Assembly: GCA_014905635.1 (NCBI GenBank)
Contig: JABVCE010000020.1
Coordinates: 372,001 to 436,000, forward strand
Source: Scenedesmus sp. PABB004
Lineage: Eukaryota
DNA length: 64,000 nucleotides
Direction of reading: 5' to 3'
The notes under the pieces: model-generated
The model's input: the letters and a program-made list of their open reading frames with translations, nothing else
The model's database searches: none
Told to the model about the DNA's origin: nothing
Shown: positions 1-64,000 of the stretch, in pieces
Position numbering within the stretch: the stretch's first letter is position 1
Layout of the letters: each line of letters begins with the position of its first letter
Position numbers and translations under genes: made by a program

Positions 1-3000
1 ACCTTGTCCTGCGCGGCGCGCGGCGTGCGACGCGGACGGCAGCAGGCGTAGGGCGTCGGGCCGGCCGGGCCCCGCACGTGTGCTGCGCGCGTGCTGTGCT
101 GCGCGCGTGCTGTGCGTGCTGTGCGTGCTGTGCGTGCTGTGCCTGCCGCGCGGCGCGACGCGCGCGCGCGCCTGCAGGTAGTGCGTGAAGAGGTAGACCC
201 ACTTGCTCGCCCACGTGGCGAGGCTGGTCTTGAGCGGCTTGGCGCTCACGCGGATGAACCCGACCACGCCGCTCGCCGGCAGCGCAGCAATCTCGGCGCC
301 CACTGCCCTGCGCGCGCGCGCGGGAGGAGAAGGGGGAGCGAGGGGGCGTGGGGCGCCGGGCATGGGGCGTGGCGCGTGCGCTGCCGCAGGTAGGCGGCGC
401 GTGCAGCGGCACACAGCTCCCGCCGTGGTCCAAGCACACGGCCTGGCTCACTTGTACTTTTGGATCGCCTCCTCAAACTTGGCCAGCGGCGGGTCCTCGC
501 GCGACCCGTCGGGCGCCGTCGTGGCCTCGGCCTCCAGGAAGGCCTGTGCGCGGGGCCGCGGCAGCGCGGCGGCTCAGGCGCAGGGCGGCAGCTGGCCGGC
601 GCAGCCAGCCAGCCGCGCCCGCCGCCGCGCGGCGGCAGCGCCCCGCCGCGCGCGCCCTGCGCGCACCGCGAGCGCGGCGCCGAGGTCCTGGCGCCAGAGG
701 TAGTCGTAGCGCGCAAACTTCGCCTTGAACTCCTCGCACGCCGCGACGTTGGCCAGCGTGACGCTGAGCACCTGCGGCGCGCGGCACGGCAGAGGCAGCG
801 TGGGGCAGCGCAGGCACTGCCGTCGGCTGAGGGCGCGGGCGGCCGGATGGCGTGCAGCCGGCCGCCGCCGCCGCCGGCACCGCCGCCGCTGCGCTGCTGC
901 CGCGGCCCCGGCCCCGCGCGCACCCGGTCGAGCTGCTCCGCGACGTCGTAGTCCTCCTCCAGCTCCTTGGCGTAGCTGCCCTCCCCCGTGTCGAGGCGCT
1001 TGACGAGCCCCCCGACCTCCAGCAGCGACACAAGCCAGCGCTGCACCAGCGCCGTCAGGCTGCCCTTGTCGCCGCCCGCGAGCTCGGGCCGCCACGCCAT
1101 CTCCGGCCCCGCGAGCTCCAGCTCCACCTCCAGCAGCGGCCCCGCGCCGGACCTGCGGGGCGCATGCGCCGCGCCGCGCCGCAGCGTGGTTAGCGAGCGG
1201 CTGGGGCGGCGCTCAGCCGCCCGGGCGCCCCGGCGCGCGGCGCCTGCCCACGCTCGCGCGCGCGCGCGCGCCTGGCGAGGGCGTCGGGGTCGAGCTGCTG
1301 CAGCAGGTAGCGCGTGGACGCGGTGATCGCGGCGCCGTAGCCGGCGACCACGATGTCGCTCACGTAGTCGACGTACGCCCGCCAGCACGGCGAGCCCTTG
1401 CTGACCTGGGGCGCGAGCAGGCGGCGACGGCGTGGGCGAGGCTCGGACAGGCGCGGGCAGGCGACGGGCAGGGCACGCACAGCGTGCGGCGCGCAGCGGC
1501 GCGGCGCCGCGCGGGGCGGCCTGCCAGGCGGCGGCGGCGGCGGCTGCGCGCTGCGCGCCTTGAGCACGCGGTTGCTGGCGGACAGGTGCTTGCCGATCTC
1601 GCGCCCCGCGTCGCGCATCTCGGCGTGGCGCTGCGCGATGAGCGCGGCGCTCGCGTCGCGCAGCTCCTCGTACGTGTACACGCGCCCCTCCTGCGCGCGG
1701 CGGCGCGGGCTATGGGTCAGCGCGGCCGGCGCGGCCAGCGCAGCCAGGCGCACGCGGCGTGCCGCGCCGCGCCGCGCCTTGCGTTCAAACATCAGCGCGC
1801 GCTCAAAGCCGCGCAGGATGTCGACCGTCGTCGCGACGTTGGCGCGGATGGTGGAGAGCACCACGTCCAGGTCGCGCACGAGCTCGAGCGTGTCCCGGAT
1901 GTACGGGTCGATGCCCTCGCTGCGCCAAGCGAGCTCCTCCAGCCCCCGCTGCAGCGCCGCCTCTGCGCGGCGGCAGCGCGGTCGCTTGTGAGCAGCACGT
2001 CGGCGCCGCGCCGCAGCGCGCGTGCCGGCGGCGGCGCGGCGCGAGGGCGGGCGCCGCGCGCACCCGCGGCGTCGAGCTTGCCCGCGACGAGCGGCCGCTC
2101 CACGGGCAGCGTGGAGCGCTGCAGGCGGTTGTAGAGGCCAACCATGAGGTCGAGGCTGCCGATCTGCTGCCGGAAGCGGTCCGCGCCCGCAAAGATCGCG
2201 GCCGCGCTCGGCGGCACCTGTGCAGGCCGCGGCCGCCGCAGCGGCGGCGCGCGGCCGTGGGCGGCGGCGCGGCGCGGCACGGCACGTGCTGCGAGGCGCG
2301 GCGGGGCTGCGGCTGGTGGGGCGGCAAAGGGCCACGTGATATCGCGCGGCCGCCGCACCTCGACCTTGAGCTGCAGGAAGTAGCGCGTCTCACGCAGCAG
2401 CCGCACGAGCGCGGGGTCAAAGTTGACCGCGAGCAGCGGCAGGTCGCCGGTGCTGTCGCCGTGGAACTGCAGCAGCGGCTGGTTGAGCTTCTCGTCGCTC
2501 GTCGCGGCGACCTGCGCGGCGGCGGCGTGGCGCGCGCGGGCGGCGGACGCGTCGGCGGCTGAGCCACGCGCCGCGCGACCGTTGGCGCGATCAACGGCCG
2601 CCCCGCGCGGCGCGCCCGCGCGCCGCACGCACCTGGCCGCACCAGTCCTCCACCAGCGCCGCCTCGTAGCCGCGCAGCTCGGCCATGAGCGCCTCGTGCG
2701 CGCGCGCCGCCGCGGCCCAGGCCGGCAGCTCCGTCACGCCGCGGTCCATGCCCGCGAGCTTGGCCGCGGGCTCGGCGAGCCGCTCCATGAGGCCGCGCAC
2801 CCACGACACCGCGCCTGCGGCGGCGACAGGCCGCAGCAGCGCCTGTCGGGCGCCGCGCCACGGCGTCGCCAGGCTGCAGCGCCGTGCCGCCAGGCTGCGG
2901 CGCGGGGCGGCCAGGCTCGCGGCGCCTGCGGCGCCGCCTGCGCGCGCGCACCCGAGTGCGGGGGCGCGTTTTTGCTGAGCACCGGCCACGCGCGGTGCGC

Positions 3001-6000
3001 CGCAAAGAGCTCGCCGACCTCCTTCACGTCCGCCGCAAACGCGTCGACCATGCCCTTGTGCTTCTTGGCGAGCTCCGCCGCGATCGCGTCGCGCTCGAGC
3101 AGGCCCTCAAAGCTCTCCAGCAGCTTGAACGTCGTCGCGAGCGTGGTGCAGTCGTCAAAGGCCTGGCGCGGCGGCGGCGGCAACGCGCGGCGCGCGGCGG
3201 GCCGGTCAGCGCCGGCGCGGCGCGCGCAGCGGCGCGGAGCGTCCTCGTCCGCGTTGCCCTCGCAGTCCATGGCCCTGGCCATGCACGCTAGCTCCCTCGT
3301 CTGTGTCGTGCGCGTGCTACGAAGCACGTGGGCGGCCAGACGAGGACGCTAGTCCATGGCCAGGGCCATGGACTGCGAGGGCGACGCGGACGAGGACGCC
3401 AACCCCGGCGGCTGCGGCGGCTTGGGCTGGGTGCGGCACGGCGCGGAGCGCCGCGGCTGCGCCGTGACGCGGCGCGGCGCGGCGAGGCGCGGCGGCGCGG
3501 CGCGGCAGGGCGCGCCTTCATGATGAGCGCGCCGAGGCGGCGCTCCAGCTCGCGGATGACGGCCCGGAACGCGCCGTGGTCGGCCTCAAACCCCGGCGCG
3601 TCGGTGTCCATCACGTCGTACGTCACCTGCGCGCGCGGCGCGTGGCCGGGACGGAGGCGCGCGGCAGCGAGCGCGCGGCCGGTGAGCGGCGGCGTCGCGC
3701 GCGCCAAGGCGGGGCGCGCGGCGGCGGCGGCGGCGGCGGCGGCGCCGCGCACACACCTGCGTGAACCTGCCGTGCGCCGCCAGGAAGTCGGCGTGCACCT
3801 GCTTGATCGCGCCCGTGAGCGCCTTGCCCTTGGTCCCGCCGACCTCGACGCGCTCGAGCCGCCCAAACTGCGCGACCGTGCTCTGCAGCTCCAGCATGTC
3901 GGCGCAGCGCTCCAGGAAGGCATCGAGGCGGCCGAAGACCAGGCCGTTCTGGAAGCGCCACGGCGCGTCCGGGCACTCGGCCGCGCTCGCCGCGCGGTAG
4001 GCGTAGTAGTGGCCCTTGAACGCGCCGAGCACCTTGAGCGCGGTGCGCAGCCGCTCGACCGCCTCGGCCGGCTCCATGCGCAGCAGCTCCGGCCCGGGCA
4101 CGTACTTGCGCGCCTGCGCGGCGCGCGCAGCGGCGCGCGGCGGCGGGGGCACGTTTGGCCGCCGGTCAGCCGCGACTGACCACCAGCCCCGAGCGCGCCT
4201 GCGCGGTTGAAGCTGGAGCCCAGCCGCCGGCTCGTCGGTCACCTGCATGATGAGGTCGTTGCAGACCTCGTGCAGCAGCGTCACAAAGCGCGCGCTGCTC
4301 GCGTAGCTGGCGCTGTGCTTCCAGATGAGCAGCAGCACGTGCAGCAGCGGCTTGAACTGCTCCGCGAGCGCGGGCAGGTCGTCCATGGTGTTCAGGCGCT
4401 CCAGGAAGGGCCGCAGCGGCGCGAGGAAGCGCACGTTGTCCGCCGCCTCGGCGCGCGCCGCCGCGACCTCCTGCGCGCGCGCGCGGGCGGGGCGGGCCGG
4501 CGGTGCGGCGCGGCGCGGTCATCGCACATGCGTGGGGCGGAGCGGCCGGCCACGGCCCCCCGGCGCGGCGCGCTGCAGGCCGCCCGCGCTGCAGGCTGCC
4601 CGCGCCGCGCGGCGGCGCACCTGCACGACGCGCTCAAACGCCGGCGCGTAGCTGCTCTGCGCCAGCTCCAGCGCGCGCGCCACCTTTTGCACGCGCTCGC
4701 TGCTGAGCTGCTCGTGGATGGAGTTGAGGTTGGCGGCGCGCTCGCCCCAAAAGTCGAGCTCCGCGAGCGGGCCGGGGTAGGCGCCCGTGCCCTGCTGCGC
4801 GCCCGGCGGCCGGCCCCGCCGCCCGTCGGCGCGCGCGTCAGTCGGCCGCGCCGGCTGCCGCGCGCCGCGGCCCCCGCTGGCCCACGCACAGCGCACAGCG
4901 CACAGCGCACAGCGCACAGCGCACAGCGCACAGCGCACAGCGCACAGCGCACAGCGCGCAGCGCACAGCGCGCAGCGCACAGCGCGCAGCGCGCAGCGCA
5001 CAGCGCGCAGCGCACAGCGTGCAGCGCACAGCGCGCAGCGCACAGCGCGCACCTTGAGCGGCGCGTCCGGGTCGGCCTTGAGCACCGCGCGGATCTGCTT
5101 CGCCCACGAGAGCACCGTGCTCTCGAGGATGTGCACGCGCGACGCGTCGCCGGCCGCCTGGTCCGGCTGCGCCGTGTCGGGGCCGAGCGCCGGCAGCGGC
5201 AGCACCGTCTGGCCCTTGACCTCGCCCAGCGTGGAGCTCACTGCGCGCGGCGGCGGGCGCGGCGGCGCGCGGGCGGGCGCGGGTCGGGCGCGGCCTGCAG
5301 GACGGCGCGCCGAGCGCGCTGCACGGCCGCACGTGCGCGGCTGCCGCCGCGCGCCCCGCCGCGCGGGGGCGCACCGTTTGCCACGAACTTGTGCAGCGAC
5401 TCGGTCACCTCCCGCGCGACGACGTCGGGCCAGCCCTCCTGGTTTGGCGGCGCCGTCAGGAGCGGCAGGAACACGTGCTGCGCGACCGCGCAGAGCGTCT
5501 CCAGCGGCGCCTCGGTGAGCTCGCCGTGCGCGACAAGCCGGCGTATGCTCTCCGCGTCCAGCTTGGCGGGGGCGGTCTTGAGGAAGTACACCGTCTTGCG
5601 GCGCAGCCGCGACGGCGGCTTGACCGCCTGCGGCGGTTGGCGACGCCGGCGCGCGCGGCCGCTCAGCGCCCGCGCCCCCGGCGGCGCCGCGCCGGCGGCG
5701 GCCGCCCGGCCCGGCGCCGGGCGCGGCGGAGCATGCTGGCGCGCGCGGGCGCGGGCGCGGCGCGGGCGCGGGCGCGCCGCGCGCTGCGTGCCGCCGCACG
5801 CGCGCGCGCACCGCGCCCAGGTCCTTGCCGTCCAGGTACACCAGCAGGCGCTTGGTGTCGGCATCGTCCAGGAAGCTCACCAGCGCGGCCCTGCGGCGCG
5901 GCGCGGGCTGGGCGCGGCGCGCGCCGGCCGCGCGTGCGCGCGAGCAGCGGCGGCGCGCGCGCCGTCCTCACCTCGCCTCCCCCTGCAGCAGCCGCGCGAA

Positions 6001-6096
6001 GGCGTCCTCCCGGACCTTGAGCGAGGAGCAGACGCGCTCCTGGAGCCAGTCAAAGCGGGCGTCGCGGCCGGGGGCCGCGGCCACGGGCTCCGGCAT
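1..6096 (-). CDS. ODA4: Axonemal outer-arm dynein heavy chain, beta type (N-terminal tail; gene continues past the left edge), multi-exon
   Basis: Spliced exons give MPEPVAAAPGRDARFDWLQERVCSSLK, YPGPLAELDFWGERAANLNSIHEQL, FKPLLHVLLLIWKHS, WRFQNGLVFGRLDAFLERCADMLELQSTVAQFGRLERVEVGGTKG, LLAVNFDPALVRLLRETRYF and FARYDYLWRQD, typical of the DHC_N1 region of ODA4/DNAH9/17-type chains. ATG at 6096. Confidence 0.88.
3239..3399. repeat. 161-nt inverted repeat / long hairpin inside a dynein intron (candidate pre-miRNA or fold-back element)
   Basis: 3239-3303 is a near-perfect reverse complement of 3337-3399, and the central 3305-3336 also pairs around an ACGA loop. Confidence 0.9.
4886..5050. repeat. 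Intronic heptamer tandem repeat (GCACAGC)n with GCGCAGC variants
   Basis: Directly visible. It abuts the 5' splice site of a dynein intron at about 5052. Confidence 0.95.
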
Positions 6097-6391
6097 CTCC
6101 GCGCACGGCACCTGCTGCGCCGCGCTGCTGCTCAGCGCGCCATCGAGGGCGCGACCGCCACGGGCGCAGACCCGGACCGTGAGCGACCCGGCGTGACCGG
6201 GGGGCGTGCCGCTGCGGCGCAATCAATCAATCCCGCGAGAATGGCGCGGGGCGTGGTCGGGCCGCGGATCGCGCCCTCGAGGTGCGGGGTGGGCGGGACG
6301 GAGCGATGCAAGCAGCCAGCCGCGACGCCGGGAGGTGCGGGCCCGGCGGCGGCGCCGCGTTACGCGGTCAACGCCGCGCAGTGCTGTCCGA

Positions 6392-8065
6392 CTACTCGCC
6401 GCTCCAGTCGCTGCCGCCCGACTCCCAGTCGTCCTCGCTCTCGCTGCCGGCGGCTTTGCGCTTCGCGGGCGCCTTCTTGGGCGGCGGCGCCTTGGCCGCT
6501 GCTGCCTTCTTGGCCGGCGGCGGCTTGCCCTTGGCGCCGGCGCCGCCGCCCCGGCCCTTGGCGGCGCCCTTGGCGGCGCCCTTGGCGGCGCCCTTGGCGG
6601 CGCCGGGCTTGGCCTTGGCCCCCGCCTTCTTGCGCGCGCCACCCTTGGCGACCTTCAGGCTGCGCCCCGCGCCGCCGCCGGCCTTGGCCGCGCCGCCGCG
6701 CCCCCGCTTCGAGGCGCCCTTCTTGCCCGCCGCCCGCTCGCCGCCCTCGCCGGCGCCGCCGCCGCCGAGGTCGCCTGCGGCGGCAGGCGCGCGCGCGCGC
6801 GCATGCGGGGGGCCTCAGCGCGCGCGAAGCGCGCCGCACGGTGCGCACACAGCGCCGCCCCCGCCGGCTCACCGCCGCCCGCGAGCGCGTCGTCGTCGTC
6901 GCCGAGCAGCTCCGCCATGCCCGCGCCGCCGAGCGCCTCATGGTGGTAGCTCGCCTCCTCGCGCAGAACAACGTAGTCATTCAGCACCGACTCAACCTGC
7001 TCCACCCATCCATCCAGCCATCCGGCCGTCAGGCCGAGTCAGCGGCGGCGGCGGCGGCGGCGGCGTCTGTCGGCGGCGCGACGTGCAATGCGCGCAGCGC
7101 CCGCGCCGCGCGCCGCGCCGCGGGGCGCGCGCCTTGGCGTCGGCGGGGCCCATGTTGACCACGAGCGCGCAGCCGGCGAGCGGCAGCACGCGCGCGCCGT
7201 AGAGCACACCCTTGAGGTCGAGCTTGAACGACCCGCCCTCTGCCGGCGGCGCGGCGCGGCGCGGGGGGCGCACGGGCGCGTGGGCAGGCGCGTGGGCGCC
7301 AGCGCCGGCGCGTGGGCCTCCACCTACAGCGCGCGCGCGTGCGCGCCGCGCACCCGCCGCGCCGCCGCTCGTGACGAGCCGCCCGACCGCGCCAGCGTCG
7401 CCCGAGAGCTCGGTCGCCTGGTGCGGCGCTGGCTCGAGCTCGATCAGCACCTTGTTCCGCACGAGCCGCTCCGGCAGGATCAGCTGCACCGTCGACCGGT
7501 CGCCCGGCAGCACCGCGACCGCCGCAGCCGCTGCTGCCGCTGCCGCCGCCGCACCCGGCGCCGCCGCCCCGGCCCCTTGGCTGCCCGGCGGCGGCCGCTG
7601 CGAGCCAGGCGCGGCAGCCGCTGCTGCCGCCGCCGCTCTGCTGGCGTCGCCCGCGGCGGGCACCTTTTTGCTGCTGCCGCCGCGGGCAGCGGCGGCGCCC
7701 TTTCTGCTGGGCCCTGCCGCCGCCGCCGCGGCTGCGCTGCTCGGGCCCGCGCCCGCGGCGCCGCCAGCCGCACGGCTCGGCCCCGCCGCGCCGCGGTCGC
7801 TGTCGTCGTCGCTGCTGATCGCCACCACCTGCTTCGCCGGCGTCTGGCGGCGGTGGTGGCGGCGGCGGCGGCGGCGGGGTGAGCTGCTGCAGGGAGCGGA
7901 GCGGCGAGCGGCAGCAGCGGCAGCAGCGCGCCCGCCCGCGGCTGCTCGCACGTGGGCCTGGATCCAGTCCGGCAGCGCCGAGTCGTCGCTGCGCGCGGGC
8001 GCGGGGCGGGGTCGGTTGAGCAGGTCCGCCAGCATCAAGTCGTCGTCGCTGCTCGAGACCGACAT
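6392..8065 (-). CDS. BIN4: DNA-binding protein BIN4 (topoisomerase VI accessory subunit) homolog, about 5 exons
   Basis: Core LILPERLVRNKVLIELE..ELSGDAGAVGRLV..LDLKGVLYGARVLP..CALVVNMGPADAKVESVLNDYVVL matches the plant BIN4 conserved domain. N-terminal LPDWI motif and a Lys/Ala/Gly-rich tail ending ESEDDWESGGSDWSGE*. Confidence 0.85.
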
Positions 8066-8389
8066 CTTCGCCCGCTGCTGCTGCTTCAAACGCGACGCCG
8101 CCGCGGGCGCCGGGGCGGTGTCGGAGCGGGCCGCGCGGCCGGTCCGACTCGTGCGTGAACTCTGGGCGCCGCCGCGGGGGGCGAACGAGGTCCTGCCGCG
8201 CGCAGCGCCGCCGAGGTGCAAAAGCGCGTCCGCAGCGGTTGCTGCGGTCGCCTTCGCGCGCCCGGCACACACTCGCCTGCCCCCCCCCCTTCGCCCCGAC
8301 CCGCAGCACCTCCCGACTCGCACGCGCTACAACTGACTCAGCAGCGTCGGCGGCAGCAGCAGCGAGCGGCAGCGGCGCGGCCCGCCGCG
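8066..8389. promoter_or_regulatory. Probable bidirectional promoter between BIN4 and TANGO2
   Basis: Head-to-head start codons only about 325 bp apart. Inferred from the layout only. Confidence 0.5.
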
Positions 8390-9943
8390 ATGTGCACCGC
8401 CCTGTTCATTTACGACCTGCACCCGGCGCTGCTGCTGCTACTGACGTTCAACCGCGATGAGTTCTGGGAGCGGTGCGCGGCGCCGTGGCGGCGCTGCGTC
8501 GGCGCTGCACGCGCGCCGCGGGCGCCCGACGACCGCCGCCGCCGTCCGCGCAGGCCGACCGAGCCCGCGCACTTCTGGGCCGACGCGCCGGCGCTGCTGG
8601 CCGGCCGCGACAGCCTGCGCTTCGGCACGTGGCTCGGCCTCACGCGCGGCGGGCGCTTCGCGCTGCTCACAAACTATCGAGAGGTGCCAGGGCAGGCCGC
8701 GGCCAGCGCCGCGCCTGCGCAGGCGCGCGCGGCGTCGCGCCGCCGAGCGCCGCCGCCGCCGCGTGCCGTCCGCGCCCGCAGCCGATGAGCGCGGCGGAGC
8801 CCGGCAAGTTCGTGCAGACCACGACCGCGCCCAGCCGCGGCGCGCTCACGACCGACTTTCTCACGAGCGCGACGCCGCCGCTCGCCTACCTCCAGGCGCG
8901 CACGCCGCGCACTGGCGCCGCCGCCGCCGCCGCTGCCGCCGCGCACCCCCCCCCCCCCCACACACACACATACACACACGCACGCGCGCACCCCCCTTCA
9001 TTCACACCGTGCGCCGCAGTCGCTGCCGGCTGCAAGCTACTTTGGGTTCAACCTCCTCGTCGGCGACCTTGCCACGCGCGAGGTGGCCTACGTCAGCAAC
9101 CGCGACCCACGCGGCCCGCGCGCGCTGCCGCCCGGCTGCTACGGTGCAGCGCGGCGCCGCACGCGGGCGCGCGCGGGCGGCGCCGCCGCCGCGGCCGCTC
9201 CCGCGGCCGCCGCGGCCGACCGATTGCCTGCCGCTGCGGCGCAGGCGTGAGCAACGGGCTGCTCCAGGAGTGGCCCAAGGTGCGGAAGGGCCTCGCCTCG
9301 CTGCTGAGCGTGCTGGGCCTGCCCGCGGACCAGCAGGAGCAGCAGCCGCAGCAGCAGCCGCAGCAGGAGTCGCAGCAGCAGCCGCAGGAGCCGCAGCAGC
9401 AGGAGCTGCCGTGGGCGGAGCTCTTTGGCGGCGTGATGGGCGACGCGACCAAGGTCGCGGAGGGCGAGGCGCTGCCGCTCACGGGCGTGGGCGAGGAGCT
9501 GGACCGGCGGCTCAGCAGCATCTTCGTGGAGCCGTTTGAGATGCAGGTGCACCGCGACGCGAGGCCTGCCCGCTGCCCGGCGCGCCGGGCGCGGCGCCCG
9601 GCACGCAGCTGCGCCGCGCGGCGGCCCGCCGGCGGGCGCAGCGCTGACGACCTCGCCGCACGCCCGCCCGCGCCCGCGCCCGCGCTCGCGCCCGCGCGGC
9701 CCGCAGCCGGGCGTCCGCTACGGCACGCGGTCGCAGACGGTCATCGCGGTGTGGCGTGACGGCCGTGTGGAGCAGCGCGAGCGCTACGTCGAGCGCGGCG
9801 GCAGCAACGACGACGGCGGCGGGTGGGTGTGGCGAGAGGCGCGGCACGCGTTCGACATGGCCGCGCCCGGGCCGCCCGAGGCGGAGCCCGGCGGCGACCG
9901 CGCGTGGCAGCGGGCCTTCTCGGCGCGCGCGGGCTCCTTCTGA
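8390..9943 (+). CDS. TANGO2: TANGO2 / NRDE-family protein, multi-exon
   Basis: MCTALF...LLLTFNRDEFWERPTEPAHFW..LLAGRD...GTWLGLTRGGRFALLTNYRE, SRGALTTDFL, GFNLLVGDL, GVSNGLL..WPKV and YGTRSQTVIAV are hallmark NRDE motifs. Confidence 0.92.
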
Positions 9944-10045
9944 CCGCGCCGCGCGTGCTGCAGCTGCTGGGACGAACAAACGTTGCCCCAGCGCGAGCAG
10001 TCCCCGGCGCCCGCACGTCGCCGCCGCGCGCCTCAGCAGCGCGCC

Positions 10046-10638
10046 TCAGCTGCCCGCCCGCTCCACGGTGATCGACAGCTCCTGCCCGCCCCGCTCCAGC
10101 ACCTCCAGCAGCACGTCGATGTTTGGGTGCGAGCCGGGCACCTGCATGCGGCGCCGGCGGCGCGTGCACCTCGGCGCCCGGGCGTGGGCCTCGCCGCGGA
10201 TGGCCCGCGCCCGCGGCCGCCTCGTCGCCGCACCTCGCGCGCCTCCGCCACGTACTCGCCATAGAGGGCCAGGCCCTCGGCGGCCGCGGCCGCGGTCAGC
10301 CGGCCGCCGTGCGCGCCCGCGAGGTGAGAGTAGATACGTGCGCTCGCGGCCTTGCCGGGCGCGTTGGGGATGGTGTGCCCGCCCGGCTGCGCGCGGGCGT
10401 GCCGCGGCGCGTGGGCGTGCTGCGGCCCGCGAGCGCCCGGCGCCGCGCGCGGCCGTCGCCTCCGCACCTGCAGCGTGACGCACACCACGTCGTCGATCGG
10501 CGGCAGCGCTGCAACGTTCTCCTTGAGCGTGCCGCGCGCCACGCAGCGCCGCGGCTGCGCCAGCCGCCGCTGCTGCGTCGCTGCCGGCCCGCTGCGCGCC
10601 GCTGCCGCCGGCTGCTGCCGCCGCGCGAGCAGGAGCAT
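10046..10638 (-). CDS. DUF2322-like small protein with a putative organellar transit peptide, 3 exons
   Basis: Spliced: TLKENVAALPPIDDVVCVTLQ|PGGHTIPNAPGKAASARIYSHLA..TAAAAAEGLALYGEYVAEARE|VPGSHPNIDVLLEVL. This resembles the DUF2322 pattern (PGK, GL.LF.E, PG.HPNID.LL) as recalled. The N-terminus is Arg/Ala/Gln-rich with no acidic residues. Confidence 0.72.
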
Positions 10639-10848
10639 CGCACACGAATGCAACGTGAATCGGGGGCCACGATTGGCCGGGCGGGCGAGCTCGGAGAGGC
10701 TCTAGTGCGCCGTCATTCATTCGACGGTTCAGCGCGACGCGTCGCCGCTGCCTCGCCGCAGCGGCCCGCTGCGCCCGCGCCGGTGCCGCCACACCTGCCC
10801 TACCCGCTCTCCTGCTCGCAAGGAGCTCACCGCGCCGACTTCCTGCGC
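10639..10848. promoter_or_regulatory. Probable bidirectional promoter between the DUF2322-like gene and SurE
   Basis: Divergent ATGs about 210 bp apart, with a locally lower-GC spacer. Confidence 0.45.
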
Positions 10849-12484
10849 ATGCTCCTGCTCCTGCGCGGCGCCGCCCGGCCGCTGCCGCACCGCCGCCGCT
10901 GCCGCCGCGGCATGGCCGCCGCCGCCGCCGGCCCGGGGGCACGGCCGCGCGTGCTGGTGTCCAACGACGACGGCATCGGCGCCCCGGGCCTGCGCGCGCT
11001 CGTCGCGGCGCTGTCGAAAGCGGACGTCGCCGACGTGTTCGTCTGCGCGCCGAGCGGCGAGCGCTCGGCGACGAGCCACGCCATCACGCTGGGGCGCTAC
11101 CTCTCCTGCTACACCTCCGACGTCCCCGGCGCGGCCGCGGCGTTCGCGGTCGACGGCACGCCCGCCGACAGCGTGATGCTTGCGGTCAACAGCGACGTCT
11201 TCAGCGTGCGCGGCGGTTGACGGCGGCCGCGGCGACGGGGGCGGCAGCAGGGCTGGAGCAGCAGGGCGGGCGCGGGAGCGTGAAGAGCCAGCCAGCGGCG
11301 GGAGCCTGTCAGGCTGACCCGCGCGCTCACCCGCGGGCGCAGGGCGCTTCGTTCGACCTGGTCGCGAGCGGCATCAACCGCGGCGACAACTGCGGCCTCC
11401 ACGTCATCTACTCCGGCACCGTCGGCGCGGCGCGCGAGGCGCGGCCCGGCTGCGCCGCCGCGCCGCGGCGGCACGCCGCGCGGCCCGGCCACGGCTGTGC
11501 CCGTCCCCGGCGCTGCGCGCCGGCGCCGGCGCTGATGGCACGGCGCCGCCCGCCCCGGCCCCGCGCCGCCCGCTCTGTTTGCCCGTCGTCCCTGCGGCCA
11601 GGCGGCGTGCAAGGGCATCCCGGCGATCGCGCTGTCGCTCGCCGACCACGGGGCGAAGCGGGAGGAGGCGTATGCGGAGCCCGCGCGCCTGGCCGTGGCG
11701 CTCATCACGGCGCGGCGCGGCGCGGCGCGCCGCGCCGCGCCGCGCGACGCCGCGGCCGCCTCCCCGCCCCGCGCCCGGCCGGGCCGCCCCACGCCCGGCC
11801 GCGCCGCCCCGCCCGCGTCCCGCGCGCCCCGCGCGCCGCGCCCGCGCAGGCGATGCTCGCGCGCGTGTCGGCGGCCGAGGCGGCCCACGCGGCCGCGTTT
11901 GAGGCGGGGTGCGTCGTCAACGTCAACTTCCCGGCCGCGGGCGCGGGGCTCGCGGGTCTCGCGCTCACGCACCAGGGCGCCGGCTGCGTGTTTCCGGCTT
12001 TCAAGGAGATTCGTGAGGACATCGGCGAGCACCTGCCGGGTGCGTCCGCGCCGCGGGGCGCGCGGGCGCGCGGGCCGCCACCCACGCCGCGGCGCCGGCG
12101 CCGCCGCGGGGCGCGCAGAGATCGACGAGCACACGCCCAACCTGCGGGTGTTCCGGAACTACGCCGGCGAGCACCGCGGGTGCGCTGCTGCCGCGCCGCG
12201 CCGCGCCGCGCCGCGCGCGCGTGCGCCGGCGCCTCGGGCCGCGCCACACGCGCCGCGCTGCCCCCCTCCGTGCCCGCCGCAGCGACGACTCGGAGGGCTC
12301 GGACACACACGCCGTGTCTCGGGGCTGGGTGTCCGTTACGCCGCTCGCGCTGCGCCAGGACGTGCGACGCGACGCCGACGCGTGCCCGCTCGGGGTCGGC
12401 GCGCGCGACGCGGTGGCGGCCATCGTCGCGGCGGCGGCGGCCGCCGCGGCGCTGCCGGCACGGGGCGTGGGCGCGGCGGCCTGA
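10849..12484 (+). CDS. surE: SurE-family 5'/3'-nucleotidase (acid phosphatase), multi-exon
   Basis: RVLVSNDDGIGAPGLRALV, VCAPSGERSATSHAIT, VDGTPADSV, DLVASGINRGDNCGLHVIYSGTVGAAREA, VVNVNFP and GSDTHAVSRGWVSVTPL. An alternative ATG lies at 10912. Confidence 0.93.
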
Positions 12485-12755
12485 ACGGCGGGCGCGGGGC
12501 GTGCGTCGCGTGGCGTGAACCCTGGGCGGCACGCCGCGCCGCCCAGCCGCATGCGTTTCGCACAGCGCCGCGGGACACACTCAAACGCCCGCGCTGCCGC
12601 AGCGCCAGTGCGAACTCCTGCCCGCGGCGGCGACAGCGGCAGCAGCAGGGCCACACCACCTCAGCCGCGCGGACCTGCCGCTCGCGGGGCCGGGGCCGAT
12701 GTGTGGCGGCCGGTTCCGGCCGCGCGTCGCGGCCTAGCCGCTCGGAGCGGCGAGC

Positions 12756-15700
12756 ATGGCGCGAGCAGCGCCGGCAGGGCCGCTGCCAGCGGCGCTGCTG
12801 CTGCTTCTCCTGCTCGCGGGCCGGGGCGCCGGAGCGCCGTGCGGGCTGCTGGACGCCGACGGCTGCTGCGGCGCGGCGTGCGAGCTGGCGACGTGCGTGG
12901 CGTTGCGCGCGGTGGGCGAGGCGCTCGGCGCCGCGATCCCGCCCGGCGCCGCCGCCGCCGGCGACGGCGGCGAAAACGACGCCACGCCACCACCCTGGCG
13001 CAGCCGGCTTGGCTGGGCGGCGCTCTACGACGGCGGCGCCGGCGCCGGCGGCGCGGACGCTGCGTGCCGCGCCGCGCTCGCCGCCGCGGCGCGGGGCGGC
13101 GCGGCGCCGCCGTACTGCACCTGGCTGGGCGTGTCGTGCAACGCGACTGCGCACGCGGCGACGTGCGGCGCCGGCGGGCGCGCCGCGCACGGCGTGGAGG
13201 CGCTGGAGCTGGTCGACCTGCCCGTGTCGGGCTCGCTCAACAACCCGCGCCTGCTGCCGGCGGTCGACGCGCTGCAGCGCTGCTCGCTGACGCGCTTCGC
13301 GGTCGGCGGCGCGTCGTACGGCCTGACCGGCACGCTCGAGCCGGGCTGGGGCCGCCTCGACAAGCTGCGCACGTTTGCCATCTTTGGCACAAACCTCACC
13401 GGCTCGCTGCCGCCGGAGCTCGGCGGCATGGCCGCGCTCGAGGACATGGGGCTCGGCGGTGCGCGCGGCCGCCGCGCCCCGCCGCGCCCCGCCGCGCCCC
13501 GCGTGGCCCGGCTCCGCGCGCGCGGGGCGGCGCGCCGACCGCCGCGCCGCGCCGACCACCGCGCCGCGCCGCGCCGCAGCAAACTACATCTACGGCACGA
13601 TCCCTTCCAGTTTGGGGCGGCTCAAGAACCTGCGCAGCCTGAACCTGGCCAAGAACGGCTTCACCGATATCGGCCTCGGTGCGTGCGTGCCCGCGGTCGC
13701 GCCGCGCGGCGGCCGCGCGGCGGCGGTAGCCCCAGCGTCACGCCGCGCCGTGCCGCGCACCGCCGCCGCCGCCGCCGCGCACCGCCGCCGCCGCGCACCG
13801 CGTCGCAGAGCTCAACGGCTCCATACCGTTGAGCTTTGACCGTCTCACCAAGCTGGAGGTGCTCAGCCTCGAGAGCAACGCCTTCAGCGGGACGCTGCCC
13901 CCGCTGTGTGCAAGAAGCTGCCGCGGCTCAAGGTGCGGGCCGGCGGCGGCGGCGGCGGCGGCGCGCCGCGCGTGCACGACCGGCGCCGTGCGGCGCGGCG
14001 CGCCGAGGCCCTCGCTCCTCGTGCACGCTGCCGCCGCGCAGGCGGTCAGCCTGCGGCAGAACAAGTTTCGCGGCCCGGCGACGATGTTTGGCGACTGCGA
14101 GCTCGTCTCCCTCGACCTTGCGGTGCGGTGGCCCGGCACGGCCCCGCCCCGCCTCGGCGGCGCGGCCGCCTGGAGCGGCCCCGCAACGCCGCGCCGCGCC
14201 TGCGCCACGCCTGCGCTGAGCCGGCGGCGCGGCCCGCCCTAAACCGCACGCCCGCTCCTCACCCCTCCGCGCCCGCCCCTCCCCCGCCCGCCTTGCAGGA
14301 CAACCTGCTCACAGGCTCCTTGCCCGCGCCGGCGCTGGACAGCACGGCGTGGCGCAGCCTCGTGATGCTGCGGCTGTCGAACAACGACTTCACGGGCAAC
14401 CTGCCGGAGTTTGAGTACGGCCAGGTGCGGCCTGGCCGCCCGGCGCCCGGCCCGGCCCCGCCCCCCTGCGCCGGCGCGCACGGCGGCCGACCCGACGCGC
14501 CCGCCCGCCCGCCCGCGCGGCCGGCCGCCCGCGCGCGCGCGCGCGCCAGGCGCCCGTGCTGACGACCGTGCAGGCGGCGAACAACAGCCTGACCGGCAGC
14601 ATCCCGCCCAGCTGGACGAGCCTGCTGCCGTGGCTGGCGACGCTCGATCTAAGCTTCAACCAGCTCAGCGGCACGCTGCCGGCGGAGTTTGCGTTCCAGA
14701 GCCGCCTCACGGTCCTGTCGCTCAACGGGAACAACCGCATGCGCGGCTCCATCTCGCCCTGGTTCCGGCTCGCGAGCTCGCTGCAGTCCCTGACGCTGAG
14801 CGACACCAACGTGGCGGGCGCGCTGCCGGGCATGTCGCGCGCGGCGTGGGCGGCGTCGGACGTGCCGCCCGCGCGGCTGTGCGGCAGCGCCGCCGCCGGC
14901 CTCGCGCGGCTGCCCAACCTGCAGTCCGTGGGCATCGCGAGCAGCCAGATGGCCGCGGACTGCGACAACGACGCGCAGAAGTGCCGCACCGTCGACGACG
15001 TGCTGCCCTGGTGGGCACCACGGCGCGGCGCGCGGCGGCGGCGGTGGCAGCCCAGGGTTTAGGCCCGGCGCGCACGCGCCTGTGCGCGCGCTCACCGCCC
15101 GCGCGCACTCTCGCGCCGCAGGTATCTCCGCCCAGACATGCTGACGTGGCAGGTGCCGCTGCCGGACGACGGCGTGTCGCAGAACCAAAACATGGAGTGC
15201 CCGCGCCTGGTGCAGGACCAGGTGCGGGGGCGCGCCGCGCCGCGCCGCGCCGCGCCGTGCTTGCCCCCGCGGCGGCCGGCTCTCTCGCGCCGAGCTCCCG
15301 TCTCCTCCCCCCTGCCCGCGCTCGCAGTTTTGCCGGCAGAACCGCGCGCCCGAGAACTTCACGCGCGGCATGGCGCCCACGTGGACGGTCAGCCCCGCGT
15401 ACTACCACTACATCGGTGGGGCGCAGCGGTTTAGCGGCTGAAGGGCTGGGGTTTAGGGGCTGGGGCCCAGGCTGGAGGCGTTGCTTTTATTTGCGGGTTC
15501 AGGCACCCGCCATGCGCGGCACGGCCAGGCGGGCCCGCGGCCGGGCGTCCGCGCGACGCCAACGGCGCCGTGCCGCCGGCGCGTGCCGCCGCAGGCTGCC
15601 GCTGTTTCCGGGGCTTCCGGCCGGTCTATTCGACCGTGGCTGTGGGCAACATCAGCGTCAAGGCCATGCAGGCGCGCCCGCGCGGCGCGCACGCGCACGA

Positions 15701-18700
15701 CGGAGCGCGCCTCTGCGCCGCCGCCGCTCCACGCCCGCGCCTCGCGCCGCTGCCGAGCGGGTGCGCGCTGCCGAGCGCGTGCGCGCCGCCGCCGCCGCCG
15801 CCGCACCGCGGCGGCGCAGTGCGTTGAGGACGCGCAGCTGGACAAGGCGGCGGTCATGGCCATCAGCATGGCCGTGAGCGTCGCGGGCGTGCTGCTGGGC
15901 GCGTACGTCATCTACGTCTCCTGGTACGGCCGCTGGGGCCTGCCGCGACTCAAGCGGGTGCGGCGCGGCGCGCTCGCCGGCGCGCCGGGCGCGCTGGGGT
16001 TGCGGTCCAGGTGCCGCCGCGGCCGGGGCGCGTGGAGCGCGGCGGGCGCGAGCCCACGCACACGCCCACACGCCCACGTGCACGTGCACGGCCGCGCGCC
16101 GCGTTGCCAGGCGTACGACGACCTCAAGAAGCGCCGCGAGGGCGCGCCAAAGTCGGGGCGGCTCTCGGTCGTCATCACAGACATAGAGTCGTACTCAGGC
16201 GCGCCCGAGCGCGAGCGCGAGCGCGCGCGCATGCGCATGAGCGAGCTACCACGCCCGCGTGCTCCGCCGCGCGCGCCGCCCGCGCTCGCGCGCGCCTCGC
16301 GCGCCGCGCCGCGCGCGACCCGCGCGCCGCCGCGCACGCGCCGCGCCGCAGCGCTGATGGTGGCGATGCCGCTCGTGATGGGCCGCGCGCTGTCGGCGCA
16401 CAACAACGCGATGCGCAAGGCCGCGTGGACGCACTACGGCTTCGTGGTCGGCCAGGTGGGTGGGTGGGGCCTGGGTGGGCATCCAAATGGATGACCTAGG
16501 GGGCGTCCCGGAGCCGGGAGCCTACGTGCGGCGCGCAGGGCCTGCTCGCCGCCGCCGCCGCGGGCTGAGTGCGGGGCGCCGCCGGGCGCCGCCGCCGCGG
16601 CAGGAGGGCGACAGCTTCCTGCTGAGCTTCCGCGAGGCGGTCGACGCGGTGGCCTTCTGCCTGCAGGCGCGGCGCCGCGCCGCACACACGCCGCGCGCAC
16701 TGGCGCGGCGCGGCGCGCGCGGCGCGGCCGAGCCTGCCGCCGACTGCCATCGCGCGCGCGCGCGTGCCGTTCGTACCCCGGCCGCCGCAGGTGCAGCAGG
16801 CGCTGATGCGCGTGGAGTGGCCGCTGGAGCTGCTCGCGCACCAGCAGGCGCTGGACGCTGCGTCGGCGGGCCTCGGCCCGCCGCCGGGCGCCGAGGGGGC
16901 GGGTGTCTCGTCGTGGCTGGCCGACGCCTCGCCGGCGAGCGGCGACAGCAGCCTGGCGGGGCCCATGCGCTCGGGCCACTCGGGGCCGGGCTGCTCGCCG
17001 CCGCCGCGGGCCTGCGCGGCGGCGGCGGCGGCAGCGGCAAGCGCGCGCGCTCGATCACGAGCGCGCCGTCGCCCAGCGGCGGCTGGGCCGGCGCGGCGTC
17101 GGGCGACGAGAGCGCTCACAGCATCGCAGGCGGCGGCGGCGGCGGGCCCCGGGTGGGCAGCGCGACGTCGTCCACCTATCGTGAGCCCCCCGCGCCGCCG
17201 CCGCCGCGAGCGCGCCGCCTGCCGCGAGCGCGCCGCCTGCCGCGAGCGCGCCGCTCCCCGGGCCGGGCGCGCCGGCACCGCCGCGCAGCGGCGCTGCCGC
17301 GCGGCGGCGAGCCCGTGGTCGGCGCCGCGCGCTGCCCGCCCGGGGCCCACCGCGCCGCCCGCCCGCCTGCCCGCCCGCCCGCCCGCCCACGTCTGCCCCG
17401 CCGCAGTCTCCGTCAACCGGTTCGCGCCCTCCAGCAGCGAGGACGGCAGCGTTGGGCCGTGGTCGCCCTACATGGGATGGTCGCCGCACTCACGCGCGGC
17501 GCCGCCGCGCACGAGTGGCGGCAGCCCCACCGGCGGCAGCCCCAGCGCGGCGGCGGCGGCCGCCCGGCCGAGCGCGTGGCGGAGCAGCCTCGACGCGCCG
17601 CCGTCGCTCGGGCCGTCGCCGAGCGCGCTGGGGCTCGGCGCCGCGCCGCCGCCGCTGCCGCCGCCGCCGCCGCCGGCGGGCCCGGCGGCGGTGCCGGCGG
17701 TGACCGCGCTCGTCCCCGGCCTGCGCGTGCGCATGGGCGTGGCGACCGGCATGATGGCCGCCGACGAGAAGGACCCGCTGTCCAGCCGCGTGCTCGCGGC
17801 CGCCCGGGGTGCGGCGCGGCACGGGCGCCGCCCGGCTGGTTGCAGGGGCGCGGCAGGGCGCGCGCGCCCGGCGGCACTAAAAACGCCGCCGCCACCCGCG
17901 GCCGGCGCCGCCGCCGCTGTCGCAGTCGTGTCGGACGCGGGCTCGGGCGGGCAGGTGCTGCTCGACACCGCGACGTTTGCGGCGGTCAAGGACAGGCTGG
18001 AGGAGCTCGGCCAGGTGCGCCGGCCGGCCCGCGCACCGCGCTGACGAGCGGCGCCCGGTCGCGGCGGCCTGCCGGACGGCGCTGCCGGCAGGCTCGCCAC
18101 CGCGCCGGCGCGCGCGCGCGCGCCCCGCGCGCAGGTCGGTCCCAACGGCTACATGCGCTCGAACCGCGTGATCGGCTGGGGCACGCCGCGCGGCTGGCTC
18201 GCGCGCCTGGTCAGGTGCGCGCCGCGGGGGCTCGCGCGCGCGGCGCGCGGCGCGCGGCGCGGCGCTCCCGCGCGGCGCGGCGCCGACGCGGCTGCCGCCC
18301 CGCGACGTCCGCGCGCGCAGGCGGCACATCGACCTGGCGGCAGAGGCGGTGGTTCTGGACATGGGCTTGTACAGCGTGCCGGGCTTCACCGGCGCCTGCG
18401 CCGCCGACGCCGCGCGCGCGCTGCCAGACGTGCCGCCCGCACTGCCCGGCAGCGGCGAGGCGCCGCCGGGCGCGCCGGGCGACGCAGCGCTCGCGGCGGC
18501 AGAGGCGCTCCGGGCGCACGGCGGGCTGTCGCGGGTGTCGGAGGCCGCGCCGGCTGCGGCGGCGGCGGCCGCGGCGGCAGCTGCCACGGCGGCCGCCGCC
18601 GCCGCCGCGGCGGACGAGGCGGCGGCGGCCGCGTCCGCGGCGGCGGCGGCGCGCTGCGCCTGTACCAGGTGCTGCCGCCGCGGCTGCTGGACCGCGTGCA

Positions 18701-21700
18701 CCTGTACGGCACGCGCCTCGCGCTCAAGACCGGCGCGCGGTGCATGGACCTGCCCTATTTCGCAGCGCCCGCGACCGGCGGCCGCTCGCTGGTCGACCAG
18801 ATGCTGACAAGCAGCAGCTTCAGCTCGTCGCGCGCGCTCAGCCAGCGCGTCATGCTGCGGCGCCGCGCCGGCGGCAGCGCCGGCGGCAGCGCGCCGCCCG
18901 CGCCGGCGCCGCCGCCCGCGCCAGCGTCGTCGCCGGCGCGGGGCGGCGCGCCGCCGCTGGCCAACGGCGGCGGCGATGCGAGCGCGCGGCGCGCGGTCGG
19001 CGACCCGTCGGGGCGGTCCGGCGCGCTGTCGGACGCGCCGTCGCTGGCGCCCTCGCTCGCGCCGTCGCTCGTGCCGTCGCTCTTGCCGGCGTCGCCGCGG
19101 GAGGCGGAGAGCGAGCCGGACGACGACGCGGCGACCACGTTTGTGTTCTGCTCGGCGCTGCTGCCCAAGACGCGGTGCGGCGGCGGGCCTGCGTGCGGCG
19201 GCGCCTGCGGCGCGCGACCGGGCGCCGCTAGCCGGCCTTTTGCGCCTGCGGTCGGTTGCGATACAGATGGCCCCCGCCGCCGCCGCCGCCGCCGCCGCAG
19301 TCTCGCGGAGCCCGCGGCCGCGCAGGTCTCTGCGACCATGAGCCGCGTGATGCGGCAGTGCCTGCTCGCGCTGGCGGCCGCGCCAGCGGCGGGCAGCGCC
19401 GGCGGCAGCGGCGGCGACGACGCGCGCTCCGGCGCGGCGGCGGTCCGGGCGCCGGGGTACCTGTGCCGCGAGGTGCCGGGCGACCTGAAATATCTCCTGG
19501 TCTTCACCAGCCCCCGGGTGGGTGATGCGGGAGCAGAGCACGCCGCCGCAGCCGGCCCGCCGCCGACGGGCGGCGGCCGGGCGCTCAGGCGCGCTGGCAG
19601 CGCGGCGGGCGCAGCGGGCGCGCCGCGACCCTGCTTTGCGCGCCGCCGCGCCGCGCCGCAGCTCGCGCTCGAGTGGTGCCTGCTGGTGCAGGAGGCGCTG
19701 CTGTGGCAGGACTGGCCCGCCGCCGCGCTGTACACTGTGGAGGGGCCGGGCGAGCGCGGCGCGGGCGGGCGCGTGCTGTTCCGCGGCCCGCGCGTCAAGT
19801 GCGTCGGCCGCGCACGCGCGCCCTTGGGCCGCCGCTGCGCGGCGCCGCCGCCGGCCGCGCGCCCGCCGAGCGCCGCCCCTGCCGCCGCCGGCGCAGGATG
19901 GGCGTCGCCACGGGCGCGCCGCAGGCGGTGTGCCCCGACCACCTCGGACGCGCCGATTACCATGGCAACTCAATCAACTCCGCCGCGCGGTGCGCCTGGC
20001 GCTGAGGGCCTCGCTGCCGCGCGCGCGGCGCGGCGCCGCGCTGCCGCCGGGCCGCCGGCCCGCGCCCCGCCCGGCCCAGAGAGAGGGGCAGGCCACGTGA
20101 CGCCGCCGCGCGCCGCCCGCCCGCCGCGCGCAGGTACGAAGCCGTGTGCAGCCAGGGCGGGCAGGTGGTGTGCGACGCGGGCCTCGCGGCGGCCGTGGCG
20201 GCCGAGTGGGCGGAGCTCGCGGCGCGCGCGGAGCACGCGGCGGCGCCGCGCGCGCACGCGGGCGACGACATCAGCTTCTCTGCTGGCCCCGCGGTGGACC
20301 AGCAGCGCGCGCCCAGCCCCTTTGCCGCGGACGAGCAGCAAGCGGCGGCCCAGGCGGCGGCGGCGGAGCCGGTGGAGCTGCTGCTGTCGCCCAGCAGCAG
20401 CGCGAGCGGGCCGCTGGCGGAGCCGGGCCGGACGCCTCTCGAGGCGGCGCTCCCGGGCGCCGGCGCCGGCACAGGCGACGCCGCGGCGCTGCCGATCGCG
20501 GGCAGCACTCCGCGCCGGCGGGCGCGGTGCAGGCCGCGCTGGCCGAGGCGCCGTCACTGACCTTTGCCGTCGGCTCGGCGCCGGCGACCCCCCAGGGCCC
20601 GGCGCTGCGGTCGCCTTCGCGGGCTACCGCCCGAGCGGCGCGCGGCGCAGCGGCCTGTGGCCGCTGCACCACCACCACCACGGCGCCGGCAACGCGGGCG
20701 TCTCGCGGCGGCGCTCCGAGGCCGGCGCCGCGCAGGGCATCGAGCTGGCGGGCGGCCCCGGCGCGCCCATCAGCCGCGCGGCGTCGGCAGAGCCCGGCTT
20801 CTGGCGCAGCACCCACCGCGGCGGCGCTGGCGGCGTCGCCGGCTGCGAGGCGTCGGAGGCGTCGCTCGGCAGCCGCACCACGGCCCCGCCCGGCGTGCCG
20901 GGCCTCGGCGGGGGGCTCGGGTTTGGCTCGCGCCGCCCCTCGGCGGCCGGCAGCAAGCGCGGGCCGCGCCCTGCGAGCCGCTTTGCGCTGCCGCGCGGCG
21001 GGCCGGTCGTCGTGTCGGCGCCGACGCCGACCGAGCTGCCGTGCGCGCCGTGCGTATCGCCGCTGCCGGCCGAGGTGTTTGCAGTGGAGGTCCACCAGGC
21101 GCGCGCGCCGCCGCGCGGCCGCGCCGCGGGCAGCCGCCCGGGGCAGCTCCCCGCGCCGCGCCGCGCCGCGCCGCGCCGCCGGCGCCTGCCTGCGCGCACG
21201 CGCGCGCGAGCGGCCTCTTTGATGCCCGCCCCACCCGCCGCCCCGCGCTCCACCTCCGTCATCCTCAACTCACCTTGCCCCACACAGATCGGCCGATACC
21301 TGGTGAAGGGCCACTCGGGCCCCGTGGACATGGTGGAGGTGTGCCTGTCCCACCTCGCGGGGCGCCGCGCGCTGCTTGCCGAGGCGCCGCCGCGCTGCGC
21401 CAAGGGCGAGCTGCTGAGCGCGGCGTCGGGCTGCGTCGCGGCGCTGCCGCGCGTCGCGCTGCCGGGCGTCGCGGGCCGCTATCGCGCGCACCACGCGGCG
21501 GCCGCGGCGGCCACGGCGGCGCGCGTCGCGGCGGCCGCCGCCGCGAGCGCCGGCGGCGCTGGCGGCGCCGACGGCGGCGACGGCCCGGCCTCGCTGCGCC
21601 AGCGCTCGCTGCCCGTCGTGCGCATGCTGTCGCGCGGGCTGTCCACGCTCTCGACCGGCAGCGGCGGCGCGCCGCCGGCGGCGCGCAGCGGCGGCGGCAG

Positions 21701-21947
21701 CGGCGGCGCGGCGCGCGGCCCGGGGTCGAGCGGCAGCGGCCCCGGCAGCGGCCTGCGCGCCGGCAGCGCCGGCAGCGGCGCCGCGCCGGCGGCCCGCGCG
21801 CCGAGCTGGATGCGGACGTTCAGCCTGCGCAGCACCAGCAGCACGAGCAGCAGCCCGCGCGGCGGCGGCGGCGGTGGCGGCGTCCCGGCGCCGGGCCGGC
21901 ACGGCGGGCTGGGCGCGGTGCGTGACGTGCCTGAGGAGGGCGCCTGA
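12756..21947 (+). CDS. Receptor-like protein: signal peptide, LRRNT + plant-type LRRs, single TM helix, two class III adenylate/guanylate cyclase homology domains; about 20 introns
   Basis: Signal peptide ALLLLLLLAG. LRR region: YCTWLGVSC, NLTGSLPPELG, LESNAFSGTLP, LSFNQLSGTLP. TM helix AAVMAISMAVSVAGVLLGAYVIYV (about 15847-15920). Cyclase 1: SVVITDIESYS, QEGDSFLLSF, GLRVRMGVATG, GGQVLLD. Cyclase 2: TFVFCS, LFRGPRVKMGVATG, ADYHGNSINSAAR, GGQVVCD, GRYLVKG. The model needs frame corrections near 16983, 20500 and 20590. Confidence 0.82.
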
Positions 21948-22632
21948 CGCACAGAGGAGCGCGCGAGGGATGCGGGCGGCCAGGGGGGGGGGGGTCCCTC
22001 GGATGTCAGCGGGGGCGGCGCGCGCGCCGACCGTGCGGCGCGGGCGGCGGGGTGGCACTGCTGACGTTGCAGGGGCGCGGGCGCACGGCGGCTCGCCCGC
22101 GCTGCGCCGCTGGAACGGGCGGCGACGGCGGTCGCGCGGGCAAGCTGCCTCTGGCTCTGATGGTGGCGTTTCATGGTGTTGGGCATCGTCGCGGCTGCGG
22201 GCACTGCTATTTGCGCCGGCGCCGCGCGCGCCGCGTTGCGCCCGGTGAGGTGGTGGTGGTCTTCGATCGGCCGCGTTTCATTAGTGCCGCGCCTTGCGCT
22301 GCGCTGGGAGGGATGCTGCGGCCGCACACACAGGGGGCGCGGTCAACCATGTTGCTCTCCGGATTCTCACCCATTGCTGAAACTTCAGCCCCCCCCCCCC
22401 AGCTGGAACCGCTCCCCCGCCCTCGCGCTCACTCGCTCGCTCCGTCCAACAGCGACAGCGATCAGACCCCCCCCCCCCTCGCGCCTCACTCGCAGCACCG
22501 ATCCGCGGCCGCCGGCGCATGCGCGCGGGCGGCGCCGACAACGCCGGCGGCCGGCCGGCGCTGGCCTGCGTCAGCTGGCTGCTGACGCAGGCCGGCGCCG
22601 GCCGGCCCCCCGGCGGCTGCCGTGTCCCGCGC

Positions 22633-25600
22633 TCACGTGGCCATGTCGGGGACGGAGGCACTCGGAGTGATCGGCGGCGGCGCGTCGGCCATGGCATGGC
22701 AGAGGCAGCGGTTGACCGTGAGCGGCAGCGAGCCGTCGTAGGTCGCGCGCGCGACGTCGGCGCGCCCGCGCAGTGCGACGCCCTGCTGCGGCGGGCCGCC
22801 CTTGCGCGGCCGCACGTCCTGGTCGAAGATCGCTGCGGCGCGGCGCGCGGTGGGGGCGCAGAGGCGTGGTCAACGCCGGCCGCCGCGCGTGCGCCGGCGC
22901 GCCCACCCGCCGGCGGCAGCGGTCGCGGCCGCGGTCCCACAGGGCCGCGCACCCGTGGGGATGGCGAGCGTCGCGACCGCGTTGGGCACGTCGACGATCC
23001 CAGAGATCCGTCCCTCGCAGGGGCAGCAGGAGAGCAGCAGGTAGACCTGTGAGGTTCCAGGTGCGGGTTTGCACCAGCGGCGGAGGCGGCGGCGGCGGCG
23101 GCGGAGCGGCCGCAGCTCAGCGGGGCGCGGCCGGGCCAGGCTGGGCGTGGCGGGGCGCGGCCGGGGGGGGGGGGGGGGTGCGCTGCTGCGCGCGCGCAGC
23201 GGCCGGGGCCCCGCCGCGCGCCGCCGGGCCGGCGCCCCGGCCGCGGGGCGCGGCGGCCGCGGCGCGCCTGCTCGCGGGTGTAGCCAAACTTGGCCAGGTA
23301 GTCGATGCAGTTGAGAACGGCCCGCTTGTACGCGATCGTGGCGTCCTGGCGGCGCGCAGGGTTTAGCGGGCGGGCGCGTCGGTGAGCTTGGGGTTCAGGG
23401 GGGGGGGCTCGAGAGGGCCGGCCGGCGCGCGCGCGCGTCCCCCTGACCCCTAAACCGCGCACCAGGTAGTGCTGCTTGCCAGTCTCGTCCACCGAGATGC
23501 CTTCAAACACCAGCCACTCTGCGCAAGTGCAGCGGAACCACACGGCGGCGGCGCGCACGCGTTGCATTGGGGCGCGCGCACGTGCGGCGGCGCGCGCCTG
23601 GACGCGCGCGCGCCGCGCGTGCGCTGCACGCCGCGCCGGCCGCGGCGCCGCGGCCGCCGCGCCGCGCGCGGCTGCAGCGCACCGCTGTAGCGCGGCTCGA
23701 GCGGACCAATCTCAAAGATGGGGTGCACGTGCAGCCGCGTGGGGCCCATGGGCGTGAGGAACTGCGCCATGCCGCCGCGCAGCACCTCGCACCTGTGGGC
23801 GTGCGTGCGTCAAGGCGGCGGCGCCGGGGCGGGGTTGAGGTGCGTGAGCGCCGTGTGCAGGCGCCTCTCTGCTGCGCTCGGGCCCCGGTTTGAACCCCGG
23901 CACACCGCTGATTTAGCTGCTGATCAGCTGCTGAGCCGTGCGCCCTGCGCCCGGCGCCCGGCGCCCTGCGCCCTGCGCCCGGAGCCCCGAGCCCTGAGCC
24001 CTGAGCCCTGAGCCCTGCGCCCCCCCCCCCCCCCCCCCCCGGGCGGCGCACCGCAGCTCCAAGAAGCCGCTCATCTCAATGGCGCCGCAGAAGGAGACCT
24101 CGCCGTCGCCCTGCGAGAAGTGCATGTCCCTGCGACGGCGGCGGCGCCAGGGGGGTCAGGCGGGCAGGCCAAGGCGGGCAGGGTGTGGGGGGGGGGGGGG
24201 GGTCGGGTGCGAGTCGGGCGCGGCGGGTGCGGCGGGCGCGGCGGGCGCGGCGCACCCCATGCTGAGGTTGGCGCCCTCGACAAACACGGGCAGGTAGACC
24301 CTGTGCGAGGGAAAGGAAGGGGAGCGGGGCAGCAGGGCAGCGGGGCGGGGTGGTCAGGGGCCGGTCAGGGGCCAGCGTCCTGGTCGCGCCCAGGGCCCGC
24401 GGCTGCTGCTGGCGCGCGCGCGCCGTGAGGCCGTCACCTGCAGCCGCGGGAGAGGTTTTTGATGTCGCAGTTGCCGCCGTTCTCCCGCCCCGGCACCGTG
24501 CGTGCGGCCTCTCCCGCGATGCGCTCCCACTCGGCGCTGCCGCGCTTCACCTTGCCCAGGCACGCGCCGGCCGGGCTCGGCAGGCACGCTGCGGCGGCGA
24601 TGGTGCAGCGGGCGCGGCGCAGCGGGGGGTGGGGGGGGGGTGCTCGGTGCGGCGCGGCGCGCGGCGCGAGCAGGAGCCCCGCGCCGCGCCGCGCGCCGCA
24701 CCGAGCGGCCGCGTGTGCAGCACGCCGCCGAGCGTCGTCGCGTCGGGGCCGGCCTCCACCAGCGCCCCCTCGCGCGTGTTCCATATCTCCAGCAGCTCGG
24801 CGCTCGGCGCGGTGCCGATCAGGCCTGCGCGCCGCGCACGCGCAGCGGCGGGCGGGCGCCGCGCGGCGTGGGCGCGCGCGGCCGGCCGCGCCGCGCCGCT
24901 CGAGCGCGCTCCGCCGCCCCGCCGCCCGCGGCCGTCGGGGAGGGAGCGGCCCGCCGCTCTCCAGAGTGGGCCTCGCTGCTACAAGCCCATCGTTAACGAG
25001 CAGGGTTTAGGGTTTAGGGTTGAGGTTTTAGGGTTTAGGGTTTAGGGGCGGCAAGTGGGCGCGCGCGCTCACCGGGGTGGATGAGCCCCGCGAAGCGCAC
25101 GCCCGGGATGTGGCGGCTGGACGCGTACACGCCGTCAAAGTGCCTGGCGCGGCGTTTTTGGGGTTTAGGGGGCATGCCGGGCGTGTGGGGTGGGTTGTGA
25201 GGGGCGGCGGCGGCGGGCGGGCAGGCCACGCGAGCCAGCCCCCTGGTGGTGCGCGGGCGGCGCGCGCGCACGCGCGCGCACCAGATGGCCTTGGTCGCGC
25301 AGGGGAAGTGGTCGGTCAGGAAGCCGCCCCTGGCGGGGGGGTTTTTTGGGGGGGGGAGGGTCAGGGTTCAGGGCTCAAGCCGGCCGTGCGGGCGGCGGCG
25401 GCGGCGCGCGTGCTTGGGGCGCTGCGAGCTCGGGGGCCCGGCTGCCGCGGCGCCCCCCGCCCGCCCCGCCCCGCGGGGGGGGGGGGGGGGGGGGGGGGGC
25501 TCCCGCGCTGGGCGGGGCGCGCGCGCCCCACCCAGCGCCTCGCGCCCCACCCCCCTTCCCCCTCCCCCGCTGCCGCCGCCGCACCCGTTCTCGCGGTCGA

Positions 25601-26519
25601 ACGTGCCAGTGAAGCCCCACTCATCCCCGGGGAGGGGCCCAGGTTGCAGATCTCAACCATCAGCAGGTCGCCTGCGGCGCGGCGGGGGTTTACCAGGGAG
25701 CCCGGCGACCGCGGTTTAGGGCGCGCGGCCGCGGCGACCACGGCGGGCGGCGGCGGGGGTCGCGGGCCGGCGGCGCGCTTAGAGCACGGGGCGTCTGAGC
25801 GTGGGGGCCATCGGAGGGGGAGGCACGCACCCGGCTGCGCGGGCGCGCCGTCGCTGCCGTTGACGCGGATGGGGCCCGACAGGTAGTGCACCTGGCCGGG
25901 GGGAGCGCGGGAGGGAGCGCGGGGAGCGCGGGCGGCGCTGAGGGCGCGCCCTGCCGCGTGCGGGCGAGTTCGATGGCGGCACCCGCCGTGACACACGCAC
26001 ACGAACGCCTTGCCCCCCCCCCTTGAACCCTGCAGGGCGCCCAGGCGCCCCGCCCACCTGGGAGAGGTCGACGCGCTTGATGTCCTCCGCCGAGTCATCG
26101 TCAGCAATCTGCGCGGCGGCGCGGCACGGGCGCGGGGTGTGGACACGCGACGCTGAGCCCCCGCCGCGGCGGCCGCGGCGCCGCGCCCGCGGCAGGCCCC
26201 GTCGCCCCGCCCGCCGGCGCAGCACAGCGGGGCGCGCGGCTGCGCTGCTCATCACACGCCTGGCCGCCGGTCCAGTCGACCGTCTCGACGCGGAAGAGCT
26301 CGCCCTCCGCCACCTCGGCAACCTGCGCAGCGCGTTTGGGGCGCGGAGTTTGGTGGCGTTCCGTGAGCACACCGCGCGCCTGCTGGGAGCCGGCGGCGGC
26401 GCCGCCCTGCACACCGCGGGGATGTCGGGGTGCCAGCGGTTGTGCAGCGGCTTCTCCTGCTCCCAGGCGGGCTTGGTGACGTCCACGGTGATGAGCGGCG
26501 TCGGCGTGCGCGGCGGCAT
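22633..26519 (-). CDS. fmdA: Formamidase (FmdA/AmdA acetamidase-formamidase family), about 17 exons, apparent 1-nt frameshift near 25635
   Basis: HNRWHPDIP, FRVETVDWTGGQ, VHYLSGPI, WGFTGTFDRENGGGFLTDHFP, HIPGVRFAGLIHPGLIGTAPS, ARTVPGRENGGNCDIKNLSRG, DMHFSQGDGEVSFCGAIEM and GIVDVPNAVATLAIPT. Confidence 0.94.
23941..24040. repeat. Intronic degenerate heptamer array (CGCCCTG/AGCCCTG)n followed by a poly-C run
   Basis: 7-nt periodicity visible over about 11 units, then about 21 C. Confidence 0.85.
25002..25048 (+). repeat. Interstitial telomere-type repeat (TTTAGGG)n in a formamidase intron
   Basis: agggtttagggtttagggttgaggttttagggtttagggtttagggg: about 6 Arabidopsis-type units, partly degenerate. 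Confidence 0.9.
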
Positions 26520-27034
26520 CGTGCGGCGCTGCGCTCCGGCGGCTGGCGGCGGTCGGCGGCGCCGCGCGCGGGCGTGGCGCAGTGAGCCAGACCTTGGCAG
26601 CAGCGCGCGCGACAAGCCTGGCGCGCGCCCTGCTGCGTACTGCCCAAGTGGTGCTGCTGCTGATGGGAGCGCTGGGCGCTCCGTCTCGGCGCGCGGCGCG
26701 CTGCCCGCCCGGCTGCGCTCTCCCGCAGCTGTCAGCGGGCTACCCACGTTCTCGATGAGGGCAAAGCGGGGCTGCCCGCGAAATTGGCTGTAGCCCTAGT
26801 CGCACAGCGGCCGACGCAGCGCGTTCGAGCGGTCGCCAGGAGCGCAGAGTGCAACGCCGAACGAGTGGAGCGGGCGCCGGGGGGCAGAGGGGCGAGCACG
26901 AGCAGAGGAAAGAGAGGGGACGCGCAAAGGGCCACCTTTCTCATGCCGTAAGCACGCCTGCCGCGGTCGCGCGGCCGCGAGCGGGCTTCGTGGACGCCTG
27001 TGGCCCGCAGCACCGCCCGGCCGCCGCCGGCGCG

Positions 27035-27316
27035 CGCCGTCACCGGCGGCGCGCGCTGCTCGCGCCGTGTGCACGCGGCGGCCGCGTGCGCCGGGACGGC
27101 GCGCGCCATGTTGGTTGCTGCCCTGCTGCCACCGGCGTCACCCGCGCCGCTCCGCTGCCACGCCGAGCGCGCCGGCCCGCGCAGCCACGCGCGCGCGCCG
27201 CTGCGGCGCGCAGCCGGTCGTCGAGCAGCAGCCACGCCTGGTGCGCGATGTGACCCAGGAAGTAGGCCGCCGCGCCGGCGTTGATCAGGCCCAGCAGCGC
27301 GAGCAGCGCCGCGCGG
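27035..27316 (-). pseudogene. Duplicated fragment of the last exon of the 34711-45541 membrane-protein gene
   Basis: 27174-27316 matches 34763-34909 with 4 substitutions and a frame-shifting 4-nt (GC)n indel. It encodes LLALLGLINAGAAAYFLGHIAHQAWLLL. Weaker similarity extends to about 27035 and 34590. Confidence 0.8.
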
Positions 27317-27891
27317 AAGCCGTCGCCCGGCGCTGACGCAGTCAGTTCGCGCTGCAGTGCGTCGCGTTCTGGGTGACGCCGGCGCAGTCGGTCGCACGGC
27401 CGCCGCCACCGCCTGCCCTGGGATGAGCAAGAGAATCGGCGCGGGGCCAGCTGCGCGCCGCAGCAGCACGCCGCCCCGTGCGCGCTGCGGGCCAGCGCCC
27501 CGGCGGCTGCAGCGCGCGCCCGCGCGCGGCGGCACCGCCGGTGCCGCCGAGGCCGCGACGGCGCGGCGGCGTGTGCCTGCGGCTCTTCCGTGACGTCGAG
27601 AGTAATCCAAGCGCCCCAGCCCCGCACTCCCGGGCCCTGGCGTCGCCCAGCACCCGGCCAGCTCCGGCCCGCCAGGCTGCCGCTCCCCCGGCCCGCCTGA
27701 GCCGCCCCGCCCTGCCGCCGCCCGGCAGTTCGCTTACCATGAGAGAACCAACGCGCACCTCGCCCGCGCCGCTCCGCCCACACACGACCCGCGGCACCGT
27801 GTCGGGCATCGACCCCGCTGCCGCAGCACGCGCCCGCGCAGCGAGAGGGACCGGTGACATACGTTTCTCTGCTTGAGCTGTCATGGCTCCA

Positions 27892-28766
27892 CGGCGGCGC
27901 CGCGGGAGCGCGAATTTTGGCGGGGCGGGGCCGGGTTTTGGCGGGGCGGGGCCGGGTTTTGGCCCGGCGGCGCCGCGGGAGCGCGAGTTTTGGCCCGGCG
28001 GGGCCGGGTTTTGGCCCGGCGGCGCCGCGGGAGCGCGAATTTTGGCGGGGCGGGGCCGGGTTTTGGCGGGGCGGGGCCGGGTTTTGGCCGGCGGCGCCGC
28101 GGGAGCGCGAGTTTTGGCCCGGCGGGGCCGGGTTTTGGCCCGGCGGCGCCGCGGGAGAGCGAATTTTGGCGGGGCGGGGCCGGGTTTTGGCCGGGCGGCG
28201 CCGCGGGAGGGCGAATTTTGGCGGGGCGGGGCCGGGTTTTGGCCCGGCGGGGCCGGGTTTTGGCCCGGCGGCGCCGCGGGAGGGCGAATTTTGGCCCGGC
28301 GGGGCCGGGTTTTGGCCCGGCGGCGCCGGGTTTTGGCCCGGCGGCGCCGCGGGAGCGCGAATTTTGGCGGGGCGGGGCCGGGTTTGGCGGGGCGGGGCCG
28401 GGTTTTGGCCCGGCGGCGCCGCGGGAGCTCGAGTTTTGGCCCGGCGGGGCCGGGTTTTGGCCCGGCGGCGCCGCGGGAGGGCGAATTTTGGCGGGGCGGG
28501 GCCGGGTTTTGGCCGGGCGGCGCCGCGGGAGGGCGAATTTTGGCGGGGCGGGGCCGGGTTTTGGCCCGGCGGGGCCGGGTTTTGGCCCGGCGGCGCCGCG
28601 GGAGGGCGAATTTTGGCCCGGCGGGGCCGGGTTTTGGCCCGGCGGCGCCGCGGGAGCGCGAGTTTTGGCCCGGCGGGGCCGGGTTTTGGCCCGGCGGCGC
28701 CGCGGGAGCGCGAATTTTGGCGGGGCGGGGCCGGGTTTTGGCCCGGCGGGGCCGGGTTTTGGCCCT
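27892..28766. repeat. Compound minisatellite of interspersed 21-nt and 31-nt units, each ending in TTTTGG (35 units)
   Basis: Units are C[CG][CG]GGCGGGGCCGGGTTTTGG (21 nt) and CCCGGCGGCGCCGCGGGAG[CG]GCGA[AG]TTTTGG (31 nt), counted by hand. Confidence 0.95.
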
Positions 28767-29005
28767 GGACGGCCCTGGACGGCGGCACGGCACGGCGGCT
28801 AGGCCCTGGCCCTGGCCACTGACAGCTGCACATGACGGAGCCTGCCCCGCGACATGCCACCCCAGTTGCAGTTGCAGTTGGCCATGAACCCCACCACCCG
28901 CCGCACAGCCCTCCGCCACCCGCTCCACCGCCTCTGCCGCAGCCTCCGCCGCCCGCTCCACCGCCTCCGCCGCAGCCGCCGACGCCACACGCCGCAGACC
29001 CTCGG

Positions 29006-29505
29006 TCACCCCACCGCCGCGGCCCCGCCCGCGGCCTGCGCGATGTGCGCGAGCACCGCTTCCAGCGCCGCCTTCTCCGGCGCCAACAGCACCTGGCTCG
29101 CCGGGCCGCCCCGGCCGCCCCGCGTCTCCGGCGACATCATGATGGCCCTGGTGAGCAGGCTCATGAGCTCCGGCACGCTGGCCTGCCCCTCGCGCTCCCC
29201 AGTGACCTGGCGCAGGGGGTTGAGCTGGGACTTGCGCTTGATGGTCAGCTTGGGCTTGTTGGTTTTGAGCATGCGGAGGGTGGCCGTAAGCTCCGCGCGG
29301 CCCAGGATGGCCTCGGCGCCGAGCAGCAGCTCGACCGCGCACGGCGGCGGCACTGGCGGCGGCGCCGGCTGCAGCGGCGGCGCCTCGCCGTCGTCGCCGT
29401 CGCTGGCCTCGCCGTCGTCGCTCTCCGCGCCGCCGCCGCCGGGCGCGCCCGCCTGCTCGCCGCCGCCCGGCACGCCGGCCACGGGCCCGCCCAGCGGCGG
29501 CGGCT

Positions 29506-29537
<32 letters not shown>

Positions 29538-31144
29538 AGCGCCGCCACGCCGCCGCCGGGCGCGCCCGCCTGCTCGCCGCCCGCCGCGCCGTGCCGGCGC
29601 TTCTGCCCGCCGGCGGACGAGGCCGGGCTGTGGGCGCGCTTGGGCGCCCCGCCGTCCTGCTCCTGCGCAGCAGCGAGCGCCGCCGTGTGCGCGGCGCTCG
29701 CCGCGGCTGCGTCCTCCCCCGGCTCGGCCGCGGCCGCGGCGCCCGCGGCGGCCGCGCCCTGCGCCGCCTCGCGCTCGCGCGCCTCGCCGTTGCCCTCGGC
29801 GCCGCGGCCGGGCGGTGCCACCGCGCCGCCGCTGGGCACGCCCGCCTGCTCGCCGCCGCCCGCCGCCGGGCTCGCCAAGTGCTGGCGCTTTGGCGCGGTG
29901 GCAGCGGCGGCGGCGGCGGTGGCAGCGGTGGCGGTGGCCGCGGCCGGGCTGAGGGGACGCTTGGGCGCCCCGCTGCTCGGCACGGCCGCCTCGGGCTCCG
30001 ACGCGGCGGCCGCCGCGGCCGCGCCCTGCTCGAGCGCGGCGCGCGCGGCCTCGAGCTGCTCGAGCTGCTCGAGCGCGGCGGCGTGCTGCCCGCGCAGCTG
30101 CTCCAGCGCGGCGTCGTGCTGCTCCAGCAGCTCAATCGCGCCCGCATGCCACTCGACGTGCAGGGCCTGCGCCGCGGCGAGCTCCGCGCGCGCCGCCTCG
30201 AGCTGCGCCACCGCCGTCGCTGCCGCGGCCGCCGAGGCCGCCGCCTGGCGCTGCGCGTCGGCCGCCGCGGTCTGCTGCTGCTCCTGCAGCTGCTCGCTAG
30301 CGCGCGCGTGCGCGTCCTGCAAAGGGACGGCGCGGGCGCGGGCGCTTGCGTGAGCCACCGCCGCGCGTCGGCCGCGGGCGCGGGCGCGCGCCGTGCATCG
30401 AACCGGCGGCGCGGCGGCGGCGGCGCGCACCTGGGCCACCTCCAGCTGCTCGGCGAGCGCCGCGCGCTCCGCGTCGGCCGCCGCCGCCGCGTCGGCCGCC
30501 TGCTGCCGCGCCGCCGTCAGCTGCTCGGCGAGCGCCGCGCGCTCCGCGTCGGCCGCCGCCGCCGCGTCGGCCGCCGCCTGCCGCGCCGCCGTCAGCTGCT
30601 CGGCGAGCTCCGCGCGCGCCGCCTCGAGCTGCGCCTGCAGCGCCTTGACGCCGGCCTGCGACGCGGCGCGGCGCGTCGGGCGATGCGCTGCGCGTCGGGC
30701 GATGCGGAGCACGCCGGCCGCGGCGCGGGCGTAGGGCAGGGGCAGCTCGCCGCCCGCGCACGCCCCGCGCGCCAAAGGGGAGCGGGCACGGGCAGCTCGC
30801 GGCGCGCTGTCGCGCACCTGGGCGCCGACTCCGGCGCTCTGCGCGAAGGTCGCGGGCGGCGCCGCGCCGGGCTGCGTGGGCTCACCGGCGGCCTGCGGCG
30901 GTCGCGGCGCGCCGGGCGCGCTGAGGCGCTCGTCCTGCACCGGCGCGCGCGCGCAGGGGGCAGCGTCGCGCCCCGCGCGCCGGCGGCGACGGCGGCGCGC
31001 CGTGCCGGTGCTGCTGTGCTGCGAGCTCGGGGCGCCAGTTGCGCGCACCTGGCCGCGCACCCGGCTGGGCGAGGCGCTCGCGGGCGGCGCCGTGGGTGGC
31101 TGCGCCGCGTGCGCGCCGTGCGCGCGGTGGGCTGCTGTCGCCAT
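29006..31144 (-). CDS. Uncharacterised Ala-rich coiled-coil protein with internal repeats and a basic C-terminal domain, 4 exons
   Basis: GT-AG introns and coding-like exons (LQAQLEAARAELAEQL..., repeated AEQLTAARQ.AADAAAAADAERAAL, 3x GGEQAG.P.GG, C-terminal LRMLKTNKPKLTIKRKSQLNPLRQV). The start codon is uncertain. Confidence 0.6.
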
Positions 31145-31247
31145 CTCCGCGCCTCTGCCGCCGCCGCTCGGACCGCCCACGCGCGCGGCTCGAGCGTCCG
31201 GGGAGTAGAGGGCCGCTGATTGGAGGCGTGCCGGTCCGTGCACGGGC

Positions 31248-31290
<43 letters not shown>

Positions 31291-31581
31291 GCAGGCGCTG
31301 CTGCGGCACGCGGTGCGCGTCGCTGGGCGCAGCGCCCGCCGGGCGGAGCAGGGACGCGCCGGGGGCGTGCCTGGAGCGCTGGTGCCAGCGGGAGGGAGGG
31401 GCGGTCACGCGGCGCGGGCGCTCGAACGGCGAGCGCTAAACCGCCGGCGCAAGCTTAGCGCGCCGCCAGCGCGCGCGGCCGCTCGCCCGCGAGACCAACC
31501 CGGGCAATACGCTGTCGCAGCGCGCGCCGGGCGGCCTGCAGGCCTCGCTCGCACGCTCTCGACATCACATCACCCACAAGC

Positions 31582-34185
31582 ATGGCCGTCCGCGGCAGCC
31601 GCGCCCTGGCGCGGCACGCCCTCGCACTGGCGGCGGCGCTGGCGCTGCTGCTCGCGTGCGCTCCGGCCGGCGCGGCAGCGGCGCGCGGGCCCAGGCGCGG
31701 CCTGCTGGCGGGCGAGAGTGGCTCCCGCAGCCTGACGTCAGCCAGGGCTGCGCCCGCCGTCGACTGCCCGGCCGGCAGCGGCGTGCCGGCGGGCGCCGGC
31801 GGGGCCTGCGCGCCGTGCAAGCGCGGCACCTGGTCGGTCGGCGGGCCGGACGCGAGGTGCAAGACCTGCCCCAAGGGCTACGACACCGCCAGCGAGGGTT
31901 CAAAGTCAGCACGGGCCTGTAGCCACTGCCGGGCCGGCTACGGAGGCCCCTCCACCTGCGCGCCCTGCCCGGCCGGCACGTGGCGCGCCGCCAAGCCGGG
32001 CGCGCGCATCAGGGTGTGCCGCGCCTGCCCCGTGCTTATGACAACACCAGGCCCGGGCGCCAAGAGCGCGGCCGCGTGCAACCAGAGTCTCGCCCTCCCT
32101 GATGATCCGGTGGCGTCGGCGCTGCTGCGCGGCCTGGCGGAGCTTGCCGGCAGCGCGCCGCTCGGCAATCCCGATCTGGCATCATGGCGCCCCGGCACCG
32201 ACCCGTGCACCTGGGCTGGTGTGACGTGCTCAGAGAGAGCGCCGCGCGTGGTGACGTCAGTCGGCATCGATTTCACAGGACCGTGCACCGGCCGCCTGCC
32301 GCGCGCCTGGGGCGAGCTCGGCCCTGGGCTGGAGAGGATCTCGCTCTCCATAGCCAGTCCATGCACCAGCGCCAGCGACCCGTCGTTGCCCCAGGAGTGG
32401 CGCAACCTCACCGGGCTCAAGAGCCTTACGCTTAACAACGTTGGCGTGACAGGCCCGCTGTCGCTGGCGTGGCTGCCGCCGAGCATGGAGCGCTTGGATT
32501 TGGGCGGCACCCGCTTCACCTCCCTGGCCGACGACGTGGAGCCGGGCGCGCTGCCCGCACTGCGCAAGCTGAGCGTCGCTCAAGACTCTGCGTACCCCAT
32601 TGGCGGGGCGCTGCCGGGCTCGTGGTCAAACCTCGCGGCGTTGGAGGAGCTGCGCGTGCAGGTGTGCTGCCAAGAGCTCTCTCAGGGACCACTCCCTGCA
32701 CCAGGAGGGCCGTTGCCCGACCGGCGCGGCATGGCGAGCCTCAAGCAGCTGGACCTTACTGGCCTCGGGCTGACCGGCGCGCTGTCGCTGGCGGCGCTGC
32801 CGCCAGCCGTGCAGATGGTGCAGATTGCATTGGGTCACTTCATCTCCCTCGCCGACGACGTGGTGTCTGGAGACCTGCCTGCGCTGCAATCGCTGAGCAT
32901 TGGCCAGTACCCCCAGCAACGCCTCGGCGGGACGCTGCCGGCCTCCTGGTCACAGCTCTCCGCGCTGCAGGAGCTGAGTATCCAAGGCCAGGCGCTGACT
33001 GGGCCCCTGCCCGAGGCATGGGCAAGCATGGCGGCGCTTCAGGGGCTCGGCCTGGGCGGCAACGCGCTCAGCGGCGAGCTTCCCGCCGCTTGGGGCAGCG
33101 GCATGGCCAACCTCACGTGGCTGGACCTGTCGCGCAACAACATCACCGGCCCCATCCCCGAGGCCTGGGTGGGCATGGCGACTCTGCGAGAGCTGCGGCT
33201 GTCGCACAACGCGCTCTCCGGGCCACTGCCCGCCAAGCTGCCCGCCAAACTGGCGTCCCTGGACCTCAGCCACAACCAGGTGCGGGCGCCTGGCGGGAGG
33301 GCGGAGCAGTGCCGCGGACGGGCCCAGTCCGGCCGGGCTCCACGCAGGCTGCGGCAGGCGTGCGAGCGCGCGCCCACAGACCAACCTGCGCCCTGCCCCC
33401 CTGTGCTGCCGCCGCCTCCCCGCAGCTGACGGGCCCGATCAACGGCTGGCCGGGGTGGGCACTTGCGTCATTCCCGGGCCCCTGTGACGGCTCCCTCAAC
33501 CTCGCCCACAACCGGCTGACCGGCCCGCTGCCCGCAGTGCCAGCGGGCGGGGCTCAAGGCATTGACCTGTCGAACAACGCCCTCACCTCCACGCTGCCGG
33601 CCACTTGGGTGCACTGGGCGAGTAACAATTCACGTGGGTGCCGCGCGCGCTGCGCTGCAACCGCCGGTGTATCAGCGCGCGGCACGCTGTGGGCAGGCCC
33701 TGCAACCCCCGCTGCCGACAGGCTGTGGTGGGAGTGTCTCACTCAACCTCGCCAACAACCGCCTCCGCGGCCCGCTGCCGTCCGAGTGGGGCGCCTGGGT
33801 ATCTCAGACAGAGTCGATGATGCTGGTCTCGCTCAACCTCACCGGCAACCCGCTCAACGCATCGCTGCCCCCCGAGTGGGGCAGCATGGGTCTCATGACG
33901 TTGGACCTGAGCTTCTGCGACCTGCGCGGCGAGTTTCCTGCAACCCCGTGGGCGGCACTGGGGCTTTGGCACCTGGCCATCAGCGACAACCCGCAGCTCT
34001 CGGGTTGCCTGCCGCGCGCGTGGCTGGAGCGCGACATGGGGCTGCTGGTGCACCCGCGCGAGTGCGAGCTGCCAGACGGCTGCACCACCACGTGGGTGCT
34101 GCTGCGCGACTTGGCAAGCGGCGTAGCGCTGGACCCGAACCCGCTGCGCAACACCCAACTCACCGGCGTGTGCGCGGCCGAGTGA
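31582..34185 (+). CDS. Secreted Cys-rich (ephrin-receptor-like CxxCPxG) + LRRNT + LRR protein, 3 exons
   Basis: Signal peptide ALALAAALALLLACA, CAPCKRGTWS and CAPCPAGTW repeats, SWRPGTDPCTWAGVTC, and many LxLxxNxLxGxLP repeats. Introns at about 33280-33425 and 33634-33721. No TM or kinase domain seen. Confidence 0.85.
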
Positions 34186-34355
34186 TCGCTGCTGCCTTGG
34201 GGGCGCACTTGAGGGGCTATGCCGTTGGGAGCCAGCACAAGCGAGGCAACGGGCGCACCTGTGCAAGCGCGCGGCGCGCGTAGCACCACTGCAAACCGTG
34301 GGCGGCGGGCCTGGCGCGGCGGCATTGCACTGCGCTGAGGCACCAAGGGGGTGGT

Positions 34356-34360
34356 TGTAA
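34356..34360 (+). terminator. TGTAA green-algal polyadenylation signal of the LRR gene
   Basis: TGTAA about 170 nt after the stop at 34185. UGUAA is the known chlorophyte signal. Confidence 0.6.
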
Positions 34361-34710
34361 GGTGGGGCTGCGCTGGAACAGAGAGCGCGTGCAGTTTGGC
34401 GCGTGCGTGGCTGCTGGACTAACATGCGCGGCGGCACTGCGCTGAGCTGCGTGCACATGAGCGGCGGCACCAACAACGTGGGTGATTGCACTGCACTGGC
34501 AGCGGGGCTGGGGGCGGGTCGGCGGTTAACATTATAGGGGAAGGCGGTCGCGAGCAACAAAAGCCGTGCAAGCAAAAGCCGTGGTAAATGCGCGTCACCC
34601 GGCGGCGCGGGCTGCTCGCATGCATGCTGGCAGCAGCAGCACGCGCGACGTCGGCTGCCCTCCCACGGCGGCGCCGCCGCCTCCTGCTGCGTCTGGCGCC
34701 CCCCTGCCGC

Positions 34711-37700
34711 TCATGCGGCGATGTCCTTGCCGCCGCCGCTCCGCCGCCGCGCAGAGCCTGGCGGCCCGCGCAGCCACGCGCGCGCGCGCGCCGCTGCGGC
34801 GCGCAGCCGGTCGCCGAGCAGCAGCCACGCCTGGTGCGCGATGTGCCCCAGGAAGTAGGCCGCCGCGCCGGCGTTGATCAGGCCCAGCAGCGCGAGCAGC
34901 ACAGCGCGGTTGGCCCGCACCGCGACGGTGCAGGAGAGCAGGGCGTAGCTGAGGGCGATGCTGGTCAGGCCGACGCGCTCGAGGCGGTTCAGCAGCGACC
35001 GCTTGTACGGCCGTGCCGTGTGCAGGAGCAGGCCGAGCACGGCGAGCATCACGCAGACCTGCAGCTGCAGCAGCGCGACAGTCTCCTCTGCGGCCGACGG
35101 CCGTGGCGGCGGCGGCGCGGACGCGACGAGGTGGGCGCGAGCCGCCGCCGAGCTCGCAGGCGGCGGCGGGCGGCCGTGCGGCTGCCTAGCGCCGAGCCAC
35201 CCCACCCGGCAGCGAGGTCAGGGCCATCGGCAGGAGGATGGTCACAGCCAGGAACGTAAGCTTGCGCGCCATGACCACCACCTGCGTGCGCAGCGCAGCA
35301 GCGCCGGCGGGCGTGTCGCACGCGGTGCCGGTGCTTGCGCCGTGGCGCGCGCGACGCGGGGCGGCGGCTGCCGCGTCGCCGGCGTCGCGGCGCACCTCCC
35401 AGAAGCACATGGAGCGCCTGTACTCACTGTACAAGAAGCAGTACTGTTTGATGGATGGAGGCAGTTTGAATCAGGCGTTTGAGCGCAGGGCAGACGCGCA
35501 CCGGCGCGCCGGCGGGTGGACGGGGTGGGCGGCTCGGCGCGTGCGCGCGGCGGCGGCGCGTGCGCGCTCGCGCCCCCGCATGCCCTCACACCCCCGCACC
35601 TTGCGCGCAAAGTCCCAGTCGTCGAGGCGGGCGCGGTTCGCCCACAGCGCGAGCCCCGCGCCGAGCGGTGCGGCGACGCCAAAAACCGCGAGCCCGACGA
35701 CGCCGCCGACGGCGACGCCGCGGTGCGCGCCGGCAAAGCAAAGAACGTTGAAGTCCTGCCGTGTTCCCCCGGCGGCGGCGACAGGGCGTGGGCGGGGCGT
35801 GGGCGCGCGGGCACGCGGCGGGCAGCGCGCGCGGCGACGGCGGGCCGGCGGGCGCGCGGCGGCAGCGGCAGCCCCGGCCGCCGCACCATGCGCCAGAACA
35901 GCCCCGCGACCCAGCACCGCCCCGGCGCGAGCCGCCCGTCGGCGCCGGGGCGGCAGAGCTGCACCTCCGCCGGCGCCTCGCCGCCGGCGCCGGCGCCGCC
36001 GTGCGGCAGCGCCGCCGCCGCGCGGCGCGCCAGCCACGCGTAGTGCTGCGCGGCGTATGCGTCGCCGACGTCGCCCGCGGCGTCGGGGGGCGGGGGGATG
36101 AAGTCGCATGCGAGCGTGTGCAGCAGGGAGGAGATGATCAGAGGGTACACTGTGGGGCGGGGCAGGGTGTGGTTTAGGGGGGTTTGACGGTCCAGGTTTA
36201 GGGTTTTAGGGCATCTAAAACCTTGGCGGGCGGGGCCCGGGCGCCCAGCCTCCTCGCCGATGGAGACGCGGGGGGGGGGGGGGGGAGCAGTGCGGAGCAG
36301 CGCGGCGCCTGCGCAGCTGGCGGCGCTCACGTGAGTAGGCCAGCACCAGGTATGAGACGACGAGGCGGGGCCGCATGTAGGCGCACAGGCGCGGCGGCTT
36401 GGCCGCGATGCGGTGCTGGCGGCGCGGCCGCGTGGCGCGGGCGGCGGCGCGGGGGGGGGGGGGGGGGAGCAGTGTCAGGGGGCGGGCCAGGGGCGCGCCG
36501 GCGCGGCGGGGGCGCGGTGTCAGGCGCGCACCTGCAGCCGGCGCAGGCCCGCCCACGGCGCGTGGCCCCAGCGCTGGTGCGCGGCGGCGGCGGCGTGGTG
36601 CATCGCCCAGGCTGCGCGGCGGCGGCGCGGCGGCGGTGGGGTGAGCGTGGTGGTGGCTGAGCGCGCGCGCGCCCTGTGCTGCGCCAGCCGCCGCCCGCCT
36701 GCGCCGCGGCGGGGGCGGTCCCCGCCCCTTCCAACCCACCGATGAGCCACCAGGCCGCCATGGCCAGCCCAAGCGTGACCGGCACGACCACGGCGCCGAT
36801 CAGGGTGCGCACCACCGCGCGGTGCTGCGGCGCGCCGGGGAGCACGCAGTCCTGCTCGCGGCGGCGGCGGGGCAGCGGCGGCGTCGGCGTCGGCGTCGTC
36901 GGCGGTGCCGCGCGCCCTGCCTCTAGCCCCTCCAACCAAACCCTCCGCCCCCCCCCCCCCCCTCCTCCGTTGCCAGACCTCCCATAACCCTCAACCCCGC
37001 GACCTGCCAGGGCGCGCAAAGCCTTCGCAAAGCCCTCGCAAAGCCCCGGGCGAAAAAGCCCGCACAGCCCCGCAAAACCCTGCGCACGGCCGGGCTGAGC
37101 CCCCGCAGGCTAAACCTCAAACCCTAAACCCCGCACCAGGGCAATGAAGCTGGTGAAGGCCGAGAGGTCGGTGAACCCCAGCGAGCGGTAGCTGCTGCCC
37201 GGCATCGACGACACGTGCACAAAGCGCGCCATCGCGAGCACCTGCGCGCGGCGCGGGCGCGAGCGGGCGCGGCGGGCGCGGCGCGCGGTGCGGCGCGCGG
37301 TGCGGCGCGTGGTGAGGTGCGCGGGGGCGGTGGGCGCAGGGGCGGCGGCGCGCCGCTGGCGCGGCACGCGCCGAGCCAGGCCGAGCTAAGAGCCCTTTCC
37401 AAAGGCTCACTTGGAGGTAGCTTGTGAGGATCTTCCACATACCAACGATGTGAGCCATCGGCCCGCCCATGCTCCCGCCGGCGGACGCCGCGGGGCCGCC
37501 GCCGCTGCCGCCGCCGGCCGCCGCGGGCCCGCCGCCGCCCACGCTCGGGTGCGTGACCAGCGCGGGCGCGGCCGCGCCGTTGGCGCCGTCGGCGCCGCCG
37601 CGCCAGCTGATCGAGCGGCGCTGGCGCAGCGCAAACGGCCCGGCGTCGCTGTCGCTGTCGGGCGCCGCCGGGGGCGCGTGCTGCTGCTCCAGCGCCTGCA

Positions 37701-38428
37701 GCGCGAGCCAGCTGCCGCTGCTGCGCAGCGCCGGCGCGCCGTGGCCGTGGCCCGCCGGCGGCGGCTCGTCGCTGCCGGGCGCGGGGCCGCCGCCGGCCGC
37801 ACTGCCGAGCCCCAGGCTGGCGGGCAGGCTGTCGCTGGAGCATGTGGACAGGTTGCTGGTGCTGTAGTGGCTGCCCGCCGCCGCGCCGCCGCTGCGCGGC
37901 GGGAAGGCTGCCGCCTGGCGCTCGATGGAGCGGCGCGTGCCGTTGGCCTGCTGGCTGTGGGTGCGGCTGTCCCACACGCGCGCCGCGGCGGGCGCCGCTG
38001 CGGGCGCCGCGCCGGCGGCCGGGGCAGGGACGGGCCCTGCCGCCGCCGCGGCGGTCGCGGCGGCCGCCGCGGCGCTGCCGCCGCTGTCCACGTCATCCGC
38101 CGCGGCGAGCGCCTGCAGGCGTGGGTCGGTGGCAAACGGGCTCGCCGCCGCGTGCACGAGCGACTCGGAGAGGATCGGTCCCAGCGGCTTGCCCAGCAGG
38201 CTGGACGGCCGCACCGCCCACTCGTCCTGGTCGCACTGGCCGTCCAGAAAGGGCCCTGCGTCGGCGGCGCCGCCCGCGGCGCCGCCCGGGCCGGGCTCCA
38301 CGGCCGCGGCGGCGGGCGTCGCCGGCTCGGGCGGCGCCGGCCCGGACGCGGGCCCGGCCGGCGCGCCGGGCGGGGCATCCGGCGCGGGCGCCGGCGCCGG
38401 CAGCGAGCCGCTCGACGGCGGCGTCGTG

Positions 38429-38460
<32 letters not shown>

Positions 38461-41400
38461 GACCGAGCCGCCGCTCGCGCCGAACGACAGCCCCCGCGGC
38501 AGCCCGCGCGGCGCGGCGAGCGAGCGGCTGCTCGGCAGGCGCAGGCTGCTCGCCGCGCGCGCGAGCGCGGCCGCGCGGCGCGGCGGCGGTTTGAACCCCG
38601 GCGCGTGGAGCTGGGTGATGACACCAAACATGATGTAGAGGAGAAGGGCAGCAAACAGGGCGATGACGGCCACCCAGATGCGCGCCGCGCCGGTGCAGGG
38701 CACGCATGCGCCCATGTAGCTCCCGTAGCGCTGCGCCGCCGCGCCCGGCGGCGCCGCGGGCGGCACGTACGCGTCGGCGCAGGCGCCGCAGACCATGCCC
38801 GAGTACCTGGCGGCGGCGGCGGTGCGGGGTGTTGAGGTTTTGAGCGGGGCCCGGGGAGTGGGGCAGGGCTCGGGGGAGGAGCGCGCCGCGCGGCGGCCCC
38901 AGCGCTGCGGCGGCTCACCCCGGGTTGCACTGCAGGGCCTGCCACGAGTCGAGCAGCTGCGTGTAGTTGACGTCAGCGAGGAGCGGCGTCGACGGCGAGG
39001 GGTCGTACGTCCACAGCCGCGCCACCTGCGCACGCGCGCGCGCGTGCGAGTGAGCAGAGCGGAGCCGCGCGGCGCGGGCGGGAGGGGCCGGGCCGCACGG
39101 CCGAGGCAGCGGGGCGAAAGGCGGTCCGCCGGCCAGCCCCGGCGCGCGCGCGCGCGCACCTCTTTTTCATACGCCAGCAGCGCCGCCGCGCGGCTGAGCG
39201 CGGACGAGCCGACCGCGCCCGCCTGCGCGTCGCCGGCGCCCGCGCCGCCGGGCGCCGCTTGCAGCAGCGCGCGGCGGTGCCGCCGCCGCGCGCCGCCGCC
39301 GATGCTCGCGCCGGCGCCGGCGCTCGCGCTCGCGCCGCCGGTGCTCGCGGCGGGGCTCCCGCTGTCGTCGTCGTCGGAGCCGGCGCCGCCGGTGTCGCCC
39401 GGGTCTTCGTGCAGGCGCGGGCTGCCCGGCAGCAGGCTTCCGCGGATCAGCTCCGCAACCTGCGCCTGGCTGACGGACGGGCGCTCCGCGCACGCGCCGC
39501 GCAGCGGGCAGGGCACCACCTGGCGGCGCGGGCGGGCGCCGGGCGGGCGCGGCGCGCTGAGGCCCACGGCGCGCGCGCGCCGCCCAGCGCCCGGCGGCCG
39601 CGCACGCGTGCCGCCCCCTGGCTCTGCGGGCGTGCGCGATGCTAGCATGAGGAGGGGCACGTACCGCGGCCGCCGCACCTGGGGCAGGAAGGGGTTGTGT
39701 GAATAAAACCCTTCGTCCGGCGTGAGCAGCCCCTCGGTGCACGCGCCGCCCGGCGGGCAGGGCTGGCACTGCTGGTCCGGGTTGAGGCTGAACGTGCCGA
39801 GCCGGCTGCAGCGCGTGCAGCGGTTGACCTGCCCCGCGCGGCGGCGGCGCGCGGCCGGCGCTCAGCGGCGGCCCCCCGCCAACCGCACACCGCGGCGGCG
39901 CTGCAGGCTGGCGCGCACGCGGCGCGTGCTGCTGCCGCGCACCCGCATGTGCTGGCCCATCGTGCATCGCAGCAGCATGACCTTCACCCCGATTGATGTC
40001 ACATCGCGCAGCAGGTCGTCCCCGAGGCGCGAGGCGAAGCTGAAGACATACTCCCTGCGTGTGAGCGGTCAAAGGTGGGGCGGCAGGGCGAGGGCGTGGG
40101 GGCGGGTCGGGGCGGGGCGGTGCAGGCAGGCAGCAGGCGCACAGGGCTCGCTGCGCGTGCGCGCCCCAGCCGCGGCGGCGCCCGCACGGCGCCCGCCGGC
40201 CGCCCCGTCCCGCCTCCCCCTGCTGCTGATGGGCGCGCCTGTTGGCGATGGGCGCGTCGATCGGCTGCAGCGCCATGCCTGCGGCGCGGGCGTGGGCATG
40301 CGGTCAGAGTCGAGGCCGCACGGGGGTCCCAGGCGGCGGCCTGTGCCCCTGCGCCAGCCCTGCCCCTGCTCGCAACCGCCCGGCCAGCCCCCGCGGAGCC
40401 CCCGCCCGGCCGCCCCGCCCCCACCGGGGAAGAGCGCCGAGCCGTCGCCGCCCATCGAGATGTTGAGGGCGCCAATCACGAACAGGCCGTCGTTGCTTTG
40501 ATGGAGCTGGATGTTGCCGAGCGGGCTGCGGAACGACGCATCCTACGGGACGCCGGGCGCGCACGCAACGCCGGGCGGCGGGCGGGCGTGGCGCGGTGTT
40601 GGTCGGCGGCCGGCGAGAGAGGCTGCCGCATGCGCGTGCCGCCGCCCGGCCTGCGGGATGATGAGGCGCCGCGGCCAGCCTGGGCGCACGAGGTTTGCGA
40701 AAGGCGGCACACCTCGTCAAACTGCTTGCCCAGGTTGACCGTAAAGCTCATGTCATCCCCGGCAAAGATCTGGGGCGCGCGCACGCCGCGCGGCCCGCCC
40801 GGCAGCGCGACCGCGCAGCTGCGCGGGTCGGGCGCCGCCGGGCCGCCGCCGCCGGCGCGGGGCGTCGCGGCCGCGGCCGCGGCCTGCGCCGCTGCGAAGC
40901 AGGAGGAATTGTAAACGGCGAGCTGAGTTGGCAGCTGGAAGGTCAGCCCCGGCGCGGTGACCGCGCCCGCCGCGCCCGGCGCGACGCGGCCGGCGCGCAC
41001 CGCGCGCGCGCCGCGCGGCAGGCACGCCGCGCCGGCGCTCGCGTTGTGCGCGGGGACGCAGTCGGCGAGCGCGGCGCCGTCGCCGCGCTCGCGCAGGCAC
41101 GCGGCGCTGCTGGCGTTGGCACACCACATGATCAGCCCGCTGCCGTCGCCCGCAAAGGCCAGCAGGTCCCCGCCGGCGCTCGCGGTCGAGCCGCTCCAGT
41201 CGGCGTTGACCAGGTGCACGCCGCACGCGTCGGGCCAGCCGCCCGCGAGCGCGGCCGCGCAGCGCGCCAGCCCGGGGCCGTCGCCCGGCGGCGGCAGCAC
41301 GCACGGCGGCGGCGCGCGCGAGGCGTTCACGTAGACCGCCCCGCCGACCGCCGACGCGGTGTTGTCCACCAGCTCCAGCGTGGCGCCGTCCGCGGCGCCG

Positions 41401-44400
41401 CCCGCGCCGCCGCACAGCAGCAGCCAGGCGTCGCCGGCGAGGTTGGCCGCGAGCCCGCCGCCCGCGCCGCGCACCGTGTCGGCCATCAGCGCCGGCGGCG
41501 CCTCCGCGCCGGGGCAGGCGCCGGGGCTGCCCGCGCCGCTGGCGCCGGACGCGCCGCCCGCGCCGCCTGCGCCGCCCCCGCCGCCTGCACCGCCCGCGCC
41601 GCTCGCGCCAGACTCGGGCGCCGCCGCGGGCGCCGCGTCCTCGCGCAGCGCGGTGTTATTCGCGATGGCGCTATCCACCACCACGGCGCGGCAGCTGTCA
41701 CACGTGAGGCCGCCGCCAAACGCCGCGGTGTTGCCGACCAGCGACGCGTTGACCAGCAGCGAGTCGCCCGCACCGAGCGGGTCCGCCTGCAGGCCGCGCA
41801 GGAACACGGCGCCACCCTGCGCCGTGCGCGGAGAAAGGGGGAGGCGCGGTGAGTCGCGGGGGCGCGCGCGACGGCCGCCGCGGCCCCACGCCTGCGTGCC
41901 GCCCTGCCACCGCGCCCAGCCCCGCGCGCAGGCACTCACCGCGCCGCTCGCGACGTTGCCCTCAAACGTGCAGTCCCGCACCGTCAGGGGCCACGCGCTC
42001 CACAGCCCGCCGCCCTCGGCCGCGGCGTTGCCGACGAACCGGCTGCGCAGCACGGTGATGTTCAGCGCCTGCAGGAAGCCGTGCTGCTCGCCGCCGGCGC
42101 CGGCGGGCGCGTCGCTGGTGGGGCCGACGATCGCGAGCCCGCCGCCCTGCAGCGGCCATGGCGGCCCCAGCGCAGACGGCGCCGTAGCCGGGCGGTTGCG
42201 CGCAAACTCGCAGTCGGCGACCAGCACCGGCAGCGCCGCGCCGACGGCGCTCGAGAAGCCGCCGAGCGCGAGGCCGCCGACGTCCGGCGCGGCGGGGGAC
42301 AGCGCGTTGTCCGCGACGACGAGCCGCCGCAGCTCCACACCCTGCCCCGCAAACTGCGGCTCCGTGCCGGAGAGGCGCACGCCGCTCGCGGCGTTGCCGT
42401 GCACGGCCACGTCGGCCAGCGGCGCGGACAGGGCGTAGCCGGCGACGTCGAGGGCGAGGCTGGCCGTGTTGTTGGAGATGGTCAGCCCGCGCAGCTCGCC
42501 CTCGAGGTGCGACAGCGCGAGCAGCGGGAGCAGGCCGCAGCCGGCGCCGCCGCCCGCGGTGTTGCCGGTGACGTTGACCTGCGCGGGCGCCACGCGGCGG
42601 CGCGTGTCAGCGACATCGGTGCCGGCCGCCGACGCGAGACGCCCGACCCCGCTGGCGGCCAGGCGCCCGCGCCGCGCCTGCTGGAACACGCCCAGCAGCG
42701 ACTCCGCCTCCAGCACGCTGCCGTTGGCCGCAGCATTGCCCTGCAGCACCGCGCCGCGCATCACCAGGTCGGCGTACCTGCGGGGCGCGGCCGCAGCAGC
42801 GGCGCGGCTCGCGCGCGGCCGCTCGCGCCGGCCGCCAGGCCGCCGGGCCGCGAGCGGCCGCGCCCTGCCGCCGCCGGCGCCGGTGCCGCCGCCGCCGCCG
42901 CCCACCAGAGCTGCGCGACGCTGCGCGCCGCGGCGTTGCGGACGAGGGCGACGCGGTCGAGCGTGGCCATGGTGTTGTCCGCGCGGAGCACGTGGTCGAA
43001 GCCGGCGCTGCCCGCGAGCGTGGAGTCGGCGAGCACGCCCTGGGAGAAGCTCAACCAGAGCAGCGCCGGCGCGCGCGGCCGCGCCGCGCTCGGCAGCGCG
43101 CGCGCCACGCGCGCGTCGGCGAGCGCCGAGCCAAGCGCGGCGGCGCAGCGCGGCCCGCCGGCGGCGAGCTCGGCGCGGAGGGCCGCGCCCGGGTCGATCA
43201 GCAGCGACAGTGCGGCCGAGTAGGCGTCCCGCGCCACGCCCGCGTCCGCCCACGCGCGCCACGCCGCGCCCGTCGGCGGCGTGAGCGCGTTGCCGCGCAG
43301 CTCGCAGCCCTGCACCCACCACGCCGTCGCGGCGGTGCGCAGCGGCAGCGCGTCGGCGGCGGCGACCGCGGCCGCGCTCGCGCCGCCGTCGCCGCCCGGC
43401 GGCGTGCCGGCCTGCAGCAGCTCCGCGCGCGCCGTCACGTAGCTGCGCCAGCTGTCGCGCGAGCCCAGCGCGAGCAGGCCGCCGTGGAAGAGCGTATTAT
43501 TCGCGACGCTGCAGTCGCTCAGCAGCAGCCCCGCGTCCATCGCCGCGCCGTCCTTCGCGGCCTGCGGCGGCGGCGCCCCGCCGGCCGGGTGCGCGCGCCT
43601 CGGCGTGCGCCCCGCGCGGCGGCGCGCGCGCGACGCCCTAAAACTAGCCCCTCCCCTCCCCAGTGCGCCCCCGGCGTGCGCGCGCCCACGCACCAGCGCG
43701 GCGCGGCGCTGCGCCGTGGCGTAGGCGTGCGCGCCAGCGGAGGCGCCCTCATATGCAGTATAGTATGAGACGTCCAGGAAGCGGGTCGCATCAAAGAACG
43801 CGGCCCGGTCGAGCACCCACGTGCGCGCCTCAAAGCGCAGCAGCGCCGTCGCGGTGTTGCGCAGCAGCGCCACGCGCCGCAGGCTCGTGAGCGCGAGGCC
43901 GCCCGAGACGCGCAGCAGCGCGCCGCGCGCGTGTGCGTTGCCGGCGACGCGGCACCTGGGGCGGCGCGCGCGGCGCGCGCTCGCCTCGACGCCGCGGGAC
44001 GGGGCCTCGAGCGCCCGCGCCGCCGCCGTCGCCGGTGCCGCAGGCTCACGCACCTGAGCATGTCAAACGCGGACGGGCCCTCCACCCGCAGCAGCGCCTC
44101 GTCGAGCGCAGCCACATCGCACGGCCCCGGCGGCTGCGCCGGCGCGCCGGCCGCGGCGGCGGGGCCGCCGACGTTGCCCTCGATGCTGCTGTCCGCCAGG
44201 CTCGCGTTGACGAGGCGCAGCCAGAGTAGGCCGTGCGCGACGGCGTTGCCGACGATCGCCGCGCCGCGCAGCTCCAGCTGCAGCGGCGTCTGCGCGGTGC
44301 GGCGCGGGCGGCGGGGTCGGCGGCGGGGTCGGCCGCGCTGCGCCGCGCCGTGCCGCGCCGCGCCGCGCGTGGTGGCCGCCGTGCGCGCCGCACCTGGCCG

Positions 44401-45541
44401 CCGGGCGCGACTCCGACGAAGCGCGCCGGCGGCGGCGGGCCGTCGCCGTCGGCGCCGGCGGCGCCGGCGCGCGCGCCGCCGAGCAGCGAGCGCGTCGTGA
44501 ACGGCGCGCGCAGGCCCGCGCCCGGCGTGGCCGCGCTCGGCTGCGGGGCCATGAGGTTGGCGCGGCCCACCGCGTCGTCGCGCCACGAGTCCGCCACGAC
44601 CAGCCAGCGCGCGGCGTTGCGGCGCAGCGCCGTGCCCGCCAGCAGCCGCACCGCGGCGCCCGCGCCGCCCGACGCCGCGATCAGCGCGCCCGCCTCGCAC
44701 CCCTCGATGGTGGTATTGGAAAGGGTGAGGCGGCTCGCGCCGGCGAGCGAGAGCAGCGCGCCGCCCACGGCCGGCGCGCCGCAGGCCGGCTGCGGCGCCG
44801 CGGACGACGCCTCGCCCCGCCCGGCGGCGCCGCCGGCGGCGAGCGCGGCGCCGCCCGTCGGCGACGCGTCGGCGCAGGGCGGCTGGTACGCCGGTGCTGC
44901 ACCGCCGCCGCCGCCGCCGCCGCCGCCACCGCCAGCAGCGCGGCAGTCGGTGATGGCCACGCGCTCGAGCGTCACCTCGGCGTCCCGCGTCGCGACCGCG
45001 AGGCCTGCCGCGCCGCCCTGCCCGTCGCCGGCGAGGCCGCGGAACGCGACGTCGCGCGCGTCCAGCGACGCGCCCGGGCCCAGCAGCAGCACCGCGGGGC
45101 CGGAGCAGTCAACAAAGGTCACGCGCCGCAGCGACAGCGCCGCGCCGCTGCGGGGGCGGGCGGTTGCGGCGGTTGGCGCCGGCCGCGCGGCGCGGCGCGG
45201 GCGGGCGCTGTGCGGGGCCGCGGGCGGGCCGCCGTGCGCGGCCGTCGCAGCGGCGCGACGCACGGCGCTGCAGCCGGCCGCCGCGGCGTGGGCGCTGCTG
45301 CGGCCTCGCCAGCCGCGGCCTCTCACCGCACGATGAACGCGCTGCTGCCGCCGCCGCAGCTGATCGTCGTGCCGGCGCCCGCGTCGCCCGCCAGGTCCAT
45401 CGCCGACGTCACCTCGATGGGCTGCGCCAGCACGTTGGTGCCCGGCCGCAGCTGCTGGCCCGCGGCGGCGGCACACCCGGCGAGCAGCAGCAGCAGCGCC
45501 GCCAGCCGCGGTCGCCATGGGGGCCGCCCGGCCCGATGCAT
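34711..45541 (-). CDS. Large surface protein: signal peptide, Pmp-like GG[A/G]x/FxxN beta-helix repeats, Cys-rich linker, multi-pass (about 7-8 TM) C-terminal domain
   Basis: Signal peptide LAALLLLLAGCAAAAG. Repeats FVGNAAAEGGGL, FEGNVASG, GNTAAFGGGL, DNTASAVGGAVYV. Cys-rich CQPCPPGGAC, YSGMVCGAC. TM region IWVAVIALFAALLLYIMFGVI, KILTSYLQ, FWEVVVMARKL, RPYKRSLLNRLE. Confidence 0.8.
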
Positions 45542-45726
45542 GACGCGCTACTGCTGTTTTTGAGCGTCACGGCGTCCCGGCGCCCGCGCAGGAGCCGGCT
45601 GCATGGCGCCGCTGCCGCCGCTGCCGCTGCTGCCGGCCTCGCTACACGGCTGGACGGCTAGCGGTGCGCACGATCCCACACGCGCAGTTCCCCCGATCCA
45701 TGTGTCGCGGGGCGCAACGGGCGGCT

Positions 45727-45731
45727 TTACA
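45727..45731 (-). terminator. TGTAA polyadenylation signal for the FAM161-like gene
   Basis: TTACA on the + strand, about 380 nt past the stop at 46112. Confidence 0.45.
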
Positions 45732-46111
45732 GGCTTGAGCGCGACGCACTTGGAACGACGGCGGCACCGTCACACAGCGGCCTGCGCCAGCGGCAAGGAG
45801 GCCGAAAGCCGGGCGGAGCCCCCGAAGCGCGGCCTGGCGGCAGCCCCCGGGCCTGGCAGCGCGGCCGGAGGTCTGGATCGACCCGCACTTAATCAGAGCC
45901 GTGGCTGCAGCTTGTGCGCGCGGCGTCACCGTGTCGCCGCCGCTGCTCGCGACCCCTTGCCGCTCGCTGCGCGCGCCGGCGCAGCCACCAGTCCGAGTGG
46001 GTCCCAGCGTCTTATGATGCAGGCATGACCCCGGGGTCCCGCCCAGGTGGCAGCTTCAAGAGCCCCGCAGCCGCCGGCGCCGCACGAGGCCGCCGCGCAC
46101 GAGGCCGTCGC

Positions 46112-49100
46112 TCAGCCCCGCACGTAGCGGTACGCCTCCAACCCCACCTCCAGCAGCGCGGCGGCCACCATCTCGCGCGCCGCCGCGTCGGCCTGCGCGT
46201 GGCGCGCCTCAATGTGCATCAGCGGCGCCTCGCCCCGCCCCGCCAGCGCGCCGCGCCTGCCCGCCACGGCGGTCACGCCGCCGGCGCCGCTGCCGCCGCC
46301 GCTGCTGCCGCCCGCGGCGCTGCCTGGCCGCCGCGCGGGGCTGGGCGGGCTGCCGCCGCCGGCGGCGAGCGCCGCGCGCAGGCTGCCGACGAGGCTGGTG
46401 CGCAGGCTCGCGCTGCCGGCGGGGCTGCGCCGCCCGCCGCCGGCGCTGCGCGGCCGTGGCGCGGCGCGGCCGTCCAGCAGCCGGCCCAGGTGTGCCGCCA
46501 CCTCAGCGGCGGAGGGCGCGGCGCCGTCGGCCGCCGCCGCAGCGGCGACCGCGGCGCCCGCTGCTGCGGCGGCAACCGCGTCCAGCACGTCCCCTGCAGC
46601 GCCGGAGCAGGGCTGCTCGCCGCGCACAGCAGTGCCCGCCGGCTGTGCTGCCGGGTCTGCGACCGTAGCGGCGTCGCCAGCAGGGCCCGCCGCGTCCCCG
46701 GGCACGCTCTCCGCCGCAGCCTCCGCAGCTGCAGCCCCGTCCGCCGCGCGCCGGCGCCACAGCTCCGCCGCCTGCGCTGCCTGCCACTGCGCCGCGCGCT
46801 GCGCCTGCCGCGCGCGCGCGGCCGCCGCCTGCTTGCGCTCCCTGCAGCAAGCCGGCAGCGCGCGAGCGGTCACCCATTGCGACGGGCTGCACGCCGTCGC
46901 GCGCGCACCCCGCTGGGGGGTGTCGCTCGCAGGCCTGCCCCTGGGCCCCCACCGCGCACCGTTCGTCGCGCGAATCGAACAGGCCGGCCTCGGCCGCGCG
47001 CTGCGTCGCCTCGGCGCGTAGCCGCGCCGCCAGCGTGCCGCCGACGCGCGACTGGCCCGCGCCGCCTCCCGGCGCGGCGCCCGGCGGCGGCGTCGGGTGC
47101 ACGGGCGCCCTGCGGGGCGCACGCGCGGCGCTTGAGCCCTCTCTGTGCGCCCCCGCGCGCCGCGGCAGGCGCGCTCAAGCGCCGTCGCGCTGCGGCCGGC
47201 GCCGCGCCCCTCGCGTGTGCGCGCCTGCTGCTGACGTACGGCCACCGGCCCTCGCGCAGCCGCGCCTCGTCGGCTGCCACGTCCGCCGCCCGCCGCGCGC
47301 GCCGCTCCGCCGCCCTGGCCGCGCGCGCCGCCTGCTCCTCGGGCGTCGAGCCGTCCAGGCTGAACGCCTGCGGTTGCGGCGGGCAGGGTCGGCGGGCGGC
47401 GGGCGCCCCGGACGGGCGCCGGGCGGGGCGGGAGCGGCGCCCCGGTGCGCGCGCGCGCGCACCGCCGGCACCGTCGCGCGCCGGCGGTTGGCCGCCTTGA
47501 TCGCCGCCTGCCGCGCAGCCCACGCCGCGTGCAGGCTGCCAAAGTCGGGCACGGGCCGCACGCCACCGCCGTCGCTGCTGCCGCCGCCTGGCGAGCGCGC
47601 GCGACCTTCCTTGACGGGGCTGGCGCTGCGGCCCAGGCGCTCCCGGTACGCCGCAGCCGCCAGCTCCTGCCTGCGCGGGGCGCGGGACGCCGCGTCGGCG
47701 CGGGGCGCGCGCACGGCTGGAGAGGCGCGCCGCACCCTGCAGCGCGGACGCAGTCCGCGCCGCATGACCCCGCGCACCGCTGCCTGGAGGCCTCCTCCAG
47801 CCGGGCCGCCACGGCCTCCCTGGCCATCTCAGCCCTCACCCGCGCGGCGAGCCGCCCCGCCGCGCGGCCCGCCTGGGCCGCCGCCCAGCGCGGCTCTTGC
47901 ACGTGCGCCGGCACCGGCGTCGCCTTGAACACGCGCTGCGGGCGGGCCCGGCCAGCCCCGCAGCGGCGGCGTCAGCGTGCTGGCTAAGCGGGGGCGAGCG
48001 CGCGCCCGTGCGGCCCGCCCGCGCAACGGCGCCTGGCCCTAAGGCGGTGCCACGCACGCGGCCGGCCGCGCCCAGGCCCACCTGGAAACGGTCGGGGTCC
48101 TTGGCCGCCGCCGCCGCCGCCGCCCGGGCCGCCGCCGCCTCGCGGTCGCGCTCGTGAAAGCTGAACGGCCGCTCACGTGACGCGAGCAGCGCCATGTTCC
48201 TGCGAGCGCGCAACGCCACGCGCGCATGCGGGGGTGCAGGGTGCGTGCTGACCAAGCGGCGGCGGCCCGTGCGAGCGTCCGCGGCCCGGCGCGCGGCGCC
48301 CCGCGCACCGCGCGTTGCTGGCGGCGCGCTTGGCTGCCTGGTCCGCCACGACTTCCAGGTAGCGCGGCTGCAGCGTGGACGGCGGCACGGGGCTCGCGAC
48401 AAACCTGCGCGTCGGTGCGGCACGTGGTAGGGCGCGCGCCGGCGTCGGACGGGAGGGGCGCGCGCGCGCGCGCGCGCGCGGCCGGCCCACGCCGCCGCGG
48501 GGACCCCGCGCGCGCTTGCCTGTGCGCGAGCGCGGCCGCCGCCTCGCACGCCCTGAGCGCGAGGTCCTGCTCCAGCTTGACGGCGGCGATGGTCTTGCGC
48601 CGCGGCGCGCCGCGCGCGGGCGAGCCCGCCGCGCTGCGGCTGCGCCGCCCGGGGGCGTCCGGCGCGTCGCGCCGCTCGCCGCCGGCCCAGCCGCAGCCGT
48701 CGTCGCCGTCGTCGCCGAGCAGCGCGCGGCTGCGCTCCGCGCGGCCCAGGCCGTCGGGGCCGTCCGAGGCGTAGCCGCAGACGCTGCCGGGCGCCGGCCG
48801 CTGCCGGCCGCGCGCCGCGCCGCCGCGCCGCCGGCAGCTGCTGCCGGCGGGGCCAAAGCCCTCGTCTGCAAGCTCCGCCGAGAAGATGGGCACGTAGGGC
48901 GCCGCCAGCAGCGCCTCGTCCGCGGGCGACAGCGCCGCCGCGCGCCGCCCGCGGGCCGCCGCCGCCGCCGCCGCGGCCCCGGCCGCCGCCGCGCCGCGCG
49001 CCGCGGCCGCGGCCGCCGCCTGGTCCTCGCGCGCGCGCGCGTCGCCCCCGCCGTCACTGCCGGCGCGAGCGTCGCTGTCGCTGTCGCTGCTGGCTCCGCT

Positions 49101-51120
49101 GGTGCTGCCGCCGCTGCCTGGGCGGCGCCGCGGCCGCTGCCGCCGCGCCGCCTCGCCCACTCGATATTCGTTCATCCACTCGTCCTGCTCCTCCCAGGCC
49201 GCCTGCAGACGGCAGGGAGGCGGCGCGCGGCGCTCGGCGGCCGCGCTGCGCTGCGCTGGCGCGGCGGGCGCCCGCGCGCCAGGGCCGGCGGCCCCACCCC
49301 ACCTGCTGGCGCGCCCGCTCCCCGCGAGCGCCGCGAGCGCCGCCACGGCGCCGCCGCCGCCGCCCGCGGCAGCCGCGGCCGCCGCCCGCTCCTCCGCCTC
49401 CGCCTCCAGGTCCGAGTCGTAGTCCTGTGCCGCCGCACGGCGTGCCATGTCGGCGTCGACCTGCGCGCCGACGGGGGCGTGACCGGGCAGTGTCTACGCG
49501 CGGGCGCCAGCGCCCGCCAGCAGCCCGGGCCGTGGTGGCAGGACCCTGCACCCCTGCCCCACCTGCTCGCTGAAGGCCCGGAAGCGCGCAGCACTGAACG
49601 CGCCGCTCGCCAGCAGCTCCTGCTCCGCAGCCGCGGCCTGCGCCGCCGCCGCAGTGGCGTCAGCCGCTGGCAGAGCGACAGCACCCGCCGCCTGCTGCCC
49701 TGGGTGCTTGCTCAGCAGCTGCCCCAGCGCCTGCTGCGCGCCCGGCTGGTTGAGCGCGGCGGCCAGGGCAAGGAGCTCATCGCCGTCCGAGCTACACCCG
49801 TCATCGTCGTCGGCCGGTGCCGGCCGCCCGGCCTCACCCTCCAGCTCGCCGCGCGCCGGCCGCCCGCCGCCAGCGGTCCAGGCCATGCCGCACGCCGCGG
49901 CAGTGAGCCCAGCGTGGCGGCCGCGCGCGGGGCTGAGGTGCGTCCTCTGCCGCGTGCGCAGCTGCGCCGAGGCGGTCAGCGCCTGCTCAGCATCGCGCAG
50001 CAGGCGCGCCGTGCCGCGCCGCTCCGCGCGGCCGCCGCCCGCCCAGCGGGTGCTGCTGCCGCGCCGGCGCGCCAGCCGCCGCCGGCCGACCAGGGGCGGG
50101 CGGGCGAGCCGCCGCCGCCACTGCCGCGCCCGCCTCCGCTGCTGCCCGGCCGCCACGCCGGCGGGGGGCTGCCGCCAGCGGTCGCTGGGCGCTGCTTGGC
50201 GGGGCTTAGGCCGCTCACGCGCAGCGCCGCCGCGTCGCCGCCGCCGCCAGCCGCACGCAGCTCGACAAGCTGCCTGCGGGGCGGCGCGCGGGGCGTGCTC
50301 GGGGCGTGGCCGCGGCCGGGGCCGGTGCCAGGGCCCCCACGCCCCGCTCGCTCAGCGCGCCCCGGGCACGCCCGCACCTGTTGTGCGTGTGCGTGCGCAG
50401 GTAGTGGCTGCCGGCCACCTCGGGCGCAGAGGCGTCAAAGCTGAACGCCGTCGGCCGCACCGCGACCACCACGGCCCCGGCGCACACGGCGCCCTGGCCG
50501 CTCCGGTGCGCGGCCGCGGTCGCTGCGCCGCCCGCGGCACGGCCGCGCCCGCCGCGCGCCTGGTGCGGCCCCGCGGCGCCGGGGTGAGCCCCGGCCGCCG
50601 GCGGCTGCTGGTGCGGGCTGCCGGGGTCGGGCTCCGGCTCCCGCCCGGGCGCCTCCAGCGAGCGCATGAGGGCGAGCAGGCCGTCTGCCTCGTCCGCCGA
50701 CACAGGCGCCTGCTGATGCTGGCACGCCGGCGACGCCGGCCGGGGCGCGAGCTGCACGTGCGCGCCGCGCGCAGCCAGGCCGCCGCGCGGCGCGCTGTCC
50801 GGGTCGCCCTGCGCCGCCGCGGCACCGCCGCCACTCGCCGCTGCCGCCGGCCGAGGCCCAGGCAGCTGCTCGGTCCGCTGCTGCCGCGCCGCGGCCAGCG
50901 CCTGCGGCGGCGGTGCAGCGGAGCAGCGGCGGCGCGCTCGGCTGCGAGCCGGCGCCGGCGCTGCGCGGCAGCCCCGGATTTGGTGGTCACAGTCTGGCTG
51001 AGCACATCCCGCCATCCCACGCACCTGCTGCGCGGCGCTCGCGGCGAGGGCGCCGCCGCCAAATCGAGCGGCGAGCCGGCCGCCCAGGCGCCCCAGTTCG
51101 GGGGTCCTGGGCTGCGACAT
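46112..51120 (-). CDS. FAM161/UPF0564-like centriole/flagellar microtubule-associated protein, multi-exon; 5' end uncertain
   Basis: RRKTIAAVKLEQDL, RFVASPVPPSTLQPRY, RERPFSFHERD, RVFKATPVP, VPDFGSLHAAW and RATVP|AFSL form the repeated F.A.PVP / PFSF pattern of FAM161. An apparent frameshift lies near 50095. Confidence 0.62.
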
Positions 51121-51392
51121 GCTGCTCAGTTGGCCGGGGGACGGCGATGTAGCATTTGAGGCAGGCAGGAAGAGCTAGACAGGCGCGCTGGTCGGCGCGG
51201 GCCGGCGCTGCTCGCGCCCCCCCGAAAGTTGACCCGGCGTCGGAGCGAATTGCTGGGGTCCGCGGAACTCCTGCTTTTTGCGCGTCGGCTGCCGCACTGA
51301 CGGCGCGCGTGAGGAGTGGGGGCGCGGCGCGATGACGGCCCGCCGTCGACGGTCGGCCGCGCGGTTTGACCAGCCCGTCCCACGCGCAGGCC

Positions 51393-52866
51393 TCACGGCC
51401 GCTCCGCCGCCGCGACCGCGGCGGCCGCCTCGGCGTCGGTGCCGGCCGCGCCGTCGGCCGAGGCGAAGATCGCAGCGCGGCGTGCGCCGGAGTCGTCAAC
51501 CGCGCCGCGAAACATGCCCGGCGAGTTGAAGGCATCGATTTCAACCCCATAGTCGCGGTCCACGCCGACGAAGCCGCCGTCCCCGGGCGCAAAGCTCCCC
51601 TCGACGACGGCGCGCAGCGCGGCGCGCAGCGACGCGCCGTCGTGCGCGACGCGCGCCGCGACGTCGTGCGCCGCGCTGCGGCGGAGGAACGCCTCGCCCA
51701 CGCCCGTGCCGGACAGCGCGACGCGCGAGTCGGCCCACGTGCCTGGCGTGTGTGCGGAGGGGTGGCGGGTGTGGTGCGAGCAGGCGCCCGCGGCGCCCAC
51801 AGCAGCACGACGGCTCGCCCCCCCCCCCCCCCCCCTCCAGCGCGGCGCCGCACCCGCGCCGATGATGGGCGTGTCTCCGATCCGGCCGTCCCACTTGTTG
51901 CTGCGCCCGCCCGTGCTCGTCGCGGCCGCCAGCCGCCCCGCGGCGTCGACCGCGACCGCGCCGACCGTCTGCCCGCCGTCGTGCGCGTCCGCGTCCGCCG
52001 CCGCCGCCGCCTGTGCCGCCGCCTGCGCGCCGCGGGGCGCCTGCACGATGTCGTCGCCCGCCGCGGGCGCGCCGCCGCCGGCGCCGCACAGCCGCGCCCA
52101 CTGCGCGCGGCGCTGCGGCGTCGTGAAGGCCGCGTTGTCCGGCACCAGCTCCAGCCCTGACCGCTCCGCAAAGTCGTCGGCCGCGGCTCCAGCAAGGAAG
52201 ATGTGGGGCGTCTCCTCCATGACCTATGGCGGCGGCGGCGGCGTGTGCCGGCGGCGGCCGGCCCGCCCGCGCGCCGTGCGCCGCGCGTCCGGCGCTTGCC
52301 TTGCGCGCGAGGAGAATCGGGTTACGCACGCGCGTGAGCAGCGCCGCCGCGCCGCACGCGCCGTCACTGGTCATGACGCTCGCCTCGAGCTCGTGCCGCC
52401 CGCCCGCGGTCAGCACCGAGCCCACGCCTGCGCGCGCCGGCGCGCGGCGCTCAGGGCACGCCGGCGGCCTGGCCCGCCGGCGCGCGCATCCACAGCTGGG
52501 CGGCACCGCAGCGCTCGCGCATACTGGCGCGTCGTGGCGGCGGGCGCGTCGCCGCCGGCCGCCGCCGCGCCGCCTCGCGGCGCGCGCTCCAGCGCCAAGC
52601 TCCCTGCCGCCGGGCCGCCGCGCGCCTGCGTTGAAGTGCGGATCGTCCTCTAGCACCCGAACAGCCGCGACGACGGCGTCGAGCGCGGGCCCGCCGCGCG
52701 CGAGCACGGCTTCCCCGGCGTCCAGTGCCGCGTGCACACCCGCCAGCGCCGCCTCCAGCCACGCCGGGTCTGTGGAGTTGATCACGCCGGCGCCACCGTG
52801 CACGGCCAGCGCAAAGCGTGGCCCGCCACCCGGCGGCAGCGGCGGCAGCAGCGGCTCCAGCGGCAT
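51393..52866 (-). CDS. Isoaspartyl peptidase / plant-type L-asparaginase (Ntn hydrolase), 4 exons
   Basis: LAVHGGAG, LEDDPHFNAG, ELEASVM, VRNPILLARKVMEETPH, nucleophile TVGAVAVD, AATSTGG, GRIGDTPIIGAGTWA and SGTGVGEAF. Confidence 0.93.
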
Positions 52867-53149
52867 CGCCCTGGTTGCGGCGTGATAGGACACAGCTGCG
52901 AATACGAGCGTCCTGGCGCGCCGGCTCGGCCGGGGGCCGCTGGCGGCGCGGCGGCGGCGCGTGACGCAGGGGCTGCTGCTGCGGTGGCGGCGTTGCTGGG
53001 AGCTCTGGACGGCGCTGGCGGGGAGCTCTCCCGAAGCGCCGTGCTATCGGTGATGCCGGAACGGAGGCTGGCCGCACGCTGCGCGCCAAGAGCAAAAACC
53101 GCCGGCAGCGTCACTGCTCCGGCTGCGCGTGCGCAATGCGCTCCAGCTT

Positions 53150-53154
53150 TTACA
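53150..53154 (-). terminator. TGTAA polyadenylation signal for FtsZ
   Basis: TTACA on the + strand, about 230 nt past the FtsZ stop. Confidence 0.55.
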
Positions 53155-53385
53155 GGCGCGCTCGCCGGCTCGCCGCCGCCGCTCGCACGCCACACGCCAC
53201 ACGCCACCGCGGGCGCTGTTCACACAAGCCGCCACACCCCCGCCCCGCCCCGGCCGGCCGCGGCCCCGCTGGCTGCAGCGCGCGGGCCGCGCCGCCGGGC
53301 CTCCGCCGCCCCGCGCGCGCCTGTGCACGCGCGCGCGCGCGCGCCTGATCACGCCGCACCCAACCACCGCACGCACGCACACCCC

Positions 53386-54974
53386 TCACTTCTTGTTGAG
53401 CCGGCGGAGGAAGGCCGGAATCTCCACGCCGCCGGTGGGCACGTCGGCGCGCACGCGCGGCGTCGCCGCGGCGGGGCGCTCCACCACGACCCTGCCCGCC
53501 TCGGCCGGCACCGCCTGCCGCACGGGCGCGCCTGCCGGCGACGGCGCGCCGCTGCCGGCGCCGGCGCCGTTGCCGCCCGGCGGCGCCGCGGCGGTCGCGC
53601 TCGCGGCGGCCTGCACCGCGGCGGCGTAGCCCGCGTCCTTCGGGCCCACGCCCGTGGCGATGAGCGTGATGGACACCTCCTCCTGGCGGCGTGGTAACAA
53701 GACCCCGCCGCCGGCGGCGGCGATGCGATGCGACGGGGCGGGCGCGGCGCGCGTCAGTCGCGTGCGCTGCTGCACCCGCGGCGGCCGCGCCGCGCCGCGC
53801 CCTCTCCCCTGGGAGCACACGCACGCCGCGCCGCGCGGGGCCGCGCCGCCGCCGTACCTGCATGCCCTCGTCCACGACCGCGCCAAAGATGAGGTTAGCG
53901 TCCGGGTCGACGAGGTCATAGATGATCTCGGCGGCCTCGTTCACCTGCGTGGTGGCGGCGGCGACGCGAGCGTGGCACGCGGGTGTGGCGTGCGGGTGTG
54001 GCGCGCGGGTGTGGCGCGCGGCGGCGTGAGGCGGTGCGTGGCGACGCGTGGGGGTGTTGAGGCGGCGCGTGGCGGCGCGCGGGAGGGCGCAGGCGGGCGC
54101 GTGGCGGCGCGCAGGCGCGGGCACGTGGGAGGGCGCAGGCGGGCGCGTGGCGGCGCGCAGGCGCGGGCACGTGGGCGGGCGCGGGCGGGCGCAGGCGCGG
54201 GCACGTGGGCGGGCACGTGGGCGGGCGCACCTCGTAGAGCGACATGCCGGGCGGGCCGGTGATGTTCCAGACGATGCCCGTCGCCTGCGCGATGCCAACC
54301 TCCAGCAGCGGGCTCGCCGTCGCCGCGAGCGCCGCCTGCACCGCCCTGCGCCGCGCCGCGCGGCGGGACGGCGCGCGGGTGGGCGACGGATGCGGCGGCG
54401 GCGGGCGCCGCCGGAGGAGATCCCGCCAGCAGCGGCGCGAGCAGCGCCCCGCCGCGCGGCCGCCGCCGCCGCCGCAGCTGCCGGCCGGTCACCTGTCGGG
54501 CCCGCCCGCGCGGCCCTGGCCCATGAGGGAACTGCCGGCGTTGGTCATGACCGCGCGCACGTCGGCAAAGTCGACGTTGACCAGGCCGGGCACCTGCGCG
54601 CGCGCACGAGAACGCGCGGCGGGCGGCCGCGGCCGTCGGGCGGCGGCGGGCAGTGGGTGAGCACGTGGCACGCTGGCAGATCGCTCCTGCGCCGCCACAC
54701 GGAGCCACTGGCGGCGCAGGCGCAGCGCGAGCGCGAGCGCCCGGGGGGGGGGGGGCGCAACACAGAAAAGACGGCGCCGAGGGGCGCGTCGCTGTTGTTT
54801 TGGCGGCGCGGAGGGGCGGCGCGGCGCGGCGCGGCGGGGCCCAGCCCGCAGTGGCCTCACCGTGATGATGTCGCTGATGCCGCGCACGCCCGCGCGCAGC
54901 ACCTCGTCGGCGACGCGGAACGCCTCGGTCATGGGGATGGACTGGTCCATCGCTGCGCGCCGCGCGGCACGCGG

Positions 54975-55072
<98 letters not shown>

Positions 55073-56479
55073 GTGTGTGTGTGTGTGTTGTGGGGGAGGA
55101 GCAGGGGCGGCAGGGGCGGCAGGCCCCGGCGCGGGCGCCGAGCGGCGCACGGGGGCGCGGCGCGCGGCGGCGCGGCGCACTCTGCAGCAGGCGATCGTTG
55201 GGGATGACGATGAGCGTGTCCACCGCCTCGCGCAGCGCCGCCACCGCCGCGGTCGCCTGCGGCCACGCGCCGCGCAGCGCGTGGGCGTGCATGCAGCGGC
55301 GCGCCGGCCGCGGCCGCCCCGGCGCCGGAGTGCCGCCGCGGCACCGCCCGCGGACCGCTAGCTAGCTGCCGCGCCGCGCCGCCGCGCTGCTGCCACGCCG
55401 CGCGCCTGGTTCTTGCGCTGCCGGCCCTCAAACGTGAAGGGCAGCGTGACAATGCCGACGGTGAGGATGCCAAGCTCGCGCGCCGCGGCGGCCACGACCG
55501 GCGCCGCGCCGCTGCCGGTGCCGCCGCCCATGCCGGCCTGGGCGCGGGCGCGGGCGCGGGCGCGGCGTGGGCGCGGGGCTGGGGCGCGGCTGAGCCGCCG
55601 GCAGCGGCGTCGCGGCGGCGGCGCACCGTGACGAACACCATGTCGGCGCCCTGCAGGGCCGCCTCCACCTCCGCCTTGCTCTCCTGCGCCGCTTGCTGCG
55701 CGGCGGCGGCGGGGAGGCCAACGGCGGCGGCGCGGCGCGGGGGCGCGTGAGCCTGCGCCCGCGGCCGCGTGGGCGCGGCGCGGCGGGCCGGTGGATCGCG
55801 CGCGGGCCGCCGCCGCACCAGGCCGACCCCCGGGTTGCCGCCCGCGCCGAGGCCGCGCGTGAGCTTGCCGCCGATCTGCAGCTTGCACCCGCTCGGCAGC
55901 GGGCTCGACGCCAGCGCCTGCGGGAGGCGCGCGCGGGGCAGCGGCGGCGCGTCGCGGCCGGCCCGGCGTGCGCGCTGCTGCGGCGCGCTGCGCGCAGCGC
56001 GCAACCGACGCCGCCGCTGCTGCGCGGCCGGGCGCCGCCGGGCGCCGCGGGCGCGCCTGGGCGTCGGTGTTCATGACCATGAGCTCCACGCCCGTCAGCG
56101 CGCTCTCCAGCATGCGGTTCACGGCGTTGCTGCCGCCCCCGCCCACCCCGACCACCTGCGGGCCGCTCCGCGCGTCAGGCGGGCGCGCAGCGCGCCCGCA
56201 GCGCGGCCAGGAGCGGCGTCCCGGCCGCCCCCGCACCTTGATCTTGGCCTGGTTGAAGCTGCTGCTCGCCTGCGCGCGCACGGCCTCCCGGGACGGCCGC
56301 GCGGGCGGCAGCCAGAGCCCGGGCGCGCCCTCGCCGGCCTGCTGCGCGCGAGGAGCACGCGCGCCCTGCGGCCGGGGCCGCGCCACGGGCCCGGCGCGGC
56401 GAGCCGGCGCGGAGCAGTGGCCCGCGGGCATCAGCGCCGTGGCTGGGCTGGCCCGCCGCGACGCGGCCAGGCCGCGCAT
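53386..56479 (-). CDS. ftsZ2: Plastid division protein FtsZ, FtsZ2 type, with transit peptide, about 10 exons
   Basis: [63 protein letters not shown] and [10 protein letters not shown], plus the C-terminal core motif VEIPAFLRR that is retained in FtsZ2. Confidence 0.93.
54040..54228. repeat. Intronic imperfect tandem repeat (GCGCAGGCG(C)GGGC[AG]CGTGG-based)
   Basis: Visible repeated blocks in an FtsZ intron. Confidence 0.7.
54977..55088. repeat. (GT)n microsatellite, about 110 bp, in an FtsZ intron
   Basis: Directly visible, with one interruption. Confidence 0.98.
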
Positions 56480-56791
56480 GCTGCCGCAGCGCATTCGGGG
56501 GCGGACGATCGGCGCGGAGGGAGCGGGCTGGCGCAGCGTGCGGCCGCGCTGCTGCTGGCCGCGTGCAAACGGCGGGCGGAGCGCAGCCCGGGCGGGACAG
56601 ACGGTGGGGGCGCGCGGCGGTGCGCGTGGCGGTGTTCGCGCGCACGCGACGGCTGCGCGGGGCAGCAGCGGCGGCGCGCGCGCCGCGTTTGAAACGCCGT
56701 CACCCGTCTGCGCGCCTTCCCGCGCTGGCGCTCACAGTTGCAGCAGGCCCCGGCCTCCCACTCCGGCCATCATCTCCGGCCCCATCCATCA

Positions 56792-57017
56792 TCACCGCCG
56801 GCCGGCGGCGACGCAACGGTGCAGCACGAAGCGCTCGTGCCGGTCGCCGCCCAGCGCGGGCAGCTCGGCAAAGCTCACCGACCACGGCCCCGGCGGCAGC
56901 TCGCTCACCGCCAGCCCCGCCGCCGCGGCGGCGTCGAGGAAGAGCTGCAGCGTCGCCGGCGCGCGCCGCGTCGTGGCCAGCACCGCGGCGCTGCCGGCGC
57001 GCGCCGCGGCGTCGCGC

Positions 57018-57054
<37 letters not shown>

Positions 57055-58400
57055 TGCCGCGCGCGCCGAGCAGCTGCGCCAGCAGGCGCACGAGGCTGGG
57101 CACGGCGGCGGGGTCGTAGCAGACGTCGCTGCCGACGACCAGCTCGGCGGCCAGCCCTGGCACGTCCTCATGCCAGTCTAGCGGCGCGGCCAGCAGCTCC
57201 TGCTGCTGCCCGCCGGCGCCGAGCGCGTCGCGCCAGCTGCCCAGCAGCTGCGCGTGGCCGTGGCCATTGAGTGCGAGGTTGGCGCAGCAGTTGACGAGCG
57301 CCTGGGGGTCGCCGTCGGTCAGCAGCACCTGCGCCGCGCCCGCGCGCGCGAGGCACGCGGCCACGAGCCCCGGCCCGCAGCCGACCTCGAGCACGCGCCG
57401 GCCTGCGCCGCGCGGCGGCGGCGTGTGCGGCGGCGGCGTGTGCACGGCGCGTGCGGCGCCCCAACGCGCCCGCGCCGCCTCGGCTCCGACTCTGCAGCCA
57501 CGCGGCGTAGCGCGCAGCGCGGCGCGGCGCACCGGCAAATGCCTCGGTGTGATTGAGCACGAACTCCGCCAGCAGGAAGCCGGCGTCCCACATGTGGCAC
57601 CCCGTGCCGCCTTCAAAGAGGTTGTCGCTCATGTGCACGCTCAGCAGGCCCGCCCGCTGCACCGCTGGCCGCTGCGGCGCCGCCTGCTGCTGCGGCGCGC
57701 CGGCGCCGCCGCTCGGCGCCGCCAGCGGCGGCAGCCCTGCCGCGTCCACCCAGTCGGCCATGTGCGCGCGGCGCGCGCGCAGCGCCGCGGCCTGCGGCGT
57801 CGGCAGCGCCGCGCTGGCCACGAGGACACCCGCGACGTGTTGTGCCTGCAGCGCGTTCAGCGCTGCCGCGTCGGGCGCGCCGGCGGCGTAGCAAAACGTG
57901 CGATAGCGCCACGCCGCGTCCTCCTGCGAAGGCGGCGAGCGCAGCTCAGCGCAGGCCGGCTCGGCGGCCCAGCTCACCAGCCCCCCAAGCCCGCGACCGT
58001 GCGCAGGCCTCACCGCCGCCTCGGCGTCGCTGCCGCGCAGCAGCAGGGCCGTCTGGAGGCCGAGCAGCGGCTCGCCGAGCTCCGCGCCCGCGGCCTCCGC
58101 GGCAGCGATCAGCTCCTTGGCCACGCGCCGCACAAACGCGGCGTTCGGCGGCAGCGCCTGCGCCACGGCGCTGCCCAGCGCCGCCAGCGCGCCGGCCTGC
58201 GCGCCCGCGTCCGGCGCGCCGGCGAGCGCCGCGACGACCTGCGAGCGCGGCGGCGCAGGCGCTGCGTGGGCGCGGCGCGGGCCGGCGGCCGCGCCCGGTC
58301 CCGCGCGTGCGCCGCCGCCCACCGCGCGCGCTGGCTGCTGCTGCCACAGACGCAGCTGCAGCGCCAGGGGCGGCGTTCGCTGCTCCTCCTCCACCGCCAT
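56792..58400 (-). CDS. Protein-lysine methyltransferase, Methyltransf_16 family (EEF2KMT/FAM86-like), 4 exons
   Basis: NLFEGGTGCHMWDAGFLLAEF, GRRVLEVGCGPGL (SAM motif I), VLLTDGD, LDW and VVGSDVCYDP (DxxY), with a helical N-terminal extension. Confidence 0.85.
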
Positions 58401-59051
58401 GCCGCCGGCGCGGGCCGCGCAGCAGCAGCCCCTCGCGCCCGGCGCTGCGGCGTGCGCGCGCGTTCGTGGTGGCGCCGCTGGCGGTCAGAAGCGTGTGGGC
58501 TGTCGGAACGCCCAGCTCACCGCCTGGGCGCCAGACGGCATCGCCGAGGAGAACCGCGTCGCTGACGCCCGCCGGCGGCGCCCGCCGGACTGCCCAGTGT
58601 GGGGTACAGGCTGTCTCCCCGCGCCTGCGATCACACCGTGCCTGCTACGCGTCGAGATTGTGGTCTTAGAAGCGCGGCGCCGCTGCCCTGCTCGCAACAG
58701 GCGACGCTCGGCCATCACGGCCGCCCACCGCGGCTCCCAGACCAGTGGCAGCGCCGTGGGTGCTCGTGGGCCTAGCTCGGAGCTAGACGATCCCATCGGC
58801 GGCTCGCCGGCGCGTCAGGCGCAGCTGCGGCGCCGTGGTCGGGCGGCGAACGCTGCTGCCGCTGCTGCTGCGCTCGGCGGCGGCAGCGCGGCGACGGGGC
58901 GGCGCCTGTCGGCCCGCTCCCTGCTGCCGGAAGGGCGAGAGCGTCCAGCAGGCAGCCGCGGAGCTCGGCGGCGGCGCTCGCGGCGCACGGCGGCGGCAGC
59001 GGCGGGGCGCGCCCGCTGGGGCTGCCGCGCGTGCCGGCCGGCCCGGCGCGC

Positions 59052-59097
<46 letters not shown>

Positions 59098-59198
59098 AGC
59101 CCGCGCAGCCGCGGCAGCAGCAGCGCGCGCAGCAGCAGCATCGCGCGCAGCAGCAGCAGTTGCAGCAGTTGCAGCAGTTGCAGCAGCAGCGGGGCGCG

Positions 59199-60284
59199 AT
59201 GTCGACGGAGAACCCGGTCGTCATTGACCTCGGCAGCGAGAGCATCAAAGCCGGCTACGCCCACGCCGTGCCGAGCGAGGGCGAGCCGCGCATCGTCACG
59301 CCCTCGCTCGTGGCCGTCGCGGGCGGGCGCCGCCGCCGCGTGATCGAGCGCGGCGCGGTCGCCGACTGGGACGGCCTCGACGCGACGCTGCACCACCTGC
59401 TCTACGAGCAGCTCGGCTGGGCGCCGGGGTCGGAGGGCGCGGCGCTGTTCGTGGAGCCGCTGCTCGTCGGCAAGGCCCAGCGCGAGGGCCTCGCGCAGCT
59501 CATGTTTGAGGGGTTTAACGTAATGGGCTTCTTCACGCACGACTGCGCCGCGCTCTCGCTCTTTGCGACCGGCGCGCTGACCGGCCTCGCGGCCGACGTC
59601 GGGCACGGCACGGTCGACGTCGCGGCGGTCGTCGAGGGCACGACGCACGCGCCGAGCGCGGCGCGGCTCGGCTTTGCCGGCGAGGAGCTCACCGCGCACC
59701 TCGGCGCGCTGCTCGCGGGCGACGCGCAGGGCCTCGCGCCGGCGCAGCTCGGCGCGCTCAAGGTCGCGTGCGCGGCGGTCGCGCCGTCGGCGGCCGCGTT
59801 TGCGGCCGCATGCGGCGGCGGCGGCGGCGCCGCGGCGGCGCCGCAGGAGTACACGCTGCCGGACGGCACCGTGTTCTCCGCGCCGCCCGCGGCCGGCCTC
59901 GGCGTCGGCGAGGCGCTGCTCGAGCCGGCGCGGCTCGGCCGCGCCGGGCCGGGGCTGGTGGACGCGATGCTCGAGGTCCTCGGCGAGCAGAGCGACGCGT
60001 CGGCGAAGCGCGCCGTCGCGGAGCGCGTGCTGCTCGCCGGCGGCGGCGCGTGCGCCGACGGGCTCGGCCGCCGCGTGCTGTCCGAGCTGCGCGGCCAGCT
60101 GCCGCCGGGCGTGTCGCCGGGGCTCGCGGCGCTGCCTGAATACATGGCGCTGCCGGGGCCCGCGTACGTGCCCTGGGTCGGGGGCGCGGTCATGGCCAAG
60201 CTGGTCGCCCACCAGGGCCATTTCATGGTCAAGGCCGAGTACGAGGAGATTGGGCCCAGCGCGGTGCACCGCAAGTGCGCGTGA
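59199..60284 (+). CDS. ARP7: Actin-related protein 7 (plant-type nuclear ARP), intronless
   Basis: VVIDLGSESIKAG, LHHLLYEQLGWAPGSEG, REGLAQLMFEGFNVMGFF, DVGHGTVDVAAVVEG, YTLPDG, LPEYM, WVGGAVMAKLV and EYEEIGPSAVHRKC. CAG/GGC repeats lie upstream of the ATG. Confidence 0.85.
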   Translation: MSTENPVVIDLGSESIKAGYAHAVPSEGEPRIVTPSLVAVAGGRRRRVIERGAVADWDGLDATLHHLLYEQLGWAPGSEGAALFVEPLLVGKAQREGLAQLMFEGFNVMGFFTHDCAALSLFATGALTGLAADVGHGTVDVAAVVEGTTHAPSAARLGFAGEELTAHLGALLAGDAQGLAPAQLGALKVACAAVAPSAAAFAAACGGGGGAAAAPQEYTLPDGTVFSAPPAAGLGVGEALLEPARLGRAGPGLVDAMLEVLGEQSDASAKRAVAERVLLAGGGACADGLGRRVLSELRGQLPPGVSPGLAALPEYMALPGPAYVPWVGGAVMAKLVAHQGHFMVKAEYEEIGPSAVHRKCA

Positions 60285-60584
60285 CGATGAGCAGCAGCGC
60301 GGGACGGGCGCGGGGCGGGCGCGCGGCGGCGCAGCGCGCGGCGGCGCAGCGCGCCGCGGGGCCCCGCGCGCGCGCGCGGCGGGCGTGGGCTGCCGGGGCG
60401 AGGCGGCGGCACCGCGGCCGCGGCCGTCCGGCTGTTACCCTGTGCACGCCGTCCACCACCAGCCGCCCTCCCGCCGTCCTGCCTATAGCTAGCTAGTGGG
60501 TTCGCGCCCGCCTCGCTCTCCCCGGCGCCTCCTGCAGTCGCGCGTCCCCCCCCCTCCTCAACCGGACCCACGCGTCACACCCGT

Positions 60585-63500
60585 CTAGACCTGCACGCTG
60601 GCGGCGGCCGGGGGCACGGCAGGCGCCGCCCCCGCCGGCTCGGCGGGCTGCGCGGCGGGCGCCGCAGCCGCCCCAGCTGCCGCCGCAGGCTCCGCCGCTG
60701 CCGCCGCCGGCTGCTCCGCCGCCCCGGCCGCCAGCTGCGCGGCCGCCGGCTCCGATGCCGGCTGCTCCGCTGCCGGCTGCGCCACCGCCGCAACCGCCGC
60801 CGGCGCCGGCTGCTCGGCCGGCGCCGGCTGGTCGGCTGCCGCCGGCTGCTCGGCCGGCGCCGCCGGGGCCTGCTGGGGCTGCTCCTCCAAGGCCAAGAAG
60901 GCCCCAGGGCCGCTGAAGTAGGCGTACTGCGGCCGCGGCGCCGGGGCGACCTGCAGCATGGCAGGATCAAACCCGGAGAGCCCGGTGAAACCCCGGAACG
61001 GCATCGACCTCTGCGGCGGCTCCGCGACTGGCGCGGGCGCCTGCGCCGCGGGCGCCGCGGGCGCCGCAGCCGCAGGCACCTCGGCCGCGGGCGCCGCGGA
61101 CGCCGCCGCCGCAGGCGCCGCTGCGGCAGGCGCCTCGGCCGCGGGCGCCGTCGCCGGCTGCGCCTCAGTCGTGGGCGTGGCCGCGGGCTGCTGCGCGGCC
61201 GGCTGCTGGGCCGCGGCGGGCGCCGGGGCAGCGGCCGCCGGCGCGGCCACGGCCGCGGGCGCGGGCTCCGCCGACAGGCTGCCCGCCTCGGGCGCCAGCT
61301 GCCCCGCCGCCGGCGCAGCGCCCGCGGGCGCGGCGGCGGGCGCAGCCGCGGCGGCGGCCACGGGGCGGCCGCGTCGGCGGCGGCCTTGGCCGCGTCGACG
61401 GCGGCCTTGGCCGCCTGCGCGTCGCGCGCCGCCTGCAGGCCGGGCACGAACTTGGAGAGCACGTTCTTGATGCCAGACAGGGTCGGCCCGGGGCTGGCGG
61501 TGCCGTTGGCGGGCGCAGTGGCGTTGCCCTCCTCGCCGACCGCCGCGACGCCGACCGGGCTCGCGCCGCCGCCTCGCTTGTCCGCGGCGGTGGCGCCGCC
61601 CTCGCCCGCGCGCGCCGCGAGCGCGCCGAGCAGGCCCGACAGGTCGGGCCGCGCGGGGCGCGCCGGCGCGCCGGCGGTGCCGTTGCCCGCCGCCGCGGCC
61701 AGCCCGCCCGGCGACGCCGCGGCGCCGCCGAGGCCGGGCAGGCCGGGGAAGGGCTTGAAGAGCTCGGTGATGCTGGGGAAGAGGTTGGCCTTGGCCTCGC
61801 CACCGTGCGGGTCGAGCAGCTCCGTGAGGTTGACCTTGGGCAGCGCCTGACTAATCGCAAACATGACCTCGTTCTTGGTCATGTTGTTGAGCCCCGCGGT
61901 GGTGAGGTTTAGCAGCGCCGCGCCGACGCCCGGCGCGGCGCCGGGCGGCGCGTCGGAGCAGTCGCAGATGGTCCAGAGCTTTGACATAAACACGCCCGCC
62001 AGCCCCGCGGGGCGGCCGTCCTCGCCGAGCGTGACGCTCGAGGGCGTCGCGTCGAGGCAGGGCGCGCCGAGGAAGCGCGCGGCCGAGGGGTGCACGGCCG
62101 CCGCGTCGCCGCCGAGCGCGACGACCGTGCCGACGCAGTTGCCGCCAAACGGGTCGGTCGTGCAGCCCGGCACGGCGAGGCGGCACGCGAGCCCCGCGCA
62201 CTCGGGCGCGCCGCCAAAGCCGGCGCCCGCGTTGGTGCCGTAGCAGATCGTGCCCGGCACGTCGCGCCCGACGCCGCTGATGACGCAGCTGCTGCTCGCG
62301 CACTTGCCACTGCTGAAGCAGCAGCCGCCCTTGCAGGCCGAGGTCGTGAACGGCGCGTTCCAAACGCAGTAGCTGAACTGGTTCATGCTCGCGCCCTCGT
62401 TGCACATGTCGCGCCGCGGCGCGCACGACGCGGGGTCGTCGTTGCGCGGCGGCGCGCCAAACACGCCCGCCTCCCACGCGAGCGTGCCGGAGCACTTGGA
62501 GCCGCCCCACACAAACTGCAGCTGCTGCAGCGGCCCGGGCTTGCCGTCTGCGCGCGCAGGGGTGGGGGGGGGGGGGGGCGGGGCGACGGGCGTGTGGGCC
62601 GCAGCGGCCGGCGGGGGAGCGGAGTGGCGCGGCGCCGCCGTCGCCGCGCGGCGCGCGCCCCTCACCCACGACGCCCTGGAAGCCGCGCAGCGAGAGCAGC
62701 TGGCCGCCGGTCTTGTTCGCCGCGCTCGTCGCGAGCGGCGCGGGGCTGGACGCCGAGCCGACCGCGAGGCTGCGGCCGGCGCTGGTGGTAAGCTTGACGT
62801 ACTCGATGCACCTGCGGCCACGCGGCATCAGCCACGCGGGCGGGCCGTGAACGCAGGGGCGCCGCCGCGGCCGCGGCCGCGGCGCCGTCGGGGCCGCGGC
62901 AGCGGCGCCGGCCGGGCCGCGGTACGCCGCCAGCTGCTGCTGCTTGAGGCGCTCTGGGCTCCCGGGGCGGCCAGGGCTGTGGCCACGAGGCCGCACTCAC
63001 TTGCCGGCCTTGTACTCGGCCTTGGTCACCGCCTCGCCCGGGTGCATCTTGAGCGCGGCCTCGGTCGTGTTGGCCGACACGCCGAGCATGCCCGGCAGCG
63101 GCGCGCCGGTCGCGCTCGAGAACGCGACCTTGGCGCCGCGCAGGCAGCCCGAGGGCTTGGAAAAGTACAGCGACACCTGCGCCGCGTGCGAGGTTGGCGT
63201 TGGGGGCCTGCGCAGCGCGCAGCGCGGCGCGCCGCGGCGCGGCGCAGCGCGGCGGCCCCGCGACGCTGCGGCAATCAGCGTGACATGAATTGCCTCCGCT
63301 GCCACTGCCGCACCTGCACCAGCGGGCCGCGCGCCGCGAGCGGGGCGTGGTCCACAAACTTTGCGCCGCTCTGCTTGGTGCCGATGAACGGCGACACCCC
63401 CGCCGGGGACGTCTTGCAGGCCGGGCCGTTGCCCTGGGCTGCGGGCCAGGCGGGCGGGCGAGCTGTGGGCCCGCGCGCTGCGTGCCGGGTGCGCGCCGGG

Positions 63501-63673
63501 CAGCTCCGCGGCGGGCTGGCCGCGCGCCGCCAGCAGCGCAGTTGGCGGCGGCAGCGCCGCGGCGCCCCGCACGCCCTGCCGCTGCGACACCAGGCGTTAG
63601 ACTCACCCAGGGCGTGCGCGGCCAGCAGGAGCAGCGAGGCTGCCGCCAGCCGGGCGCGCGCGGGAGCGCGCAT
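60585..63673 (-). CDS. Secreted protein: jacalin-like lectin domain, Cys-rich region and Ala/Pro-rich tail; apparent 1-nt frameshift near 61363
   Basis: Signal peptide LAAASLLLLAAHALG. LKMHPGEAVTKAEYKAGKCIEYVKLTTSAGRSLAVG...LLSLRGFQG...LQQLQFVWG is jacalin-like. It is followed by a Cys-rich block and AP/AEQP repeats ending at the stop at 60585. Confidence 0.65.
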
Positions 63674-64000
63674 CTTTCCCGCCCCGCGCGGGCGCTGCTC
63701 CACCGCGAGCTCCCGCCCGCCGTGAGTAGCTGAACGTGAGCTCAGGAGAGCTGAAGCGCCTGGTTTCAGAGCTGCCTGAGCCCGCAGCGGCCGGGGCGGT
63801 AGAGAAGCGAGCCCGCTCCCTGGCGCGACCAGGCCGCGCGAGACGCTGCGACTGCGTGTGTGGGTGGCAATCTCGCTGGCGCGACGCCCCGATGCGGCCT
63901 GGCCTGGTTCAGCCCGAGCTGCAAGCGCGCGCGGAAGCAGCTGAGCGGCCAGGTCTCCTTCGATCCGGCGGCCTCCACGCCCACGCCACACGCGCTCACA

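Follow-up and report, generated by a model that had tools for sequence, protein, structure and literature searches.

In the mammalian membrane adenylyl cyclases (AC9, AC5 and AC8, and the VC1–IIC2 pair), the first of two cyclase domains gives both metal-binding aspartates, and the second (C2) gives the purine-specifying aspartate together with an asparagine, an arginine and a lysine, with a serine standing where the first metal aspartate was. The residue roles used below are those of mammalian C1/C2; the phosphate-binding role of the lysine at the VKG position, in particular, comes from mammalian C2. Trypanosomatid receptor cyclases have a single-pass topology, with a periplasmic-binding-protein-like ectodomain and one complete, homodimerising catalytic domain. 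Animal GC-A, a single-pass, ligand-gated cyclase, joins an ANF-receptor ectodomain to a kinase-homology domain and a catalytic core that acts as a homodimer. Fungal Cyr1/CDC35 carries leucine-rich repeats (LRRs), a PP2C domain and one class III cyclase domain on a single cytosolic chain.

We analysed a window of 64,000 nucleotides from the green alga Scenedesmus sp. PABB004 (contig JABVCE010000020.1, positions 372,001 to 436,000), which contains a gene for an LRR protein with two cyclase-homology domains, D1 and D2. As in the mammalian enzymes, the first domain has both metal aspartates and the second resembles C2. The window protein differs from them in having an LRR ectodomain and one transmembrane (TM) helix instead of 12, in matching no C1/C2 sequence and in retaining the second metal aspartate (Asp B) in D2. 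Neither Cyr1 nor GC-A combines LRRs outside the cell with tandem complementary cyclase domains inside.

The gene and its receptor-like layout

The gene is real and is present at the coordinates in Table 1. Its ATG lies downstream of an in-frame stop (12735–12737). Automatic gene models kept read-through introns or made 7-nt and 17-nt exons, and were replaced by a manual model of 27 coding segments (25 exons and 24 introns; 1988 codons including two X read-throughs). The splice sites in this model were consensus, there were no in-frame stops, and third-position G+C was 0.9–1.0 throughout the exons. GC-type donors were also found at 16199, 16667 and 21099. For exons in the low-complexity inserts (16791–17406 and 20134–21098) and at the 3′ end, codon usage was the sole basis of the model.

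The Tetradesmus obliquus protein OEZ85_012668 (P0001) gave 13 colinear tblastn HSPs spanning 13194–19990 (975 bits in total, 43% identity, E from 1.2e-11 to 2.9e-55). Full-length Tetradesmus and Hariotina proteins, and Enallax and Dunaliella transcripts, are colinear with the gene. Family HMMs for D1 and D2, built with the window excluded, gave the spliced model scores of 375 and 309 bits; of 796 six-frame ORFs, the sole matches were on the + strand between 15457 and 21944. The motifs quoted in an earlier, sequence-only reading of this DNA (TDIESYS, EGDSF, VLAAAR, TFVFCS, LKYLLVF, INSAAR, GYLCR and ADY) were all recovered in the + strand translation.

Table 1. Features of the LRR-cyclase gene (window coordinates; family counts refer to the 16- and 49-sequence alignments)
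Feature	Position	Strand	Basis
Whole coding span	12756..21947	+	codon-usage and homology DP, manual junctions, colinear tblastn of P0001, P0003, P0002
N-terminal leader, putative signal peptide, residues 1-27	12756..12836	+	hydropathy
Plant-type LRR ectodomain, residues 147-532, 7 exons	13194..15122	+	Pfam, PDB matches
Frame break 1	13898..13908	+	one-base frame change after 13903, at or after C5 run
Cys-rich juxtamembrane module, residues 533-621, family-conserved	15123..15822	+	family consensus, tblastn blocks
GC-AG intron (example)	15672..15819	+	donor CAG/GCGCGC; exon ends fixed by homology on both sides
Single TM helix, residues 630-656, then basic stretch	15847..15927	+	top hydropathy peak
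D1, cyclase-homology domain 1, C1-like, residues 683-1191	16159..18728	+	family D1 HMM
D1 metal Asp A, D690	16180..16182	+	family Asp 14/14 (16-sequence set), 42/46 (49-sequence set)
D1 Gly729, four residues ahead of D733	16450-16452	+	paralogue alignment to Ma1120
D1 metal Asp B, D733	16610..16612	+	family Asp 15/15 (16-sequence set), 45/46 (49-sequence set)
D1 insert, 191 residues, Ser/Ala/Gly/Pro-rich	16860-17708	+	within D1
D1 Leu994 at transition-state Asn position, Arg998 at Arg position	17793..17807	+	hhalign D1 vs D2
Frame break 2	18640..18653	+	after 18648, in GCG repeat, between Ala-rich stretch and D1 LYQ-type segment
D2, cyclase-homology domain 2, C2-like, residues 1326-1797	19131..21371	+	family D2 HMM
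D2 Ser1333 at metal Asp A position	19152..19154	+	hhalign; family Asp 0/15 and 0/48
D2 beta2-beta3 hairpin: Arg1396, Glu1397, Asp1401	19467..19484	+	registers differ between phmmer and hhalign
D2 purine-position Asp1478	19955-19957	+	aligned to GRESAG4 D; family Asp 12/15, 39/46
D2 Asn1485	19976-19978	+	aligned to GRESAG4 N; family Asn 13/16, 41/46
D2 Arg1489	within 19955..20134; codon split by intron 19990-20133	+	aligned to GRESAG4 R; family Arg 16/16, 44/46
D2 low-complexity insert, 251 residues	20195-21071	+	within D2
D2 Lys1776 of VKG motif, phosphate-binding Lys position	21306..21308	+	family Lys 13/16, 37/44

Two one-base frame corrections were needed, each amounting to one missing base; they could be assembly errors or mark a pseudogene. 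The first separates two conserved LRR segments whose homologue matches lie in different frames, and an intron would not fit there. An intron replacing the second was considered and rejected, as it would force either a rare-codon reading rich in Arg and Gly or an implausible 17-nt micro-exon. A neighbouring dynein gene was examined for frameshifts as a gauge of assembly quality; its Pfam matches are spaced widely enough for normal introns to fit.

The two strongest hydropathy peaks of the product were at residues 630–648 (2.16) and 4–22 (1.87). The first is the TM helix and the second lies in the leader, which agrees with the signal peptide proposed earlier but leaves it putative. Besides the leader there was only this one TM peak, and the two six-helix membrane cassettes of the mammalian type were not found. 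The ectodomain, of ∼390 residues, gave Pfam matches to LRR_4, LRR_1 and LRR_8 (ORF 14415–15062), and its exon at 14550–15008 matched 113 PDB sequences at E<=1e-3, including the ectodomains of GSO1 (6S6Q, E 7.7e-52), FLS2 (4MN8, E 5.9e-50), MIK2, PEPR1 and BRI1. The plant-type LRR ectodomain and single TM helix of the sequence-only reading are therefore borne out. Of the domain families it had named for checking, LRR_8 was present, LRRNT_2 gave no match at E<=0.1 in the 17 unspliced + strand ORFs, and the cyclase family PF00211 was found only on the first half of D1 of the orthologue P0001 (25.1 bits; cut-off 21.9).

In repeat type and single-pass layout the protein thus matches plant LRR receptor kinases, but where these have a kinase domain it has a putative class III cyclase output, as had been proposed: no kinase family was among the Pfam matches of the 17 window ORFs or of P0001–P0003, and the cytosolic part is occupied by D1 and D2. 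Only about 27 residues separate the TM helix from the first D1 strand, and in AlphaFold 2 (AF2) models of a paralogue (P0008) one continuous helix (162–207) runs into D1. The disputed ‘moonlighting’ cyclase centres within plant kinase domains, so far as the portion of that literature drawn on here describes them, are unrelated to the class III fold of this protein.

Two cyclase-homology domains with complementary residues

Pfam found no PF00211 match at E<=0.1 in the 17 unspliced + strand ORFs (only LRR families), because the exons are too short, and none in D2 of P0001. Other comparisons placed both domains in the class III fold. The two domains aligned to each other in hhalign (probability 98.7%, E 1.5e-15), and in the ESM Atlas D2 was nearest to PF00211 clusters (score 0.96). 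The closest solved catalytic domains by sequence were those of the trypanosomatid cyclases GRESAG4.1/4.3 and ESAG4 (PDB 1FX2 and 1FX4): D2 of P0001 matched 1FX4 at E 3.7e-5 and D2 of P0008 at E 8.5e-5, while D1 of P0008 matched Ma1120 at E 2e-5.

Folds were modelled on P0008 (two AF2 models; pLDDT 74.3 and pTM 0.69 for the second). Both domains folded well, and transfer to the window gene is by way of the family HMM scores. GRESAG4 was also closest by fold (Z 23.0–23.9, 207–210 of 231–235 residues, C-terminal extension included). For D1 against 1FX4, Z was 23.5–23.9 over the two models, one of which gave an rmsd of 2.4 Å over 207/231 residues. D2 superposed on Ma1120 with Z 16.9–18.2 and rmsd 1.7–1.8 Å over the two models; the match to 4WP9_A had Z 18.2 and rmsd 1.7 Å over 164/165 residues. 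The cyclase domain of GC-A (9BCV) was among the fold matches.

Residues were counted in two family alignments, of 16 and 49 sequences, with denominators that vary by position. D1 had been read as keeping both metal aspartates and lacking the transition-state asparagine, and this is conserved family-wide: asparagine was found at that position in 0/13 and 0/48 sequences. Pro1075 of D1 stands at the position of the D2 VKG lysine, and Gly729 where canonical cyclases have Lys or Glu. For D2, the asparagine and the aspartate of ADY were confirmed by alignment to GRESAG4. The claim that D2 lacks both metal aspartates held for the first (Ser1333) but not for the second, as D1401 (PGDLKY) aligned with it both in phmmer (orthologue against 1FX4) and in hhalign (D1 against D2). 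This position is unconstrained in the family, with Asp in 9/15 and 18/48 sequences.

Across the family, asparagine in D1 and Asp A in D2 were each found in 0/48 sequences, and the opposite sets were retained in 85–98% of sequences. D690 and D733 of D1 and N1485 and R1489 of D2 are available to one site, and the full set never occurs in one domain. No other observation argues as strongly for a composite active site as this C1-like/C2-like division. The complementary losses imply that activity would need the D1–D2 pair: judged from these residues, neither domain should be able to catalyse as a homodimer, and a composite site must presumably form at the D1–D2 contact. In this respect the protein departs from the trypanosomatid type, having two complementary incomplete domains and LRRs rather than a single complete domain.

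How the domains pack was less clear. An intramolecular dimer of the C1/C2 type had been proposed, but the P0008 models did not reproduce the mammalian packing. Against the two-domain chains of AC9 (9U3R/7PDD/6R4P), AC5 (8SL4) and AC8 (8BUZ), 312–337 residues were aligned with an rmsd of 15–17 Å and Z 15.4–16.8, with no gain in Z over a single domain. Pairing may occur inside a single chain or across two. Mammalian C1/C2 chains were absent from the PDB sequence matches at E<=10 (P0001) and at E<=0.01 (P0008). Because the cyclase domains matched only GRESAG4 and Ma1120 in the PDB, with no mammalian C1/C2, the division of residues most likely arose independently of that in animals, and is probably convergent.

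Substrate and competing explanations

A Lys/Asp pair specifies ATP and a Glu/Cys-type pair GTP; guanylyl cyclases have Cys, Ser or Gly at the second specificity position. The basic residue of GYLCR had been placed at the lysine position, an assignment on which the methods disagreed: three alignments gave three registers, with Gly/Pro (phmmer), Glu (hhalign) or Arg (hairpin anchored on the model strands) at this position. In the window protein the choice of alignment places Pro, Glu or Arg there, and Asp1478 is present. The position of Arg1396 holds Arg in 14/15 sequences of the smaller set, and Arg in 27, Gln in 14 and Lys in 2 of 48 in the larger. The arginine of GYLCR cannot be equated by alignment with the ATP-specifying lysine, and from the residues either cAMP or cGMP could be the product. 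We consider cAMP somewhat more likely, since the purine aspartate is conserved and the protein lacks the Glu/Cys pair seen in guanylyl cyclases.

That the product is instead cGMP, or that both substrates are used, would make the protein a receptor guanylyl cyclase. Database relatives are named ‘guanylate cyclase domain-containing’ (automatic names), and Glu is the commonest residue (20/47) at one candidate lysine position of D2, occupied by Glu1397 in the window. However, 39/46 sequences have Asp at the second specificity position, as in adenylyl cyclases, which are also the nearest relatives of solved structure. We regard this reading as unlikely, if the likeliest of the alternatives.

A pseudogene, in which both frame breaks are genuine mutations and receptor production has been lost, we also judge improbable. 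Two breaks are required (after 13903 and after 18648), and in each case the flanking segments match homologues in different frames. Low-complexity runs are typical places for assembly indels, and each break lacks one base within such a run (C5 and the GCG repeat). The absence of in-frame stops over 1988 codons, the uniform third-position G+C, the consensus splice sites and the intact catalytic residues likewise argue against decay.

Degenerate cyclase folds might alternatively serve as a scaffold or nucleotide sensor, with no synthesis of cAMP or cGMP. Each domain alone is degenerate, the lysine position is non-canonical, the AF2 models lack a canonical dimer and Pfam misses D2. Yet the losses are strictly complementary, and the kept residues are conserved across 49 diverged sequences. 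The frequencies of Asp A (42/46) and Asp B (45/46) in D1, and of Asn (41/46) and Arg (44/46) in D2, are those expected under selection for a composite site, whereas a dead scaffold should lose its catalytic residues, as D2 does its unused Asp B (kept in 18/48). We therefore think a dead pseudo-cyclase quite improbable.

A misreading of two adjacent genes, one for an LRR receptor-like protein and one for a tandem cyclase of the cytosol, is very improbable: tandem D1-like/D2-like cyclases in which Pfam finds no LRR domains do occur in green algae (P0017, P0020, P0021, P0022 and P0027) and the transcript support comes from species other than the window's organism, but the TM exon (15820–15957) and the first D1 exon (16111–16198), 153 nt apart, join in frame at consensus sites, assembled Enallax and Dunaliella transcripts span LRR to cyclase, and 14/18 proteins retrieved with D2 alone have LRR Pfam domains.

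A chlorophycean family and its possible role

The family extends across Sphaeropleales and Chlamydomonadales, with 120 clusters at E<=1e-30. Members besides P0001 include proteins of Hariotina reticulata (P0003), Volvox africanus (Vafri_16318, P0009), Gonium pectorale (GPECTOR_32g423, P0050) and Dunaliella tertiolecta (P0005), and all carry hypothetical or automatic annotations only. Enallax TSA ORFs (P0002 and P0048) place LRR, TM and D1 on one transcript, and the Dunaliella MMETSP peptide P0005 has leader, LRR, D1 and D2. P0001 and the four members listed with it have their LRR ectodomain, Cys-rich stalk, TM helix, D1 and D2 arranged as in the window protein and show its residue split, with no essential difference. 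The window gene groups with a Scenedesmaceae-type subgroup (Gly or Cys before Asp B of D1; Arg kept in D1). As read from these sequences, the architecture is that of a widespread, conserved chlorophycean family and is not singular to the window gene.

The sequence-only reading knew of no characterisation of this architecture and took it as a candidate for an undescribed signalling system. In a literature search that covered main texts, no characterisation of LRR-ectodomain class III cyclases in algae was found. ‘RNI-like’ is the name of the LRR superfamily. A passage of a review that cites Meier 2007 gives ‘RNI-like’ as one of the partners of cyclases in Chlamydomonas (PMC5632652). As far as that passage indicates, the combination of an LRR-type region with a cyclase was thus already catalogued in 2007; only the system itself stands without a characterisation that we found. 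A further paper concerns voltage-sensor cyclases of Phytophthora (PMC12223298).

We think it reasonably probable that this chlorophycean gene encodes a class III nucleotidyl cyclase of the single-pass receptor type, with a composite D1–D2 site. Its proposed layout runs from leader, LRRs and Cys-rich stalk through the TM helix to D1 and D2, which low-complexity loops separate and interrupt. D1, having lost the transition-state asparagine and phosphate lysine, would supply the two metal aspartates and the RxRMG arginine; D2, having lost the first metal aspartate, would supply the purine-position aspartate, the Asn/Arg pair and the lysine. One composite active site would form where D1 meets D2, as in animal C1/C2, with the pair drawn from one chain or from two receptor chains. 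Ligand binding to the LRRs may control this pair through the short TM-to-D1 link, and the product would be a cyclic nucleotide.

More tentatively, and with considerable doubt, we suggest a receptor system parallel to plant LRR receptor kinases. Ligand-driven chain pairing would put D1 on the D2 of the other chain, so that dimerisation builds the site and yields a cyclic nucleotide signal; the split would be independent of that in animals, and the family would be a missing link from cues to cAMP/cGMP.

Signalling by cAMP and cGMP is long established in green algae, mating and the response to nitrate being examples. According to the available portion of one review, the source cyclases in green algae ‘have remained elusive’ (PMC5632652), and a 2022 ciliary proteome, in the part available, proposes only the channel-cyclase CYA18 as a mating candidate (PMC9561859). 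The word ‘cyclase’ is absent from a 2026 survey of chlorophyte receptor kinases (PMC12757656), and kinase-centred surveys would miss LRR-cyclase receptors. The family probably represents another, separate origin of the C1/C2 design, in which ‘two halves make one site’, and may be useful for understanding why that design recurs. If the proposed reading is true, many paralogues per genome would link extracellular cues (peptides, gamete or cell-wall signals) to algal cAMP/cGMP responses, and this conserved multi-copy family offers concrete candidates for turning outside cues into cyclic nucleotides.

Gene model and receptor architecture

The gene at 12756-21947 (+) belongs to a real family of receptor cyclases that is conserved and uncharacterised, and the sequence-only reading of it as an LRR receptor with cyclase domains was essentially right. 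The window has a G+C content of 79%, which produces open frames everywhere, so that lists of ORFs mean little; the coding frame of the gene is marked by a third-position G+C of 0.9-1.0. The gene model was produced by a dynamic programme on codon usage, then by the same programme with homology bonuses from three relatives, with junctions set by hand where both exon ends were fixed by homology. Codon usage was the sole basis for the exons in the low-complexity inserts and for the last 190 codons. It comprises 27 coding segments, which form 25 exons divided by 24 introns, and no stop interrupts its 1988 codons.

All 24 acceptors end in CAG. GT donors are found at 19 of the 24 introns, mostly as G/GTGCG (the slash marks the junction), and GC donors at five. 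Four of the five lie between exon ends fixed by homology, and the four GC-AG donors listed in the table have the usual consensus with C for T. This GC-AG share (four or five of 24 introns) is high, and is possibly a consequence of the G+C-rich genome. Splicing of the last intron is favoured by its pyrimidine-rich 3′ half and by the homology of the flanking sequence.

Two frame breaks, each equivalent to one missing base, were entered as X in the model. The LRR segments on either side of the first break both align to homologues. Since the catalytic residues are intact, the splice sites follow the consensus and codon bias is maintained, the breaks are probably assembly errors; genuine breaks, which would make the window copy a pseudogene, are unlikely on the same evidence. 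The integrity of this copy is uncertain.

The two highest hydropathy peaks of the predicted protein are a leader (residues 4-22) and a single TM helix (residues 630-648), with plant-type LRRs between them. The exon at 14550-15008 matches 113 PDB sequences at E<=1e-3, including the ectodomains of GSO1 (E 7.7e-52), FLS2 (E 5.9e-50), MIK2, PEPR1 and BRI1, and the ORF at 14415-15062 contains LRR_4, LRR_1 and LRR_8 above the Pfam cut-offs. The LRRs are followed by a Cys-rich module that is conserved across the family. The TM helix is linked by only ~27 residues to the first strand of D1, the C1-like first cyclase-homology domain, and in AlphaFold2 models of P0008, a Monoraphidium paralogue, the TM helix runs on as one helix to just short of D1. 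Both D1 (residues 683-1191) and the C2-like second domain, D2 (residues 1326-1797), carry long Ser/Ala/Gly/Pro-rich inserts. There were no kinase families among the Pfam matches of 17 window ORFs and of the relatives P0001-P0003, and the family D1 and D2 HMMs found no further cyclases in the window.

The neighbours of the gene are ordinary nuclear genes. A second plant-type LRR gene lies at ~32200-33400 (+), with a Pfam LRR_8 match (E 4.4e-14) at 33040-33315; it is also matched by the family LRR parts in tblastn searches, and the D1 and D2 HMMs found no cyclase near it.

Positions of features in the window and of catalytic residues in the window protein
Feature	Position	Strand	Remark
GC-AG donors	15672, 16199, 16667, 21099	+	CAG/GCGCG
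Doubtful GC donor	16985	+	receptor-cyclase gene
Last intron	21099-21287	+	189 nt, multiple of three, stop-free; read-through would keep frame
Frame break 1	after 13903	+	at or past C5 run, between two LRR segments
Frame break 2	after 18648	+	GCG repeat, between Ala-rich stretch and conserved D1 end
D1 metal Asp pair	D690, D733
D1 Lys/Glu position	Gly729
D1 Arg	R971/R973
D1 Asn position	Leu994		Leu instead
D1 Arg	R998
D1 phosphate-Lys position	Pro1075		Pro instead
D2 Asp A position	Ser1333
D2 Asp B position	D1401
D2 retained residues	D1478, N1485, R1489, K1776
Dynein heavy chain N-terminal region	2597-4887	-
SurE-type nucleotidase	10828-11214	+	directly upstream of receptor-cyclase gene
Asparaginase	51813-52157	-
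FtsZ C-terminal domain	54129-54488	-
Lysine methyltransferase	56819-57451	-
Actin-family protein	58941-60281	+

Relatives in green algae

Three proteins were retrieved when the TM-plus-D1 stretch was used in a word-index search: the Tetradesmus obliquus orthologue OEZ85_012668 (P0001, 1301 aa), P0002 (an ORF from an Enallax costatus transcript) and Hariotina reticulata P0003. Intact orthologues are annotated in Tetradesmus, Dunaliella and Gonium. With the cytosolic part of P0001 as the query there were 46 matches, of which the best 15 were taken as the family set; these come from Tetradesmus (8), Hariotina, Monoraphidium minutum, Volvox africanus, Scenedesmus, Dunaliella tertiolecta and one JGI record, and LRR Pfam domains are present in 12 of these best 15. 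D2 of the Volvox protein alone gave 18 matches, including Gonium pectorale, Chlamydomonas eustigma (six proteins), Monoraphidium and Raphidocelis; 14 have LRR domains and one has a PAN domain instead. An exhaustive phmmer search of 1.84 billion representatives with P0008 returned 120 clusters at E<=1e-30. Among proteins from assembled transcripts, LRR, TM and D1 are present together in P0002/P0048, and leader, LRR, D1 and D2 in the Dunaliella MMETSP peptide P0005. Therefore, the LRR-cyclase fusion is transcribed as one unit in relatives.

D1-like plus D2-like tandems without LRRs occur in some proteins of Mesostigma, Raphidocelis, Tetradesmus and Coccomyxa; P0017, P0020, P0021, P0022 and P0027 are green-algal and Mesostigma tandems without LRR Pfam domains. 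The existence of such tandems suggests that the D1-D2 cassette may be older than its fusion to LRRs. In other green-algal proteins, for example from Haematococcus and Astrephomene, binding-protein ectodomains are joined to a cyclase. The cassette looks modular and its ectodomain seems exchangeable; green algae appear to mount several kinds of ectodomain on cyclases.

The PAN-domain match to the Volvox D2 is P0061 of Scenedesmus sp. PABB004, a family member that has the same D2 with a PAN/apple domain (PF14295) in place of the LRRs, and that its source labels a kinase/receptor.

No report of an algal class III cyclase with extracellular LRRs turned up in the literature searched. We take 'RNI-like' to be a name for the LRR superfamily. 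This term is among the 13 partner domains of Chlamydomonas cyclases given in the available text of a review quoting Meier et al. 2007 (PMC5632652), where the cyclases behind algal cNMP responses are said to have remained elusive. Cyclases go unmentioned in the available text of a survey of receptor kinases in chlorophytes from 2026 (PMC12757656).

Cyclase homology and catalytic residues

PF00211 is above cut-off on D1 of the orthologue, over the first half only, and P0008 D1 matches Ma1120 (E 2e-5). No Pfam family was detected in the orthologue D2, which matches T. brucei GRESAG4.3 and 4.1 (1FX4, E 3.7e-5; 1FX2, E 1.4e-4); P0008 D2 also matches 1FX4 (E 8.5e-5). In hhalign, the family profile of D1 aligns with that of D2 (probability 98.7%, E 1.5e-15), and the ESM Atlas places D2 beside PF00211 clusters (score 0.96). 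The window protein matches the family D1 and D2 HMMs across their full lengths. The fold was modelled with AlphaFold2 on P0008 rather than on the window protein, giving pLDDT 62.4 and pTM 0.56 with a 15-row alignment, and pLDDT 74.3 and pTM 0.69 with a 49-row alignment. The modelled D1 superposes on 1FX4 (Z 23.5-23.9, rmsd 2.4-3.0 A, 207-210 of 231 residues) and D2 on Ma1120 4WP9_A (Z 16.9-18.2, rmsd 1.7-1.8 A, 164 of 165 residues).

Residue roles are those known from mammalian C1/C2 and homodimeric class III cyclases, with Asp A and Asp B as the first and second metal-binding residues and Asn and Arg as the transition-state pair. In a 16-sequence set, D1 has Asp A in 14/14, Asp B in 15/15 and Asn in 0/13, and D2 has Asp A in 0/15, Asp B in 9/15, the purine Asp in 12/15, Asn in 13/16, Arg in 16/16 and Lys in 13/16. 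A 49-sequence set, chosen by length and size limits and so not a random sample, comprised 36 sequences from the exhaustive search (P0008 included) and 13 found earlier. Here D1 has Asp A in 42/46, Asp B in 45/46 and Asn in 0/48; the D2 values are 0/48 for Asp A, 18/48 for Asp B, 39/46 for the purine Asp, 41/46 for Asn, 44/46 for Arg and 37/44 for Lys.

The complementary pair proposed from the sequence is thus present in the window gene and conserved in both sets, and these counts indicate that the split holds and is under selection. The accompanying claim that D2 lacks both metal Asp was wrong for the window gene, which keeps the second; across the family this residue is unconstrained. A composite cyclase mechanism is plausible given this conservation.

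Substrate and domain pairing

At the second specificity position the conserved residue is Asp, which favours ATP. The first position depends on the alignment: phmmer, with a gap of two residues, aligns Gly (Pro in the window protein) with the Lys of GRESAG4, and hhalign places Glu there, with a conserved Arg as an insertion. If the beta2-beta3 hairpin is anchored at a conserved Gly and Phe with the help of the strands in the P0008 model, this position would be that Arg; at this candidate position the family has Arg in 27, Gln in 14 and Lys in 2 of 48 sequences. We tentatively favour cAMP as the product of D1-D2, at slightly short of an even chance. cGMP or dual specificity is less likely, and the remaining, slightly larger share of the probability falls to the absence of a product or to some other product.

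A canonical head-to-tail D1-D2 pair would be expected to superpose on two-domain cyclases at low rmsd and with a far higher Z. When C1+C2 chains (AC9, AC5 and AC8) were compared with both P0008 models over both domains, the rmsd was 15-17 A and Z was no higher than the single-domain values. The pTM of the 49-row model suggests that the domains are confidently placed, though not as a canonical pair. Two arrangements are left: D1 and D2 may pair in cis in a way missed by AlphaFold, or in trans across a receptor dimer. If pairing is in trans, receptor dimerisation would be the activating step.
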